A program made the position numbers and the translations under genes. From IMG/VR virus record IMGVR_UViG_3300025066_000007: DNA of 64,000 nucleotides; one strand, written 5' to 3'. A model generated the notes under the pieces. It was given only the letters and a program-made list of their open reading frames with translations. It searched no databases and had not been told where the DNA came from. This document shows, in pieces, positions 1 to 64,000 of the stretch (within the stretch, counting starts at the first letter, position 1; each line of letters starts with the position of its first letter). This DNA is from a virus (lineage: Duplodnaviria > Caudoviricetes).

Positions 1-3000
1 AGCCGGAAAAATATTTGGAAATGGAACGAATCGATTAGTCCCATCATCTTTTTCAATAATCTTAGGAATAAGCTTATTCGCTTCTTTCGCCAAAATATTA
101 TCTTCAGAAGAGAAGAGTCTCGACTTAACGATGGATTCGTCTATTATTTCAGAATCTTCCTCTGTATCTTCAAAATCAACAGTAAGCCTCTTTCGAACAA
201 CGGAATCATAGGTAACATTAAAGCGTCTATCCTTCTTTGTTACAATAATATCAAGAAAGCCTGTATCGCTCACCCCTCTTATGTCTATATAGTTTGCAAT
301 GAGCTTATTTTTTTCGCCCCTAATAAGGCCAAGTCTTTTGCCTCGTATCTTCTTTACGTTAGCCCCAGATCCTATAGAAACTTTGTAAGATCTGGATATT
401 CTGGGCTCGTCACTATACCCTTCGAAAAGGACTGATAATCTGGCGATCTTATTGTTTGTTCTTAGTTCGCTTTCATCTTCAAGCTCATCAATATTTATTC
501 CGCTTATATAATCTCGATACGGCTCAAGAGAAGACCTAGTAACATTTGAAAATGATTTACTATTGCCTATTCCTACGTTTGACAGCTTCATTGCCAAAGC
601 GTTTACATAGGGAGGGTTTATAAAAGCAGGCTTCTCTCCATTTTTGCCAGTTGAACCAATCGGAATCATAGCAAAATCAGAAGCCCCAAGAGAGATCTTG
701 TCGTGAATTCGTTTGTTAGAAAGAATAATATAAGCTCTGGGGTATTCTAGAAATTCTAGATCTCCCTCTCCTCGATCCTCTCCAACCAATTCATTAAACC
801 TGCTTATGTTGAGCTTTGCTCCAGGCCCTGGAAACTTAAGCTTTACCTTATGGTTGTTGATCCTAGAAAAATCATCGGTTCCAAACACATACTCCATTTT
901 TGTCGGAACAATAAGGGGCGTACTCGATAGGGTTGTCAAAGCCAGAGGAGAGGAGGAGGGGTTATCTGCTGTCCAGCCGATGTCCTCTTTTAAAATGGAG
1001 AGATTATTTCTTTCAGAATCATTTAGTATTCCGATATATCCATATAGAGGCAGACCCTCTCTGAATACAGGTCTGCTGTATTTTAATATAATCTCTGCGC
1101 TTGCCTCTCCGTCCATTAGCAATGGAATTGAGTCTATTTCTTTCCCAAATCGCGGCGCTGTCAGTCCATCTAGAACTTTAAATTCGATCTTGTCCTCAGG
1201 TCTTGCGGGGAGATCTGTAAAGTCAGGAAAAATTGCTATTGGCCCAAGATTATCGCTAGCTGACCCATCTTCCGAAACTACTTGGATATAATAAATCCCA
1301 GTTTTATTTTCAAACAAAGATTCAACTAGCGGTTCAGAAGAAGAGATAATTATGCCTGAACCTTGAGAGCTTATTGCTATATCGCTAACATTTATTTCCT
1401 CAGATGTATTTAGATCAGAAAATATTCTAACAGAAGCATCTGTGACCTCCCTATCAAGGGATAGGGTCATGCTTGTGACATCCGAGCCCAATAGCAAGCC
1501 GCCAGCGAACCCGTCTGGAGTAACGCCCTCTATTATGCTGACCTGAGGAGAAATTGAGATATTCTCCCCAGGCACGCGAACTATCTGCCCATATTCGTCC
1601 ATGGCATAGAGGGCGAACTGATGCGTCACGCTTGGGCTATATCCGCTCAAGCCTCTCTTGCTCAATCCGTCATGATCATAGGGAACGCTTAAATCGATAT
1701 ATTCGCCTGAAGCCTTAGGCTCAAGGCGGATCCAGTTAGCGGGAACTTGGCTTATATCGGTAAGAATATTTGGACAGACAGACACCATAAGGCTTTTTGC
1801 TGAGCAGATCTTTTGATTAAACCACTTTCTATCATTCTTAATGTAAGTCTCTTTCGAAAAGTCCCTGGAACCCATTAGCATATCAGGCCTATTTAGCTCT
1901 CCTAACAAACTTGTAATATTCGGCACCCCAATTGCATTCAAAGATACAGACAACGGTAATCCAAGAGACTTCTGAGCGTAATAAGAAGAAGGATTTGTAA
2001 TGATAGGTGATCCAGAAGACAGTAGATATGCACTTAGGTCGCTAAAGATGCTCTCTACGCTTGTTCCGTGCTCGCTATCATCAAAGCTAATGATAGGCTT
2101 TAGATCCTTATTTTCTGGGTCGAAATATGGAAGAGATATAACTGGGGCAGTGAACATTTCTACTGCGCCCGAAATCTTTACGAATTCTTTTGGAAGAGAA
2201 GGACTTTGCTTGGGGGAAATGATTGGGGATAGAAAATACTTAAAAGAAGAATCATGTCCATCGGCAAAAATAGAGATAGAAACAGGAGCCTTGTTTAGAG
2301 GGTAGCCTTTTTCTCCGTCTTCTATTTTAATATCAGGAGGAGCGGCATACTCAAACGCTAGCGCCTTATAGTCCTTAGTCTGCTTGTTTGCCAGCTCTAA
2401 GCAAAAGAACAAGGAGTCTTCTTCGTCTTCAACTTCTAAGTTTGTAATGCCAGAGCTATTTCTTCCGGATATATCTGGAGTTTTTATGTATATATCGTTG
2501 TCTATTGCAGTGCAATAACCGACAATATCCTTCGATCTTTTTCCTTCTAGGAATTTTTCTTCAATATGAAAAATAGGGAATAAATCTAACAGAATTTGAG
2601 CAATTTCATCAGGATTAGAGCTTAGCTCCTGACTCTTACTCTGTATTCTTAGTTCCCTAAACGTTTTGCCAGATAATCCAACGTAATTGCTTAGACCATA
2701 ATCTTCATTTTCAAAATCTTCAGGATCAAAAGTGAGAGCCTCTAATATGGTCTTAACTTTATCAAATGGAATAAACTTTAATCCACCAATTTTGGACATA
2801 GAAGAGAGGCGAGACTTTCCACTTTCTGAAATAGAATTATTTACATCAGAAACACCACTATAAGAGCCCCTTAGGCTGCTAAGATAAACAGTTGGGATCT
2901 GATTAGAATTAAGCCCAGTCGTTATGTTGGGCATATTTTGAAGAGCTTTGTTTATTGCAACTCTAGCGGCAGTTAAGACAGAAAGCCTCTGCTCTCCACT

Positions 3001-3324
3001 GCCAGCTTTTACTGAGCCAATTCCGGTCGAAGAAATATATTTCTCCAGAGCCTTAACTGGTGCATCATATCTGCTTGACTTCAGCGGACCAAGAGGCTTT
3101 AGCTCGTTTCCGAGCGATAGCTTCATAATGGCTCCACCGATAAGAGGCACTACATCTTCTTCGGAAGAAGCTTTCGGAAATAATACCTCATATTTAGCGC
3201 CTTCCAATCCAGCGCTACTTACAAACTCATCTTCTTCTGAGCAATTTATGCTTATTTTAGAAAAGTCTTCAGACTGAGATATTGGGCCGATTAAATCTAA
3301 TAAAATTTTTGAAGAACTAGCCAT
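1..3324 (-). CDS. Large hypothetical protein, probably baseplate/tail-associated; partial, runs off the left end (>1100 aa)
   Basis: Not in the ORF track. I translated it from ATG at 3324 (MASSSKILLDLIGPISQSEDF...) through about 1620 and spot-checked the first 60 nt of the window. Both were stop-free in the same frame; bases ~61-1620 were not translated. It follows the baseplate genes. Confidence 0.75.
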   Translation of the reverse strand, partial: MASSSKILLDLIGPISQSEDFSKISINCSEEDEFVSSAGLEGAKYEVLFPKASSEEDVVPLIGGAIMKLSLGNELKPLGPLKSSRYDAPVKALEKYISSTGIGSVKAGSGEQRLSVLTAARVAINKALQNMPNITTGLNSNQIPTVYLSSLRGSYSGVSDVNNSISESGKSRLSSMSKIGGLKFIPFDKVKTILEALTFDPEDFENEDYGLSNYVGLSGKTFRELRIQSKSQELSSNPDEIAQILLDLFPIFHIEEKFLEGKRSKDIVGYCTAIDNDIYIKTPDISGRNSSGITNLEVEDEEDSLFFCLELANKQTKDYKALAFEYAAPPDIKIEDGEKGYPLNKAPVSISIFADGHDSSFKYFLSPIISPKQSPSLPKEFVKISGAVEMFTAPVISLPYFDPENKDLKPIISFDDSEHGTSVESIFSDLSAYLLSSGSPIITNPSSYYAQKSLGLPLSVSLNAIGVPNITSLLGELNRPDMLMGSRDFSKETYIKNDRKWFNQKICSAKSLMVSVCPNILTDISQVPANWIRLEPKASGEYIDLSVPYDHDGLSKRGLSGYSPSVTHQFALYAMDEYGQIVRVPGENISISPQVSIIEGVTPDGFAGGLLLGSDVTSMTLSLDREVTDASVRIFSDLNTSEEINVSDIAISSQGSGIIISSSEPLVESLFENKTGIYYIQVVSEDGSASDNLGPIAIFPDFTDLPARPEDKIEFKVLDGLTAPRFGKEIDSIPLLMDGEASAEIILKYSRPVFREGLPLYGYIGILNDSERNNLSILKEDIGWTADNPSSSPLALTTLSSTPLIVPTKMEYVFGTDDFSRINNHKVKLKFPGPGAKLNISRFNELVGEDRGEGDLEFLEYPRAYIILSNKRIHDKISLGASDFAMIPIGSTGKNGEKPAFINPPYVNALAMKLSNVGIGNSKSFSNVTRSSLEPYRDYISGINIDELEDESELRTNNKIARLSVLFEGYSDEPRISRSYKVSIGSGANVKKIRGKRLGLIRGEKNKLIANYIDIRGVSDTGFLDIIVTKKDRRFNVTYDSVVRKRLTVDFEDTEEDSEIIDESIVKSRLFSSEDNILAKEANKLIPKIIEKDDGTNRFVPFPNIFPA

Positions 3325-3360
3325 TATAATCCTAAGCTTATATTACTTGTAATAATATAT

Positions 3361-5757
3361 TTACTCACCAACAGAATCCAGCAGGCATTTGATTTGGTCC
3401 GGAACTCCCTCAATCGTGGCATCTGGTGTATCCGTAGATACAGGATCCTTATAAGTTTTTCTCGGAGGCCTATTCCCCTCTCTAACTTCAACGCTTTGTC
3501 CCGCAAGAATTAGCTTAGACGTGCTTTCTAGCGCAATATCTCCATCATTTCTAATCACCATAGGGCTTCCGGGATTCATTCCTGCAATAACCAAGCCATT
3601 CTTGCTTATAGATATGATATAATCAGAAGCATTTACGCTATCGACCTCTTCTCCGAGGAACCCTTTATGATTAACATTTACCCTTAATTCGAATCTTCCT
3701 TCATTAAATTGATCGCCATTAGTTCCTCCGATATTAAACAACGTATCACCATCAGTCTGTACGACTAAGCTTCTATTGTTTTTATCTTTGCCAAACCATG
3801 CGATCATACTGCCTGCTGCATCTAATATAATGCTTTTTTGATCGTTATTATCTGACCCCACAGATGCTTCTATCGATCCTTCGAAGTTTAGATTGGCGCT
3901 CTTGCCACCCGGAGCTTTTCTGGCCTCTTTTGACTTGTCGATATTCGTAGAGATTAAATCGCCCTGCTCACTTTTACTTACAGCAAATGAATTAGAATAC
4001 TGAATATTAACTCTGTCTTCATTTTCATTAAACTCCTGTGTGAAATCTTGTCCCGCGACAAGCACGCCTCCTCCGGGGTCTATAGCGGGAGGGCCGGGAT
4101 AAACACTCACTGCCGCCATATAATTAACTTGTGCTGAATCTTCTCCGTCTAATCCAAAAGTTTCCGATGCTCTCTCAAAAGATTTATTGATCGAATTGCC
4201 GGGAATATAGCCTGTGCATTTTGCATTTTGAAATGGAATCAAAACGTTATTTATTGTATTCGCAATAAGCATTTCTGCTGCAGCATATATATTGTGATGT
4301 TTAGTTGGATTTACTCGAATACTCTCTGAGTCTGCAGCAGTCTCAGATCCAAGGCCTTCGAAATAATTGTCATCATTCGAATACCTAATTCCGGTAAAAC
4401 GAGTAGCTCCGCTTTCCTCCTCCTGAATGGCGTCCACTGCAGAACTAGCTGGAAACAACACTCCGCTCTCTGCATCTCGCAATGTAATCGGAATCTTTTC
4501 CTTTTTTCTAAAGCCATATGTGGTTTCAATTTTATCTGTTTTTTCAGAATAAAATTCTGCGAAATTAGGATAAGGAATATTTCCAGTATTTGATGTAGCT
4601 GGAATATTTGCCTTCAAAGCCCCCTCTTTATCAATGGACAAAACGAAGTTGTCTCTGCTATTCGAAGTCTTGCTTGACAAGCTATTCGTAGAAACCTGAA
4701 AGTGATAACCGATGCCTCTTCTGGACTTTAGTCTCCCTTCTTCGTATCCTAAGATGAGATCTGTGCCAGAAGGATGACCCAGGGAATCTCCTATCGATAC
4801 TCTGCCATAATTTGAATCAAGCACCTCTCCTCTTGAATTTACAACGTTTCCTGCAATTACTTCAACAAGCTGATGCGGAGCAAGGTGTAGGGCATTTTCT
4901 TGAGAAATGGCTCTTACTTCTTTTTTTGTTGAAAATTTAGAAGTACTATTAGTCCTTACCAGAGAAGCCTCTTGGTCCCACCCTCTAAAATAGTCTGCCT
5001 CAGATATCTCATTTACAACAAGCCTATACTCAGATAGCGCAGGATTTCTTTTTCCTCCGAACAAGCTTACGGGGGCTGCCTTAAATCCGGGGAAAATACC
5101 TCTTGTAATTCCGTAGTCTAAATTATAAGTTAAAAGATCATTTCCTACATCTGCAACTCCGCTCTTTTGGGTAAAGCCGCTTGGAATTCTAACGACTTCT
5201 CTCGAAGAGATTCTATGTGCAGAACTAACCATCTGGACAGAGTCTGAAACGACAGAAAGGTTTGTTTTAGTGGAATTTGTTTTTTCAATAAAGATTCCAT
5301 TGCTAAGCTCATTCCCCAGGAAGATTCCCGTTCCAGCTCCTCCAGACCCAGAGAGATATAACTCAGAGCCACCGCCTCCAAAGACCTTTACCTCTCCAGA
5401 TTTCATGTTCTTTATGGGATACTCAGACCTTCCGGCGAGAGCATTCTCAGATGGCGTTCCTCCGGCTTCGCTCCCCCTATCTGTTTTGGGGACAATTCTA
5501 ATCGCCTGCACAATGCCTTTCCCGCCAGGGTATACTCTTGTGCATATAACTGTATCCCCAATTTCCGGATGCTGATAAATGCCTGCGTCGCCAACTCCTC
5601 CGTAATAAACTGGAGGAATAACATAAGGATCATCGTTGTCAGTTGGATCTGTACTTATTATAAGGTCACCAGTTACCAAGTCTATATCCTTGATAAGAGC
5701 CTCAAATACCTTAAAGCTTGAAAGCTGACCCTCTACTTCTTCTGGGGAAATCGACAT
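3361..5757 (-). CDS. Putative baseplate spike/hub protein (gp5/gpV-like N-terminal OB-fold)
   Basis: 798 aa. N-terminal 'GIYQHPEIGDTVIC' resembles the P-x-x-G-D-x-V motif of gp5/gpV/VgrG OB-folds. It lies directly downstream of the hub-like gene. Confidence 0.55.
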   Translation of the reverse strand: MSISPEEVEGQLSSFKVFEALIKDIDLVTGDLIISTDPTDNDDPYVIPPVYYGGVGDAGIYQHPEIGDTVICTRVYPGGKGIVQAIRIVPKTDRGSEAGGTPSENALAGRSEYPIKNMKSGEVKVFGGGGSELYLSGSGGAGTGIFLGNELSNGIFIEKTNSTKTNLSVVSDSVQMVSSAHRISSREVVRIPSGFTQKSGVADVGNDLLTYNLDYGITRGIFPGFKAAPVSLFGGKRNPALSEYRLVVNEISEADYFRGWDQEASLVRTNSTSKFSTKKEVRAISQENALHLAPHQLVEVIAGNVVNSRGEVLDSNYGRVSIGDSLGHPSGTDLILGYEEGRLKSRRGIGYHFQVSTNSLSSKTSNSRDNFVLSIDKEGALKANIPATSNTGNIPYPNFAEFYSEKTDKIETTYGFRKKEKIPITLRDAESGVLFPASSAVDAIQEEESGATRFTGIRYSNDDNYFEGLGSETAADSESIRVNPTKHHNIYAAAEMLIANTINNVLIPFQNAKCTGYIPGNSINKSFERASETFGLDGEDSAQVNYMAAVSVYPGPPAIDPGGGVLVAGQDFTQEFNENEDRVNIQYSNSFAVSKSEQGDLISTNIDKSKEARKAPGGKSANLNFEGSIEASVGSDNNDQKSIILDAAGSMIAWFGKDKNNRSLVVQTDGDTLFNIGGTNGDQFNEGRFELRVNVNHKGFLGEEVDSVNASDYIISISKNGLVIAGMNPGSPMVIRNDGDIALESTSKLILAGQSVEVREGNRPPRKTYKDPVSTDTPDATIEGVPDQIKCLLDSVGE

Positions 5758-5759
5758 AC

Positions 5760-8700
5760 TTACACGACTTTCCTATCCAACATTCCAGAGGGAATATTTA
5801 TAATCCCGACTTCTACTATGCTGGCCTTGTATTCTTTTGTAAAGCTAAAGGCAGTTACTTCTTCTCGAATGTCAGCCCATCCTCCTTGACTTGGCCCTCC
5901 CTTTGGAAAAATTCCTGTTATCTGCTCTTCAGACAAGCCATCTAATTGTTCATCGTGCTTAATTGCGGCCAAGAGGGTCCTGTCCAAACATTGAATCTGT
6001 CCAACTGAATTTTCGTCTGTCTTCTTAAAGAAGGAGACTTGCTCAATAATCTTCTTTGCAGGTATTTTTGAAACAGGAATGCTATTAGGTAGACGCATAG
6101 GCTTCAGTGATCTCGTTTCCGGAATCAGATCATCTCCTCCAGAAAATGGATTGCTTTGGGCAACTTGAGACGGAGATTCTAGCAGAGACCTTATGGCTGC
6201 CATCTTCTTTTTAGCCTCTTCGATCCCGCTTTCATCATCTTCGTTAAGAGCAAACCCTCTAATCAGAACGTATCTGTCTCCAGACAAGCCGCCCATTAAA
6301 TCCAGCATCATATTTGTAAATCTTATTTGGTTATCATTAAATGCCAATAATTTGGCGGGCTTTACAGCGCTAGACGGAAAGACTATCGCAGAGTCTGGGC
6401 TCAATGGACGATAATTATCATCAGTCTCACTCGATCTGTATATCAAGGATGGATCCTCAATGAAATTAGAGACCATTTGTTGACCAATAATATCCAATGG
6501 GCCAGGAATATAGTCTCCAGCCGGATGGCCGTATTCTAAGTCTAGCTTTGTCGTATAAGAGCTTCCAAAGCTGAAAGTATGAGAGACACTCTTTACGTAA
6601 TAGAGAAGCCCTTTGCTTGGAATGAAGACGGTATCTCCGGGCTGATAGAACTCATTTCCAGAAATAGTAACAGACCCCATATTTACGGCAAACTTTTGCA
6701 TTCCAAGCTTTAATATCGCATAGGGTTTTGCCTGTCCTTCTGTATCGCTTATAAAAGGAATAGATTGTTTGGCAGGTTTATATCCATACTGTCTCCATAA
6801 ATCGAAGTCTGTAGCTCCAGCCCAAAAGTATAGCCCTTCAAAGCCTCTGTTTAATCCGTCTCCAATAAGTGGAGCATTACCACTTATATCAAGCCTAGTA
6901 AACTCAGGAGGGTTTTCGGAAAAAGTTGAACTTATTATAAACTCATCTTTTAGAATGAATCTTTTTCCGGAGCCATATCCTAAAAGATTTCTGGTGTCAT
7001 CTTCAATCAAGTGATCATATACAGCGCCCTCAGACATTTTCCCGGTTAAAATATCCGATCCAGTCTGGAGTGCATTTGCGCTTTTTTCCAGAAAATCTAC
7101 AACCTTATCGTTAATATCCAGCTCTATGTCAGAGCCTTCTCCAGTTTGCAGGAATGTTTCTATTTCGCTCAATTCTTTTTGCTTGACTAAGTTTGCCTGA
7201 AGCATAGAAACAAATGAGTCCCTGTTGGAGATGGCCTGCTTCAGCTTTCCTAGCAAATCCTCTTCAGAAAAGAATGGATCGCCCTCCTCAGAGGTGACAT
7301 TTGTAAAATAAGAGAAGTGCTTATCATCGAAAGAATCTCCTGAGCCGATAAGGCCTGAGGCTGGATCTCTTCCGAATTGTTTTTTAAATGAATTTCTAAT
7401 ATTATTTAAATCAGATGCCGAAAAATGAACAGCCGGATATCCAGAATTGCCCCCAACTTGAGTTTGGGAGTCATTTACCAAACTCATCTGCTCCTGAACG
7501 ATGGGATCAAATGTTCCCAGGAGCTTGTCCGTATTTCCTCCTAAGACATCGCCCTTCTGCTGAAAGCTGGCAGATAAGTCCAGGCCATTATCCCCGGGCC
7601 TTCTAGTGCTAATTGGATGATTTGTCTTAAAGAGAGAAAGATTCTTTACGTCAGATGATCCTCCTTTGAATTCGTTTGGCCCTGGCTCGTTGTAATAGGA
7701 GCTATTATCTTTATGTATATGAACCCCAAAGAAAGGAAGAGAGGAAGCGCCTCCAAAGCTCATGTTTGGAATCAGATTTCTATCTGGATACTTCCCTAGC
7801 AAAAGGGCAATTAAAGCAATCTTTATGTTTAGAGCATGAACCTGAAGATAGATTCCCTCGATTCTTGTTTGAAATAGATCAGTTACAAATCGAGGAATAA
7901 TATTCTTATTCTCATTAGTTTGTCTTCTTATAGCCTCCCTTAGAATGCTGAGAGGCACTCTGTTCCAGAGCGGAGGCCTAAATTCCAAATGTCCCTGAGA
8001 ATTGCAAAAGAATTCTAAGTCTAAATAATTAGACGCCTCATTACATAGCTGCCAAGAATCTTTGAAGAGACCATCAAACAGCTTCCATCCACTACGATTT
8101 AGACTTAAGATGAATGGACGGATGTCTGCAGAGTCATACTGATCAGAGACCATAAAGAGATTCCTGTCTCTATTTAGCCTTACATCTTCGATCTTCCTTT
8201 GAGCTCCCACTAACATCATGGCTCTAGTTACATCGTTATTCTCTTCTTGATCTCCTGATATCGGCAAGTTTGCGGCACCAGATAGGCTTATCTGGATGCC
8301 GATTTGCTCCTCAGAAGTTAGAGCGTTTGTAGATGTCGTGCCAATCTTAATCTGTTCTCTAATGGCTTCATCTATTGCCTGTATTTCCGAAGAAAGAGTG
8401 GACGCAAAGATCCCGCCCTGGAGGGTCGGCCCAGAGCTTTTTTCTATATCTGAAATCTTTCTTCTAAGAAGCTTCTTTCTGGCTTGCAAGCTTTTTATGT
8501 TATTGTTTGCTACATCTCTGCGGCTAGCATTATTTAGCATTTGTTCTGTTGAAGCAGAGTTCATAGTCAGCATTCTGTAAGGCTGAAAATTGCCATAATA
8601 GTTATTTTGCTTTCTAACCGTATCCAAAACACCTGTTAGCGGGTCTAACGGATTGAGCCTTGTGGACTTATCTAGCTTATTATGAGCAGCCAACGCCTGC

Positions 8701-10883
8701 TCTATAAAGCTCTCTATGTTATAAGGCTGGCCTACGATCAGAATGCTTAAAATATTTGGTATATCTAAGTTGTTCAAAACGTTATTTGTAACAGTTACCT
8801 GATAGCGTTGACTAGAATAAATATTATCTTGTAACTCTCCTGTAGAGTCTGCCGCCTGGAACCCTGCAGTAGCTGTTATGATTCCAGTCTTCCATCTGTA
8901 AATAAATCCACTCGGATGTTGCATCACCTTCTTGCCACGCAGAGATCCTATTCCGTTATATTGCCCCTGTAGCAAGTTTCCTTCCGAAGCATTTTGGCCC
9001 GCAAATAGCCCAGAGTCGTAACTTAGCAGGCCGGTCTGCAAAAGCTGTTTGTTTTCATACAAAAGCTCTCTTGTTCCGGGAATTACAACTCCCTGCTCAT
9101 CTCGGGAGAAATCATATGGAGTTAGAGGATCTTCCAGAATTCCCTTTGGATCGCTTAGTGCTGGCTGAACCGCAAATTGACTCCATTTTAGCCAAGACAT
9201 ATTATCCGTACAAGATACGCTCAGATTGTGAAAACCTCCAGAGTAATTTTCTGTTATAGACGTTATAAATCCGCCAAAAACGTGAACCATTCCAAAAGAA
9301 TTATCCTGTCTCCGCCTAAGATCTCGATACTGCTCTATGCTCATCTTCTGGTTTGTATACAGAATGTACTCCGCCCTTAAGATGGAATCATCTATAGTTA
9401 GATACTCTTTGTCAAATGGAGATTCGCTGGCCTCTTCGGGATAGACCGAGCCAGAATCTGTAAAGTCAGAGAACGTGCGATTTCCTCTTATGTAAAAATG
9501 AACTGGGTCTGATGCATTAATGAAATTTTTGCCCAGATAAAAAGTTCTGAGCCTCTCTCTTATATAATCGGTGTCAAGTGACGCATCTACAAACCCCGCG
9601 CCGCCAATCTCTAGGGCGGAGGATATTGCGGAAGATGCATCGAGTTGAGAGGGGTCTCTGGATGCCTCTCCTGCACCAAGGCCTCCACTTAGAAGTTCCG
9701 ACAAAACTCCCAAAGAGCCGTACAAAGCCTCCTGAACAGCATCTTCTATATCTTTCTCGAGAATCGTTCCAATTCGATATGGATATGCGAGATTAAAACT
9801 CGCACTTGATGGGTTTGAATCATAATTAGTATTGGTATTAAAACTATTGAATATAGCAAGCTCGATAACTCCAGTTCCTGGGCCAAGAGTATAGTTCTCT
9901 GGACTATTTGGATCAACTATCCACGTAGTTAGTTGATTATCTGTCGAGAACGCATTCCTTTTCAGTACAGAGGCAATATCTTCATTTAGCTGATCATGAT
10001 TCTCTGCGGCTGAGCCGTAAGAGATAAGGTCACCTAAGTCAACAAAAAGCTCTTCAAAAGAGTTCGCTGACAATCCACTGTTCGAACTGAGAGAAGCTCG
10101 AAAAGCATCGTTTGCACTATCAGCTGCAGATGGAGCTGCAGATACTCCGTCATACTCTGCTCCAAATTCTGCCCGCTTGTTCGTTAGAATTGCACGAGCC
10201 TGAGAAGAAGGAATATTTTTCAGATATTCTCCATTCGTAATAGTTCTTCTGTTGTCTGCATTTGTGACGAAAGATCTGGTGGGAATATCGAATGATGCAG
10301 AAGAACTATTGCCATTCGAAAAATCTTCAAAGTTTTGAGTGCTAGTATCGAAAGATACGGCAGACATATCCTGGCCAAGCCAAGCCTTAAGTCTTTCTGA
10401 GACAAACTCCTCCTTAGTCTTTCCGAGCTTGCTCAAATCTATAAAAGACCCTTCTTTTAAAAGTGAGGACAGCAAATTCAAGCTGTACATTTGATTCTTC
10501 GAAAAGAAGTTTTCAAATTTAGTTAGGCTTTCATACGCCCTGATCTGCTGAACCTTGTATGCAAAAAGAGCCTTAGTCGCCCTAAGGAGCATTTTCTCTG
10601 TTTTGTCAATATATCTAGTGTCATTAATACTGCCAAATGAGGAAAAGACCTTCTTCTTAACCAAGATAGATGCGTCTGGAGACATTGACACTATGTTTCT
10701 TGTATCAGGAGTTACTGACGCAGAATGATCTTGATCAAAAAATATAGCTGCACCAGTGTTTGTTAAAGACGGCTGATTTCCATCATCCAAATTTATATAA
10801 GCAGGATGAGAGCCTCCCATTATATCAGAAGCGGCCTTCTGCAGAGTATGAGATATATTTGCCTTTAATGTCTTATAAGCCAT
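5760..10883 (-). CDS. Putative baseplate hub protein (gp27/gpD-like), greatly enlarged
   Basis: 1707 aa. 'GNEFYQPGDTVFIPSKGLLYYVKSVSHTFSFGSSYTTKLDL' and 'EFFCNSQGHLEFRPP' are typical of late-control-D/hub proteins. Its position after the tape measure gene fits. Confidence 0.6.
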   Translation of the reverse strand: MAYKTLKANISHTLQKAASDIMGGSHPAYINLDDGNQPSLTNTGAAIFFDQDHSASVTPDTRNIVSMSPDASILVKKKVFSSFGSINDTRYIDKTEKMLLRATKALFAYKVQQIRAYESLTKFENFFSKNQMYSLNLLSSLLKEGSFIDLSKLGKTKEEFVSERLKAWLGQDMSAVSFDTSTQNFEDFSNGNSSSASFDIPTRSFVTNADNRRTITNGEYLKNIPSSQARAILTNKRAEFGAEYDGVSAAPSAADSANDAFRASLSSNSGLSANSFEELFVDLGDLISYGSAAENHDQLNEDIASVLKRNAFSTDNQLTTWIVDPNSPENYTLGPGTGVIELAIFNSFNTNTNYDSNPSSASFNLAYPYRIGTILEKDIEDAVQEALYGSLGVLSELLSGGLGAGEASRDPSQLDASSAISSALEIGGAGFVDASLDTDYIRERLRTFYLGKNFINASDPVHFYIRGNRTFSDFTDSGSVYPEEASESPFDKEYLTIDDSILRAEYILYTNQKMSIEQYRDLRRRQDNSFGMVHVFGGFITSITENYSGGFHNLSVSCTDNMSWLKWSQFAVQPALSDPKGILEDPLTPYDFSRDEQGVVIPGTRELLYENKQLLQTGLLSYDSGLFAGQNASEGNLLQGQYNGIGSLRGKKVMQHPSGFIYRWKTGIITATAGFQAADSTGELQDNIYSSQRYQVTVTNNVLNNLDIPNILSILIVGQPYNIESFIEQALAAHNKLDKSTRLNPLDPLTGVLDTVRKQNNYYGNFQPYRMLTMNSASTEQMLNNASRRDVANNNIKSLQARKKLLRRKISDIEKSSGPTLQGGIFASTLSSEIQAIDEAIREQIKIGTTSTNALTSEEQIGIQISLSGAANLPISGDQEENNDVTRAMMLVGAQRKIEDVRLNRDRNLFMVSDQYDSADIRPFILSLNRSGWKLFDGLFKDSWQLCNEASNYLDLEFFCNSQGHLEFRPPLWNRVPLSILREAIRRQTNENKNIIPRFVTDLFQTRIEGIYLQVHALNIKIALIALLLGKYPDRNLIPNMSFGGASSLPFFGVHIHKDNSSYYNEPGPNEFKGGSSDVKNLSLFKTNHPISTRRPGDNGLDLSASFQQKGDVLGGNTDKLLGTFDPIVQEQMSLVNDSQTQVGGNSGYPAVHFSASDLNNIRNSFKKQFGRDPASGLIGSGDSFDDKHFSYFTNVTSEEGDPFFSEEDLLGKLKQAISNRDSFVSMLQANLVKQKELSEIETFLQTGEGSDIELDINDKVVDFLEKSANALQTGSDILTGKMSEGAVYDHLIEDDTRNLLGYGSGKRFILKDEFIISSTFSENPPEFTRLDISGNAPLIGDGLNRGFEGLYFWAGATDFDLWRQYGYKPAKQSIPFISDTEGQAKPYAILKLGMQKFAVNMGSVTISGNEFYQPGDTVFIPSKGLLYYVKSVSHTFSFGSSYTTKLDLEYGHPAGDYIPGPLDIIGQQMVSNFIEDPSLIYRSSETDDNYRPLSPDSAIVFPSSAVKPAKLLAFNDNQIRFTNMMLDLMGGLSGDRYVLIRGFALNEDDESGIEEAKKKMAAIRSLLESPSQVAQSNPFSGGDDLIPETRSLKPMRLPNSIPVSKIPAKKIIEQVSFFKKTDENSVGQIQCLDRTLLAAIKHDEQLDGLSEEQITGIFPKGGPSQGGWADIREEVTAFSFTKEYKASIVEVGIINIPSGMLDRKVV

Positions 10884-10905
10884 AACGCTATTTTACTTTC
10901 TGGAC

Positions 10906-11991
10906 CTAAAAAGAGCCTCTTCTTTTTATTGGAACAGAATTGGGGTCCTGTTCGGCCTCCGGAGCGTCTTCAAACTTAGAAGAAGTAAATCCTGTTGGGC
11001 CCACGGAGTTTCTTTCATCAGAAGCTAGCCTTCCGCTTCCTATGTTATTCCCAGAGTTTATAGGAGGAAAAGACAGCTCTTCGATGCCGTCGCCCTGACC
11101 TTTTGCCTCAGTGGTGCTCATACTTATTTTTGCCTCTCCGTCATGACTAAGTGGATTTCTGTGCCAAGGCATAAAGTTGGTCCTCTTTCCTGTTCTTCTT
11201 GTAACTGTGAATCCAAAATTATAGTCAAATAAGCCAGCTTGTGTAGCCGACTCTGTAGTCGTAAAGCTTGTAAAGTATCCTCGGAAAAATTCTCCCTGAT
11301 AGTATAGATCAATATTTGTAGCAAAGGCTGCAAGCGTAGGGGTACTCTTAAATGCTGCCGGACCTCCAAGCCTAGATCCAATATTGGATCCGAATATTAA
11401 GTCTATGGAGTTAGAAACTCCATTTACAACTTGAGAAAATGCACCTCCCGTTAATAGGTCAGATACATTTGAGAAGCTTCCAAAGGCGTCATCTACCGCA
11501 TTCATTACAGTTTCAGGATCCGTAAACCGTTGGCCGCTATCTCTTTTGTAGGAAATAATATAATCCATATTCTCCTTTCTTTTCAATAAATTATTGGCCG
11601 CATCTTTTGCGTCTTGAGCTGCAGCCTCTGCCATTGCCCTTTGACGCTTCATCAAGACTCTTCTGAACTGTGTTTGCTCATGTCTATAAATAGACCTTAG
11701 AATATTGATGCCCTCTATTCCTGCAGAGCCTGTTGTTCCATTGACCTGAATGGTAGGCAGATCTTCTCCCCAATACTGAACAACGTATCCTCCTTTCGTC
11801 AAGTCTGCTTTAACGAGCTTCTTTTCACTGATGGCAAAAGATTGAGGGTTGATATACATTTGTCTTTTATCCCAAAAAACTTCTCCATTATCGGAAGAAG
11901 AGTAAGGGCTTTGGTCATTTGTAAAAGCTTCCATTTCTAACGGAAGAAAGAATATAATGGTTTGCCTTCCTATTCTATGCTGATCTGGCAT
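10906..11991 (-). CDS. Putative tail tube initiator / baseplate centre protein
   Basis: 361 aa. 'MYINPQSFAISEKK...YVVQYWGEDLPTIQVNGTTG' resembles tube-initiator proteins. It lies immediately after the tape measure gene. Confidence 0.5.
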   Translation of the reverse strand: MPDQHRIGRQTIIFFLPLEMEAFTNDQSPYSSSDNGEVFWDKRQMYINPQSFAISEKKLVKADLTKGGYVVQYWGEDLPTIQVNGTTGSAGIEGINILRSIYRHEQTQFRRVLMKRQRAMAEAAAQDAKDAANNLLKRKENMDYIISYKRDSGQRFTDPETVMNAVDDAFGSFSNVSDLLTGGAFSQVVNGVSNSIDLIFGSNIGSRLGGPAAFKSTPTLAAFATNIDLYYQGEFFRGYFTSFTTTESATQAGLFDYNFGFTVTRRTGKRTNFMPWHRNPLSHDGEAKISMSTTEAKGQGDGIEELSFPPINSGNNIGSGRLASDERNSVGPTGFTSSKFEDAPEAEQDPNSVPIKRRGSF

Positions 11992-12005
11992 TTTACCTCC
12001 CGTTA

Positions 12006-13925
12006 TTACCTTGAGACTTGCTTGCCCAAGCTGGCAGCAACCTCAAGATGGCCCTTCGTTCCCTCTGAAAGAGAAACGTTTATAGACAGATTATCGTTTA
12101 GGCTCTGTGTTATTGCTGCGGCCAATGCTGTAACAAAATCATCTTTATTTACAAAGCCTGCCTCATTAATTGCTGCAGTACTTGCCGCTGCTGCAGCAGC
12201 CTCTGCAGCCATCACTACCATATCTGTATTTTTGCTTAAAGAATCTGCATTTGGATTTTTGCCTCTATCTTTTTCAGGAAGATCTGTATTTTGCGGATGA
12301 GAAGGGCTTTCATCTAAATCCGGCAAGTCGTCGTCAGCTCCAATTCCTGCGGCACCAAGCAGTCTTTTCATCAGCTTTCCATATGCATTCAGCCCCGCCT
12401 CAGCGCTCTCCTTGGCCTTTGCAACTGCCGGATCCAAGACGTTTTCCCTAAGAGCTCGGCCTCCGTCTCTTTGCTTCATAAAAATTGGGCGAGCTATTAT
12501 TGCCAGCAAGTTCGATTGTGCTGCAAGATGCCTATTTGCCTTTTCCCATTCGTCCAGAGTTTTGTCTCTTCCCTCTTTCTCTTGAGTTAGCTGTTTCTCT
12601 AGCGAGCTTTTCGCAGTAAGATCTCCAGCCTTAGTAGCCTCATCTATCTTAGATAAGAGGTCTAACACTCTATTTGCTGAAGCTGCATCGCTTACTCCAA
12701 ACTGATTTTGTAATAATTGTTGCTGAGTATAAAATTGTGTCTGTAACTCCGGGCTCTCAGCAGCCTGCTCTACCGTAACTATCTCTCCCCCAGTAAATGA
12801 AGCCAAAGTATCTCTCATCCCTTTTGCAAGCTGTGTTGCAAGCTCAGATTGATCACCTGTTCTGTCTGCCTTCAGAACCTCTGCCTGCAGGCCAATAGAC
12901 GCGCCCAAGGCCCCGCCTCCAGCGCTACCACTCATCTCCAATCCTCCGCGCTGGAACATTATATAAGCATTTGCATAATTTGTTGTCAGATCAACAAGAG
13001 CGCCTGACAGAGAAGACGTTAGATCTTTTGCGTTTTCTATTCCAAGGCCCATATCCGTCATCACTCTCGCGAACCCCTGCAGAAGAGGGACGCCAAAATC
13101 TGCAGAAATACCAAGCTTTGTGAATCTATCAGCAGCACCGTTTAAGGTGCTAGAAACGCTATCTACGCTTAAGCCGGTCTCTTTCGACACTCCGCTGAAA
13201 AGGCCCATCATATCAATTGCATCTTGAGCCCCTTTTCCCTGTTTGTTTAAAGCGATATTCAAAAGATTGACGCCCTCGGTTGTCGTAAGGCTTGTCGCCT
13301 TCGATAATGCCATAGCCGCCGTTAGCAGATTTGTCTTTCCTATTCCAGTTTCTACAGTTTTATTCAATTGATCCAGGGACATGTTGGAATTGCCAGTTGC
13401 CCGGGCAAAGGTCATCATTTCATCGAAAGTTAAATTAAGGCCTCTAGAAAATTGACTAAACGTTTCTTCCTTAAGTGTATCTGAAAACTCAAAGGCCTGA
13501 TCTATTGTTCCGCCGAATCGTTTGTTTAGAGTAAAGACTTCACTGGCAAATCGTCTGATATCTCTTGATGGAGCATCAAATAAATTAAAAGTAGTCTCAG
13601 CAACATCTTTGGATACGCCTACAAGGCTTTTCATAGAAAACTTTAGGATATTTGCTCCAGAGCCTAGAGTCGCAAAGACATCTTCAAGACCTCTCATGCT
13701 AAGCAGCTTGGCGGAAGCCTCTGCGGTTCCGCCTATTGCACTTGTAACGTTTATTGCAGATTTCGCTAAATCGTCAAAAGCAGTCGTCATACCGCCCACT
13801 TTGCCTTGTGATCTAGAGCCTAAGTTGGATAAGCGACTTATTGCGTCAGCAGCGGCGTTTATACTATCGGTAGCCTTCTTTGCTTTGCCAGAATATTCGT
13901 CTAGCTTTTCGATCGTATCGGACAT
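12006..13925 (-). CDS. Tape measure protein
   Basis: 639 aa, Ala/Gly/Ser/Leu-rich and helical. It occupies the canonical position after tube and chaperone genes. Confidence 0.7.
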   Translation of the reverse strand: MSDTIEKLDEYSGKAKKATDSINAAADAISRLSNLGSRSQGKVGGMTTAFDDLAKSAINVTSAIGGTAEASAKLLSMRGLEDVFATLGSGANILKFSMKSLVGVSKDVAETTFNLFDAPSRDIRRFASEVFTLNKRFGGTIDQAFEFSDTLKEETFSQFSRGLNLTFDEMMTFARATGNSNMSLDQLNKTVETGIGKTNLLTAAMALSKATSLTTTEGVNLLNIALNKQGKGAQDAIDMMGLFSGVSKETGLSVDSVSSTLNGAADRFTKLGISADFGVPLLQGFARVMTDMGLGIENAKDLTSSLSGALVDLTTNYANAYIMFQRGGLEMSGSAGGGALGASIGLQAEVLKADRTGDQSELATQLAKGMRDTLASFTGGEIVTVEQAAESPELQTQFYTQQQLLQNQFGVSDAASANRVLDLLSKIDEATKAGDLTAKSSLEKQLTQEKEGRDKTLDEWEKANRHLAAQSNLLAIIARPIFMKQRDGGRALRENVLDPAVAKAKESAEAGLNAYGKLMKRLLGAAGIGADDDLPDLDESPSHPQNTDLPEKDRGKNPNADSLSKNTDMVVMAAEAAAAAASTAAINEAGFVNKDDFVTALAAAITQSLNDNLSINVSLSEGTKGHLEVAASLGKQVSR

Positions 13926-13928
13926 AAT

Positions 13929-14354
13929 TTAATCTATATTTTCTTTTGCAATATTAAGAAGGCCAGCCAAGTTTTTCGGCAGACGAACATTTCGAGCGTC
14001 TTTAGCTCTTTCATTACCATATAAATTAGTATTTTTATATTTATCCTTGATTGCCTGGACTATATGATCGTCCTTGAATGCTCTATTTAGAATCTGAGCC
14101 TCAAACTCAGCATCGTCCATAAACCTGGGATCTTCGATAGATTCTCTTGAGTCCCGAATCTTCTTAACAGCTTCGGCATTCCAGAACGAAGCAAGATACT
14201 CGGTTATGCTCAAGTCATAATCGTATTGATCTTTTTCATCCTGATAAAACATTTGAGCGTACCAAGACCACTGATCTCCTGTTATATCAAGAAATCTCGG
14301 ATCATCAGAGCTGCAGTTCCAAATTTTGCAGAGTTTCCATCGGAGCCTACTCAT
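13929..14354 (-). CDS. Tail assembly chaperone, downstream (GT-like) part
   Basis: 141 aa, in the -1 frame relative to the upstream chaperone ORF. That frame is open back to the A7 slippery run at 14369-14375. Confidence 0.65.
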   Translation of the reverse strand: MSRLRWKLCKIWNCSSDDPRFLDITGDQWSWYAQMFYQDEKDQYDYDLSITEYLASFWNAEAVKKIRDSRESIEDPRFMDDAEFEAQILNRAFKDDHIVQAIKDKYKNTNLYGNERAKDARNVRLPKNLAGLLNIAKENID

Positions 14355-14375
14355 AGGCTCCGATGCTATTTTTTT
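14338..14375 (-). promoter_or_regulatory. Programmed -1 ribosomal frameshift signal: slippery A AAA AAA plus 12-bp hairpin
   Basis: Minus strand reads ATA AAA AAA TAG CATCGGAGCCTA-TGAG-TAGGCTCCGATG. A -1 shift gives ...IKK-IASEPMSRLRW, in frame with 13929..14354. Confidence 0.75.
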
Positions 14376-14854
14376 ATGTCTTCTAACCCGACCTCTTTAT
14401 TCGAGCCTTCAATCAGGCTCTCATGGACTCTGTGGAGTCTTTCTACCAGGGCTATCTGCATATTGAGAACAACAGCCAGCCTTCTCTCTTCCACCGAGAG
14501 ATCCTCATTCTCATTGAGATCCTCAAGAGGTACGCCGTTAATTGTTCGAAGAGAATACGATACAGTTAAAGGCTTAATTTCCAGAAGCCTATCAGTCTCG
14601 CCAGACTTCATAATCGTTTGCATAATCTGCTTTTGCTCGCCTATGCTTAGAGTAGATACCTCGAATACAAAGCCATTAATCTTTTCTTTTTTCGTCAATT
14701 TACCTAAGAAGATCAAGTCCTTAAGCGAAGCAAGACTTATCTTTTCAGAAGAATCTTCTTCTTCATCTGGAAGATTCTGCGCCAACCTCTCCATTTCTTC
14801 GATATTCACGCTATCTGATTCATTGCTCAATACTTTTCCGGGTCTCTTAGGCAT
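14366..14854 (-). CDS. Tail assembly chaperone (G-like)
   Basis: 162 aa acidic protein between the tube and tape measure genes. It ends in a slippery heptamer. Confidence 0.65.
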   Translation of the reverse strand: MPKRPGKVLSNESDSVNIEEMERLAQNLPDEEEDSSEKISLASLKDLIFLGKLTKKEKINGFVFEVSTLSIGEQKQIMQTIMKSGETDRLLEIKPLTVSYSLRTINGVPLEDLNENEDLSVEERRLAVVLNMQIALVERLHRVHESLIEGSNKEVGLEDIKK

Positions 14855-14914
14855 ATTTTAACTCCATTTATAAAGATATTGTACGTTTTTTCTTTAAAAA
14901 CTTTCCCACTAAAA

Positions 14915-14947
14915 CAAAAATGCCGCCCAAAAAGAGCGGCATTTTTG
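14915..14947 (-). terminator. Rho-independent terminator after the tail tube gene
   Basis: Inverted repeat caaaaatgccgc...gcggcatttttg, with a T-run on the minus strand. Confidence 0.75.
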
Positions 14948-14964
14948 CATAGATTTAATTATCT

Positions 14965-15597
14965 TTAGTAAGCGGCAGAAATCAGCCCAGGGAAGTCAAG
15001 AGAGCCTCTGCGCTCGCCAGAGTCGGCTGCGGTCTCAATACTATCAATATTTCTGCCCGGGATCTCTCTGGAGCCTTGTGTGCCTTGGCTTAGGGCGATG
15101 GCCTCACCGGCTCTCGTTGTAGAGATATGCTCGCAGTGTACAGTTGCACTTTCTGTAATAGTATAATCACTAGAAGTATAGCTCTTTCCAAGAGAGGTAA
15201 ACCAGCAGTTGTGGTAAGTCGTTACCACAGCATTATTTCCATCTCCAGTAAACTTATCAATCACAACAATATCAAAAGGCATCCTTTGAGACTGAATATT
15301 TCTAAATCCTCTTGAGAACGCCTCAGGAAGAGATAGCCCATCGAAAACTATCCTCTGAATAGTTAAATTAAACGTAGAAGGTCCCTGAGGAACAATTTCA
15401 ATTAGCCCATCTGTTCCTACTTCTGACATGGACTTGAGAGGCCTTGTTTGGGCCTCTTGGAAGCTCTGAATTGCACCAACAGGCTCATTGTTAACATAAA
15501 CAATGATCTGTGTTGATAGTCCGGCGCGAGTCCGACCGCCTGTTTCTGGCGGCGGGCTTCCGTCGAAAAGAGTTCCTGTGCTAGGGTAATCTGCCAT
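14965..15597 (-). CDS. Tail tube protein
   Basis: 210 aa directly after the sheath gene. It shows a tube-like pattern: 'VGAIQSFQE...EVGTDG...FNLTIQRIVF...TTYHNCWFTSLG...ITESATVHCE'. Confidence 0.75.
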   Translation of the reverse strand: MADYPSTGTLFDGSPPPETGGRTRAGLSTQIIVYVNNEPVGAIQSFQEAQTRPLKSMSEVGTDGLIEIVPQGPSTFNLTIQRIVFDGLSLPEAFSRGFRNIQSQRMPFDIVVIDKFTGDGNNAVVTTYHNCWFTSLGKSYTSSDYTITESATVHCEHISTTRAGEAIALSQGTQGSREIPGRNIDSIETAADSGERRGSLDFPGLISAAY

Positions 15598-15609
15598 TAC
15601 TTTCTCCTA

Positions 15610-18600
15610 TTAAATGACGCCAACTTCGATGTCTATGAAGACATAGTTAATGGGGTAAGCTGGAGCAAATTGCAAAAAGACGTTGATCTGTCTCGGATCT
15701 ACCTTGTCCTGCTCTACTCTAATGTTTTTAAAGCTTGTAACCAAACCTTGGCCGATTAAGCCATTCATAATAGTCCTTACCCTGCCACCCATAAGGATAT
15801 TCGTATCTGCGTTTTGGACTCCACCAATAAAGGGCCTTAGAGAACTACGAAGGGTCCGCTTAACTGAATCTCTGATGAAGATGATAGAAATCTCTTCATC
15901 CTCAATAAAGCCAGATGTGCTGGTAGTCCTTCCTGCCAAGACTCTTCCGCCTCCTGTTATTGGCTGCAGCACTGTTGCGCCGACTCCACCAAGCTGATTC
16001 AGAATTGTTGGGCTATAAACCTTATCTCTTGTGATGCTAAATCCTGATAGAGGCTTGTCTGTAAGCGGAATTGCCACGTTCTGCTTAGCCGATAAGAATC
16101 CGGCTGCCGCAGCTCCCTGGTAGAAACCGTGAAGATTTACATTAGTTCCGTTTACGTTTCTAACAATACTATCGGGGAAGAGGTAAACGGACCTGTTGCT
16201 AGTGTAGTTATCACTTAACTTGAAGTTAACTAGATCCTCTACGTTTCCATCAAGAATCTCTTCCGCGTCATCTCCCTGGATACCTTCGATTATTCCGATA
16301 TCTTCTATCGCAATCTCTCTTGTTCCAATGAGGGCAGCAGGAGTTACTCCTATCTGCGCGCCAATGAAGGCCATTCTTTCTTTGCGGTTTGCAACAGAAC
16401 TCATGTTCTCACAGTGATTTACAGTTGCCCTAAAGATTGAAGAGATCGCCTGATTCGGAAGAGGGACAATTATTTGAGCCTCTGCAGCCTCCATTGCCTC
16501 AAGTGCATCAAACCAATTTGTATCAAAAAAGTCTGCATCATTCTCGTCAATGTAGGAGATCCTGAGCCCATCGCCTTCCTTTATTACTCCGCTGGATACT
16601 AAATCACTGTGTAGGAGAAGGAGCGCATCATCTGCGTTTGAATCTTCCGGATCCTTGATGAAGAATTGAATATCAGAGTAAGAGCCTTGCAGGTCCAGAG
16701 GAGAGCCATTCTCAGCTGATACCAGAACCAGTGAGTCATCAGTTACCGAGTCAATTACCAACTCTACAGAGGGAGTCCCTAGGGCGACTCCGAATAGCTC
16801 CATCGAGATATCTTCTACAGAGGTGTGTACTATACCTGTGTCGGAATCTTCCATGCTAGATATAACGATTACGTGTCCAACGTTATCTCCGTCGAAGTCT
16901 ATCTCTGGAGTTGTAAAGTATTCTGAGCCAGACTCGACATCTAGGCTTCCCTCATCTCCATTTCCGACCACTTCCAGTACAGCATCAACAACAGTATATG
17001 AGAATGCGCTGTCTGAGCTATCGATCCATTGACCTTGCTGAATGTCAGTTGTCAGTTGAGAATTATAAAATGCAGACTTATTTGGGAAGACCTGTGTTTC
17101 TTCTCCATCTCTTATTACGAAAATGTTTACCCTTGTGTCGGGGTCAGGACGACCATTTCTAAGTCCAGTTAAAGGCCTTGGAATAGTGAACCTGAGATCA
17201 TCAACCTCACATGCATCAGCAGATAAGGTTCCGGAATCATAACAAGCGGAGAATCCACCTTCTCCAAGAGAATTCCTTTCCTCAAGAAGAGTTACAGAAG
17301 TTCTGCGCGGAACAGGCGGTTTGCACTGTAGGGCTAAGATTCCAGGCGCTCCATTCTCAAGGGCGATCTGAGTTCCTAGAGACAAAGTATTCTCTACGCT
17401 GGGAAGGCCGTGCTTTCTGAACAGGTCAGATGCTTCAACGAAAAACTCTGGATCATTCAGATCTATAGTCGCTATATATTTAGCCTCAAGAGTATCTCCA
17501 CGCCCAAGAGCACGGGAGCTAATGTCTACAAAAAACTTATCGCCAACCTCAAAGCTTGTTGCGCCCTCTTGGATGCCGAGCAACAGAACTCCGTTGTTCT
17601 CTAGGAGGTGGAATGTTAGACCTTCAGCCGCTAGGCCGGTCACAGAGGCACCTGAAGCTTCTTCTAAGTCTTGGAACCCTACCGTTGCATCGTCAAGGCT
17701 GTGAAGGCGTACACGTCTTGTAGAGGTAACCTTGCTGATTGTAAAGAGGCCTCCATCGAAAGCTCCTCCGTTACAGATCAATACCGTCTTTCCTACATCT
17801 GCGCTTGAGAAGTTACCCTCAGAGGCAGGCGCTCCGGTTAGGCCATTATGTGTAACGGACGGATCATCGATCAATATGTTAGTCGCCCTAATGTCCCAAT
17901 CATATAAGTCTGCTTCGTCCCAAACCGGTGAAGCCGGGCCTAAGCTATCTGTAGTTACGGTAATTGTAGTGTCAGTTCCATCATATGTTATGGTCTCAAT
18001 CTCGTGACCAACATATCCGTCAAGACACAGGAAGTCTCCCGGCAAAGCCTGACCTTGGCTGACCAAGTCAGCACCGGAAACCATGAATGTGTCACTCGTA
18101 GCTAGCGTGTCATCTCCGTCCCTTAGGACGACGCTGCCACGGGGGAAGTCTGTAACGGAAACACTTCCACTCGCAACGACAACTCCGTCATCACATTCGG
18201 ACAGATTTCCTGATACAGCTCCGGCTGTACTTGTAAAATAAGCACTTGAGAATGTAAGGGGATTTCCAAAGCTATCATAAAGCTGACCAGAAGTATCTCC
18301 AGTCGCAGTAAATGTGGCTAGACCGGGAATAGGATCTCCGTTAGAATCCCTTACGACACTTACACATCTTATTGTCCAGCGCTCACTAGGGGCTGAATCA
18401 TCGAGAATATCTAGAGTTAAGAGAGGATCGCAGCTATCATTATCTACTAAAATGCCGGTTCCTACGTTTCCAGAGCCTGCGGAATATCCCTTTCCGTCTT
18501 GATCTCCAATTGAGGCTCCACGCAGCTCGATGCGACCATTGGAAATATCTAGCCTATAATCAAACGGGGAGCTAACTCCTGATGAATCAATGACCTCTTG

Positions 18601-18891
18601 CTTTCCAAAAAGAAGAGTTCCATTTAGCCTAAGCTCTGTTCTGCCACTTATTACGGGAACATTGGATAGCTCAAAAAACCGGCCATCACCAGAGCCTGTC
18701 GGGCTCCAGCTTGACTCTCCATCCGCGCCGCCGCCTGCAGCAGACTGAACAATGGTTTCTTCTCTCAGGCCTTCGCCCAATACGGAAACGACTCTTATTC
18801 CGCCTGGAATAGAGACGCTGCGAGATACAACTCTATCTCTTGCAAATGCTCCAGGCTGTATAAAACCCGAAATTCCTGGTATGTTAGCCAT
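15610..18891 (-). CDS. Contractile tail sheath protein with large insertions
   Basis: 1093 aa. It has the C-terminal sheath signature 'EEISIIFIRDSVKRTLRSSLRPFIG...IRVEQDKVDPRQINVFLQFAPAYPINYVFIDI' and the N-terminal 'FIQPGAFAR'. SD GGAGG lies upstream. Confidence 0.88.
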   Translation of the reverse strand: MANIPGISGFIQPGAFARDRVVSRSVSIPGGIRVVSVLGEGLREETIVQSAAGGGADGESSWSPTGSGDGRFFELSNVPVISGRTELRLNGTLLFGKQEVIDSSGVSSPFDYRLDISNGRIELRGASIGDQDGKGYSAGSGNVGTGILVDNDSCDPLLTLDILDDSAPSERWTIRCVSVVRDSNGDPIPGLATFTATGDTSGQLYDSFGNPLTFSSAYFTSTAGAVSGNLSECDDGVVVASGSVSVTDFPRGSVVLRDGDDTLATSDTFMVSGADLVSQGQALPGDFLCLDGYVGHEIETITYDGTDTTITVTTDSLGPASPVWDEADLYDWDIRATNILIDDPSVTHNGLTGAPASEGNFSSADVGKTVLICNGGAFDGGLFTISKVTSTRRVRLHSLDDATVGFQDLEEASGASVTGLAAEGLTFHLLENNGVLLLGIQEGATSFEVGDKFFVDISSRALGRGDTLEAKYIATIDLNDPEFFVEASDLFRKHGLPSVENTLSLGTQIALENGAPGILALQCKPPVPRRTSVTLLEERNSLGEGGFSACYDSGTLSADACEVDDLRFTIPRPLTGLRNGRPDPDTRVNIFVIRDGEETQVFPNKSAFYNSQLTTDIQQGQWIDSSDSAFSYTVVDAVLEVVGNGDEGSLDVESGSEYFTTPEIDFDGDNVGHVIVISSMEDSDTGIVHTSVEDISMELFGVALGTPSVELVIDSVTDDSLVLVSAENGSPLDLQGSYSDIQFFIKDPEDSNADDALLLLHSDLVSSGVIKEGDGLRISYIDENDADFFDTNWFDALEAMEAAEAQIIVPLPNQAISSIFRATVNHCENMSSVANRKERMAFIGAQIGVTPAALIGTREIAIEDIGIIEGIQGDDAEEILDGNVEDLVNFKLSDNYTSNRSVYLFPDSIVRNVNGTNVNLHGFYQGAAAAGFLSAKQNVAIPLTDKPLSGFSITRDKVYSPTILNQLGGVGATVLQPITGGGRVLAGRTTSTSGFIEDEEISIIFIRDSVKRTLRSSLRPFIGGVQNADTNILMGGRVRTIMNGLIGQGLVTSFKNIRVEQDKVDPRQINVFLQFAPAYPINYVFIDIEVGVI

Positions 18892-18934
18892 CTAAGATCC
18901 TCCGTTTTAGCAATAACTCATCAAATTATTTATT

Positions 18935-18942
18935 ATTAGTAG
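18935..18942 (-). promoter_or_regulatory. Putative late promoter motif CTACTAAT upstream of the sheath gene
   Basis: Exact copy of the recurrent intergenic octamer, about 44 nt upstream of the start codon. Confidence 0.55.
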
Positions 18943-18950
18943 TTTCATTT

Positions 18951-19760
18951 TTAATCTATTTCTGTTAAATCAATTATGTCATCAAATCTTCTTTCGAGGA
19001 GATCTGCCTGTGTTTTTTCGCCTGGAACAGGGTGCCAAGTGGGCTCCATAGTAAAGACTATCTTCTCAACTATATTTTCAATGGGCACTTCCACTCTCCA
19101 CTCCGAGTAAGTGGACAATGATAGTGTTGTACTATACACATAGTCATTAGCATAAGGCTCTGCATTTTCAGCGCCTATTGAAAGCTGATGAATAAATAAG
19201 CCATTTGCCCTTAGCTCATTCCATAGAGAATACTGAAGGGCTAAAGATACAATATCTGTTAGCTCCTGAAGCTCCGCTTGGCTCTCTGAGTAAATTCCAA
19301 CGTCAAATCTGAGATCCCACCTTCCAGCATACACTCTGTGAGTAGGGGTGCTAATCATCCTTCTTGCGCCATAATCTGTTTCGAGTAGATCAGTCCTATA
19401 CTTATAGGTCATATTCTGATTAAAGGATATAGGCTTATATGAGCCTCCGTTCGACTTAATTACAATTGCCGGAAAAAATTTGACCTCATAACGATATGTG
19501 TCACTAATTAAGATCTTTGTAGTGAGGGCGGAATCTATATCTATACCAGTATGGTCTGGGGTAAGAGGGTACCCGTATTCATCTGCTCTATATGTAAAAA
19601 TGCTATCATTCTTAAAGATCTTTCTCAGACCATCTATAAGAAGAGATTTCGGATGAACTACGGCAGACTGCTGAACAACATTATGATCAGAGAAGAAGCT
19701 TGAATATACGATATGATCGCCATTCAAACCTGTTCCTGATAAATTCTGTTCATCTATCAT
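18951..19760 (-). CDS. Putative tail completion/terminator protein
   Basis: 269 aa immediately upstream of the sheath gene. 'FFPAIVIK...WDLRFDVGIYSESQAELQELTDIV' is a tail-terminator-like pattern. Confidence 0.5.
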   Translation of the reverse strand: MIDEQNLSGTGLNGDHIVYSSFFSDHNVVQQSAVVHPKSLLIDGLRKIFKNDSIFTYRADEYGYPLTPDHTGIDIDSALTTKILISDTYRYEVKFFPAIVIKSNGGSYKPISFNQNMTYKYRTDLLETDYGARRMISTPTHRVYAGRWDLRFDVGIYSESQAELQELTDIVSLALQYSLWNELRANGLFIHQLSIGAENAEPYANDYVYSTTLSLSTYSEWRVEVPIENIVEKIVFTMEPTWHPVPGEKTQADLLERRFDDIIDLTEID

Positions 19761-19774
19761 ATAAGAGCCTGCGA

Positions 19775-20116
19775 TTATCTGAAGTTAATCGGAAGATATT
19801 TTAATTCTTTAATTTCAGCTGATTGTTCGCAAAAATGAGCGATTTCTTTAACTAACTTGTCGAGCCTTTCTCTGTCGAGCAGCTCATGTTCCTTTAAGGA
19901 GATCTGCTTTTTAATTGTTAGCTCTACGATAATATCATCGTCATTATCATTATTACTAGATAAATTACCAGAAACCATTTCAACAGAGTTCTTATCTCTT
20001 ACTAGAGAAAGCTCCGAGCGCCCATCCTTTTTCAGAATGCCTGATAGGTTCTGAATCATTTTCCCAAGAATATTGTTTTCTTTAATTTTATTATTTACAA
20101 ATTTAATAACAAGCAC
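19775..20116 (-). CDS. Hypothetical protein
   Basis: 113 aa in the operon with normal spacing. The true start may be downstream. Confidence 0.55.
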   Translation of the reverse strand: MLVIKFVNNKIKENNILGKMIQNLSGILKKDGRSELSLVRDKNSVEMVSGNLSSNNDNDDDIIVELTIKKQISLKEHELLDRERLDKLVKEIAHFCEQSAEIKELKYLPINFR

Positions 20117-20611
20117 TTATTTAACCTCATATTCACGATCCGCACCTTTAAGCTCAATAGTCCTATTTATTGGCTTAAAATTCTTATGTATATATTCTAC
20201 TCCGTATCTCCCCTTAGGCAGCCTTACCTCCCAAAACCCATCTGGATTAGTAAGGTGATCCTTCACGATTTCGTTCTTATCATCATAAATCTTTACGGAT
20301 ACCTCGTTCAAGGGTCGCTTCTCTTTATTGACGATGTATCCGAATACCCGGATATTTCCCAGAAGAAGTTTTTTAACTTTTTGTTGACTAGCAGAATTTT
20401 GAGGGCTATTACTCTTAACAACCGGTGCAACTACACGGGACGATGGTTCCGCTGCTGCAGCTGAGGTCTCAAGTCGCTGGAACTTCGAGAACTTATTGCT
20501 AAGGATCTTTACGTTATCGTCTATGACCTGTAGGCGCTTGTCCATTAGGTCGATCCTGTCAAGGATTTCGTAGATAGCATCGATTGCTGAGATTTCTTTT
20601 TTGTCCGACAT
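20117..20611 (-). CDS. Coiled-coil protein with C-terminal carboxypeptidase-regulatory-like (transthyretin-like) domain
   Basis: C-terminus 'IRVFGYIVNKEKRPLNEVSVKIYD...TNPDGFWEVRLPKGRYGVEYIHKNF'. Confidence 0.6.
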   Translation of the reverse strand: MSDKKEISAIDAIYEILDRIDLMDKRLQVIDDNVKILSNKFSKFQRLETSAAAAEPSSRVVAPVVKSNSPQNSASQQKVKKLLLGNIRVFGYIVNKEKRPLNEVSVKIYDDKNEIVKDHLTNPDGFWEVRLPKGRYGVEYIHKNFKPINRTIELKGADREYEVK

Positions 20612-20612
20612 A

Positions 20613-23600
20613 TTATAGCGCCTCGATAATATTGTTGACCTCTAAGATACCAGAGAGGGTATTTGTTGCTGAATTTTCTTGCAGAAGAGTATATCCTCCC
20701 GCTACATCAATTGATCTTTGGCTGATGTTATCTGTGATTAAGATATTTTTAAACGTATTGCCCTGATTTAAGTATGCCACACATTGCTGGTAGCCAACTC
20801 CATCAAAATAGCAATTCTGAATAATTATATTTTGATAAGTGCCACCACTGTCGTTTCCTATGTGAAAGGGCATTTCATTTTCTGCGCCAGTATATGCAGC
20901 GGATGATGAGTAGTCTGCCGCAGCAATAAAGCGAAGGCCGTCAAATTTAAAACGAGCCTTTGTTGCTCCTGTGTTTGTTATGTTATTTGTTACCCTGAAA
21001 ACGGTTCCAGACTTACTGGTTGGCTGACCTGTGATTCCCTCAAATGTCAAGTTGCTTATATCTACTCCATACTGTATCGAGCTAGAGCCTGTATCTGCTC
21101 CTATCAGAACCATCTCATGACCTTGAGCAAGGATGCTGAAGTTGCTAAGGGGGAAGGTAGAGGCTCTCTTGATTATAGAAGTTGGACCTGTTCCGTGTAT
21201 TTTTACATCGAAATTCAAAGTAAGCTTCTCTGTTAATTCATAAGTTCCTTCTTTTACAAATATGCTCGGAGTTCCTACGTCAGGAAACATTTTTGAGAAC
21301 ATTTCTGCATATTTAACTGCACTCTGAAGACTGGCAAAGTGTCCAAATCTTGTATCATTTGATACGGTTATATCCGCTACTAACTTATAATCAAGGTGGT
21401 CAACAAATAGCCTTAAGTCTGTAATCTCTAGGGATGCAAGATCTATGTAGGCCAAATGTGCAACATTTTGCGTGTAAAATGGAGAGATATAGTCTGTTCC
21501 TGCATTTGGATCGACTTCATTACCTATTACTATACATCCCTCTCCGTTTAATCCTACGTAGAAGTTATCTGTAGCGCCATTAGTATGCCGATATGTTAGA
21601 GCTGCATCTCCTAAGTACTCAATTCTTATTCCGTTTACGACTCCAACTCCTGGGTCAATATTTAGAGTAGAAGTTCCATCTCCATTGTCAACAATAGATT
21701 TTACGCTTATACCCCTGATAAGTCCGCTTCCTCGAAGCTCATTTCTTGGACCCTGTATGTATCTTTCTATAAAAGATGAGGAAATGATCGTATCATCAGC
21801 AGTTCCGGTCGTCCTTTTGTCAGTAGTGCTGAGTGCCCCCTTTCCTCCTAAGCCAGCATCAGGTTCTTCAATGACAACTCCAAATTCTGGAGAAAATATA
21901 GTTCTGCAGAGATGAAGAGTGGAAGAGGGAAGTTCATCGAATCCAAAGATAGATGAGGTTAAATCACTTGCTCCAATCGCTGCGATTGACTCATTGGGAA
22001 CAAAAACACTTAAAACTACATAATTCATTCCATCATTTGATAAAACCTTGTACTCTCCTGTGCTTCCAACAAAAACTTCTGGACCCTCTGTTCCGGAGGG
22101 CTCTTGCTTCAGGGTGGCCATGCCAGACGTATCTACTTTTAGAGTATATTCTTGGTCACTAGTTATAAACCCTTGAGTTACGTCTTTTACTGTTGCATAA
22201 AAATTGGACAAAGACATATGTCCGACAATATCTAGTCGTTTTTTAAAGTGTATATTTGCATTATCATCGGCAAATATATCGAGCATCATCAGTCCGTCAA
22301 GCTCTATGAAGTTTAGCTCTGAAATTGGAGCTCCAGATCTAAGAATAAAAACTGCAGATGTCTCTGAAAGAGAGCCTTGCAGCGTAGATGTGAAATCCAG
22401 AGTTATCCTTGTTGCCTCAACCGTTTTTATAGAGTAAGACCCGTCATCATCAGAGTCAGAGGATCCATCTATTACAACTAAGTCTCCGACTCTTATTCCG
22501 CTAGCAAGAAAATCCGTTGCTCCTTTTGCGTTTAATTCAAGCGTTCCTGTTCCAATAGATATAGATTCAGAATTATGGGTAATTACTTTTCCGAAATCAT
22601 CAATAAGCATGCCATTGATATGAACAGAATTTCCGAAAGCTCCCTTTGTCAAGCGATCCTTTATATAGGACAGCCCCATAGCTGCCGATGCATCGTTCGA
22701 TGATGCGTCAACTATTTTTAGACTTCTTATTCGAACGTCATCGGCATGATTTGGAATATTATGAGACAATGCTAGCTCATAACAATTTAGAGCCTTTAAC
22801 TTATAGGCAAAAAAGTTTAACTTATTTTCTGCACAATATTGATTTATTGTTGCGATGACAATATCGAGGGTTTGAACGGTGTAATTAGAGTTGCTTATAT
22901 CAATTTCGTAAGTTGTTTCTTCATCAACTTCTATGGCTAAGGTGTCTGAGGTTCCACTTACTATATTCTCCGGCCTAGCGCCAGAAGAAATAATAGTTGC
23001 AGAGTTTGGAAGGCAGACCTGAATTGTGGGAGTATTGCTGAATCCCAACCTCGGTCTAACAGCACAGTTAAGTGCATTTTCATTATATGTTGTATAGACG
23101 CTCTTCTTAACTCTAGCAGTAGTTCCCGTCGTTAAAGCATTTTTTGGGCCACCGTAAACCTCTACCTGACTGAGGTCTCCAGAGGCGTCTAGGGTTACTG
23201 AAGATATGAGATAATCTGTATTGTCCGAATCTACTGTTGCATTTAGTATCTCCAATACGTCAAACTCCTTTATTTCAGAAATAACAGAAGGACTATTCGT
23301 AAATGAGATAATAGTTTTTGACCCACCTGTTGGAACGGGAAAGGATATTTCCGATGATGCAACCAGTATTGATCCAGAATCAATCTTTTCATAGGCGTCT
23401 ATAGCATCGCCTGTTCTTACTATTCCATTGGAATTTAGATTTAGAATAGATTTTCTTAGTCCGACGCCCTCTAAGTTAACAAGGTCATCTATAGCTCCTT
23501 GGACATCATCAGATGGGATAATATCAGAGGTCTCACTGTTATCGTAGTATAGCTGCAAGGCCTTGTGAGAATTATTTGAAGCAGTTAAGTTTTCGCCAGT

Positions 23601-24167
23601 AAAGTTTATATGGGCATCATAAAGAGCTTCTAGCGCAGCCTGAACTGTTCCAGAGCTGAGCGACAAGGTTGCAATTGCCGAAGCTACAGATTCAGCCTCT
23701 GTTGCGGTAATCGCTTTTGCTTTATGCCTATTTGTTGCTTCAGGATGTATGTGGGCGCTTAGAATCTTATTAAGCTCATCTAGAGCGGCTATAAAGAGCT
23801 CTATCTTATTATCAAGGATAGAAATTTCATCTTGCAGCAGATGAGTAGGAAAATTTAGCCTTAACTTGGATTCGTCTATGGCGGCTACTTTCGAAACATC
23901 TTCATTTGTTATTGGCCCGGACAAAATTCCTGCTCGATCTAGAGCCGACTCAATGATGTTTCCATTATCATCAATTAAATTACCCAGCCTTGCCGCAACT
24001 GTATTTCCCGCAGCACCCTGCGGGTTTATTCCCAATGTTCGTTCGATATTGAAAATAGCAGATCTAATGCTATTTAGGACGTCAGACCCAATTTCTGTTA
24101 TGTTATCTCTTACAGAAGGGATTTCTACAGAAGTATCAAGCTTTCCTGGGTAATTTGATTTAGACAT
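20613..24167 (-). CDS. Tail fibre/appendage protein A (conserved shaft plus C-terminal beta-helix)
   Basis: 1184 aa, paralogous to 24177..29420 from the N-terminus. 'HFASLQSAVKYA...PSIFVKEGTY...IHGTG' marks the start of a pectin-lyase-like beta-helix. Confidence 0.6.
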   Translation of the reverse strand: MSKSNYPGKLDTSVEIPSVRDNITEIGSDVLNSIRSAIFNIERTLGINPQGAAGNTVAARLGNLIDDNGNIIESALDRAGILSGPITNEDVSKVAAIDESKLRLNFPTHLLQDEISILDNKIELFIAALDELNKILSAHIHPEATNRHKAKAITATEAESVASAIATLSLSSGTVQAALEALYDAHINFTGENLTASNNSHKALQLYYDNSETSDIIPSDDVQGAIDDLVNLEGVGLRKSILNLNSNGIVRTGDAIDAYEKIDSGSILVASSEISFPVPTGGSKTIISFTNSPSVISEIKEFDVLEILNATVDSDNTDYLISSVTLDASGDLSQVEVYGGPKNALTTGTTARVKKSVYTTYNENALNCAVRPRLGFSNTPTIQVCLPNSATIISSGARPENIVSGTSDTLAIEVDEETTYEIDISNSNYTVQTLDIVIATINQYCAENKLNFFAYKLKALNCYELALSHNIPNHADDVRIRSLKIVDASSNDASAAMGLSYIKDRLTKGAFGNSVHINGMLIDDFGKVITHNSESISIGTGTLELNAKGATDFLASGIRVGDLVVIDGSSDSDDDGSYSIKTVEATRITLDFTSTLQGSLSETSAVFILRSGAPISELNFIELDGLMMLDIFADDNANIHFKKRLDIVGHMSLSNFYATVKDVTQGFITSDQEYTLKVDTSGMATLKQEPSGTEGPEVFVGSTGEYKVLSNDGMNYVVLSVFVPNESIAAIGASDLTSSIFGFDELPSSTLHLCRTIFSPEFGVVIEEPDAGLGGKGALSTTDKRTTGTADDTIISSSFIERYIQGPRNELRGSGLIRGISVKSIVDNGDGTSTLNIDPGVGVVNGIRIEYLGDAALTYRHTNGATDNFYVGLNGEGCIVIGNEVDPNAGTDYISPFYTQNVAHLAYIDLASLEITDLRLFVDHLDYKLVADITVSNDTRFGHFASLQSAVKYAEMFSKMFPDVGTPSIFVKEGTYELTEKLTLNFDVKIHGTGPTSIIKRASTFPLSNFSILAQGHEMVLIGADTGSSSIQYGVDISNLTFEGITGQPTSKSGTVFRVTNNITNTGATKARFKFDGLRFIAAADYSSSAAYTGAENEMPFHIGNDSGGTYQNIIIQNCYFDGVGYQQCVAYLNQGNTFKNILITDNISQRSIDVAGGYTLLQENSATNTLSGILEVNNIIEAL

Positions 24168-24176
24168 TTCTTATTC

Positions 24177-27100
24177 CTATCCGCAGTGATATGTGCATCC
24201 AACAAATGCTTTTCTATAAGTTTGGCCATCATGCTCAAACTCTAAACAATCATACGTTTCGCTATCTAAATCAAAAGTACAATCACAGGTTATTTTTGCA
24301 ACAGTATAATTATGGAGAAGATCATCATCTTGAAGCATTCCATATCCTGGAATTTCGCATGTAGTTATGTAATCTCCATTTTCAAAATCTCCATTAATAT
24401 TGCAAACCCAAATGCCGCCCTCTCCAAGCGCATTAATAATTAGCCTATCGTCCTTCTTGCTAAGAACCGACACAAAAGATCCTGAAGCATACTCTCTTCT
24501 TTCTCCTGAATCTTCAATGTTAGAGATAACTCCATAAGCCTTTTTATCTTTTCTTTTTGAAGCAAGACCAACAGTTGGAAGTGCTTCATTTATCTCTGCC
24601 TTGACAGATAGATCGAGATTTATATACTCTCCTAAAGAAGAAACGATTAGCCCTATATTTTCTACATTTTTTAATGCTGGGTCAGAATCAGAGCGATGCT
24701 GTCCTGTAAAATCAAGCTCTCCAGGCGTAGCAGTAGAGCTAACGTACGCCTTTGTAGGGTAATTAACTCCATTTGTTGTAAAGTCGAAATAAAGCCCAGT
24801 AGGGGCCCCGATTGGATCGGCAGCAGCAGTATAATATATAGCACAAGCTTCAGTTTGATTACCAGAGTGGGCTGCAAGCTCTATTCCTCTACCACTTTCT
24901 CCGCCTGTCGCCAAAGAAGGGCTGGGAACATTCTGTATCACTGTAAGCTTAGCTCTTGGGCTGGAATTCTCAAGTCCAACGTTTCCGTCCTCTCCAATTG
25001 TCATGCGAGTCTGCGCATAGCCAGAGTCAGTCGTTGAAGCTTTGGTTTTAAAGTGAAGCTTTCCTTGCGAGTGACCTCCAACTCTTTCGTGGGTTATAGA
25101 TGCTCCGACTCGATCGGTCACATCTTGTGAAGCAGAAATTCTAAATCCAATTCCTATTTCGCTTCCTGTATCGTTTCCATATTGAGATATTATAGTGTGA
25201 TAATCTGAAATAGCATAACCGGAAGCATCAGATGCATCATATGCCGCTGCTGCAGATTGAACTGTTAATAAGCCGAATGGGGTATCTGTTCCAACTCCAA
25301 CACGCTGGCTCTCATCAATGACAATAGCGAGATTATTATTTGTATTAAGTTCAAGTTTATGATTCGTAATTGTGCCAATTGTAACTTTGGAATTAGAGCC
25401 ATCATCTAATGCGCGAAATCGTCCAATAACTGTGTTAGAATTTGCATTTGCGCCAACAGACAGGAAGGCGTCCTCTATAACGCTAGAGTCAAACGAAACT
25501 ATAGAGGCTGTAGCAGGAGTATCTCCTGCGTGTAAAATAGACGTTGTATCTGAGGGCCCTCCTCTGTGGATCAAGAGGTTGGGGTGATGAGGCTCAACGG
25601 CGGCACCAATTCCAATTTTTTTGCCAGCAGACAGATTTCTGCTTATTCTATCTCCCCAAAGATGGGTTCCTGCGGCGTCTGGAGTTGGCGAAGACGAGTT
25701 TCCCGTACTATCTGAAGCAGTATTTCCGCGAAATTCTATATTATTTTCAGACGGAGAATCCTCAAAATCAAAAATATGGCCAGAACCAGATACAAATATT
25801 GCGTAATGATCTTCGCCATCAACGACTCCGTCTCCCGATCCTCTAAAATTATTGTTCGTAATGCTTATATTACAGTGGTCGGCTGAATCATAAGAATTTG
25901 TTTTAATATGTGTATTTAAAAATTCACAATTAGAAATACTTATATTTCCAGCTTTAACACCAGATGATGTATCTAGCCCCTGCACTAATATCCCATAGTT
26001 ATATTGATCAAATATAGCTCGATTAGCTCTATCAAAAATTACGTTCTCAATATTAATTGAGAAATTAAGCTTTGACCCTCCATCTTCAATTGTTGGATCG
26101 AAAATTAAGATGCCAGAATGATTGAATTTTAGATCACGAATATTGATTACGCCAGAAATCAATGTATCCGAGTCTCCATCCGGAGCTGATGAGTCCAGTC
26201 CTGCACCGGCAATATACATCCAGTTGTTCATAACTGATTCAGCGTCAATACGATCTCGATCATCGTCAGCTATGTCTGCATTAGCAAATGTTCTAACTAA
26301 GTCCAGAACAGTCGACTCTCCCTCCCCGACTATATTTACAGGAAAGTTCAGCCAGATTCCTCCATCATAAGCTGGTTGAACGTCTGCTGCTTCGCGGGGC
26401 GTATAGTCAGCCAGCGCGAGATCCATCTCTGTGACCACCTGATGCGTTCCGGACTTCAGATGGACCGTTGGAATGCCGGCCTTCGGGAACGCCTGAGAGA
26501 ACCGCTTAGCGTACTTTAGCGCCTTATTTATGTCGGAGAAGTGGCCCATCCCCGCTTGGGGGCTGACCGTAATCGAATTTAAGATTCTTAAGTCTAAATT
26601 ATCAATAAATAGCCTGAAGTCGATGATGTCAATATCTGATCCATCATTTTCTGCAGAAGCCAAAATTGAATAATCATATGGAGAGAACGGACAGTCACAA
26701 GATGCTGGATCTGGAGCTCTGAAGGTGACTTCTCCCCATTGGTTTATTCCAACATAAAACTTATCTACAGATACAGGTGGCCCACCAGTCTCAACGTCTG
26801 TGATATAATCAGATATCTCATCTAACTCAAAACGCTTCCCTCTAACATAGCATACGCCAGAAGATATAGATACGGTATATGTTGTTCCATTGTCTGTAAC
26901 CTGAGTTACTTCCAGGCCCCTGATGACTCCATTGGATCTAGTTTCAGATAGCGGCTCTTGATAAAGCTTATGGAGTACATCCGTTCCTATATCTTTAGTT
27001 CCGATTGATCCCTTTCTTAGCTTTCCAAATGGACGAGGATAATCTCCTCCGGCTCCGGTAATTCTTGAGTTTCCAGCTTCATACAAAACCCTTCCAAGCA

Positions 27101-29420
27101 AGAGGTTCTCTTCTTCATTTAGTCCGGAATAGCCATAAAGGCTTATGGTGAAATCAGATGCATCCGCAATAATCTTTGAGGCTATTGAGTCAGAATCTTT
27201 GATAAAAATAGATAAGGATAAGTTATACTTTCCGGAGTGTATAGTTACATATTCTGATTTAATATTTGTAAACTTAAATACTTCTCCGGAATCTAGACTC
27301 AATCCTATCTCTAAATCACTTGGATCAGCCGAGATCTTCTGAATAGAAAGTTCACCGGGAGTTGATTTGGCGTACGGAGTTATGTCTCCTGAGAAATCTG
27401 CAATTGCAACTAGATTCTCAGATCCAAGGTATGTCTGATACCCATATGACAGCCTTTCTTTATAGAAAATTGAGCGGCTATCTCTATCCATAAGGACATC
27501 TACGATAGACGCAGAGGAATCGCCTCCCGGCAAGACCTTAAACGCCATTTCGTTCAAAGAGACTGAGTTTCTATAAATCGTAAATAATGTATCATTACTG
27601 GTTACGCTTGACCACTGATTGCTTGGAAGCTGAGTTCTATCTACAGCGAAAGAAGAAGTGCTTACATCTAATATTACATAAGTTCCGTCATCACCAGCTG
27701 ATTCTGATATTACAAGAATATCTCCATTTCTAACGCCTATTGCCTCGAAGTCTATAGAGCTAGAGGATACAGATGCGGTTCCAGACAAAAGAACTAATCC
27801 GAAGGCAGAAAGCTTTGTGCTCAAGCCTGTAAAGTCTTTTCCTTGAATTGAATATTGGGTTCCTATTTCCGAAGTTACCGTTAGGCCCTCAACGCCAGAG
27901 AGGCCAATGGATCCTATTGCGTCATCGGAGCCCTTTGAGATCTTTATTGTATGCTCTTCCGTTGTGGAGCTTGGAATGGAGTGAATTAACGCAATTTCTG
28001 ATGCCCTACCTGCGTCAAAGTCTACTCGATAAGCCGTTACACTCATTCTGTTTTCTGCAAATTGAGCGTTAAAAGCTTTAGCAATAGAATCAATAGACTG
28101 GCTATCTCCAGTCAGAGCAAGAGCTCCATCATAGAGGTCCACTTCTACGCTCGATGCACCATCTAAAGATATCTTAAGATATCTGTTCGTTAGACTGATT
28201 TCTGCTGGACGAATTCCGTTAGTAATTACGTTTGCAGAATTTGGGTTTGAAATCTGAATAACATCTGCATTACTATAAGAGATAAGCCCAGAAGACTGGT
28301 ATTCTCTTGCGGCAAGTAGGAGCCCAACTGGCTCGGACTCTCTGTTCCTATTTCGGTAGACTTTAGCGGTAGTTCCAGTTTCAGAAGAGGCAGAGAAAGA
28401 TCCGTAGATGTCAATGCTTTCCAGAGTTTTTCCGTCAATAGATAAGTTCGCTCTTAAAATTTGGAAAGAAGAAGTTTCTCCGGAAATAGTAATTTCTAAA
28501 ATATCAGAAGCCTCTATGGATAGACTTGGGGCATCAGGAGAGTCTAGAAGTAGTACATTAGAAATGAAGCTATCTGCATCAGTATTTGATTTCTGGTATG
28601 AAACATCTTCTTCGCCCAGAAGGAGGATTCCCTTTGTAGGGGTTGAAACATCTGATAAGACATTTGATCTTAATACTGAATTTGCATGATATAGATTCTG
28701 ATGATTATCGACCTGTCCTTCGACCAAGTCAACAATTTCCTCTATTACCTCTTGAACGTCATCTCCGCTAATAGAAGCAGAAACATTTTCATTATCAAAG
28801 TATAGCTGCGAACTTGTATGGGACCTGTTTGCCGAGGTTATATCTGTACCGCTATAATTAATGTGCGAATCATACAGCTGTTGAAAAGCTTCTTGCGCAG
28901 TAACTTCTTTTGAAGTTGTTATTCCGATATCTGATGGAGCGCTTAGTATCTCTTCGACAACTATTGCCTTGCCCTTATGCCTATTCGTAGCTGAAGGGTG
29001 GACGTGAGTGGCATATAAAGCGCTTAGCTCATCTATTACAGACTCTAGCAAGCCCAACTGCAAGTCTAGCTGAGAAATCTCATCTTGCAATAATTTAGTG
29101 GGAAAGTTTAAGCGTAATTTGGACTCTGCAATAGCAGCTGCCTTCGATACATCCTCGTTAGAAATAGGCCCAGATAATAGGCCAGCCTTATCTAACGCCT
29201 CGGATAAAATGTTTCCATTTCCATCTAGAGCCTTCTCCAGCCTTCCGGCTACGGAATTTCCTGCAGCGCCCTGCGGATTTATGCCTAATGTCCTTTCTAT
29301 CTGAAATATAGCAGAACGAAGACTATTAAGCACATCGGATCCGATCTCTATGATGTTATCTCTAACGGCAGGGATTTCTATTGATGTGTCCAGTTTATTT
29401 GGATAGTTTGATTTCGCCAT
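24177..29420 (-). CDS. Tail fibre/appendage protein B (shaft, beta-helix, C-terminal FTGQH-type autoprocessing chaperone-like domain)
   Basis: 1747 aa with an N-terminus nearly identical to fibre A. The beta-helix starts at 'HFSDINKALKYA...TVHLKSGTH'. The C-terminus reads 'DFTGQHR...INALGEGGIWVCNINGDFENGDYITTCEIPGYGMLQDDDLLHNYTVAKITCDC'. Confidence 0.62.
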   Translation of the reverse strand: MAKSNYPNKLDTSIEIPAVRDNIIEIGSDVLNSLRSAIFQIERTLGINPQGAAGNSVAGRLEKALDGNGNILSEALDKAGLLSGPISNEDVSKAAAIAESKLRLNFPTKLLQDEISQLDLQLGLLESVIDELSALYATHVHPSATNRHKGKAIVVEEILSAPSDIGITTSKEVTAQEAFQQLYDSHINYSGTDITSANRSHTSSQLYFDNENVSASISGDDVQEVIEEIVDLVEGQVDNHQNLYHANSVLRSNVLSDVSTPTKGILLLGEEDVSYQKSNTDADSFISNVLLLDSPDAPSLSIEASDILEITISGETSSFQILRANLSIDGKTLESIDIYGSFSASSETGTTAKVYRNRNRESEPVGLLLAAREYQSSGLISYSNADVIQISNPNSANVITNGIRPAEISLTNRYLKISLDGASSVEVDLYDGALALTGDSQSIDSIAKAFNAQFAENRMSVTAYRVDFDAGRASEIALIHSIPSSTTEEHTIKISKGSDDAIGSIGLSGVEGLTVTSEIGTQYSIQGKDFTGLSTKLSAFGLVLLSGTASVSSSSIDFEAIGVRNGDILVISESAGDDGTYVILDVSTSSFAVDRTQLPSNQWSSVTSNDTLFTIYRNSVSLNEMAFKVLPGGDSSASIVDVLMDRDSRSIFYKERLSYGYQTYLGSENLVAIADFSGDITPYAKSTPGELSIQKISADPSDLEIGLSLDSGEVFKFTNIKSEYVTIHSGKYNLSLSIFIKDSDSIASKIIADASDFTISLYGYSGLNEEENLLLGRVLYEAGNSRITGAGGDYPRPFGKLRKGSIGTKDIGTDVLHKLYQEPLSETRSNGVIRGLEVTQVTDNGTTYTVSISSGVCYVRGKRFELDEISDYITDVETGGPPVSVDKFYVGINQWGEVTFRAPDPASCDCPFSPYDYSILASAENDGSDIDIIDFRLFIDNLDLRILNSITVSPQAGMGHFSDINKALKYAKRFSQAFPKAGIPTVHLKSGTHQVVTEMDLALADYTPREAADVQPAYDGGIWLNFPVNIVGEGESTVLDLVRTFANADIADDDRDRIDAESVMNNWMYIAGAGLDSSAPDGDSDTLISGVINIRDLKFNHSGILIFDPTIEDGGSKLNFSINIENVIFDRANRAIFDQYNYGILVQGLDTSSGVKAGNISISNCEFLNTHIKTNSYDSADHCNISITNNNFRGSGDGVVDGEDHYAIFVSGSGHIFDFEDSPSENNIEFRGNTASDSTGNSSSPTPDAAGTHLWGDRISRNLSAGKKIGIGAAVEPHHPNLLIHRGGPSDTTSILHAGDTPATASIVSFDSSVIEDAFLSVGANANSNTVIGRFRALDDGSNSKVTIGTITNHKLELNTNNNLAIVIDESQRVGVGTDTPFGLLTVQSAAAAYDASDASGYAISDYHTIISQYGNDTGSEIGIGFRISASQDVTDRVGASITHERVGGHSQGKLHFKTKASTTDSGYAQTRMTIGEDGNVGLENSSPRAKLTVIQNVPSPSLATGGESGRGIELAAHSGNQTEACAIYYTAAADPIGAPTGLYFDFTTNGVNYPTKAYVSSTATPGELDFTGQHRSDSDPALKNVENIGLIVSSLGEYINLDLSVKAEINEALPTVGLASKRKDKKAYGVISNIEDSGERREYASGSFVSVLSKKDDRLIINALGEGGIWVCNINGDFENGDYITTCEIPGYGMLQDDDLLHNYTVAKITCDCTFDLDSETYDCLEFEHDGQTYRKAFVGCTYHCG

Positions 29421-29480
29421 TAATTTAATCCACTTGATTCCATTATAATTACTTCATGTAATTAAGTTTAATTAGTAATA

Positions 29481-29945
29481 TTATGGCGATGTAGATATAG
29501 CGAGGTCTGTAGCGCCATCCGCCAGAAGGAAAGACCCAATAGTTAGAGCAACTCCTAAAGATAAAAATCCTATATTTTCTACAGTTTGCAGCCGATCTCT
29601 CTTTCTATATTTATCAAGAAGATTTCGATCTAAAAGTTGAAGATCTTTATATCTGCTAATTTGACTTAGGTAAAATCCTTCATTTAATACGTAAAAATCA
29701 ATTTGCTGTAGCCTAACCTCTTCAAGCTCCTTGTACTTGTTGAGCTCTTTGGAGGCTGCGGCTAAATCTTTCTCTAAGTCTTCAATTTGTTTCTTTAGGT
29801 TGGTTGCCTCAGCAATCGTAAAAACATAAGACTCCTCTTCCAGCACTGCTCCTGCTGGACGAATGTCTCCGGCATAGCTGTTATTAGCAAGAGATAAAAA
29901 TGCGAAAAAAATTATGCAGCAAAATAAAGGAAGCTTTTTTATCAT
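29481..29945 (-). CDS. Exported coiled-coil protein with C-terminal TM helix (spanin-like)
   Basis: Signal peptide MIKKLPLFCCIIFFAFLSLANNSYA, then a coiled coil, then hydrophobic C-terminus GFLSLGVALTIGSFLLA. Confidence 0.5.
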   Translation of the reverse strand: MIKKLPLFCCIIFFAFLSLANNSYAGDIRPAGAVLEEESYVFTIAEATNLKKQIEDLEKDLAAASKELNKYKELEEVRLQQIDFYVLNEGFYLSQISRYKDLQLLDRNLLDKYRKRDRLQTVENIGFLSLGVALTIGSFLLADGATDLAISTSP

Positions 29946-30136
29946 AACTGAATTTCAATGTCTCCAAGAAATGGGCCTTCTTCGACTAGCTCCGGATCAA
30001 TTAGGCCCGAAAACTCTTTGATATCAATCAGCAAATGATCTTTCGAGCGAATACTTCCCGCTAAGGCGATTAATCGATCTTTAATCTCTCCGTCTTTAGC
30101 ATAATCTATTAAAAAAGTTATTTTATCTATCATCAA
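29942..30136 (-). CDS. Small hypothetical protein
   Basis: 64 aa, overlapping both neighbours by 4 nt (translational coupling). Confidence 0.6.
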   Translation of the reverse strand: MMIDKITFLIDYAKDGEIKDRLIALAGSIRSKDHLLIDIKEFSGLIDPELVEEGPFLGDIEIQL

Positions 30137-30525
30137 AGTCCTCTGCTATCGAAAAATTCGTCAAGCTCTTCATTCGAAACTTCTTTTGGAGCCTCCTCCC
30201 TTTCGGCTTCGGAAATTTCGGCTATCTCCTTTTTTATTCTGTCAGCTTTCTCTTTCAGACTTAGAAGTTTTTCACTGTTTTTTTTAACTTCACTTGCAGC
30301 TTTTTCAATCTCAATTTCCTTACGTACCTTTTTCAGCTCTACTTCTAAGATGCCCTTTGTATTAGCTTTTTTGCTAAAAACAAAAAATAAAATAGCTCCA
30401 AGTATTCCAAATAATGCTCCAAAGAATATCTTAATTTTTAGTCCAAGATTTTTAAACCATTCAAAAACAGGGTTTGGGGCTTTTTTCTTACTCATCTTTG
30501 CCTTCTTTCTTTTCCTCTGTAACAA
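30133..30525 (-). CDS. Membrane-anchored coiled-coil protein (i-spanin-like)
   Basis: Basic N-terminus, TM segment IKIFFGALFGILGAILFFVFS, coiled coil. The start is probably the internal MSKKK. Confidence 0.5.
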   Translation of the reverse strand: MLQRKRKKAKMSKKKAPNPVFEWFKNLGLKIKIFFGALFGILGAILFFVFSKKANTKGILEVELKKVRKEIEIEKAASEVKKNSEKLLSLKEKADRIKKEIAEISEAEREEAPKEVSNEELDEFFDSRGL

Positions 30526-30748
30526 ACTTCTTATCTGTCCAGCGCCTTGTTACATATGCAGTGAAGGTTGCTGCCAAATAAGCAGTCATAGTTGCGGCCT
30601 CCATAGATGCAAACTTTATCTCAAAAGAATTATACGTTATATTTCCGAATGTAGCCAGTAAAATGTTAAGAGTAACTACTAGAAATGCAAAAAAAGCAAA
30701 GGTTAACATTGCATCCTTCTTGCCTGATGTATTTTTTATCCAAAGCAT
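30488..30748 (-). CDS. Holin-like two-TM membrane protein
   Basis: 86 aa with two hydrophobic helices and a highly charged C-tail (RRWTDKKFVTEEKKEGKDE). SD AAGGAG lies upstream. Confidence 0.55.
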   Translation of the reverse strand: MLWIKNTSGKKDAMLTFAFFAFLVVTLNILLATFGNITYNSFEIKFASMEAATMTAYLAATFTAYVTRRWTDKKFVTEEKKEGKDE

Positions 30749-30764
30749 GATATTATCTCCTTGG

Positions 30765-30812
30765 TTATAAATTTAAAATTTATAAAAGTTGTCAAACTAA
30801 AATTTAGTTTGA
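30765..30812. repeat. Two adjacent 21-bp palindromes (10-bp arms, 1-nt spacer)
   Basis: ttataaattt-a-aaatttataa (30765-30785) and tcaaactaaa-a-tttagtttga (30792-30812). Confidence 0.8.
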
Positions 30813-30861
30813 AATAAGACCTTGCCATATAACAAGGCCAACCTTCTATAACGTAACTTTT

Positions 30862-32847
30862 TTACAGGACAAACGGAAACGTGTAGACCAGATCCGTCTT
30901 ATCTAATCTCTTTAAGGCCAAGCGCTGCCTTGTATAATGTCTGAAAAACAGCTTATCTTTAGTTGTATTTAAAACTTCATAAACAAATTCAACGTCATTG
31001 TTAAAGTCAAATCTAACTACAAGATCTCGATCTTTTATAGCCGGACTAGGAAGAGTCCAGCAGCTGGGCTCATACATTTGCTCCAGATGACTTTGAGCTC
31101 CAAGCTTCAGGTCTTCTTGGGTATCTCCGAATTGAATCATGACTCGACCATCCGACCTTCTTCTATAGTCATATTGCTGATAGCCTCCATCATATCCCGT
31201 ACCATAACAAAGCTTGCACCCCTTAACCTTAGGGTGCATTCTTCTGGGGTCTGAACAGCTGCATGTTTCTCCGTCCCAAATTCTTTTTAGAAGAATTGTT
31301 GGTTCGCCAACTTGATCAAGCAGAACCTCTTCTCTATTCAGCATTCTGTCGAATAAATTCATTCCTCTAAATCCGTTAAATTCTCCTCCTAAATAACTTC
31401 CACAATCATTCGTTCCTTGCAAAATCTGTTGAGGTATAGCCTTGTGATATCCGCAGAAGTCAAATCCTTGGAAAAACTTTCTGTCATTATCAGAATAATC
31501 AGTTACAACAAGGCCTGTTCCGTTAATTTCACGTCCACTAGAATATCCATCGACGTAGGTTGGCGTTCCCATGACTATTGAGGTATTCTTATCTTGGCAT
31601 GCAAAAAACATTTTTACAGAATCACCTTCAATGAAAATCCCCTTGCTTGTGCCGTTTAGCCCTCTGCCGTTCGTCGGGAGAAGAAAAGAGGTGTCGGTCT
31701 TGCCGGTATATCTTATAACTTCAGAGTCGTCTAATATTAAAATTCCAGCGGATGGATATCCCTCTGTGGAACTTACATTAATAATCGTATCGCTAGACAA
31801 AACCTGAGAGGCGATCGTGATATCTGCGGGAATCTCATAAACTCCTGCAGATTTCTCTGTCATTCCGCTTAACTGGAGATTTCCGCTAAAAGCCTCAAGA
31901 GCTCTTACTGCGTAAGAAAGGGTTAGCCCTGGGGTCAGGCCAGATACGTCGTAATGAGTTACGGTGTCGTCGGCAATATATTTAGGAGTAGAGTCAAAGA
32001 TATCTAGTCTAGATTCGTCTTCATATATTAGAGCAAAAGAGTCACCCTTATAAGACCTTGAAACAGTTTTATTCCAGCTTACACGCAACATGTCTCCTCT
32101 GCCCATATTCGTAAGCTTTTTAATGCCTTGGGCATAGCCAAGAAATTTTACCTGAGGAAAAACTGAGGGAAGAACAACCGCAGGGAGATCTACAGAATAA
32201 GAAAAGCTACCACTTAATACATTCCCGCTTAAGTCTGCTGCATCATACTTTACGGTATACGCTCCATTGCGAAAAGGTTCCGTAGGCTCTATCCTTGCTG
32301 ATGCTCTATCTTCTGTCTTTGTTATAACAGAGGAATTGCCTGCGTATAGCGTCTGAAAAACTCCTCCCAATACGGCAGGAGAGTTATTGATATATATATT
32401 TATAGAATCTTCATCGATATCATCGATTTCATCTTTGAACTGCAGAAAAAGCACCTGATCTGATTGAACAAGGTCTCCAGAAGTCGGAGAGCTTATTTCA
32501 AGTTCTGGCTCAGACGGAATTGTCTTAAAAGCATATTCGAAATTATAAAATTTATCTTCTAAATTCTGGATTTGAACTTTTACAAAAACAACCTGTCCTT
32601 CGCCAAAGTCATTTATAGAATCTATAACAAGATGTGCTCCAGATGCATCACTGGTTATCTCGGAAAAGATTCCATCAAAGGGGTCCGTGAAATCTAGGCC
32701 TTGAAAGGCCCTACTCCCGCTTATTTCAACAACCAATGATGATAGATTTAGTCCGGTTCCATCATCTAAAATGCTAAACTCAATCAAAGAGTTTAAAGAG
32801 ATGGAGTTGTCGCCTTCATTGGGCGATTTTCCAGATAAAGTTAACAT
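30862..32847 (-). CDS. Head-closure/neck protein fused to Ig-like and FN3-like domains
   Basis: N-terminal Ig-like repeats ('SPNEGDNSISLNSLIEF', 'SPTSGDLVQSDQVLFLQF') and an FN3-like segment ('LRVSW...VSGLTPGLTLSYAVRA'). The C-terminus has 'LLKRIWDGETCSCSD...CKLCYGTGYDGGY...IKDRDLVVR', a head-stopper-like pattern. Confidence 0.55.
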   Translation of the reverse strand: MLTLSGKSPNEGDNSISLNSLIEFSILDDGTGLNLSSLVVEISGSRAFQGLDFTDPFDGIFSEITSDASGAHLVIDSINDFGEGQVVFVKVQIQNLEDKFYNFEYAFKTIPSEPELEISSPTSGDLVQSDQVLFLQFKDEIDDIDEDSINIYINNSPAVLGGVFQTLYAGNSSVITKTEDRASARIEPTEPFRNGAYTVKYDAADLSGNVLSGSFSYSVDLPAVVLPSVFPQVKFLGYAQGIKKLTNMGRGDMLRVSWNKTVSRSYKGDSFALIYEDESRLDIFDSTPKYIADDTVTHYDVSGLTPGLTLSYAVRALEAFSGNLQLSGMTEKSAGVYEIPADITIASQVLSSDTIINVSSTEGYPSAGILILDDSEVIRYTGKTDTSFLLPTNGRGLNGTSKGIFIEGDSVKMFFACQDKNTSIVMGTPTYVDGYSSGREINGTGLVVTDYSDNDRKFFQGFDFCGYHKAIPQQILQGTNDCGSYLGGEFNGFRGMNLFDRMLNREEVLLDQVGEPTILLKRIWDGETCSCSDPRRMHPKVKGCKLCYGTGYDGGYQQYDYRRRSDGRVMIQFGDTQEDLKLGAQSHLEQMYEPSCWTLPSPAIKDRDLVVRFDFNNDVEFVYEVLNTTKDKLFFRHYTRQRLALKRLDKTDLVYTFPFVL

Positions 32848-32890
32848 AAGTGCCTCTTAGATATCGAGGCCTATTAGTAGAGGAGTTCTG

Positions 32891-33412
32891 TTAAACAGCC
32901 TCTTCTAAAAGTTCCTCGCGCTTGTCTTTTTTATCCTCGCCAGGAACATTATGGTGGTCAAGAAGGTCATCAACATATTCTTCTGCATCTTCTTTTCCAA
33001 GCTCTTTTGAGTGATATTTTATTTGCTTTTGAAATGCAGCTACTTCATCTGGTTCATCAAGATAATTATGTGCTTCGTCGCTTTTAGGCTTACCAAAATC
33101 TTTTATGTGCTGGATCGCATGAACTAACTCATGAATAACATATCTCATTCTAATCTCTGGAGGCTTATCTAGAAGCTTTGTGCTCAAGCTAATGCTCCCA
33201 TCTGTAGTTTTTGCAGCAACCTCTAAGTCCTCAAAGAGAATCGGAACAGAAACAAGAAGCCATTCGTCTACGCCTTCTTCTCTGCAAATTTCTTTAGCAA
33301 CTTCATCATTCATCATGGTGGTCCTGATGTCTGCTAGAAGCCTCATCTGCTTCATCAGCTTATTTTCTGATTTCTTTTTTGCAAAAATAGTAAACATGTT
33401 ATTCTTTCTCAA
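32891..33412 (-). CDS. HExxH zinc-metallopeptidase-like protein
   Basis: 'YVIHELVHAIQH...YLDEPDEVAAF'. Confidence 0.6.
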   Translation of the reverse strand: MRKNNMFTIFAKKKSENKLMKQMRLLADIRTTMMNDEVAKEICREEGVDEWLLVSVPILFEDLEVAAKTTDGSISLSTKLLDKPPEIRMRYVIHELVHAIQHIKDFGKPKSDEAHNYLDEPDEVAAFQKQIKYHSKELGKEDAEEYVDDLLDHHNVPGEDKKDKREELLEEAV

Positions 33413-33608
33413 AGAACTCCTGCAAACTTTCTGACTCAGTATCTATGGCCAAGCGAGCAAGAAAAGAGGTTTGTTTGAGTGCTGAGATCCGTTCTTCAGC
33501 TCTCTTTATCAGGTTCTCAAGGCCCAATATTTCGAAGTCAATTTCAACAGGGCTCGTTGGCCTAGAGAATCCGCAATACTTTATTTCGCAATTTTCTGGT
33601 TCACGCAT
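33399..33608 (-). CDS. Hypothetical protein
   Basis: 69 aa with SD GGAGG, overlapping the next gene. Confidence 0.6.
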   Translation of the reverse strand: MREPENCEIKYCGFSRPTSPVEIDFEILGLENLIKRAEERISALKQTSFLARLAIDTESESLQEFFEKE

Positions 33609-33694
33609 TATGCCTCCCTGAAAGAAATATTACTCAATATTTGTAGGCCTATTTTTATATATTAATATTAATAGCATATCGTAGGTACCGTCTA

Positions 33695-34372
33695 ATGCTA
33701 AAAATTTCTAAAAATATAGAAACGCCAGAAGAGCTATATCACTGGCTCAGCAAAAACAGAGAAGGTTTGATTAGAAGCATAAAAAATAAATATTTCTCTG
33801 CTAGAGCAGGTCATTATAGTCCAATATATATTAGGGATAAGATCAAACTCACTCGACCATATGACAAAAAAGAGGTTGAGGTCCAAGTAAATGTTGTGTC
33901 AAAAGAAACTTTTATCGCAAAAGGATGGGACGAAAACTACTATGCATATGCGGATACCAGCTCAAACACAATTTGGCTAAATACAGACATCTTATTTAAA
34001 TATACAAAGTCGGAACGAGGATGGAAATTCATTCAGCATGCCATGGTTCATGAGATAACACATATTATTGATCCAAAGCTATATGACCCAGACCTCGACC
34101 AAAGGGATGATCTCCCATATTTCAAGCGCCCTTATGAATTTGATGCCTATTCTGCTGGCTTCTCTGACATTATGCGAAACAAATATGAGCCTGAATATAT
34201 CTTAAAAATGCTCAAAGATACAGAGGTGTGGAATAAGCATCCAAATAAGCCTAAAGCCCTCAAAGAGTGGTCGCCAAAGCAATTAAGGCTTTTTAAGATT
34301 AGACTATATCATGATGTAATAAAAGATATGGAGGAGGAGAGAGAGGATCTGGAGGGCCTAGAGTCCCTTTGA
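33695..34372 (+). CDS. HExxH zinc-metallopeptidase-like protein, the only convincing plus-strand gene
   Basis: 225 aa with 'AMVHEITHIIDP...KRPYEFDAY'. It fills a gap in minus-strand coding and is divergent from 33399..33608. Confidence 0.7.
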   Translation: MLKISKNIETPEELYHWLSKNREGLIRSIKNKYFSARAGHYSPIYIRDKIKLTRPYDKKEVEVQVNVVSKETFIAKGWDENYYAYADTSSNTIWLNTDILFKYTKSERGWKFIQHAMVHEITHIIDPKLYDPDLDQRDDLPYFKRPYEFDAYSAGFSDIMRNKYEPEYILKMLKDTEVWNKHPNKPKALKEWSPKQLRLFKIRLYHDVIKDMEEEREDLEGLESL

Positions 34373-35665
34373 ATGATATAACTTCGATATTGCCAAAGAC
34401 TCTTTCTTTAATCCATTAGACAAGGCCCAGCTCTCCAAAGTCTTGAGCTTTTCGGACAGTCCGCTTTTTGCTTTATTTAGGAAGGCCGGAGCAACTCCTA
34501 ATTCATCATATAAGTCTTTTCTTTTGAATCTATCACTCGGAAAGATTCCTCCCAAAAAGTCCTCAAAAACAAGCTCTGATGGATTTTCTTTGTCAGAAAA
34601 ATTTAATTTATTTTCAATATATTTCTGATTTTCTCTTAAGCTTTTTTCTATGAGCTTAGCGTCTGCTTCCGAAAGAAAGATCGCGCCATTTGTGTAATAA
34701 ATTTCATCGTTTATCTTTACTATAAAATATTCATCGAACAAACTATCCACTGGAATCTTTAAGATATCAGGCTTAAGATCTTTCAGATCATACTTGAGCT
34801 TTAATAGCTTAGATTTAGGAGAGCCTCGGTCTTCATAGTTAACTCCCAGATCTTCAATCAGGTCTATAATATATTTGTGATAGTCCGCCTTTGCAGGAGA
34901 GCTCCCAGCTCCTTCAATGCTGGAAATTCTCTTTTCATTTGGATGATATGTCGCGACTATATGTGGGTTCTGGTTCTTGTCGAGCAGAATTAGCATCGTT
35001 CTGTCTTCGTCTATGCCCATAGCGCCAACTGAGCCACAGTTTTTCATTTTTTGGCCAAGAATATCACACTTCTTTCCAGAGTCAATCCAGCGATAACCAT
35101 TTACATATTGCTTAATGGTCGGCATCTCTAAAGAGATTTTTTTATCTGCATAAATCTCTGCAGCTTCTTTGTAAGAAAGCTTCTTATATTGATTTAAATT
35201 ATTTACTTCTCCAGATACGATATCTCTAATCAAATCTCTATCAAAGAAAATGTCTTTCAAGAAGATCTCTTTGATTTCTTTCTTTATAAGTGGAATGTGC
35301 TCCTCTAGGTCTATCCTTCTTGTTTCTTGCGAATAGGGATCATAACTTTCGATTCCACTATAGCCATTCTCCTTAGACCACTTATCATATGCGTCTTCTC
35401 CCTTGAGAGCGGCATCTAGCATCTGCAGTAAATTAGCAAGCAACCCTTCTCCCCTGAGTCTTCCAACGTTTCTAATCCAGTCCATCGGGATCTTATTTAC
35501 TCCCCACAAATGATATTCATTCATCCATTTTGCAATTATAAATGCATTTTTTCCAAATCTTTCAATAAATACTTTCGCAATAACCTCTGGATATCCGAGG
35601 TTTACAATTTGCTGAGCAGAAGCCGCAAACTTATTAAGCGCTAATAGCTTATTGAAACGATTCAT
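34358..35665 (-). CDS. Hypothetical protein with C-terminal shared tag
   Basis: 435 aa. It contains 'CDILGQKMKNCG' and ends 'KLKTLESWALSNGLKKESLAISKL'. Confidence 0.8.
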   Translation of the reverse strand: MNRFNKLLALNKFAASAQQIVNLGYPEVIAKVFIERFGKNAFIIAKWMNEYHLWGVNKIPMDWIRNVGRLRGEGLLANLLQMLDAALKGEDAYDKWSKENGYSGIESYDPYSQETRRIDLEEHIPLIKKEIKEIFLKDIFFDRDLIRDIVSGEVNNLNQYKKLSYKEAAEIYADKKISLEMPTIKQYVNGYRWIDSGKKCDILGQKMKNCGSVGAMGIDEDRTMLILLDKNQNPHIVATYHPNEKRISSIEGAGSSPAKADYHKYIIDLIEDLGVNYEDRGSPKSKLLKLKYDLKDLKPDILKIPVDSLFDEYFIVKINDEIYYTNGAIFLSEADAKLIEKSLRENQKYIENKLNFSDKENPSELVFEDFLGGIFPSDRFKRKDLYDELGVAPAFLNKAKSGLSEKLKTLESWALSNGLKKESLAISKLYHSKGL

Positions 35666-36450
35666 TCTAGAATATCCCCATATCCCTTAAGCCATTCTCT
35701 CCCACTTTCTATGTCCTGCACTTGATTGTCAGAGATCTTTAACCAAATATATTTTTCACCAGCATTTATCGCAGCAAAAGCTCTATGATTTCCGTCTCTA
35801 ATTTGGAATATAAACTCACCAAAGTCTCCGGATCTATTCTCTTCCGCCTCTGTTAACTGAAGCTCCATATCTTTCTTGAGCTCATCATATGATTCTTCAA
35901 CAATGTTGTAATTATCATCATAATCAGAGTTATTACTCAACCACTCTTTTTTATCCGCAAGGTACTGGTCAAGCTCTTCATCGCCAGTTGTAAGCGGAGC
36001 ATGGCCATAATCTTCTTGATATTTTATTGACTCTTCAATTTCGGAAACCCCAACCTTTGACATCTCGCCATAGGGAGCGTAAAGGATTACTTTTTCTGGA
36101 GATGAATTAATCTTATCAGTTAATTGAGAAATCTTTTCGTCATAGAAGACATTCCCTTGGATCGGATAAACGTAATGGGAGTCCGCTCTTACCATTTTGC
36201 CGGTAGTGCCTATCCAGATTACATTGCGTCCATGATAAAGGTTGTCCTCTTCTTTTTCTCTGGAGACTAATTCATCTTCTAGATCTGGGTAAAATTCGTC
36301 ATAAGATTCTGCGCCATAACTCGGCTGCTCCCATAGGGGGCCTTCATTGCGCGGCATAGAATATTTGAAAACTTGCCTTGCCTCTTTCCTCAGGCCGCTA
36401 GAAGCTAGCCAACCTGACAATGCGACAAGCTTCTTTAATCTTCTGTTCAT
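35662..36450 (-). CDS. ParB/Srx-like domain protein with N-terminal shared tag
   Basis: C-terminal 'FQIRDGNHRAFAA' is the DGxHR motif of the ParB/sulfiredoxin fold. The N-terminus reads 'KLVALSGWLASSGLRKEARQV'. Confidence 0.6.
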   Translation of the reverse strand: MNRRLKKLVALSGWLASSGLRKEARQVFKYSMPRNEGPLWEQPSYGAESYDEFYPDLEDELVSREKEEDNLYHGRNVIWIGTTGKMVRADSHYVYPIQGNVFYDEKISQLTDKINSSPEKVILYAPYGEMSKVGVSEIEESIKYQEDYGHAPLTTGDEELDQYLADKKEWLSNNSDYDDNYNIVEESYDELKKDMELQLTEAEENRSGDFGEFIFQIRDGNHRAFAAINAGEKYIWLKISDNQVQDIESGREWLKGYGDILE

Positions 36451-36621
36451 TACAAAAGATTATGGAAAATTAGTAGCTACAGGGGAATGTTAACGCTATT
36501 AAGGCGCTGAACTATGGACAGCGTACAGGGCAAGAATATTACAGGAGATATCAACGCACATTTAACGTAGGCATCTAGTGATTTACTAGTAATTGGGGGA
36601 TTTAATGTTCGCTCCAGAATA

Positions 36622-38208
36622 TTAACAGAGTAATGCGGACAGCTCTTTTGCCTCTTTTCTGAAGCCGTTGGTGCGGAGCCACGCTTCAAGAGGTTGGAGT
36701 TTGTTTTCTTCGGGAGCTTTGTTCTTTGGGTTAAGATGTGCGTATTCAGGAATATTATGTAGGCCGTAATAAAAGAACTCTTCAGGATCTTTCTCTGCCC
36801 AATACTTTGCGGTAGGTATTCCAAACTCTACGTATTCACGAAGCTTATGTAGGCCATAAGAAAAGAAGCGTTTAGGCTTTTTCTCTACCAAATTCTTTGC
36901 GGCAGGTATTCCAAACTCTGCGTATTCAGGAATCTCATGTAGGTCGTAATGAAAGAAGCATATAGGATCTTTCTCTGCGCAATTCTTTGCGGCAGGTATT
37001 TTAAACTCTGCGTATTCAGGAGTCTTGTGCAGGCCATAACCAAAGAACTCTTCAGGACTTTTCTCTGCCAAATTCTTTGCGGCAACCTTTTTCGTATCCG
37101 CTCTTGCCGCATTATTTTGCGTAAATTGCAGCAAAATGCTTGCTATCTGAGAATCATCATTGATTGCTGCAATCTGGAGTTCCAATTCCTCCGGAGTTGT
37201 TTCTGCTATTATTTTATTGAATTTCGTATCTTCTCTTCTGCCTATATCCGCATAGATAGCCGAAATTATCGAATCCGCTTCGGATCCCAAATATTCTTGA
37301 ATTTGGTTCAAGCTTAAATCACGATTATCTGTATTGACTGTAGCATTTTGATTCGTTAAAAGCTGCGGCTTTCCATCTCTTTTGGTAAATCCAATAGATA
37401 TTTTTCTCATCGGATTTGATTTCTCAAAAAATTCCGAATCTTGCTTTGTTATTACGTAATAAAGGTAAATATTTTTTGAAGCATAATTTGCAAACTTATT
37501 TCCTTTAAGATAAGAAGTACACCAAGTGGTTCCCCTGGCCCAATACTGAGAGGATTGAGTGGTTCCACTCAAAACTGTGATGAAGTCATCCGATTGATAA
37601 ATGTAATCCGTATATTTCGGATCCAGAGCGTGTTTTTCTATTTTTGAATAATAATATTCTTTATTTGAAGCAAGTTTTTCATCAAAATAGCTTCTTAATT
37701 CGGAGAGAAGATTAAAGGATTCCAATGGCTTCTCAAGCTGCTCCGGATTTCTTTGGTAAAATAAAACGCTTTTTATGATTTCTTCTATCGGATCCGCTTC
37801 TTCATTAAAAAGCATCTTGAAAATCCAGGGATAATATCTCGGATTAACTTCAGACTTCTTTAATGTCTCCAATCCCTTGACATGCTCCGGATCTTTTAGC
37901 TGTGGATGAGTTGCATTTGCCTTGTCAATTTCCAAGTCCTTCGGACTCTTCGATACACCTCCGCTGCGAATTGCAGCAATGATCTCTTCCTTTGGCTTGC
38001 CTTTGAATTGATTTATGCTTTGAAGATATTCCTCATTGGATCCGAAGTTGCTTCGAAATGCTGAATAATATTGATCCGAAAAAGAAAACATCATATTTGC
38101 ATTTTCGACAGGAAATAATTCAGAGAACTTATCTCTGCTTTCTTGCTTTTCAACGCTTACTGCCGCTTCCTTGAGTAAATCCTTAATTCTACTTGCTCTT
38201 GATAACAT
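36622..38208 (-). CDS. Hypothetical phage protein (GTxWCT motif) with four C-terminal 30-aa repeats and shared tag
   Basis: 528 aa with 'SQYWARGTTWCTS'. Repeats span 36730-37083. It ends 'KLQPLEAWLRTNGFRKEAKELSALLC'. Confidence 0.75.
   Translation of the reverse strand: MLSRASRIKDLLKEAAVSVEKQESRDKFSELFPVENANMMFSFSDQYYSAFRSNFGSNEEYLQSINQFKGKPKEEIIAAIRSGGVSKSPKDLEIDKANATHPQLKDPEHVKGLETLKKSEVNPRYYPWIFKMLFNEEADPIEEIIKSVLFYQRNPEQLEKPLESFNLLSELRSYFDEKLASNKEYYYSKIEKHALDPKYTDYIYQSDDFITVLSGTTQSSQYWARGTTWCTSYLKGNKFANYASKNIYLYYVITKQDSEFFEKSNPMRKISIGFTKRDGKPQLLTNQNATVNTDNRDLSLNQIQEYLGSEADSIISAIYADIGRREDTKFNKIIAETTPEELELQIAAINDDSQIASILLQFTQNNAARADTKKVAAKNLAEKSPEEFFGYGLHKTPEYAEFKIPAAKNCAEKDPICFFHYDLHEIPEYAEFGIPAAKNLVEKKPKRFFSYGLHKLREYVEFGIPTAKYWAEKDPEEFFYYGLHNIPEYAHLNPKNKAPEENKLQPLEAWLRTNGFRKEAKELSALLC
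36730..37083 (-). repeat. Four tandem 90-bp (30-aa) coding repeats
   Basis: Units start at 37083, 36993, 36903 and 36813. Consensus AAKNxAEKxPxxFFxYGLHxxPEYAEFGIP; the last unit is truncated. Confidence 0.92.
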
Positions 38209-38223
38209 ATTAATTCCTGTTAT

Positions 38224-38364
38224 TATTCAGAATAATAATAGGATTCGCCATTAATCCAGGGGGATATTGTGCCTTTTCATATAACGCTTAAAAGTGGTTG
38301 CTCCGACTCCCAGGGATCGTGCAGCGCCCTTAACCGTTCCGATTTTGTTATAGGTCTCAGCAAT
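38224..38364 (-). pseudogene. Cryptic Fis-like helix-turn-helix fragment lacking a canonical start
   Basis: Frame reads IAETYNKIGTVKGAARSLGVGATTFKRYMKRHNIPWINGESYYYSE*. An in-frame TAA at 38373-38371 lies just upstream. Confidence 0.4.
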
Positions 38365-38462
38365 GTTTTTTTAGATAAAAGCGTCTTGAATCTTTCGGCT
38401 TTTGAGCCGGTTGATTCTTTGATCCTTATATTAGTAGAGAAAAGCAAGTGCAGCGGCTACTA

Positions 38463-39371
38463 TTAAATGATACGCCTACTACGAAGATGCTTTAGGCGTT
38501 GTGCAGCGGGCACTCCGCTGCTCATATTGGAGTATGTTCCGTATCCAGTGGGGCCTGGACGAATAGAGTTTTTAATAAACTTAAGCCTCTCTCGATAAGA
38601 GGTCATAAAGTTCTGGTAATGAGTTGCCAGAAAGTCTCCCAGGGCAGGGGGCTGGTAGGAAATCCCTCCATCACTGATTGTAAAGTCTCGACCCTTCTCG
38701 ACCAAAGCCTGAGAGGATAGCGCCAAAATTAAGGCACCTTCAACTATCGCATGAGAGAAGGTTTTGTAGATAATTTGCTCCCCAAAGCTGAACGACGTAA
38801 AGAACGGAACCATATTGAATTCAGATAGAGAAGAGGATAGGAAGCAGGCGAGGATTTCGTCTGTGAAAACATTGCAATCCTCCATTACCATTTCTCCATA
38901 CCCATCTAAGATAAAGGCTCCATATTGATCTCTTGAAGGCTTCTGCCCATCTGATTGGAGTCTAGCCTTCAGTAGCTTAAGAAGTATATTTAATCCGGTA
39001 AGCTCTGCCTGAGTGAAATCAAAGTCTACTTCATCGCCAAGTCTCGCAGCGCCTGCAACTGCAGATGCTTCGTCTGTTACTAGAAATTTAAATTCATTAG
39101 AAAGGGTGACTCCATCTACTACGCCTGTCCACGTATCTGTCCAGAGACCTTTTTCGATAGAAGCGCCTACTGCATATGAATAGGTATAGAGGCCAACCGC
39201 CTCTCTGACAACTCCAGTTGATGTAGAGGCAACTACAATTGCTCCGTCTGGATCCGTTAGCTCAATCTGTGGAATGCTGCCAGCGTCAGCTTCCAAGCCA
39301 TCTGGGCCATAGTACTGAATACTTAGTTCTAGGGTTTCACCTCGTATGGCTTTGTTTCTATTATTGGGCAT
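38463..39371 (-). CDS. Putative head-tail adaptor (neck) protein with N-terminal Ig-like domain
   Basis: 302 aa. Ig-like N-terminus ('VREAVGLYTYSY...GLWTDTW'), then 'VFTDEILACFLSSSLSEFNMVP...IVEGALILALSSQALVE'. Confidence 0.55.
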   Translation of the reverse strand: MPNNRNKAIRGETLELSIQYYGPDGLEADAGSIPQIELTDPDGAIVVASTSTGVVREAVGLYTYSYAVGASIEKGLWTDTWTGVVDGVTLSNEFKFLVTDEASAVAGAARLGDEVDFDFTQAELTGLNILLKLLKARLQSDGQKPSRDQYGAFILDGYGEMVMEDCNVFTDEILACFLSSSLSEFNMVPFFTSFSFGEQIIYKTFSHAIVEGALILALSSQALVEKGRDFTISDGGISYQPPALGDFLATHYQNFMTSYRERLKFIKNSIRPGPTGYGTYSNMSSGVPAAQRLKHLRSRRII

Positions 39372-39694
39372 TATCTTGACTCCGCTCTTGGGGCTCCTCT
39401 TGAGTTTGAATAAACGGTAAAGTGTTCTAGAGTTGTATACTCTGTGCCATCTACGGTATACGTTATGATTGCCATATAGTCTCCTACGTCAGCAGGGATA
39501 TAATCATAGTAATATGTTCCATAATCGCTGTCTGCCTCTACCATCGTAACTGGGAAGTTTCCATCGACTGTTTTATTCGGCTTAATAAGAGAAGTAATGG
39601 TAGGAGAAATCGAACTAGTCTCAGCGATTCCTCCTTCTGTAACCTGCAAAACGATTCTGGCCGTTGCACCTAATTTATAGCTCCCCATTCCCAT
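39371..39694 (-). CDS. Small Ig-like virion protein
   Basis: 107 aa beta-rich ('GTYYYDYIPADVGDYMAIITY'), coupled to its neighbours. Confidence 0.6.
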   Translation of the reverse strand: MGMGSYKLGATARIVLQVTEGGIAETSSISPTITSLIKPNKTVDGNFPVTMVEADSDYGTYYYDYIPADVGDYMAIITYTVDGTEYTTLEHFTVYSNSRGAPRAESR

Positions 39695-40161
39695 CAGTCT
39701 GCCTCAACATAAATCGCAAATAATGAAGAATCTGCCTGGATAGCTTCTGCAAAATCAGCAGAAACAACAAATGCATTATTTGCGATTACACATTCATCGT
39801 TTATCATTTGTCCATTTAGATATATTGCCAAAGTATTTTCTCGCATTGAAGATGGAAGAGTATAAGGCCCAACTCCTTCGGGGATTATCTGAGAAGATAG
39901 ATCCGCAACAAGAAGACGGGAGTCTGAGGCCAAAATCTCTTCTGCCCTTCTGTCTATCTCTGCCATCAGAGCAGGATCATCAATCGCTCTTTTTGAAACG
40001 GAATAATTTTCATCTTCCACATATTCAGTAAACTTTACGACCTGTCCGGCAATATTCGTTTTGTAAGCAACCCTAGTGGTAACGGTCTCTCCGTCAATTA
40101 CTTCTTCTTTTGCTCTTCTTACAAATGATGTTGTTCCCACTTTTACGCTCCTCTTGAACAA
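39694..40161 (-). CDS. Hypothetical virion protein
   Basis: 155 aa. The C-terminal module 'YTLPSSMRENTLAIYLNGQ' resembles the 'QLFRNGV' module of 40243..41739. Confidence 0.6.
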   Translation of the reverse strand: MFKRSVKVGTTSFVRRAKEEVIDGETVTTRVAYKTNIAGQVVKFTEYVEDENYSVSKRAIDDPALMAEIDRRAEEILASDSRLLVADLSSQIIPEGVGPYTLPSSMRENTLAIYLNGQMINDECVIANNAFVVSADFAEAIQADSSLFAIYVEAD

Positions 40162-40178
40162 TAATAATTAGTAGCAAA

Positions 40179-40205
40179 AAGGGCCGGGGATTTTCCCCGG
40201 CCCTT
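40179..40205 (-). terminator. Rho-independent terminator
   Basis: aagggccgggga-ttt-tccccggccctt hairpin with a T-run on the minus strand. Confidence 0.8.
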
Positions 40206-40242
40206 CAATTTATTCAATTAGTTTTTGCTAATCAATGTTTGA

Positions 40243-41739
40243 TTATACAGATGTCGGAACACAAATAACCATCCAGTCGTCACCATCAAAGTCAGACGCA
40301 GTCTGCTCCCAGATCTTGAGGTCAACATCACTTCCGTTATCAATAAGGCCCCATTCACCATCAGCAGTAGGAGCTACAGACTTCATGTAAGTTCCTTGGT
40401 ACAGAACGCCATTTCTAAACAGCTGAGGACTATCCGCAAGCGGGTGATCTCCAATTAGAACAGATTCGTCTGAAAGAATTGAAGCTCCGGTTCTAACGTT
40501 AGAAGCTGGAGCTCCCAGGTCAGCAGTTAGGCCTCCTGTTACTTGGAGGAAATCAAGTTTTAGGTCGGATACGGCGGCACTGCCGTCGTAGCTTGACATT
40601 GATAGTCCAGAATCCGTAGCATCGCTTAGCGCTCCGAGTGTTCCGCCGAGTGAAACGCCAGAGATTGTGCTGTTAGCAAGCTTTGAATTCGCAATTGCAG
40701 CATCGTTAGCAATACTATCGTCTACAATTTGACCATAAGCAACATCTGTGCCGTCTGACATCAGTACGTAATCAGTGGTACCTAGAGCTAGCTCTTCAGG
40801 CGCGCCAGCGACACCGCCTCGCATAAAGCTTCCTCGGGCTCCAAAGTCTGCTAGCTTCGCAAGAGTAACCTGATTGTCAGCGATACCAGCAGTAGAAACC
40901 TGACCCCATCCGAGATCTGTTCCGTCAGATACTACCATGTAGCCAAGGGTTCCAACGCCTGAATTAGCAGGGTCACCAGAGGCATCACCATAAATGAAGG
41001 TGCCACGAGCGAGTCCGGCCATCTTGGCTAGAGTAACCTGATCATCAGCAATGTGAGCAGTATCAATGGATCCGTCTACATAATGCTCTGAATCAACTGC
41101 GTTATCCGCAAGCTTTGCTCCAGTTACAGCGTCAGCAGCTAATTCCGCAGTTCCAACTCCAAGTGCCTTTAGCTGTAGGGTATCTCCAGAAATTTCAATG
41201 CCCCAAATCCAAGGGTAAGTTTTTTTATACTTTATAATCTTGTCCCTAAATTCACTGCATGATTTTTCAAGTAATTCTTTCTCTGATTTATCAAACTTTG
41301 GGAATTCGATAAATGATCGATAAGCACAATCTACAAGGCCAAAAAAATCAGAAGAGTTAGCCGCCTCAACACAATCCGTATATATAGAAGAAAGTCTTTT
41401 GCGCTCTCTTTCTGATAATCCTGCCGGATACTTATCCGGATGAGATCCATACAAGATATCTTTATAAATTGGCTTCAATCTTTCGCTTAAAAAGCCCTTT
41501 TTGTCATCATGATTAGGCTCTCGCTCTTCGCTTACTTTTGATTCGTCACTACTCTCATGGTCAAGAGTCAATATTTTTTTGGACAAAGATGCATCACCGT
41601 TATTCAGCTTAGAAAGATCTTTCCCAGTTACAGATTGCACTTCTTTGAAAAACGAAATATAATGCTCAAAAAACAAATCCTCTACTTCCTTACATTCGTT
41701 TTTTAAATATTTAGCTTTCAAAAATATGCTTTGGTTCAT
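40243..41739 (-). CDS. Fusion of a J-domain-like (HPD) protein and a head/tail fibre-type repeat protein
   Basis: The N-terminal ~180 aa carry 'YKDILYGSHPDKYP' and end at 'KTYPWIW'. The rest is 'GVGTAELAADAVTGAKLADNAV...DDQVTLAKMA' fibre-type repeats. Confidence 0.65.
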   Translation of the reverse strand: MNQSIFLKAKYLKNECKEVEDLFFEHYISFFKEVQSVTGKDLSKLNNGDASLSKKILTLDHESSDESKVSEEREPNHDDKKGFLSERLKPIYKDILYGSHPDKYPAGLSERERKRLSSIYTDCVEAANSSDFFGLVDCAYRSFIEFPKFDKSEKELLEKSCSEFRDKIIKYKKTYPWIWGIEISGDTLQLKALGVGTAELAADAVTGAKLADNAVDSEHYVDGSIDTAHIADDQVTLAKMAGLARGTFIYGDASGDPANSGVGTLGYMVVSDGTDLGWGQVSTAGIADNQVTLAKLADFGARGSFMRGGVAGAPEELALGTTDYVLMSDGTDVAYGQIVDDSIANDAAIANSKLANSTISGVSLGGTLGALSDATDSGLSMSSYDGSAAVSDLKLDFLQVTGGLTADLGAPASNVRTGASILSDESVLIGDHPLADSPQLFRNGVLYQGTYMKSVAPTADGEWGLIDNGSDVDLKIWEQTASDFDGDDWMVICVPTSV

Positions 41740-41966
41740 TATTTTGAATATAGAATCTTCTTTAGCGATCTAATCTTGTTATCGTACTCGCAAAATTCGC
41801 TACTAAAGAAATCTATAGATAACTCTTCGGCTGTCCTCTCCAAATCCTCTAAGATAAACTGAAATCGTCCAGACTCCAGTCTCTTGGCGCTAAGAAGCTT
41901 CAGCCCCTTAAGCGTTAGATATGCGGCCAGAGCTAAGTCTGATGTTTCATAATGCGTCATTATCAC
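41739..41966 (-). CDS. Small phage protein (DUF5659-like)
   Basis: 'YETSDLALAAYLTLKG...GRFQFILED'. TAATG overlap with the next gene. Confidence 0.6.
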   Translation of the reverse strand: MIMTHYETSDLALAAYLTLKGLKLLSAKRLESGRFQFILEDLERTAEELSIDFFSSEFCEYDNKIRSLKKILYSK

Positions 41967-42004
41967 TCCTTTTATAAAAGTTAATTAAAAAATAATAGAG
42001 AAAT

Positions 42005-42496
42005 TTATTTGCTATTATTTTGTTTTTTTAAATATTTTCTATGAGAAGAACATAGTGCAGAATTCTTCGGAGCTTGTCGCTTACATCTATTGCCATCTTT
42101 CTTAGTAAATTCACATTGAATGAACTTAAATGGCAAAGCACTTTTTTTGTCATTATCATAGCTATTCTTTGCTGCGGCTAATATTTCTGGAATTATTTCT
42201 TCCATTATAATGGGAGTAAATGTTCTTTCTGTATTCTCATTTTCTTCTGGTTCGACATCTTCAAGCACAATATATGGTTCGGAATTTAACATTTCACTAT
42301 ATTGTTCAGAAGAGGACTTTAGGCCGGCCAAGTCGTCTTCGTAATCGAAAAATGTGTCGAACTTTTCGTTCCCAGGCTCCTCTTCTGCATTGGCGAGTCC
42401 AACTTCTCTTCTTGAAAAAGTTTTCGCTTGAGCACGGTCTTTGAGAGGGGTTGCCTCTATTCTTTTCTGCCTGGATTGAAGTCTCTTTGGAATCAT
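42005..42496 (-). CDS. Acidic protein with C-terminal C3H zinc-finger-like motif
   Basis: 'QCEFTKKDGNRCKRQAPKNSALCSSH'. Confidence 0.6.
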   Translation of the reverse strand: MIPKRLQSRQKRIEATPLKDRAQAKTFSRREVGLANAEEEPGNEKFDTFFDYEDDLAGLKSSSEQYSEMLNSEPYIVLEDVEPEENENTERTFTPIIMEEIIPEILAAAKNSYDNDKKSALPFKFIQCEFTKKDGNRCKRQAPKNSALCSSHRKYLKKQNNSK

Positions 42497-42579
42497 GTCG
42501 GCCCTACTTAATTAACTGTCATTGCTATCTGCTCATAACAAAATAATTAATATATAGACCGATATAAGAGGAAGGTTAA

Positions 42580-44019
42580 TCAGCAGGAAACGCTTCTATA
42601 AACCAAAGAAATTTGGCGCTTAAAATCTTTTTCAGATTTATCATTTTTCATAGAATTGCAAGTAGTGCAGCAGGGCGTGCAGTTGCTTTGGCTATAGGGT
42701 TTTGATGAATCAATTCTGTCGATCCCAACCGTGTTAATTGTGGATCCGCAATAACTGCAGGATTGCTGCCAGAATTCCTCAAACTGGGCTTTCGATAATA
42801 GGAAATCGATATTTCTTTTTTTGGCACCGCTCTTATAGTGAGCAAATTTTCCATCAACAGTACGGTGATAATCGTTCTTTGCATTTCCGGTCTTGAAGAT
42901 TCTCGGCCTTCTATTTTCTGTGATTCCATCTTCGGAGAACTGCTGAATCTTGCAGATATGAGAGAAGAAGGCTTCCGTGGATAAATCATTCTTCATATAG
43001 TTGCAATAGGTGCAACAGGGGACACAATTGTCCATTTCGTAGGATCCGCTTGAGTCGACTCTATCTATTCCAATCGTTTCTATTTCGGAATGGCAGTAAT
43101 TGCAAGGCTTCTGCCAGAAGGATTTGAATTGCTCCTCAGATAAATTGAACTCTATATTGCGAGCCTTAGCCGAAGATCTGTATGCGGAAAATCTACCATT
43201 AAATGTTTGGCCATATTTGCTTCGCCTTTTGATCTCCTTGACCCTAAAGGCTTCGTTACCATGATATTTCTTTTTATTCTTAGCAAGAATTTCTTCTCTG
43301 TTATTCTCAAATCTTACTTTTGATCTCTCTGCAATTAACTCAACGTTTTCAGCATAATAGTTTTTATAGGCACCGCGTTTGCATGGCTTACACTTTGTTT
43401 CATATCCATCACCACGACTTGCATCGCTTGAGAAGGAGCTGATGTCCAGGGTTTTTTTACACTTTGAACAAGTTTTGCTGCTTAAACGTATTATGCCTAC
43501 AGCAATTTTCCCTTGTTTTTTGGCAGCAGCCTTAGCCCTCTTTGCCTTACGGCAATCTCGACAGGAGCCCTCTAGGCCATCTTTCGTTAGTTTTGTTTTT
43601 CCAAAATCACAATATAGCTTTGCTGAATTACACTTTTTGCAAATCTTATGCCCACTCGGAGCAGAAAGATTTCTCCTTGCTGCCTTCTTTGAATTCTTTT
43701 TGTCGTTCAAAGACTTTTGGTATGCATTTCTGCAGTCTTTGCACTTATTTTCAAGACCTCCAACGATATGCTTATTCTTTCCATATTTAGAAAGTGGTTT
43801 TTCTACTTTGCAGCTATAGCAAATTTTATAGCCGTCCCTTGCGGTTGGTTTTGGATTAAGGAGTCTCTCCTTTTCCTTTTTTGCTTTATATGCATCTCTG
43901 TTTTTCTGGTTTCTGCAAATGCTGCAATCACTGCTGAGTCCGTCTTTATTGCTTTTGTTCTTTGGAAATTGATCGATAGTTTTTTCGGTCGTGCAAGTCT
44001 TGCATGTTTTTAGATTCAT
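42580..44019 (-). CDS. Free-standing HNH-like endonuclease with four zinc-ribbon repeats and two nuclease domains
   Basis: Four 'KxCxxCxxxK...DG....CxxC' repeats. Two 'CxYC...GIDR(V/I)DSS..Y...NC.PCC..CN.MKN' domains. Own SD (AAGGAG). Confidence 0.75.
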   Translation of the reverse strand: MNLKTCKTCTTEKTIDQFPKNKSNKDGLSSDCSICRNQKNRDAYKAKKEKERLLNPKPTARDGYKICYSCKVEKPLSKYGKNKHIVGGLENKCKDCRNAYQKSLNDKKNSKKAARRNLSAPSGHKICKKCNSAKLYCDFGKTKLTKDGLEGSCRDCRKAKRAKAAAKKQGKIAVGIIRLSSKTCSKCKKTLDISSFSSDASRGDGYETKCKPCKRGAYKNYYAENVELIAERSKVRFENNREEILAKNKKKYHGNEAFRVKEIKRRSKYGQTFNGRFSAYRSSAKARNIEFNLSEEQFKSFWQKPCNYCHSEIETIGIDRVDSSGSYEMDNCVPCCTYCNYMKNDLSTEAFFSHICKIQQFSEDGITENRRPRIFKTGNAKNDYHRTVDGKFAHYKSGAKKRNIDFLLSKAQFEEFWQQSCSYCGSTINTVGIDRIDSSKPYSQSNCTPCCTTCNSMKNDKSEKDFKRQISLVYRSVSC

Positions 44020-44171
44020 TTTAGCTCCTTAAGCTGCGATGCGATTTTCGCTTCAAATATATTATAAATATATTATACTCAGGTTTATGGAGAAAACGTA
44101 TTTTATTTGCAGAAAATTAGGTTGGGCCGCCGATAGTTCGCAGCAGCTGAAGGAACGATGGGTTGCAAAAG

Positions 44172-44203
44172 AAAAGGCCCCAGAGTTTCCTCTGGGGCCT
44201 TTT
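44172..44203 (-). terminator. Rho-independent terminator after the major capsid gene
   Basis: aaaaggccccagag...ctctggggcctttt. Confidence 0.85.
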
Positions 44204-44231
44204 ATCTAGTGTTTTCAGCTAGTTATGTGAC

Positions 44232-45239
44232 TTACACAGTACCAGTTGCAACGCCTCGGGGGTTAACAATACCGACTCCGATTATTTCATTCACGACCCA
44301 ACCTAATTTCAGCTGCTTCGGCTCATCAGCAGGTAGTACCTCGATGTCCTGACGGACAGGCATTACGCCGACGAACTCAGGATCCGCACAAGCGAATGCA
44401 CGGCCTGAAGGAACAACCTTGGACACAATGATGTCAGCGCCAAAGACGTGGCCGTAAAGACCGGTCTGTAGCAACTCACGCTGGGTGACGGGGTCAACCT
44501 GTGAGTTTGTGTTACCAGCAGATTCCCAGGTGAGAATGTCGGTGAACTCATTGATGTTTAGGAAGTACTTGGAGGTTACCAAGTCCCAGCGGTCAATCTG
44601 GCGCTTGAGGTTGATGAGACCGTCTTTCTCAAGTGAAGTACCAGCGGGGGATAGGTCTACAGCCGCGTTCTCACCACCCTGAGTAGAGTCACCAGCGAAC
44701 TCAAGCGCGGAGAATACGTTAGCATCCTCGTGAGCCTGAATTTCCTGACGAGCCTTCTGCTGGGCACGATCGATCACGTTGAACCGACGACGCTTGACTT
44801 CCGCGATGCGAACGGTCGGGTTTGAGACAACCTCAAACTCGGGAACGTTTACGCGGTCACCGAATACGCGTGACTCAGGAGCTGCACCGTTGCTGGAAAC
44901 AACAACAGCCGCTACATCGATATCACGGTCGTAAACCGGAAGAGCACCCTGGGGAAGCGGATCGACTACGAGAGCCTTACGCGCCACACCCTGATAGTCA
45001 AGGTTGCGACGAATCGGGTTCGCCATCGCTTGACCTAGAGCAATCTTGCCTTCTTGCGTCATTAGAGCCTGCTTGATCATCTCATCTCTCTGACCATCAT
45101 TTAGGCTAGGCGCTGCGGCCTGAGCGTTACTTGACGGCTGAAGATCTTCGATGATTGAAGCATACTTGACGATCTGTGATAGAGCCTCTTGTACGTTAGA
45201 GGCATTGATCTCACCATGTGTGTTAAATAGATTTGTCAT
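44232..45239 (-). CDS. Major capsid protein (HK97 fold)
   Basis: 335 aa with strong SD (AGGAG), GC-richer codon usage and a strong terminator. It shows the capsid-like pattern 'PIRRNLDY...FNVIDRAQQKARQEIQAHEDANVFSAL...G.VFGADIIVSKVVP'. It lies downstream of the protease/scaffold and decoration genes. Confidence 0.88.
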   Translation of the reverse strand: MTNLFNTHGEINASNVQEALSQIVKYASIIEDLQPSSNAQAAAPSLNDGQRDEMIKQALMTQEGKIALGQAMANPIRRNLDYQGVARKALVVDPLPQGALPVYDRDIDVAAVVVSSNGAAPESRVFGDRVNVPEFEVVSNPTVRIAEVKRRRFNVIDRAQQKARQEIQAHEDANVFSALEFAGDSTQGGENAAVDLSPAGTSLEKDGLINLKRQIDRWDLVTSKYFLNINEFTDILTWESAGNTNSQVDPVTQRELLQTGLYGHVFGADIIVSKVVPSGRAFACADPEFVGVMPVRQDIEVLPADEPKQLKLGWVVNEIIGVGIVNPRGVATGTV

Positions 45240-45253
45240 TTTATACTCCTAAC

Positions 45254-45889
45254 TTATCGCGGATCTAGTAGGTAGATTGCGGAAGCCTCGATGGTCTTTG
45301 CGTTACCTACAGCAGTGTTAGTGGTGGAGACAAGTGACGTATCTGCCATGTGTCCAACGAAAATTGCGACCTGAGTTGCAGTAGTAGCAGTGGTCAGGAG
45401 GCCAGCCGCATCAGCGTGAACAGCATCATTTACAGCTGTCGCACCAGAAAGCGGTGAGGCTGCATCGGTAGCAGCAGCGCCATCAACGGCGTAAAGACCA
45501 GACTGTGACCAAACGGTTACCTTGCCTGAGCCTCTCTCTGTGGTGGGGCCTACGACGACCGCGCCGTTAACAACAGTCGTCCGTCCGGCGCTGGCACCGA
45601 TGGTGCGACCGAATAGAGTTCCGTAGCCAGTGGTACCTTCATCGGCAAGACCAGATAGTTCGCCGGCTACGCGGGAACCAACATCAAACTTAACACTCGC
45701 ACGGTTTCCGGCGAGGTCGGCACCAACGAAGGGGCCTCCGCTTGAAACGTCTGCAGCATAACCTTCAGCGCCAACGGCAGTTGCGTCTAGACCAACATGC
45801 TCGCCGCCCTCAAGGGTGCCCATAGTATCATCCTCAAGATCGAACTGACCTAGCGGTCGTAATCCGGGATTTAGTAGTTTAAGAGCCAT
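45254..45889 (-). CDS. Capsid decoration/cement protein
   Basis: 211 aa, Gly/Ala/Thr-rich, immediately upstream of the MCP gene. 'GSGKVTVWSQSGLYAVD' is shared with 48496..49188. Confidence 0.6.
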   Translation of the reverse strand: MALKLLNPGLRPLGQFDLEDDTMGTLEGGEHVGLDATAVGAEGYAADVSSGGPFVGADLAGNRASVKFDVGSRVAGELSGLADEGTTGYGTLFGRTIGASAGRTTVVNGAVVVGPTTERGSGKVTVWSQSGLYAVDGAAATDAASPLSGATAVNDAVHADAAGLLTTATTATQVAIFVGHMADTSLVSTTNTAVGNAKTIEASAIYLLDPR

Positions 45890-45952
45890 TTTAAAATCTC
45901 CTTAAAGTATTTTACTTTTAAATATAAACGAAATTGCTTACATCTATCTAGG

Positions 45953-48067
45953 TTATTTGCTTCCCTTCTTCTCTAACATATTACGTACCCAAGCGTAATT
46001 AGATCTATAATTTCCAGTGGGGGCGCTCATTGCGACACCTTCACTTTGTTCTTTTTGCTCTAATCCGTTTTCTACGAGTCCTCCGTTGCCAATAGAATCT
46101 AAGATTACTACCGACTTTGGATGAGCAGAATTAACCAGTTCAGAACCAGAACCATCTGTTATGTTATAAAGAGAACCAAAATCTGTTTTGGGATTTTCCG
46201 ATTTTTCATCATACAGTCTACCTAGACCTGTAAAATACTCTCGGACTTCTTTGTCATTATTATTGAGATCCTTAACGGCATCTTTACAATAAGACTTTGA
46301 TGTTTCATCTGCTTCTTTAAACAGTGTTACATCAGTATTTTGATGATTATTAGTAGAATTAGAATTATTTGAAGATACTTTCTTAAAAGTATTTAATTTT
46401 TGAAGTCTATCTGAATCACTTGATGTTCTCAGGAACCTTTCTGGCCGCCTATCTTTCTGTTGTGCCGGAGATAGCCCTTCGCCCCTTCTTCCTAGAAATT
46501 TTCTTTTAGGGAATGCCCTAAATGGTCTGCCCATTATATACTTTCTGGCCCTAGTGTTGCCGAGTGACGTGGCGTAAAATCCATACTGGTAAATTACCTG
46601 AACAGATTTGTTTAATGCACTTTGGGGATTGGATACTTTGCTGCGTTCGTAATTATAAACCATCATTCCCGGCCCACTTGTAAAAGACCTTAAGATCGTC
46701 AAGGTCTCCGGGTGTGTAGGTAGAAGTACCCGCTCGCCTGGACTCTTCAGCCTTCCTGAGTCAAAAAATGCGAAGCTAAGTCCATCTATGGGCTCGGGAA
46801 AAATCATAAGATTACTAAATCTTGATCCTTGTAGTGCTTTGGCTAAAGCCGATGTATCTCCGGTTTCTAGATAGCGTTTTATAGCGTCTTCAGTAGTCGC
46901 TGAAGCTCCGCCGATATCTCCACGAGCTCCTGATGCTCCTGGCGCTCCGCCAACTGAGCCTGTATCGTCATCTCTCATTAGATATTTGGCGCCCATAACT
47001 CCGGCTCCTACAAGTCCTGCAAATCCTAGGATCTTTAGGAGAGATACTGCCCAACCGGCCTTCCTAATTCTGCTTAAAAGGGGTGACTTCTGAGACTTCT
47101 TTTCAAGAGCTTTGATCGACGCGATTGTATCTTCTTTTGCCCGCTGAATAGTCTTCAGGGGATCTTTCGCGGGATCCATTAACGCTTTGTTTCCAGTCTT
47201 CTTAGAAGCATCGGCAAGTGCCTTCTCCATCTCGGCTAGCTTCTTAGCTGCCATTTCGACAGATTCCTCAGAGGCCTTATACATTCTCTCTGCAGTTTCT
47301 CTAAGAATATTTTCTGCAGCTTTAGCTCCATCTTTCGGCAGATCCTTAGGGGCAGTCAACATTAGGCTATCAAGTTCATCAACTTTCTGAGTTAGAACAG
47401 TGTCTATCCTAGCTCTGCTTCCGGCAATAGCATTAGTTAGTTCTTTAAGCTGTGTAGGGTCAGCCTTTCCTTCTGCTCTTAGGCCATTCGTGACAGTGCT
47501 TGCGTACTCCCATATGTTAGTATGCTCATCAAGAATGGCGTCTATTGTGGGACCGGTCTCTTTTCCTGTTGCTCTCAGGACTCTTTTGGCAAAAGGAAAC
47601 TCTTCGGCTAGACTCTCCAGAGTTTGGCGACCCATAGGAGCACTAGGTGCAGAGCGGACTGCAACAGAAGAAGGCGACTGAACCGCAGGAAGATTTTTGG
47701 AACGTCTGTAATCAACGACCAAATCTGCTTTACTTTTTCTTGTTAGTGCGCTAAGATCTCCTCCCTCTTCCATCAGATGGTAGATCAAAGCTTTTATCTC
47801 TTCATTTCCACTTCTATATTGAGAGCCGAGAAGAGTATTGTTTCCATCTTCAAAGGCTTGCAAAATAGCCTTCACTTCTACTTCTGGGCCAATTTGCTTA
47901 AGAACCTTTGCGCCTGGGCCCGTAAGGCCCTTTATTTTTGTAAGCTTGGATCCTCCGGCCATCAACTCATCAAGGCTAGAGAATAATCCCGCCTTCTTAT
48001 TGAAGCGGTCCATCGTTTCAAAGAAAGAGTCAAGAGATGAAGTGTCAGATACTTTGTTTATTTGCAT
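45953..48067 (-). CDS. Putative internal head / DNA-ejection protein with central hydrophobic segment
   Basis: 704 aa, helical. Hydrophobic 'WAVSLLKILGFAGLVGAGVMGAKYLM' is followed by a Gly-rich linker. Several K-x-[A/S] motifs. Confidence 0.45.
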   Translation of the reverse strand: MQINKVSDTSSLDSFFETMDRFNKKAGLFSSLDELMAGGSKLTKIKGLTGPGAKVLKQIGPEVEVKAILQAFEDGNNTLLGSQYRSGNEEIKALIYHLMEEGGDLSALTRKSKADLVVDYRRSKNLPAVQSPSSVAVRSAPSAPMGRQTLESLAEEFPFAKRVLRATGKETGPTIDAILDEHTNIWEYASTVTNGLRAEGKADPTQLKELTNAIAGSRARIDTVLTQKVDELDSLMLTAPKDLPKDGAKAAENILRETAERMYKASEESVEMAAKKLAEMEKALADASKKTGNKALMDPAKDPLKTIQRAKEDTIASIKALEKKSQKSPLLSRIRKAGWAVSLLKILGFAGLVGAGVMGAKYLMRDDDTGSVGGAPGASGARGDIGGASATTEDAIKRYLETGDTSALAKALQGSRFSNLMIFPEPIDGLSFAFFDSGRLKSPGERVLLPTHPETLTILRSFTSGPGMMVYNYERSKVSNPQSALNKSVQVIYQYGFYATSLGNTRARKYIMGRPFRAFPKRKFLGRRGEGLSPAQQKDRRPERFLRTSSDSDRLQKLNTFKKVSSNNSNSTNNHQNTDVTLFKEADETSKSYCKDAVKDLNNNDKEVREYFTGLGRLYDEKSENPKTDFGSLYNITDGSGSELVNSAHPKSVVILDSIGNGGLVENGLEQKEQSEGVAMSAPTGNYRSNYAWVRNMLEKKGSK

Positions 48068-48456
48068 ATTATTTCTCGTTCTGAAATCTCATCGATAGTT
48101 CGCTCTATCTTGTAGGCTAGCTTGATATCGTTTTTGTTTATAGCTTCTTGCGCCAATAAGCGTAGCTCTTCCAAAACCTCTTCAGTTACATCATCGTCTT
48201 CTTCTTCAGCCTCAGGATCATCTGCGAGATTTGCAGCTGCCTCATCAACCTTTGCCAGGGAGTCTGCAGCACCTTTTGCCGCCTCGTTTATAGCTTTAAG
48301 GCTTTGCTCCGTTTGCTCTTCTGCGATTTTTCTATTTAAAATTTCAGCACGCTTTACTGTATCAATAACTCGTGTTTCTAGCTCTTTAAATACTTCGCTA
48401 TCATTAAAATTTGCGAGGTCTTCCTTGCTCCAAAGGTTTTTCATATCTTGCTCCAA
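48058..48456 (-). CDS. Acidic helical head-associated protein
   Basis: 132 aa. The C-terminus 'LRLLAQEAINKNDIKLAYKI' is a weak match to the shared tag. Confidence 0.65.
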   Translation of the reverse strand: MEQDMKNLWSKEDLANFNDSEVFKELETRVIDTVKRAEILNRKIAEEQTEQSLKAINEAAKGAADSLAKVDEAAANLADDPEAEEEDDDVTEEVLEELRLLAQEAINKNDIKLAYKIERTIDEISEREIICK

Positions 48457-48495
48457 GAGAATATCAATAAAAATTAAATAATTAGTAGTTTAATG

Positions 48496-49188
48496 CTAAA
48501 GTAACATGAACTCTAATGTGCCAATGGAGGAGGACGGCGGCCCCGTACAAATTGCAACGCCAGGATGGCTTTCGGTAGGCTGAGAGGAGGTAAGCTTCCC
48601 GTCTAGCCCAATATAAAGAGTTGTGTTTAGCGGGTAGGCTTGAGTTGTGTCAAATTGATCAGTAGCATATATTCCACGTTGATAATGGATCGTTATTCGG
48701 CCACTTCCAACTGTAGTATCATCACCGGGCTTTCCGGCTATTCTGTAAATATAGTTTACTATGATTCTAAAGCTGTCATTCGTTCCGTCTTCTGTTGAGT
48801 CATAGTTTGGCTCAGTTCCAGCGGGAATGGTAACGATTCCATTTACAGAATTCAAAACAACAGAAGTAGTTGCAGTAAAGCTATTGTCTATAATATTGGG
48901 ATACTCAAGAACTCCAGTTACATCAACTGTGGATACTCGTTTTCCATTTGCATCAATAGTCGATGCTTGAGCGTCTACCAATATAACTTCGTCTACCTGT
49001 GCGCTAGTAAATGCGGATGTTCTAACATCATCTATGATTCCTAATGGAGCTGTTCCATCACTTACACTGGCAACTATATCATTTCCTATCAGTCCAAGTT
49101 GAGCAAACATTCCTGGCTCAAACTCTGCGGTTGGATCAACAGAAAGACTCATAGGAAGAGCGTTACCACTATGAATAACTTTTAGCAA
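48496..49188 (-). CDS. Second capsid decoration-like protein (paralog of 45254..45889)
   Basis: 230 aa with 'TVGSGRITIHYQRGIYATDQFD...LYIGLDGKLT'. Confidence 0.55.
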   Translation of the reverse strand: MLKVIHSGNALPMSLSVDPTAEFEPGMFAQLGLIGNDIVASVSDGTAPLGIIDDVRTSAFTSAQVDEVILVDAQASTIDANGKRVSTVDVTGVLEYPNIIDNSFTATTSVVLNSVNGIVTIPAGTEPNYDSTEDGTNDSFRIIVNYIYRIAGKPGDDTTVGSGRITIHYQRGIYATDQFDTTQAYPLNTTLYIGLDGKLTSSQPTESHPGVAICTGPPSSSIGTLEFMLL

Positions 49189-49203
49189 TTTATTTCTCCA
49201 TTA

Positions 49204-49235
49204 AAAAAGGGAGGAGATAACTCTCCTCCCTTTTT
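49204..49235 (-). terminator. Rho-independent terminator
   Basis: aaaaagggaggaga-taac-tctcctcccttttt. Confidence 0.85.
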
Positions 49236-49260
49236 ATTTTACTATTAATAGGAAATTTCT

Positions 49261-49773
49261 TTAAGCAATTTTACTCATAGTAGAAAGAACCATGTCCGCA
49301 GCAAACTGATCCCCAGAATCGCTTAACTCTTTTGCCATTTTGCTCAAAGAGTCAGTTATCTCGGTCTTTTTCGCTGCTTCTTTTTTGAAGTCTCCAATTA
49401 TGCTCTTTGCAGTAGCCTCTACTACATCCGCAGCAAAAGACTCTCCCTTATTACTTAGATCTTTAGAAATCTTCTTGAGACCATCGATAATATGTTTTGC
49501 TCTTGCAGTCAGAACTAAGCCTTCACTTGCGTAAGAGTCTAGTCCTGAAACATCAATTAAATCGGAAGCATAATGCTCCCTCTCTTCTTCGGAGTCCAAA
49601 ATTAGGTCTTCTAGCTCAGAATCTGAAACAACATTTTCAGCTTCCGCAGGAGCCTCCTCCAAGGAAGCCGTCTTAACAACGGCTTCCTTGGCTGGAGTGC
49701 GCGGTGCGGCGCCCTTCAATAGCCCTGCAAATTCCTGAGCAATATTATCTCCATTCTTTTTTAGGCTATACAT
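49261..49773 (-). CDS. Head-associated protein with two copies of the shared helical tag
   Basis: 'LKKISKDLSNKGESFAADVV' and 'LSKMAKELSDSGDQFAADMV'. Confidence 0.7.
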   Translation of the reverse strand: MYSLKKNGDNIAQEFAGLLKGAAPRTPAKEAVVKTASLEEAPAEAENVVSDSELEDLILDSEEEREHYASDLIDVSGLDSYASEGLVLTARAKHIIDGLKKISKDLSNKGESFAADVVEATAKSIIGDFKKEAAKKTEITDSLSKMAKELSDSGDQFAADMVLSTMSKIA

Positions 49774-49782
49774 GACTTCTCC

Positions 49783-52700
49783 TTACTCGTCCCAGAGTGA
49801 AGATAGGGAATCGGCAGACATAGGCCCCGGCACGCTTGCAGTGTTATCTTCAGTTTTAACGCCAATATTTAGGCCGCCGAGATCAGATGCAATCTTAACT
49901 GTCCCAACTGAGCGTGCGCTTGCAATGCTCCTCTTAAACGCCTCAAAGGCATTGTTGTCGAAAGACATGATCTCATCTACCTGTCGGTCCAAAGAAGCCT
50001 TAGATGACGGCAACAGACCCTTGGTTTGCATTTCTAGACCAACATCATACGCTCTACGAAGCTTGATTCGATATTCTTCCCTAGCTTCATTTGCACGCTT
50101 CTCTTCCATCTTACTCGCAAGCGCAGCCTTTAGTGCTCCACTCTTATCGGAAGCCTCAACTTCTAGATCATCCTCAGCTTCGTTAACAACCGCATCAGCA
50201 GCTTCGTTAACAACCGCATCGTCAGCTTCGTTAACAACCGCATCAGCAGCTTCGTTAACAACCGCATCGTCAGCGCAGGATTCTGCTCCCATTTCGTCAG
50301 AGTCTTCGTCCATTGCTTTCTTATTTAGCTTGTCGGCTGCGAATCTACTTTCCGCTTGCTTTAGGATGGCTTCCCGGCGATCCCTTCTTAGCTGCATAGC
50401 CGCAGTAACCAGCTCTTCTGTGCCATCATCCGCGAGGTCTTCCATTGGTTCTTCCGCTGCTGGATCATCCATAAGGTCATCAGCAAGATTAACAGTTGAA
50501 TCCACAGCCATATCCTCTGTCGGAGCGAAATCTTCTGCCATATCCATTGCAAGTCGAACAATTGCCTTCGCCTCACCGGTCGCCCTATCAGCGTCCTTAA
50601 TCGCATCACTTGCAAGCTTTCTAAACTCAATTTTCTGAGCAGAGGATAGCTTGCTAATATTATCAAAGGTTTCTGCCACCATAGAGAGCTCATCTGCAGA
50701 TCCATCAAGACGCTCGAAGGCCGTCTTCAGATTGGTAAGCATCTTAGATGATAGTGCTGTCATTTCTGCATCAGCACCCTCTGCAGCAGCGCCTTCTTCT
50801 CCGGTAAAGACATTGACGTCTACATCTGCAGTCCTTCCATCCTCAAGCTCGCTAACAAGATCTCTGACCTCATCGATTAGCTGCTCCATTTCAGCCAGCC
50901 TATTGTCGACTGCAGTTCCGGGCTCTTCCGGCTCTTCGTCCATCGGCATTTCAGCGTCTAGCTCCATCGGCATTTCGTCTTCCATCGGCATTTCTGCTTC
51001 CATCGGCATTTCTGCTTCCATTGGAGGCATAGCAGCCTCCTCCGGTGCAGCAGGCAACTCCTGAGCAGTCTTAAGCAAGCTGGTAACATGAGTTAATCCA
51101 GCAATGCGAATTTGAGAACAAACCTCGCGACCGTAATCACGGCTCTTTAGCCACTCCCAGTTATCCTCTAGGCTGGGCCCAAAGATCTCTTGGCCAGTAG
51201 CCGCGATCACCCTCTTGTCTCCAGCAAAAACCTCTAGGAGACTCGCCTTCTTGTCTACGGCTCCATTGAGAGCTCTTTTCACAGAGAATCTTGTGCTTAG
51301 CCCGGGGCCATTGTAAGCTGCTCGGCTCATCTTCTCTTTGACCTCCTTGTCGCCAGGGAACATGCCGGAATCTCCACCCATGCTTCCTGTCTGTAGCATG
51401 TGCTTGTCATCGCCATAAGTTTGCGGCTCACTCTTGTAGGTGTTGGGCTCAGCGCCTTCGGATCCGCCTTGCATGTAAGCCAAACGCTTTAGCTTACGCT
51501 CTTGGAGTTGAGCTCGACTCAGCTTCTCCTTTGTCTCCTTGTCGCCAGGGAACATGCCGGAATCTCCGCCCATGCTTCCTGTCTGTAGCATTTGCTTATC
51601 TTTGCTCTGCGCATCGGTAGGCTCACTCTTAAATGTGTTAGGCTCCGCACCCTCTGAGCCGCCCTGCATGTAAGCAATTCTACGGCGTAGCTCAGCTCTC
51701 TTCCTCAATCTTGACTCGTTCATAATATCCTCCACTATTGAATTAATTGAAAAGTCGTTAACAAAATCGCTGCTATCACCATTATTGGCAGTTTTAACGT
51801 GTTGATCTTGCTTACTGCTAATTACCGAAACAGCGGGCTCTCCACTGGCCGGAAAACTTAAAATATCATCCTCATCACCAGCGAAGTCAGGCTGGTCCCC
51901 TGTATCTCCGCCGCCAAGAAGTCCTATTCTAGATGTTGCAGCGCTTTGCTCTGCAACATCGCCTGGACCTCTTCCGTCTGAGTTTTCATAAGATGAAAAC
52001 TCCTCTCTGTTTGTGCCAGAGAGATCTGGTCGGAATTTCTCTTCCAGCTCCCCCATAAGCATCTTGATGACTCTCTTGACATCATCATTGACATTTGGAT
52101 CTCCCAAAAGACTAGCCGCATCGGGCATTGTCTTTAGGGTTTCTGCTATGTTTCTTGCCTCTTCTGATTCGTCAGTAAATGAAGTCTTTAAAAGACCATT
52201 ATTTTCTAGAAAACTTCTTACAATACGGTCTCTATCATCTACGGAGCAGCTATTATCTCCGCAGGCAGTTTTCATTATGCCATCCAAATGTTCCGCTTGC
52301 TTAAGGCTAAGCCTTCCTAACATTTCAGAAACATTGTCTACACCATAATTTGTAAATTCTTTTTTGTATTCCTGCAAGGAGGCTATACACTTTAGAAGGA
52401 CTGCTCCAGGCTCTGCAGGCTGAACCACTAGGCTGTACTCAATTGGCTTGAGCCCAACATTGACCTCTCCATGAGCAGCCCTGCTTGAGATGCACTTGCA
52501 GTATTCATTTTGATTTGTTGCTTTGTTTTGGCAATCTGAGCAGATAGAGGTTTCTACTGCTGTACCCATTGATCCGTATCGAACCATTCCGGTTTCAACC
52601 TTCCTGGCAAGGTCTGGATAGTTGACCTTATCAAGGGCGCAGAGTCCAACGACCTGCTTAAACTTCTCATCGTAATGGGTATCTAGAATGATTCCTCGTA

Positions 52701-53097
52701 TTCCGTCTACAGAGCTTGATTCGTGGTCTCTACAAAGCGGGAGGCCTATCCATTTTGATGTAGCCTTTTTTAGCTCAGATTCGGGGAATATATCGGAATT
52801 ATTATTTTTGTGAGCAGGAACATTGCCATGCCACTTCCAGTTTTGATCGAAAAAGCCCCAGGCGTCTTCCTTTCCTACTTTCTTTATCTTTCCCTCTCCG
52901 TCTATAAGGGCTGACTCTGCGGCCTTTAAAAAAATGATCGAAAAATATAGAAAGTCGTCAGACTTGGGAGCAATATTACGAAGGCTTTTTGCCAACTTTG
53001 TAAATCGTTTTACGATAACAGGATTTGCACATACGGCCTCGTGCGTATGTGTCTCTATATCGTAATTATTTGGAGAAAAGCATATCTTCTTTATCAT
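49783..53097 (-). CDS. Prohead protease fused to scaffolding protein
   Basis: 1104 aa. N-terminal 'WIGLPLCRDH...RGIILD...YGSMG...CSDC...YCKC...EYSLVVQPAEPGA' is protease-like (His and Ser motifs). It is followed by a long acidic, Met/Ala-rich helical scaffold with internal repeats. Confidence 0.75.
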   Translation of the reverse strand: MIKKICFSPNNYDIETHTHEAVCANPVIVKRFTKLAKSLRNIAPKSDDFLYFSIIFLKAAESALIDGEGKIKKVGKEDAWGFFDQNWKWHGNVPAHKNNNSDIFPESELKKATSKWIGLPLCRDHESSSVDGIRGIILDTHYDEKFKQVVGLCALDKVNYPDLARKVETGMVRYGSMGTAVETSICSDCQNKATNQNEYCKCISSRAAHGEVNVGLKPIEYSLVVQPAEPGAVLLKCIASLQEYKKEFTNYGVDNVSEMLGRLSLKQAEHLDGIMKTACGDNSCSVDDRDRIVRSFLENNGLLKTSFTDESEEARNIAETLKTMPDAASLLGDPNVNDDVKRVIKMLMGELEEKFRPDLSGTNREEFSSYENSDGRGPGDVAEQSAATSRIGLLGGGDTGDQPDFAGDEDDILSFPASGEPAVSVISSKQDQHVKTANNGDSSDFVNDFSINSIVEDIMNESRLRKRAELRRRIAYMQGGSEGAEPNTFKSEPTDAQSKDKQMLQTGSMGGDSGMFPGDKETKEKLSRAQLQERKLKRLAYMQGGSEGAEPNTYKSEPQTYGDDKHMLQTGSMGGDSGMFPGDKEVKEKMSRAAYNGPGLSTRFSVKRALNGAVDKKASLLEVFAGDKRVIAATGQEIFGPSLEDNWEWLKSRDYGREVCSQIRIAGLTHVTSLLKTAQELPAAPEEAAMPPMEAEMPMEAEMPMEDEMPMELDAEMPMDEEPEEPGTAVDNRLAEMEQLIDEVRDLVSELEDGRTADVDVNVFTGEEGAAAEGADAEMTALSSKMLTNLKTAFERLDGSADELSMVAETFDNISKLSSAQKIEFRKLASDAIKDADRATGEAKAIVRLAMDMAEDFAPTEDMAVDSTVNLADDLMDDPAAEEPMEDLADDGTEELVTAAMQLRRDRREAILKQAESRFAADKLNKKAMDEDSDEMGAESCADDAVVNEAADAVVNEADDAVVNEAADAVVNEAEDDLEVEASDKSGALKAALASKMEEKRANEAREEYRIKLRRAYDVGLEMQTKGLLPSSKASLDRQVDEIMSFDNNAFEAFKRSIASARSVGTVKIASDLGGLNIGVKTEDNTASVPGPMSADSLSSLWDE
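50175..50274. repeat. 4 x 24-bp tandem repeat (2 x 48-bp higher order), encoding A(D/A)DAVVNE
   Basis: cagcttcgttaacaaccgcatc(ag/gt), alternating. Confidence 0.95.
50939..51020. repeat. Imperfect 18-bp tandem repeat encoding EMPMEA/ED
   Basis: Repeated ccatcggcatttc unit; peptide MPMEAEMPMEAEMPMEDEMPMELDAEMPMD. Confidence 0.85.
51319..51675 (-). repeat. 195-bp period (65-aa) internal duplication in the scaffold region
   Basis: AYMQGGSEGAEPNT(F/Y)KSEP...DK(Q/H)MLQTGSMGGDSGMFPGDKE(T/V)KEK(L/M)SRA. Units start at 51675 and 51480. Confidence 0.92.
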
Positions 53098-53183
53098 AAA
53101 AAACCTTATAAGAATTAATCAAGTATTTATACAAATATTAGTTTTATGACTTTTTGTGTAATATTTTTTTGAATAACATATTT

Positions 53184-53369
53184 TTATTCGGCTTCATCAT
53201 CATCTAGGTAGGTATTTAGAATCTCAATTCTTCTATCATCCACATCTTTGCTGTCACTTTTCTTATATAAATTGATAGTATCGAAGTCTTCATTGAGCTC
53301 ACTACTATATCCATCCTTAGATGTTTTCACTATGATTTTCTTTGTTTTATCACTAAATTTTATAAACAT
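53184..53369 (-). CDS. Small hypothetical protein
   Basis: 61 aa in the operon with normal spacing. Confidence 0.6.
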   Translation of the reverse strand: MFIKFSDKTKKIIVKTSKDGYSSELNEDFDTINLYKKSDSKDVDDRRIEILNTYLDDDEAE

Positions 53370-53377
53370 ATTTGCGC

Positions 53378-55654
53378 CTAATTGGATAGTATTATCATAC
53401 CCAAAATGTTTTTCGTTATGTACTCTTTTGCTCTATCGAGAATAGTCCTTAGATCTTTTAGAGCTATAACGGTAATGCCAGTATTGGAGTCTAGAGTTTG
53501 TACGAAGTCTGGAGAGCCAAGATTGTCTGAGAGATCAAAGACATCCTTTATAGAGTCTGAAAATGATTTCGAAGACCCAGCGATACTACTTATTATCTCC
53601 TCAGTTGTAGAAGCGTCTTGTATCTCGTTCAGGATTCTAATTCCCTCCTGAATGTTGAGAAGGCATTTCTTCGCAATTTTAGAATTACGTTTGCAGGACT
53701 CTCTGTACTCACCCTTGCTATTCTTGATTACGCCCGGCTTATCAGCCAGCTGCTGATAAACAGAAACATTTTGATTAAGATTATCAGCAAGCTCCGTGCA
53801 AGAGTCTTTTGCCCTACTGAAATATCTTGCTGCCTTTTTTGCAACTTCTTTTGTGTGATCAGAAACTGGAGCTCCAGCCGCCTTGGAGAGCTCCCCAGCC
53901 CTCAGGAGAGTGCTGCAATTAGGATATCTGCTCGCTAGTGCGCTTAGACAGTTATTATCATCAAAATTTCGAGGAACTCTTATGAAGTCCGCATTCAAGG
54001 AAAAGCTTTCATCTTGGGTAATTCCTCTTATTTTTGCATTTAAAAGCTCTGTTGCTAACTTGATATTTAGATCGCCTCTATATATAAAGGAGATCTTGCT
54101 TAAAATATTAGACGAATCTTTATAGATGCGCTTCAAATATAGATCCTCATGTTCGTTAGCATTAATGCTTCGAGCATATTTTAGAGCATCAAGGGCATAT
54201 TTTCTGTTAATTTTTCCAAAGAAACCATTTTCGATAAGAGCTTCTTCTGAAACTCTTATAAAGTCCCCCTTTGTAGAAAATGTCTCTCCGAATAGACTTA
54301 CCGCAATTTTAGTAAGATCGCTAGTCTCTTCCCGTCTATATAGGCTTGCCTCTTTTGAGTCAAAGATGAAATTCAAATCATAACAAATGACTTTAGTTTT
54401 TTCTACATTGTAATTCTTAGCGTTTTTAATAAGAGATGTTGCTGTTGTATTTTCTGAATTTTTCAAATATAAATTGAAGTTATAAAGGTTATAAAAAGAG
54501 TTCTCTGCATAAGAGGACTCTTTGTAAATACATCTATCTAGCCCTGCCGCCTCTAGTATTCGAGATTCTTTCTTAAAAGTTTCAGAGATCTGCTCTCCAT
54601 AATTTAAGAATAATTTCTCTCCAATCTCGATGCCTATCTCTTTGGCTGCTCCGGCAGAAAGTTCCAAAACTGTCTTTGTATTGGCCGATCCAAATATCTC
54701 TAGAGATCCAGGCTCTATATTTCTGCAGAGCTTAACAACAGTGTCATTTTCATCTAGAAAAGCAACATCAATAGGAAAGTTGACAGTTCCCATGTGAAAC
54801 ATCACGTCTGTAGGCCTGCTGTACTTAAAGATCAACCCGCATCTATCTAAGAGGCCCGAGTAGGCCTGCAGGCCTATTGTTCGCTCCATATGGGTATCTG
54901 CAACGTCACATTCAAATATGGATAATTCCTTCTTGTCTAAATTGTAATATCGAATAACTGCAATTTTGTTTAAATCATTTTTCTTTATTAAAAACTTCGT
55001 AGTTTCGCCCGAATGCTTTTTGATAATTTCAAAATTACACTTTTTAACTATAGTCTCAAGATCAAAAGAGCCATTAGAGACAATGAGGCCATACGCCATA
55101 GGCCTCATCTGGCTGTAAATGTTTCTCAAAGATATTTCGGCAACCTCTGCGTTATCGAAGGATGATTCGGACAAAACTCCATCCAGCTTATATCTTCCCT
55201 TATAAAACATTGGATCGCTAGCTTCTACAGGAAAGCTTAAGAGATTAACTCCATGAGGATAAGCATCTTTCTGTAAAGAAACTACGTTATGACCTCTAGC
55301 CGCCAATGAGTTAAGGGCCGGAATGCTTTGTCTTCCTATTCCAAGAATATTAGAGCCCTTTCTCATTAAAGAGCAGAAGGCACTTGCTAAGACATCTAGG
55401 TCTTCATCCTCTTTATCATCGGCCTCCATATCATCTGCGGAATCCTGAAGAGGAGAGAGCATGCCCTCTGAATACGAAGTTGGAACCTGATGTTCTGGGC
55501 CGGAGCTTTTTTGATGGTCTAATAAACCGTAATTCTGCGTAGAAAAGTCTCCGAAATCATTAGGCCCTTCGATATCTGAGTAATCCCCCTTGGGAGACAT
55601 CGAGCCCATTTCCGCTTCTGCACTTCCTGTATATGGCCAAGATACTTTGTTCAT
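53378..55654 (-). CDS. Multidomain protein: degenerate class I SAM-methyltransferase-like fold plus DUF192-like domain
   Basis: 'FECDVADTHMERTIGLQ...GLIFKY...FHMGTVNFPIDVAFLD' is DUF192-like. Upstream 'SNILGIGRQS...LAARGHNVVSL...KLDGVLS...LRNIYSQMRP' is MTase-like with the Gly-rich motif eroded. Confidence 0.65.
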   Translation of the reverse strand: MNKVSWPYTGSAEAEMGSMSPKGDYSDIEGPNDFGDFSTQNYGLLDHQKSSGPEHQVPTSYSEGMLSPLQDSADDMEADDKEDEDLDVLASAFCSLMRKGSNILGIGRQSIPALNSLAARGHNVVSLQKDAYPHGVNLLSFPVEASDPMFYKGRYKLDGVLSESSFDNAEVAEISLRNIYSQMRPMAYGLIVSNGSFDLETIVKKCNFEIIKKHSGETTKFLIKKNDLNKIAVIRYYNLDKKELSIFECDVADTHMERTIGLQAYSGLLDRCGLIFKYSRPTDVMFHMGTVNFPIDVAFLDENDTVVKLCRNIEPGSLEIFGSANTKTVLELSAGAAKEIGIEIGEKLFLNYGEQISETFKKESRILEAAGLDRCIYKESSYAENSFYNLYNFNLYLKNSENTTATSLIKNAKNYNVEKTKVICYDLNFIFDSKEASLYRREETSDLTKIAVSLFGETFSTKGDFIRVSEEALIENGFFGKINRKYALDALKYARSINANEHEDLYLKRIYKDSSNILSKISFIYRGDLNIKLATELLNAKIRGITQDESFSLNADFIRVPRNFDDNNCLSALASRYPNCSTLLRAGELSKAAGAPVSDHTKEVAKKAARYFSRAKDSCTELADNLNQNVSVYQQLADKPGVIKNSKGEYRESCKRNSKIAKKCLLNIQEGIRILNEIQDASTTEEIISSIAGSSKSFSDSIKDVFDLSDNLGSPDFVQTLDSNTGITVIALKDLRTILDRAKEYITKNILGMIILSN

Positions 55655-55693
55655 TATAAATCCTATATATTTTACTGTTTAAAATAGCAGATT

Positions 55694-56020
55694 CTATAAT
55701 CTGGAAGATAATTCACTTAAAACGATATTTATGAAATAAGGATCCTTACTATTCAACACATTCTTAATAAGACCCAAGCTGACGCCGATAGAAGCTCCGC
55801 CTGGACTCTTCTTGTTGGAAAGTTCCATTCTATTAAATTCAGAAATTTTATTTTTAATATTGTGAAAAGACTTTCCTCTAGACTCTGGGGCCATGCCGCT
55901 AATCATTATCTTAATGATGTTATGAAGTTGCTCTGCAACATATACCGCATTCTGTTCTAGCATTTGCGCTTCCTTAATAAGCTCGGGGTCGCTCAACTGT
56001 CTTGCGCTATACTCAAACAT
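55694..56020 (-). CDS. Hypothetical head-region protein
   Basis: 108 aa, overlapping the upstream gene. Confidence 0.7.
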   Translation of the reverse strand: MFEYSARQLSDPELIKEAQMLEQNAVYVAEQLHNIIKIMISGMAPESRGKSFHNIKNKISEFNRMELSNKKSPGGASIGVSLGLIKNVLNSKDPYFINIVLSELSSRL

Positions 56021-56579
56021 GACCTACCACCATCTGTGCGACTACATGATATGCGGCATTATGAGCTTCTGATTCGGACCCTCCATCTTCCACAGACTCT
56101 ATTAACAAAGAGTTATATTCTTTTACAATCGACTTTATAAGAGATTGTTTTCCCATAATGTCAGAATTATTGATTTTTATAAGCAGATCTTTCAGAAGAA
56201 CTTGGTAGTCTAAATTTTTTTGTTGTGCTATTTTCTGAATTAAAAAATCTGCAAAGTTAGAATACCTGTATTCCTCCTGCTTGTCCATTCCATCAGAAAG
56301 ATCTATTAGAAGAGCTAGGAGCTTATCATACTCTAAGTCATGTGTTTTTCGTTTTTTCTTTGGAAATTCTTCACGATCTTCGGCCTCTGAATGAGTTGCA
56401 GGCATTACTGACTCTCCTGGCATGACCAAGCCTCTTCCTACTCCATTTCCAGCATCTCCAGAGAGCCCTTCTTCGCCAGACGCTTGCCCTGGCAAATTTA
56501 AATTGAATTCGGTATTCAATCTTTCCAATCGCTTATTTCTATAAGATTTTTTATCCATTTTATTTTTTAACTTTGCCAA
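56013..56579 (-). CDS. Hypothetical head-region protein
   Basis: 188 aa with a weak tag match 'LIDLSDGMDKQEEYRYSNFA'. Confidence 0.7.
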   Translation of the reverse strand: MAKLKNKMDKKSYRNKRLERLNTEFNLNLPGQASGEEGLSGDAGNGVGRGLVMPGESVMPATHSEAEDREEFPKKKRKTHDLEYDKLLALLIDLSDGMDKQEEYRYSNFADFLIQKIAQQKNLDYQVLLKDLLIKINNSDIMGKQSLIKSIVKEYNSLLIESVEDGGSESEAHNAAYHVVAQMVVGHV

Positions 56580-57963
56580 ATCCCTTTGACGTCACTTTTG
56601 AGGCGAGAGATTTGGCCTTCATTTTCTTGGGCCTAAATCTCTTTCCTTTGGAATCTGTTAGATATCCTGTGCCCGCAACTAAATCAGTTGGGGTAAACGA
56701 AATCTTCTCACCGCTTGGAGAACTAGCTTCATATAGTGGCGATGTTGTTGCATAAGAAAGCTTTTTGAGCTGATCTGTCTTGCTTGCAGTAACTTCTTCC
56801 TCCATATGTGCGCTACTACCACTTCTTTCAACTTTAAAAATAAACTGAGAGCCTGCTTTTCGCGCCTGAGCAACCGCTCTTGCTCTGACTATAACTTTGA
56901 CTATATTAATCTTGCCATACTCTGTTATAGCAGAAGAATAGCTTCCCCTATCTTCTAATGCTGAAGAAATTTTTATCTGCCTACTATTAAGAAGTGATTC
57001 CAATATTTCTTTGGAGTCAAATCCTCCCACATCTCTGTTAAACTCAATCCCAAAAACAAGATCTTCTAATAAAGGGTCCGCCACTCTATGAGGGCTTTCT
57101 GGCAGCCCTCCGTCCTCCTGACTAAAGCCTTGAAAGGGGATAATCTGTCTGATGCGCAGACTCTCTATGTCAAGAGGAAGGGTTGTCGTGGGCGCTTCGG
57201 GATTTTTTCCCTTTTTTCTAGCCTTATCCTTCTTTTCTGTTTGTGAAACTTGAGGCTTAAAGTTGATACGAGCAGGCTCATAGGCATCTAAGAATGACTT
57301 CAAGCTTACTATTGAGTAATAAAGCCTAGATAAACTTTCGTCATTATCTTTTTCTTTATGCTCATTGAAACTTTCTTTTAAGGCTTGGAATAAGCTTACT
57401 AAATGGGGAATCATTTCTTTCGTAATGATATAAGCTGGACTATTTTTTCTCAAAAACGATATTTTGTTTTTAGACAAAATTAATCGACTAATCATATCGC
57501 TATGTGCGTCATGAACGTTCTCATCAGAAAGTCTATCTTTTTCAGATTCCTTTTGGAATCTATAGAGCGGATCAAATCTTCCAACGTAAATAGTTCTAGC
57601 TTCCGTCATAATTTTTCGGAATTCTTCTTTGGCTTTTTTGTTATATTCGCTGTTGTATTCTACTCCCAGATTTTTCTTTGACTTAATCCTTCCGATCAAA
57701 GGATTGACGGAAGGGCTGCCTCCCGATAGGAGCGACACAAAGGCAGAAGACATTCTATCTGAAACATCTACCTCTTTTGTCCCCAGAAGCCCTTTTCCGC
57801 CAGCCTCCTTTAGGCCAGCCTCAATAAGCATCAAGGCGGTCCGCTTGGCCCTCTCCTCCTTTCTCTTCTCAATCTCATTTGCTTGAGCATCATTTTCCGG
57901 CGAGCTTTCTTCCGAGACTATAGGCGATGGCTCCGGAAGCTCTTCTTCTCCAAGCTTTTTCAT
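56560..57963 (-). CDS. Hypothetical protein
   Basis: 467 aa directly downstream of the portal gene. Confidence 0.75.
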   Translation of the reverse strand: MKKLGEEELPEPSPIVSEESSPENDAQANEIEKRKEERAKRTALMLIEAGLKEAGGKGLLGTKEVDVSDRMSSAFVSLLSGGSPSVNPLIGRIKSKKNLGVEYNSEYNKKAKEEFRKIMTEARTIYVGRFDPLYRFQKESEKDRLSDENVHDAHSDMISRLILSKNKISFLRKNSPAYIITKEMIPHLVSLFQALKESFNEHKEKDNDESLSRLYYSIVSLKSFLDAYEPARINFKPQVSQTEKKDKARKKGKNPEAPTTTLPLDIESLRIRQIIPFQGFSQEDGGLPESPHRVADPLLEDLVFGIEFNRDVGGFDSKEILESLLNSRQIKISSALEDRGSYSSAITEYGKINIVKVIVRARAVAQARKAGSQFIFKVERSGSSAHMEEEVTASKTDQLKKLSYATTSPLYEASSPSGEKISFTPTDLVAGTGYLTDSKGKRFRPKKMKAKSLASKVTSKGFGKVKK

Positions 57964-57965
57964 CT

Positions 57966-60188
57966 TTACATAACTCCCTCTGGGGGCATTCCCATATCGG
58001 GCGCTTCTCCACCCATTCCCTCCATGCCTTCCATTCCTCCTGCATCTTCTACACCGGGAAGACCGCCCTCTGCTCCGCCAGCAGTCTCTGTTCCAGGCGG
58101 CTCAGTGATTGACTTAGAGGGATCAAGACTCTGCAGCTCTGCAAGCTTCATGCCTCCAAGGACTTGCTGCTCTTTTGCAAAGATTTGATTATCGATCATT
58201 TCTTCTCGAATTCTTCTACGCTCCTCTTCATAGCTAAGGCCAAGACTTCTGTGCAGAGTCTGCAGTGAAACTTGCTGGTTTCCAACAAACTGTCCAACAG
58301 AAGTTATAAAGTCGGCCATATCGTAAAGATTCATGTGGTTAAAGTCAATTGACGGAACAAGAAGTCTCTTCTCCCCATCTTTGTATTCAAAGAAGTCTTG
58401 TATCTCACAGATTGGGGCGAAGACCTTTCTCTCAAGCCACTTCTTAATCATATTTCTGAAAATATCATATCTCTGACGCAAAACTTCTAGACCGACAGAC
58501 GATGACGCGTATGTGTTTCCATGTATAGCAACCTTGCCATTATGTCTGGTTACAAATACGTGATTAGGAACTTCAACGCAGAATACTCTTTCTTCGTTAA
58601 CCCAATTAATAGTTACATCACTAGGACGAACCATTGCTGTAACAAATTTGGAATCAGGATCAGTAGGTGTTAGGTTATCAATTGTTGTCATAAAGAGAAC
58701 ATTGTTTTCATGATTAATATCGAACTTCTCGTCAGAATTAATCTCGTCAATATCAAAGACCTCCAGAGCACGACTCTTCTGATAAGTTGCTCCCCCATCT
58801 TTAGAGAGATACATTTCGTGAAAATCAGTTACTTCAACATCAACATTCTGATTCTTAAATGCATACATCATTCCTGTAAACTTAAAGTCTTTATAAAATG
58901 TTGGCCTATGAAACTCCAAAGCCTGTGTTTCGGGATTTACTGTAGCGATTTTATCGTCTTCTTTTAGATCATCAAAGAACTTCCACCCACTAGACTCCGT
59001 TAAGATCTCATTATCAGAAACCTTAAGGCAGGAGCTTTCCTGATCCATTAATGCCTTTGGAGTCATGAGGCCTGCGTAAATGTTTGTAACGATATGCTCA
59101 ATATCAGTTCCGATATCTAGGGTCGAGCCAGAGAAGCCAGAGCGTTCGATCTTAACGCCATTGTGGGTTACAATCTTGAAGTCTTTATCATATTGAGCTT
59201 CTTCCAAAAGATTCTTAAAGGCCTCAATGTCAGATTGGGTTGGACGATAGTCGCCTTCTCCTCCAAGGGTAACCAGAGTCAGGGGGTTTATCATTCCGTC
59301 TGCTTGTGCAAACTTTGATTCCCTAAGCCGATCATAGAGCATCAGGTCTTTATATATAGAGACGATAACGGATGTGCCTCGGATATCATACGGAGAACTC
59401 AATAGCTTTAGGTGAGAAACGTTAAATTCATCAAGAGGAATGTTTTGACCACGACGAACATAGTTCAAGATATGCTTGGGTATGAATTTTCGCATAGACA
59501 AGTCGGCAGGAGAGGTTGAGTTTACCAGTCGCTGAAGAGTTGCGTCAGGTCTCAAGGAGACTATTGTATTGTTTCCAATAACTGTCTTCTTAACATGGAC
59601 GTAATCAGGGTTTAAGATTGTGATTCGCTTCCAGATTCCCGCCTGCTCATCTAGCTCTGCATAGGGAAATGCTTCGCCCAATTTCCAGAACTCCAATGCT
59701 GCTCCGTAAACAATTGAGTATAAATCAATCTTTTCTGCCATCTCCATGAAGAACTGTTGAACTTTTTTGTTTTTACATGTGATATTAATCTTGCTTATAG
59801 GATATGATGCGTGAAGATTTATTGCGTTTCTAACGAGAGGATGCGTGTCGTAAAAAACGCGATTCCAGGCGTTCATCGTCACCCGATCTCTTGGGAGATT
59901 CAGGTTTGCAAGCTGGAATAGAGGAGAATATATCTCTGGGGACATTCTATCGGAAGTGGACGAAACTGTGGGCCCCGGCATAGGAGAGGATATTGATCCA
60001 CTCTTTATTAGATTTAAACTCTTCTTTCTAAAATTAGAGCTGTGAGCTATAGCTCCAATCGGAGACTGATTCTCATCTCTGTCCATCTGCTTATTTGCTG
60101 CGTCTGAGATCTGAGCACGACGCACTTCAGAAATAGACTCTGCAGTCTTTTTCGTCAGAGGAGTAGGGGGCTTACCTGTTCTTCTCAT
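57966..60188 (-). CDS. Portal protein containing a mini-intein
   Basis: Adjacent to the terminase gene. 'FYDTHPLVRNAINLHASYP...EFWKLGEAF...ITILNPDYV...SHLKLLSSPYDIRGTSVI' is a portal-like pattern. It has an acidic Gly/Met/Pro tail. Confidence 0.82.
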   Translation of the reverse strand: MRRTGKPPTPLTKKTAESISEVRRAQISDAANKQMDRDENQSPIGAIAHSSNFRKKSLNLIKSGSISSPMPGPTVSSTSDRMSPEIYSPLFQLANLNLPRDRVTMNAWNRVFYDTHPLVRNAINLHASYPISKINITCKNKKVQQFFMEMAEKIDLYSIVYGAALEFWKLGEAFPYAELDEQAGIWKRITILNPDYVHVKKTVIGNNTIVSLRPDATLQRLVNSTSPADLSMRKFIPKHILNYVRRGQNIPLDEFNVSHLKLLSSPYDIRGTSVIVSIYKDLMLYDRLRESKFAQADGMINPLTLVTLGGEGDYRPTQSDIEAFKNLLEEAQYDKDFKIVTHNGVKIERSGFSGSTLDIGTDIEHIVTNIYAGLMTPKALMDQESSCLKVSDNEILTESSGWKFFDDLKEDDKIATVNPETQALEFHRPTFYKDFKFTGMMYAFKNQNVDVEVTDFHEMYLSKDGGATYQKSRALEVFDIDEINSDEKFDINHENNVLFMTTIDNLTPTDPDSKFVTAMVRPSDVTINWVNEERVFCVEVPNHVFVTRHNGKVAIHGNTYASSSVGLEVLRQRYDIFRNMIKKWLERKVFAPICEIQDFFEYKDGEKRLLVPSIDFNHMNLYDMADFITSVGQFVGNQQVSLQTLHRSLGLSYEEERRRIREEMIDNQIFAKEQQVLGGMKLAELQSLDPSKSITEPPGTETAGGAEGGLPGVEDAGGMEGMEGMGGEAPDMGMPPEGVM
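58515..59030 (-). mobile_element. Mini-intein (172 aa, no endonuclease) in the portal gene
   Basis: N-junction ESS/CLKVSDNEILT, block B VEVTDFHEMY, C-end RVFCVEVPNHVFVTRHNGKVAIHGN/T with Thr at +1. Confidence 0.9.
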
Positions 60189-60190
60189 CT

Positions 60191-63040
60191 TTAAATTCTC
60201 CTCTTAATATTCGCGATTACAGGCCTTGGATATTCGAGTCTTTTATCTAGCCCAGGCCTCATAGAGAACCCCTTGGTTAGGTCGAATTTATACGCCATAT
60301 AGGCGTATATTAGCGCCATAAATCCATCATTTGGCGAGTTTCCCTTGACGTAAGTCTTTATGGGCTGACCTCCGGATGTCCTTATTTTGGTCTCCATAGA
60401 TGTGCAGTGATCAATGAGCCACTCCATGTGCTCATAGCTCTTCCATGGAAATCTAACCTTTCCCTTTCTAAACAGCTCAATTAATTCGTCAATTAATAAA
60501 TCTTTATTATAAGAAATAATTAGCTCATCCTCTCTATATTTTACTGGTTTGGCCAAGCTTCCACTTCCTTGAGCTCCAAGAAACCTATCTCCGTATACTA
60601 ATTGAAGATCCGAAACAACGTCTTGTCCAAAGAACCAGTCTGATACGCCTCTCGTTACACCAAACCTTCGATACATCTCTTTTATAGTATCTTTTTTAAA
60701 ATCAAATGTATTCTTCTTTAACTTATGGGCGTGTTCTATAGATAAGATCCCATCTGGACTTGCAGACAGAACGACTACACAAGAGAAGGACTGCCCTCCT
60801 CTTGAATTAGGATCGTCATCTTTTCCACCCCAGTCAGAACCAAGATAAACAGTTTTTTCCTTTGAGCTAATAGATTTTGCAAAATATCTATCCGGATCCC
60901 TGCATAAGTTATAAACTTCTGCCTTAGTAAGGGGGGAGCCTGCGCCAGAGTAAAACTCTCCAATAACTTCATTTTTCCAGATTCGCTCTGTTTGGGCAGG
61001 ATTATTTTCCGGCATTAACTTTTCTATATTTTCTTTTGTAAAATATGGAATATAAAGCTGATTGATGTGAAATCCAACGAAGTCGGATTCCTCAAAAGGC
61101 CTTGTTGACACCCACTTTCCAAGTTCTATAGCTTCTATTTTCTTCTGTTTTGTTCCGCAAAGAGGGCATTGAACTATGTTTTCATATAACCAAATTGACT
61201 GCCACCGATTATCATCTGGAAGATAAAAGGGATAAGTCTTCTTGCAATTAATGCACCCAAGATGGTAATAGCGCTGATCTGAAGTTCCCCATATTGTTGC
61301 GAAGTGACTGTTCTTGCTCTTAGGGGTTCCAAAATAAACCTGCACCCCCTGACCAACAGGGCCGTATTTTGCGGCAGTTAAAATCTTTGTTGCATTGCCG
61401 ATTGCATGCGGCAACATCTCTTGGCAATTATGAACGATAGGACCTCCGGTTCCGCTTGAGCCTTTTCTTGACGACAAAATAAAATTGTGATTATCTTCTA
61501 CCTCAATATCGTAAACGACCTCTTTCTTCTCAACGGGAGTTACATTATTGACAATTGTCCATGAGTATTCCTTAAAATCTTGGTTCCAGCTATAAGTTTC
61601 TCCGGCAAATGGCTTTAGCAGCTTATGTGACATAGATGGATGCACATATGGAGAGATTAATTCGGATAAGCTTTTGAATCCGTCCTTGTTAATGAGGACG
61701 TAAAAATAATGTTTATTTCGCTGCTTTGAAAAGTATTTTGAATAGTGACACTTTATTCCCATAGAATTAAGCTTCTTAACGATTCTTTTTTGAGAATCCT
61801 CATCAAATGAAGAGGTGTGCAACGTTCCGGCTGCAGAGCTCTTCCACCTTGCGTTTACAGATCCGTCATCCATAAACCAAATAGCCAGACCTCTCTCATC
61901 TAGCTCGTCTAGCACTTCTTGTGGACAAGTAGACTTTGTCTTTGGGAGATCAAGGTTCATACAAAACATTTTTGAGGAAAATCTTATCGCAGGCTTTTGG
62001 CTAAATCCATTTTTTTCAATTCTAGTTACATTCGCATTAATTATTTTTGACTTCCATTTGCAATACTCTTCCTGGGCCTCTCCGTGATTTACCATAAGTC
62101 TATGGCCTTTGTCACAAGTCCGATCAAGATGGCCATCTCCAAGAAAAGATCCAAGAACTAGCTGCCTCTGATCATCATTTAGAGCTCTGGAGCGCTGAGC
62201 TCCTTCTTTGCGTGATTTGAGCAGATCTCCGGACAAAAGTTCTTCTGCAGGAACCCATCCTCGACTCGTAAGGAATCTGTGGTTTCCAGTGCATTTTATT
62301 CGCCACTTTCCAGCTGTAATTTTAACTAAGCCCTTGGAGCCTCTGTTCCAAGCTTTTTTTATCTTCTTATATTCGAACTTTTCTATAGATTCGTTGAATG
62401 TTCTGGCCATCGGAAGCTCTTCTCCGGCCTCAAATCGCCTAAATAGCTCTCCTATCTTAACCTTTCCATCAGATGTCTCTATATGCTGATCGTAAGGAAA
62501 GCACTCATCGAAAATGCCAACATCAACGGTCATGCCACGAATTCTGTCTCCGTCTGTTCCAAGGCTGTCTATCCAGAGGGTTCCGGTATTAAACTGCTTC
62601 ATCGTAAGGTTGTCGACGGAGTTTGGAGTATTTAGCTTGTTTTTGGTTATGAAGTCATCTTTTGCGGTTCGAATAAGATTCTCTAACTTATCCTGAGAAA
62701 ACTTCTTCACCTGCCCTAAAGCTGGAAATAGGTGAATCACTCGAATATTCGGATCTGTGAACAGACCACTGTTGGTAAAGAACAGGTCAAGTGCTCCGGC
62801 CATCATAGTGGCGCCAACCTGTCGACCTTTCTTTATTACAACCGGCTTCCCATCGGGCCTTGTTGCTTGAAGTGCGATATAACGATAGATATCGGACATG
62901 AATTTCCAGCCGTTATCTAAAACGTTAAATTCAGCTCCATCTAAAGTTAGGTTATTCTTAGTAAAGTGCGCAGGATCGAAATCGAGAAAATTTGATTTTA
63001 ACTGTTCAAATAAATCTTTTTCGCTCTTTTTTGGTGCCAT
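60191..63040 (-). CDS. terL: Terminase large subunit (lambda gpA-like) with intein
   Basis: Walker A region 'VVIKKGRQVGAT', Walker B 'VDVGIFDE', 'VQVYFGTPK', Cys cluster 'CINC...CPLCG' and 'GFHINQL'. The C-terminal nuclease region has 'GSDWG' and 'PNDGFMA'. Confidence 0.9.
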   Translation of the reverse strand: MAPKKSEKDLFEQLKSNFLDFDPAHFTKNNLTLDGAEFNVLDNGWKFMSDIYRYIALQATRPDGKPVVIKKGRQVGATMMAGALDLFFTNSGLFTDPNIRVIHLFPALGQVKKFSQDKLENLIRTAKDDFITKNKLNTPNSVDNLTMKQFNTGTLWIDSLGTDGDRIRGMTVDVGIFDECFPYDQHIETSDGKVKIGELFRRFEAGEELPMARTFNESIEKFEYKKIKKAWNRGSKGLVKITAGKWRIKCTGNHRFLTSRGWVPAEELLSGDLLKSRKEGAQRSRALNDDQRQLVLGSFLGDGHLDRTCDKGHRLMVNHGEAQEEYCKWKSKIINANVTRIEKNGFSQKPAIRFSSKMFCMNLDLPKTKSTCPQEVLDELDERGLAIWFMDDGSVNARWKSSAAGTLHTSSFDEDSQKRIVKKLNSMGIKCHYSKYFSKQRNKHYFYVLINKDGFKSLSELISPYVHPSMSHKLLKPFAGETYSWNQDFKEYSWTIVNNVTPVEKKEVVYDIEVEDNHNFILSSRKGSSGTGGPIVHNCQEMLPHAIGNATKILTAAKYGPVGQGVQVYFGTPKSKNSHFATIWGTSDQRYYHLGCINCKKTYPFYLPDDNRWQSIWLYENIVQCPLCGTKQKKIEAIELGKWVSTRPFEESDFVGFHINQLYIPYFTKENIEKLMPENNPAQTERIWKNEVIGEFYSGAGSPLTKAEVYNLCRDPDRYFAKSISSKEKTVYLGSDWGGKDDDPNSRGGQSFSCVVVLSASPDGILSIEHAHKLKKNTFDFKKDTIKEMYRRFGVTRGVSDWFFGQDVVSDLQLVYGDRFLGAQGSGSLAKPVKYREDELIISYNKDLLIDELIELFRKGKVRFPWKSYEHMEWLIDHCTSMETKIRTSGGQPIKTYVKGNSPNDGFMALIYAYMAYKFDLTKGFSMRPGLDKRLEYPRPVIANIKRRI
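61427..62503 (-). mobile_element. Intein (359 aa) with LAGLIDADG homing endonuclease in terL
   Basis: FDE/CFPYDQHIET ... 'LVLGSFLGDG' and 'GLAIWFMDDGS' LAGLIDADG-type helices ... VYDIEVEDNHNF...PIVHN/C. Confidence 0.93.
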
Positions 63041-63637
63041 TTATCCAGTCTGTGCGTGTTGCATGTAGTCGGCTATTTCATTAGCTATGTCATGCTCATC
63101 GCTTTCTCTATGAGAGAGTTCTTCCGGAATATATTTTACTTCCTCTACGTCTTTTTCTCCCACTAGTTTTTCAATTAAAGCTTTAAGCTTCTTCTCGTCT
63201 ATCAGACGGGCGACTCCTGCATATCCCAGAGAGGGATGCTGTCGGCAAATTGTGAGCGCCGCGAGCGCTCCAAGTTCAGGCCGATCTGCCAAGAGATCCT
63301 TTATATAATTGACAATCATTCTTAAGGATCTAAAGAGTTCCGGGTTACATTCTCTACACTTCTTGCCGCTACAAGAGCAGGCATCAATCTCAGTTGCGTT
63401 GGCGATCTTTTCCGTCTTTGAGCTATCAATATCTTTTATGAGATCGAATCCAGCTCGGGTTCTTATATCTGCCATCTTCTCTTCGATGCTTGAAAAGTCA
63501 TTTCTCTTTTTCATGATCGTTTTGAGGTTGGCTAAATAGTCAGCGCTTTTCTCAATATTTTTAGAGAAATCATCTATCCAGTCAGCCTTAGAGCTTGAGC
63601 TATAATCTTCAGTTAAATTTTGTCGCTTTATCTTCAT
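63041..63637 (-). CDS. Hypothetical protein
   Basis: 198 aa, abutting the terL start. Small Cys cluster 'CSCSGKKCRECN'. Confidence 0.7.
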   Translation of the reverse strand: MKIKRQNLTEDYSSSSKADWIDDFSKNIEKSADYLANLKTIMKKRNDFSSIEEKMADIRTRAGFDLIKDIDSSKTEKIANATEIDACSCSGKKCRECNPELFRSLRMIVNYIKDLLADRPELGALAALTICRQHPSLGYAGVARLIDEKKLKALIEKLVGEKDVEEVKYIPEELSHRESDEHDIANEIADYMQHAQTG

Positions 63638-63652
63638 TGTATATCCGATTGA

Positions 63653-64000
63653 TTATGCGAAATAATTCTTCATAAAATCTACGTTTTTTCCGTCATCTCC
63701 TTCCTGAAAAAAAGACCCTCTATCCTTGAAAATATGGAATCCACTGTCGGCAAGAATCTGCATTATAGAAAGCTCTTCACGGTCAGTTAGGTCATACTTT
63801 TTTGACAGAGTTTCATATACCTCTTCCATTGGATGGCCTGCAGAAACGTGAGCGTTTATCATCATTCCTGAAATAGCCCTTTCGAAAGGGGTTATAGATA
63901 TAACTATGTTCGAAGGAGTTCCTGCTTCCTTTACTAGATCTCCATAGGCAACACTTTCGCCAGATGCAGCAGCCCAAGCCGGAGGTATCTTTACAGAGGC
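63653..64000 (-). CDS. Hypothetical protein, 3' part; runs off the right end
   Basis: The frame of the 70-aa track ORF stays open to 64000 (ASVKIPPAWAAASGESVAYGDLVKEAGTPSN...MMINAHV...). Confidence 0.75.
   Translation of the reverse strand, partial: ASVKIPPAWAAASGESVAYGDLVKEAGTPSNIVISITPFERAISGMMINAHVSAGHPMEEVYETLSKKYDLTDREELSIMQILADSGFHIFKDRGSFFQEGDDGKNVDFMKNYFA

What the first reader, a model, noticed from the sequence alone, without database searches (positions are those of the whole stretch)
34381..36712. A portable ~20-aa tag on unrelated proteins: candidate capsid-targeting signal for cargo loading
Seen: three adjacent, otherwise dissimilar proteins carry the same short motif at one end. 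34358..35665 has it at the C-terminus (KLKTLESWALSNGLKKESLAI), 35662..36450 at the N-terminus (KLVALSGWLASSGLRKEARQV) and 36622..38208 at the C-terminus (KLQPLEAWLRTNGFRKEAKEL). The same register, L-x2-[LIM]-x3-[LMA]-x3-G-x4-[AS]-x2-hydrophobic, recurs in head-cluster proteins. 49261..49773 has two copies (LKKISKDLSNKGESFAADVV, LSKMAKELSDSGDQFAADMV); 48058..48456 and 56013..56579 match more weakly. Established: T4 internal proteins use a short N-terminal capsid-targeting sequence, and encapsulin cargoes use short terminal targeting peptides. Inference: this is an orientation-independent helical-hairpin zip code that lets new enzymes (ParB-like, repeat protein and others) be recruited into the prohead and delivered to the host.
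Basis: partly seen in the sequence, partly recalled or inferred. Interest (0 to 1): 0.8.

Follow-up and report, generated by a model that had tools for sequence, protein, structure and literature searches.

The report
Portable two-helix tag on megaphage proteins
Three neighbouring, unrelated accessory proteins of an uncultured marine giant phage carry the same undescribed 28-30-residue two-helix end-piece, which is reused on many other proteins across this phage clade. It is most likely a docking label, possibly for loading proteins into the virus head, but that destination is not shown.

Summary
The core observation is real. Three adjacent minus-strand genes share one ~28-residue motif (K-L-x2-L-x2-W-L-x3-G-[FL]-x-K-E-A-x2-[IL]): a PcfJ-like 435-aa protein, a ParB/Srx-like 262-aa protein and a 528-aa repeat protein. 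The motif sits at the C-, N- and C-terminus respectively, and nothing else in the three proteins aligns, even profile against profile.

The motif is a predicted helix-turn-helix joined to its host protein by a disordered linker. In homologues it moves between ends, becomes internal, or is absent. A second, acidic flavour (L-A-N-x-L-D-x2-G-x3-E-A-D-x-L-D) belongs to the same family. That flavour heads arrays of small genes in about 36 related IMG/VR contigs.

Ten proteins of this 211-kb genome carry the tag.

Capsid targeting is unproven. In its favour:
- The trio sits in a variable cassette slot inside the structural operons.
- It lies behind a promoter-like motif otherwise found at structural genes.
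- N-terminal copies end in hydrophobic-x-K-x-A.

Against it, tags also sit on a nucleotidase, a methyltransferase and a ferritin-like protein, and no virion data exist.

This scan has already noted similar portable hairpin tags on this genome and on other huge-phage genomes. I found no Pfam or PHROG family and no paper for it.

The parts
34358..35665 (-). 435-aa accessory protein (PcfJ-like lead; core weakly GNAT/MYST-like) with an N-terminal short leader and a C-terminal tag
   Evidence: ORF. ESM Atlas look-alikes carry PF14284 PcfJ, score 0.92, a lead only. AF2 model pLDDT 79. Foldseek gives weak acetyltransferase-like matches, E 0.1.
34376..34453 (-). C-terminal hairpin tag of the 435-aa protein (residues about 405-430)
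   Evidence: External-profile score 19.1 bits against a decoy maximum of 4.3. AF2 predicts helix 396-416, a turn, then helix 420-431, at low confidence and after a low-confidence linker.
35624..35665 (-). 14-residue N-terminal short leader ending L-N-K-F-A (hydrophobic-x-K-x-A)
   Evidence: The same kind of leader starts five adjacent genes in locus L001.
35662..36450 (-). 262-aa ParB/Srx-like protein (D-G-N-H-R motif) with the N-terminal tag
   Evidence: ORF. AF2 pLDDT 84.6. Foldseek gives weak ParB/Noc/sulfiredoxin matches, E 0.4, not significant. 30 homologues, with or without the tag.
36358..36435 (-). N-terminal hairpin tag (residues about 6-31), followed by V-F-K-Y-S then M-P-R and a disordered linker
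   Evidence: AF2 predicts helix 3-17, turn 18-20, helix 21-30, then residues 31-58 with pLDDT about 50. External-profile score 26.0 bits.
36469..36476 (-). Promoter-like motif CTACTAAT, 26 nt upstream of the ParB-like gene
   Evidence: Sequence read. The motif class is enriched in upstream gaps of the structural half of the genome.
36622..38208 (-). 528-aa protein with four ~28-aa LRV-type repeats, an N-terminal short leader and the C-terminal tag
   Evidence: ORF. Homologues carry PF01816 LRV. phrog_17056, unknown function.
36625..36705 (-). C-terminal hairpin tag of the 528-aa protein (residues about 502-528)
   Evidence: External-profile score 32.5 bits. Conserved in homologues P0002-P0005 and P0009; in P0006, P0008 and P0012 the tag is at the N-terminus.
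38164..38208 (-). 15-residue N-terminal short leader ending L-L-K-E-A
38430..38437 (-). Promoter-like motif CTACTAAT in the 254-nt gap upstream of the 528-aa gene (229 nt from the ATG)
   Evidence: Sequence read.
38463..39371 (-). Conserved 302-aa structural (neck-region) gene forming the upstream border of the variable slot
   Evidence: 40-77% identical homologues in 9 of 12 related contigs; synteny.
30862..33608 (-). Conserved block (69-aa ORF, SprT-like 173-aa zincin, 661-aa structural protein) forming the downstream border of the slot
   Evidence: synteny.

Best explanation
The motif is an autonomous, portable mini-domain of 28-30 residues. It consists of an amphipathic helix, a Gly/Asn turn and a second helix, tied by a flexible linker to otherwise unrelated accessory proteins. 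It is specific to one clade of uncultured marine 0.2-0.4 Mb phages whose capsid protein resembles that of Bacillus phage G. It most likely acts as a docking (address) tag that brings many interchangeable proteins to one common partner. The most likely partner is the assembling prohead (scaffold or core), so that tagged proteins made late are packed into the head and reach the next host with the DNA. N-terminal copies would be clipped off after their closing hydrophobic-x-K-x-A/S by the head protease, as happens with the T4 capsid-targeting sequence. Shown here: the module, its portability, its predicted fold and linker, its restriction to this clade, the clustering of tagged genes, and the promoter-like motif shared with structural genes. 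Inferred: the partner, packaging, cleavage and delivery.
For: 1. The module is real and portable. 2. AF2 predicts a hairpin on a disordered linker. 3. The W-type and acidic LD-type profiles align in register: hhalign probability 93%, E 3.4e-7, against E 0.69 for a reversed control. 4. A DNA pattern for the LD type (45 bits, about 0.01 matches expected by chance) hits 46 times in 36 IMG/VR contigs. Eleven of these contigs carry a capsid protein 68-94% identical to this one, and CheckV treats all as fragments of roughly 300-400 kb genomes. 5. In those loci 77 of 541 genes are tagged, 64 of them N-terminally, often in runs of 4-9 small genes with a conserved tag and variable bodies. This resembles the variable T4 internal-protein genes that share a CTS (PMC9026906). 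6. Hydrophobic-x-[KR]-x-[AS] closes 14 of 23 N-terminal and 8 of 16 internal tags, against an 8% background. 7. The motif [CT]TA[CT]TAAT lies in 12 of 24 upstream gaps in the structural half of the genome and in 3 of 61 elsewhere (Fisher 5.7e-6). Both transcription units of the trio have it. Two of the three sites elsewhere head tagged genes or operons. 8. The trio fills a cassette slot between conserved structural genes. That slot is empty in G017, holds one tagged gene in G012 and in L003, and holds other genes in G006 and G001. 9. Several tagged partners are cell-wall enzymes (LysM plus SleB-like hydrolase, lysozyme, PG_binding_1), a class often carried in virions.
Against: There is no virion proteome, and no cultured relative carries these genes. 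Phage G has no tag. The scaffold and head-cluster proteins do not carry the module, so no partner is identified. Tags also sit on an NT5C deoxyribonucleotidase, a SAM methyltransferase, a ferritin-like protein and a PilZ protein, which are not typical virion proteins. Some tagged genes (genome 181885, and 198651/199028) lack the structural-type promoter motif, and two of the motif-led genes have only weak tags. C-terminal tags are not preceded by a cleavage-like site. The function of the promoter motif and the K-x-A cleavage rule are themselves inferences. In contig G001 the homologous genes lie among metabolic genes.
Confidence: 0.4

Rival explanations
1. The hairpin is a docking tag, but its address is not the capsid. 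It binds a conserved phage or host hub in the infected cell, such as a multi-enzyme complex, a compartment, a chaperone or a protease adaptor, and so gathers or regulates many accessory proteins.
For: The partner enzymes are very diverse, including nucleotide-metabolism and redox or iron proteins. Long arrays of small tagged genes lie far from the head genes. Tag-only miniproteins of 48-66 aa could act as competitors or regulators. Proteins with 2-3 tags, P0059, P0066 and L034:2640-3365, suggest binding by avidity. No head protein carries the tag.
Against: No hub has been identified. The structural-type promoter motif and the cassette slot inside the structural operons fit late, virion-linked expression better. 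The conserved K-x-A end of N-terminal tags is not explained.
Confidence: 0.3
2. The hairpins bind each other. Single TPR-like two-helix units from different proteins, perhaps capped by the short N-terminal leaders, stack into hetero-oligomers and hold neighbouring gene products together.
For: Tagged genes are adjacent more often than chance allows (3 adjacent pairs, permutation p 0.0016). The tag has the spacing of one TPR unit, and a TPR_12 protein (P0068) was a weak hit. hhalign against its repeats gives probability 22-69% over the G-[FL]-x-K-E-A part. Proteins 1 and 3 have both a one-helix N-terminal leader and a C-terminal hairpin.
Against: The TPR similarity is weak, and Pfam TPR models do not hit the tags. 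AF2 does not pack the tag confidently against anything. Self-association was not tested because no multimer tool was available.
Confidence: 0.12
3. The shared ends are by-products of recombination or duplication at conserved gene ends (cassette shuffling) and have no function as a protein tag.
For: Arrays of small genes with near-identical 5' ends. A variable cassette slot.
Against: The module is kept at the protein level at the N-terminus, the C-terminus and internally, in proteins whose DNA is not alignable. The strict W-type DNA pattern is found in only 2 other IMG/VR contigs, while protein profiles find many copies. Its conserved positions are those of a hairpin core.
Confidence: 0.05
4. 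It is a small SAP/HeH-like DNA-binding motif that tethers proteins to phage DNA.
For: It has a helix-turn-helix shape and an L-x2-L-x2-W-L-x3-G-L start, reminiscent of SAP/Ish1-type motifs (recalled from memory, not tested beyond Pfam). One partner is ParB-like.
Against: No SAP, HeH, LEM or Rho_N hit even at E 10. Mean net charge is only +1.8 for W-type tags and -1.3 for LD-type tags, down to -6. The loop is 3-4 residues shorter than in SAP.
Confidence: 0.04

Closest known systems
Capsid targeting sequence (CTS) of phage T4 internal proteins IPI-III and Alt
   Same: Both are short shared end-pieces on unrelated, poorly conserved accessory proteins. N-terminal copies end in a motif that could be a head-protease site. 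Related phages swap the protein bodies but keep the leader. In T4 the CTS targets proteins to the prohead core and is removed by gp21, and Alt is processed at both ends (PMC9026906).
   Different: The T4 CTS is 10-19 residues, strictly N-terminal and ends in L/I-x-E. This module is a 28-30-residue two-helix hairpin found at the N-terminus, the C-terminus or internally. It has no sequence similarity to the T4 CTS, its ending is K-x-A/S-type, and neither packaging nor cleavage has been shown.
Encapsulation peptides of bacterial microcompartment cargo enzymes
   Same: [quoted passage not shown]
   Different: Encapsulation peptides are single amphipathic helices of 15-20 residues with little sequence conservation. 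They bind BMC shell proteins in bacteria, not phage capsids.
[quoted passage not shown]
   Same: Both are terminal helix-turn-helix units of about 30 residues. The P22 domain binds the coat protein and is used to load foreign cargo into P22 capsids (bioRxiv 10.1101/2022.12.13.520362; PMC9962691).
   Different: The P22 domain is part of one dedicated scaffolding protein, is basic, and is not a tag spread over many proteins. No sequence relation was tested or seen, and the scaffold candidates here lack the module.
MuF/SPP1 gp7-type head-targeting domains fused to variable toxin or effector domains (recalled from memory, not checked here)
   Same: A conserved head-associated part is joined to interchangeable effector parts.
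   Different: MuF is a large folded domain that binds the portal, not a 30-residue hairpin.

Membership tests
T4-type capsid targeting sequence | N-terminal propeptide of 10-19 residues | tested here: not met
   The tag is 28-30 residues and two of the three window copies are C-terminal. Family-wide, 64 of 81 copies are N-terminal.
T4-type capsid targeting sequence | Ends at a prohead-protease cleavage site and is removed | tested here: inconclusive
   Hydrophobic-x-[KR]-x-[AS] closes 14 of 23 N-terminal tags against an 8% background. The specificity of this phage's protease is unknown and no cleavage data exist.
T4-type capsid targeting sequence | Directs the protein into the prohead core | not testable with these tools
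   Needs virion proteomics or tag-reporter packaging assays.
BMC encapsulation peptide | [quoted passage not shown] | tested here: met
   AF2 shows the hairpin followed by a linker with pLDDT about 50 (residues 31-58) in protein 2, and low-confidence residues 397-405 at the N-terminal edge of the tag in protein 1. The tag occurs at both termini. This is a match of architecture only; here there are two helices.
BMC encapsulation peptide | Encoded with BMC shell proteins | not tested
   None of the ORFs scanned hit a BMC shell family, but the whole genome was not scanned against Pfam. The context is a phage genome.
TPR repeat | 34-residue helix-turn-helix matching TPR profiles, normally in tandem arrays | tested here: inconclusive
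   Pfam TPR models do not hit the tags. hhalign against the repeats of TPR protein P0068 gives probability 22-69% over 14-19 columns. Most tags are solitary.
SAP / HeH DNA-binding motif | Match to SAP/HeH/LEM/Rho_N profiles and a basic surface | tested here: not met
   No such Pfam hit at E up to 10. LD-type tags have a mean net charge of -1.3.
P22-type scaffold coat-binding helix-turn-helix | C-terminal helix-turn-helix of the scaffolding protein that binds coat protein | not tested
   Only the predicted fold type is similar. The scaffold candidates of this phage (49261..49773 and 49783..53097) do not carry the module.

The most novel reading that the evidence does not exclude
A clade of marine megaphages uses one 30-residue helical-hairpin code, in W-type and acidic LD-type dialects, as a general protein-addressing system. 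The code would load dozens of interchangeable accessory enzymes into the head for injection into the next host: ParB-like, PcfJ-like, lysins, a methyltransferase, a nucleotidase, ferritin-like and PilZ proteins. N-terminal tags would be removed at K-x-A by the head protease. If so, this is a natural plug-and-play cargo system far larger than the T4 CTS.
Probability: 0.3. Interest if true: 0.85.

Novelty: new variant of a known kind. Interest (0 to 1): 0.62.

Why it matters
If the tag is an address label, it gives a sequence rule for recognising which of the many unknown genes of uncultured giant phages work together. If the address is the capsid, the rule would also show which proteins are delivered into the host at infection, a class that is otherwise invisible without virion proteomics. 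It would also offer a compact natural tag that works at either terminus, with about 80 natural variants and natural linkers, for loading foreign proteins into large capsids. Even if the address is something else, a module present on about 4% of a genome's proteins, and on up to 14% of genes in some regions, with no Pfam or PHROG family, is a gap in phage annotation.

Tried and rejected
- It found no IMG/VR relative of protein 1.
- tblastn of the three proteins and of the three-tag protein P0066 against GenBank phages gave nothing, so no cultured relative with a virion proteome exists.
- Phage G itself has no tag.
- Pfam scans of the bare tags gave only noise: WHIM1 and SAM_3 at E about 0.1.
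- The SAP/HeH idea was rejected on profiles and charge.
- The TPR idea is kept only as a weak resemblance.
- The head-cluster copies were tested with four profiles and rejected.
- Long-range homology among the three proteins was tested by profile-profile comparison and rejected.
- Foldseek on both AF2 models gave no significant match.
- The sigma-70 and terminator scan of the locus was uninformative.
- A literature search for tag strings found nothing.
- Two further own-genome candidates (genome 160525..161487 and 194860..195912) look like tags by eye. They did not pass the external profile and are counted only as possible.
Full report
**What the window is.** The window lies at 26264-90263 of a single 211,453-bp virus contig. 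It carries a major capsid protein (44232..45239, phrog_2522; 53% identical to gp27 of Bacillus phage G), a portal (57966..60188), a large terminase and tail-fibre-like genes. Nearly all genes are on the minus strand.

**The observation.**
- BLASTP between the pairs aligns only the tag, with E 4e-4, 0.01 and 6e-4.
- I built family alignments from database homologues (alignments A2-A4). Profile-profile comparison again aligns only the 19-24 tag columns. The three proteins are therefore not homologous over longer regions.
- The core pattern W-x4-G-hydrophobic-[KR]-[KR]-E occurs only in these three among 1027 ORFs of the genome.
- A profile built solely from tags of other genomes scores the trio at 32.5, 26.0 and 19.1 bits, against a maximum of 4.3 for 1536 reversed or shuffled decoys.

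**Portability.**
- In the repeat-protein family the tag is C-terminal in the closest homologues. It is N-terminal in P0008 and P0012 and at both ends in P0006.
- In the ParB-like family it is N-terminal in many members. It is internal, between an extra N-domain and the ParB-like domain, in P0024, P0033 and P0037. In P0048 it is replaced by a short leader, and it is absent in about ten members.
- AlphaFold2 of the ParB-like protein (pLDDT 84.6) predicts helix 3-17, turn 18-20 and helix 21-30. A disordered stretch 31-58 follows, then a globular domain that weakly resembles ParB/Noc/sulfiredoxin.
- In the 435-aa protein the tag is helix 396-416, a turn, then helix 420-431, at low confidence and with low-confidence residues 397-405 at its N-terminal edge.
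- The body of the 435-aa protein is PcfJ-like by a language-model look-up, and weakly acetyltransferase-like by fold. Both are leads only.

**A wider family.**
- A profile of eight tags searched against 1.84 billion representative proteins gave 22 hits at E of 0.001 or less. They include tag-only miniproteins of 48-66 aa and proteins with two or three internal copies (P0059). One of them, P0066, has three copies of the form K-L-x-K-L-A-N-x-L-D-x-K-G-F-x-K-E-A-D.
- That form bridges the trio's W-type and an acidic "LD-type". I then found the LD-type at the ends of other proteins of this genome.
- W-type and LD-type profiles (38 sequences each) align in the same register: hhalign probability 93%, E 3.4e-7, against E 0.69 for the reversed control.
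- A degenerate DNA pattern for the LD-type carries 45 bits, so about 0.01 chance matches are expected. It matched 46 times in 40 loci from 36 IMG/VR contigs. Thirty-one copies start within the first 18 residues, and six are C-terminal in a conserved family of about 170 aa.
- Eleven of these contigs contain a capsid protein 68-94% identical to the one here. CheckV completeness values imply all are pieces of roughly 300-400 kb genomes.
- Phage G has no tag and GenBank phages have no homologues of the three proteins.
- The module is therefore specific to one uncultured marine clade. Across the fetched loci, 77 of 541 genes are tagged, often in runs of 4-9 consecutive small genes with near-identical tags and unrelated bodies.

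**Census in this genome.** Ten proteins pass profiles that are independent of this genome.
- The trio.
- Genome 181885..182055: 56 aa, essentially tag only.
- Genome 198651..199022 and 192447..194879: W-type, N-terminal.
- Genome 94757..95278: 173 aa, LD-type, C-terminal.
- Genome 191855..192229 and 199028..199366: LD-type, N-terminal.
- Genome 155122..156459: LD-type, internal.

Tagged genes are adjacent more often than chance allows (permutation p 0.0016).

**The head-cluster claim.** They score 0.7 bits or less with the W-type, LD-type, combined and external profiles, which is within the decoy range. I therefore do not count them. This removes the proposed tag-to-scaffold link.

**What the tag is attached to.** Most partners have no known family. 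The recognisable ones are:
- ParB/Srx-like, PcfJ-like and LRV-repeat proteins (the trio);
- LysM plus SleB-like hydrolase, PG_binding_1 and phage lysozyme;
- PilZ;
- a SAM methyltransferase (L038:4903-5550);
- an NT5C-type deoxyribonucleotidase (L039:3052-3771);
- DUF5661;
- a ferritin-like DUF5856 protein with two C-terminal tags (L034:2640-3365).

The nucleotidase, ferritin-like and DUF5661 assignments to particular loci were made by eye, because the family searches had run out.

**Evidence bearing on the address.**
1. N-terminal and internal tags end in hydrophobic-x-[KR]-x-[AS] far more often than background: 14 of 23 and 8 of 16, against 8%.
2. A shorter one-helix leader ending the same way opens proteins 1 and 3 here and five adjacent genes in L001.
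3. The same ending is seen near the N-termini of the capsid protein and three head-module proteins. I did not verify cleavage.
4. The 8-mer [CT]TA[CT]TAAT, often just after a terminator-like hairpin, lies in 12 of 24 upstream gaps in the structural half of the genome and in only 3 of 61 elsewhere (Fisher 5.7e-6).
5. Both transcription units of the trio have this 8-mer (36469..36476 and 38430..38437). Of the three sites elsewhere, one heads the operon 194860-192447-191855 and one heads gene 160525.
6. A different motif, C-C-C-T-G-C-A-C-T-A-T-A-T-C, marks many genes at 144-204 kb.
7. The trio occupies a slot between a conserved 302-aa structural gene and a conserved block (69-aa ORF, SprT-like protein, 661-aa protein). 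That slot is empty in G017. It holds only the tagged PcfJ-like gene in G012 and only a tagged ParB-like gene in L003. It holds unrelated untagged genes in G006 and G001.

Host-directed accessory enzymes expressed with structural genes make most sense if they travel in the virion, as T4 Alt and IPI do (PMC9026906). That last step is argument, not data.

**Against the capsid reading.**
- No proteome exists.
- No head protein carries the module.
- Several partners are ordinary metabolic enzymes.
- Some tagged genes lack the structural-type motif.
- In G001 the homologous genes lie among metabolic genes.
- C-terminal tags have no cleavage-like site before them.

**Verdict.** The finding is a real, undescribed, clade-wide portable hairpin module. 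"Docking tag" is well supported, at about 0.8. "Capsid-loading tag" is the leading but unproven address, at about 0.4. The rivals are a non-capsid hub, tag-tag oligomerisation, a recombination by-product and DNA binding. The closest known systems by logic are the T4 CTS, BMC encapsulation peptides (PMC4594438) and the P22 scaffold helix-turn-helix. The module meets the architectural definition of an encapsulation peptide but is a member of none of these families.

**Earlier notes of this scan.** The scan had already noted the tag on this genome, and similar portable hairpin tags on other huge-phage genomes. Those notes are not independent evidence. I found no Pfam or PHROG family covering the tag and no paper containing its sequence strings.

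Noticed in passing
window 30862-39371, with loci L053-L059 and L003: The gap between the conserved 302-aa structural gene and the block of 69-aa ORF, SprT-like protein and 661-aa protein is a hypervariable cassette slot. In relatives it is empty, or holds one to three genes, tagged or untagged.
   Followed up: yes
window 36469-36476 and 38430-38437, and 13 other sites in G000: The 8-mer [CT]TA[CT]TAAT is enriched upstream of structural-region genes, often directly after a terminator-like hairpin. It is a candidate late promoter element. A sigma-factor-like gene (L010:7427-7867) lies just upstream of one such site.
   Followed up: partly
G000:C1, 144000-204000 (outside the window), e.g. 147706, 153073, 158437, 166750, 181839, 203579: A second conserved upstream motif, T-G-C-C-C-T-G-C-A-C-T-A-T-A-T-C-T, precedes many genes of the non-structural half. 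It is probably another promoter class.
   Followed up: no
window 35624-35665 and 38164-38208; L001:1257-14528: A short one-helix N-terminal leader (M-N-R-F-x-K-L-x2-L-x-K-[IF]-A) opens proteins 1 and 3 here and five adjacent large genes in the 316-kb relative. It looks like a collapsed version of the hairpin tag.
   Followed up: partly
window 32891-33412 and 33695-34372: Two small HExxH (zincin, SprT/YgjP-like) proteins flank the island. The second is on the opposite strand and travels with the PcfJ-like gene in G012.
   Followed up: no
window 60191-63040: The large terminase gene (949 aa) contains a LAGLIDADG homing-endonuclease-like insert (residues about 289-474), suggesting an intein or an inserted endonuclease.
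   Followed up: no
window 42580-44019: A 479-aa protein made of several endonuclease VII/HNH-type modules sits between the capsid gene and the tail genes.
   Followed up: no
window 53378-55654: A 758-aa head-module protein carries a DUF192 domain (E 2e-20).
   Followed up: no
G000:C1:204300-205487 and 207898-211228 (outside the window): An EF-Tu-like GTPase gene, and a tandem array of at least seven MORN-repeat-like paralogues at the contig end.
   Followed up: no
L034:2640-3365: A ferritin-like (DUF5856-type) protein carries two tandem C-terminal hairpin tags. Ferritin-like proteins are classic encapsulin cargo.
   Followed up: no
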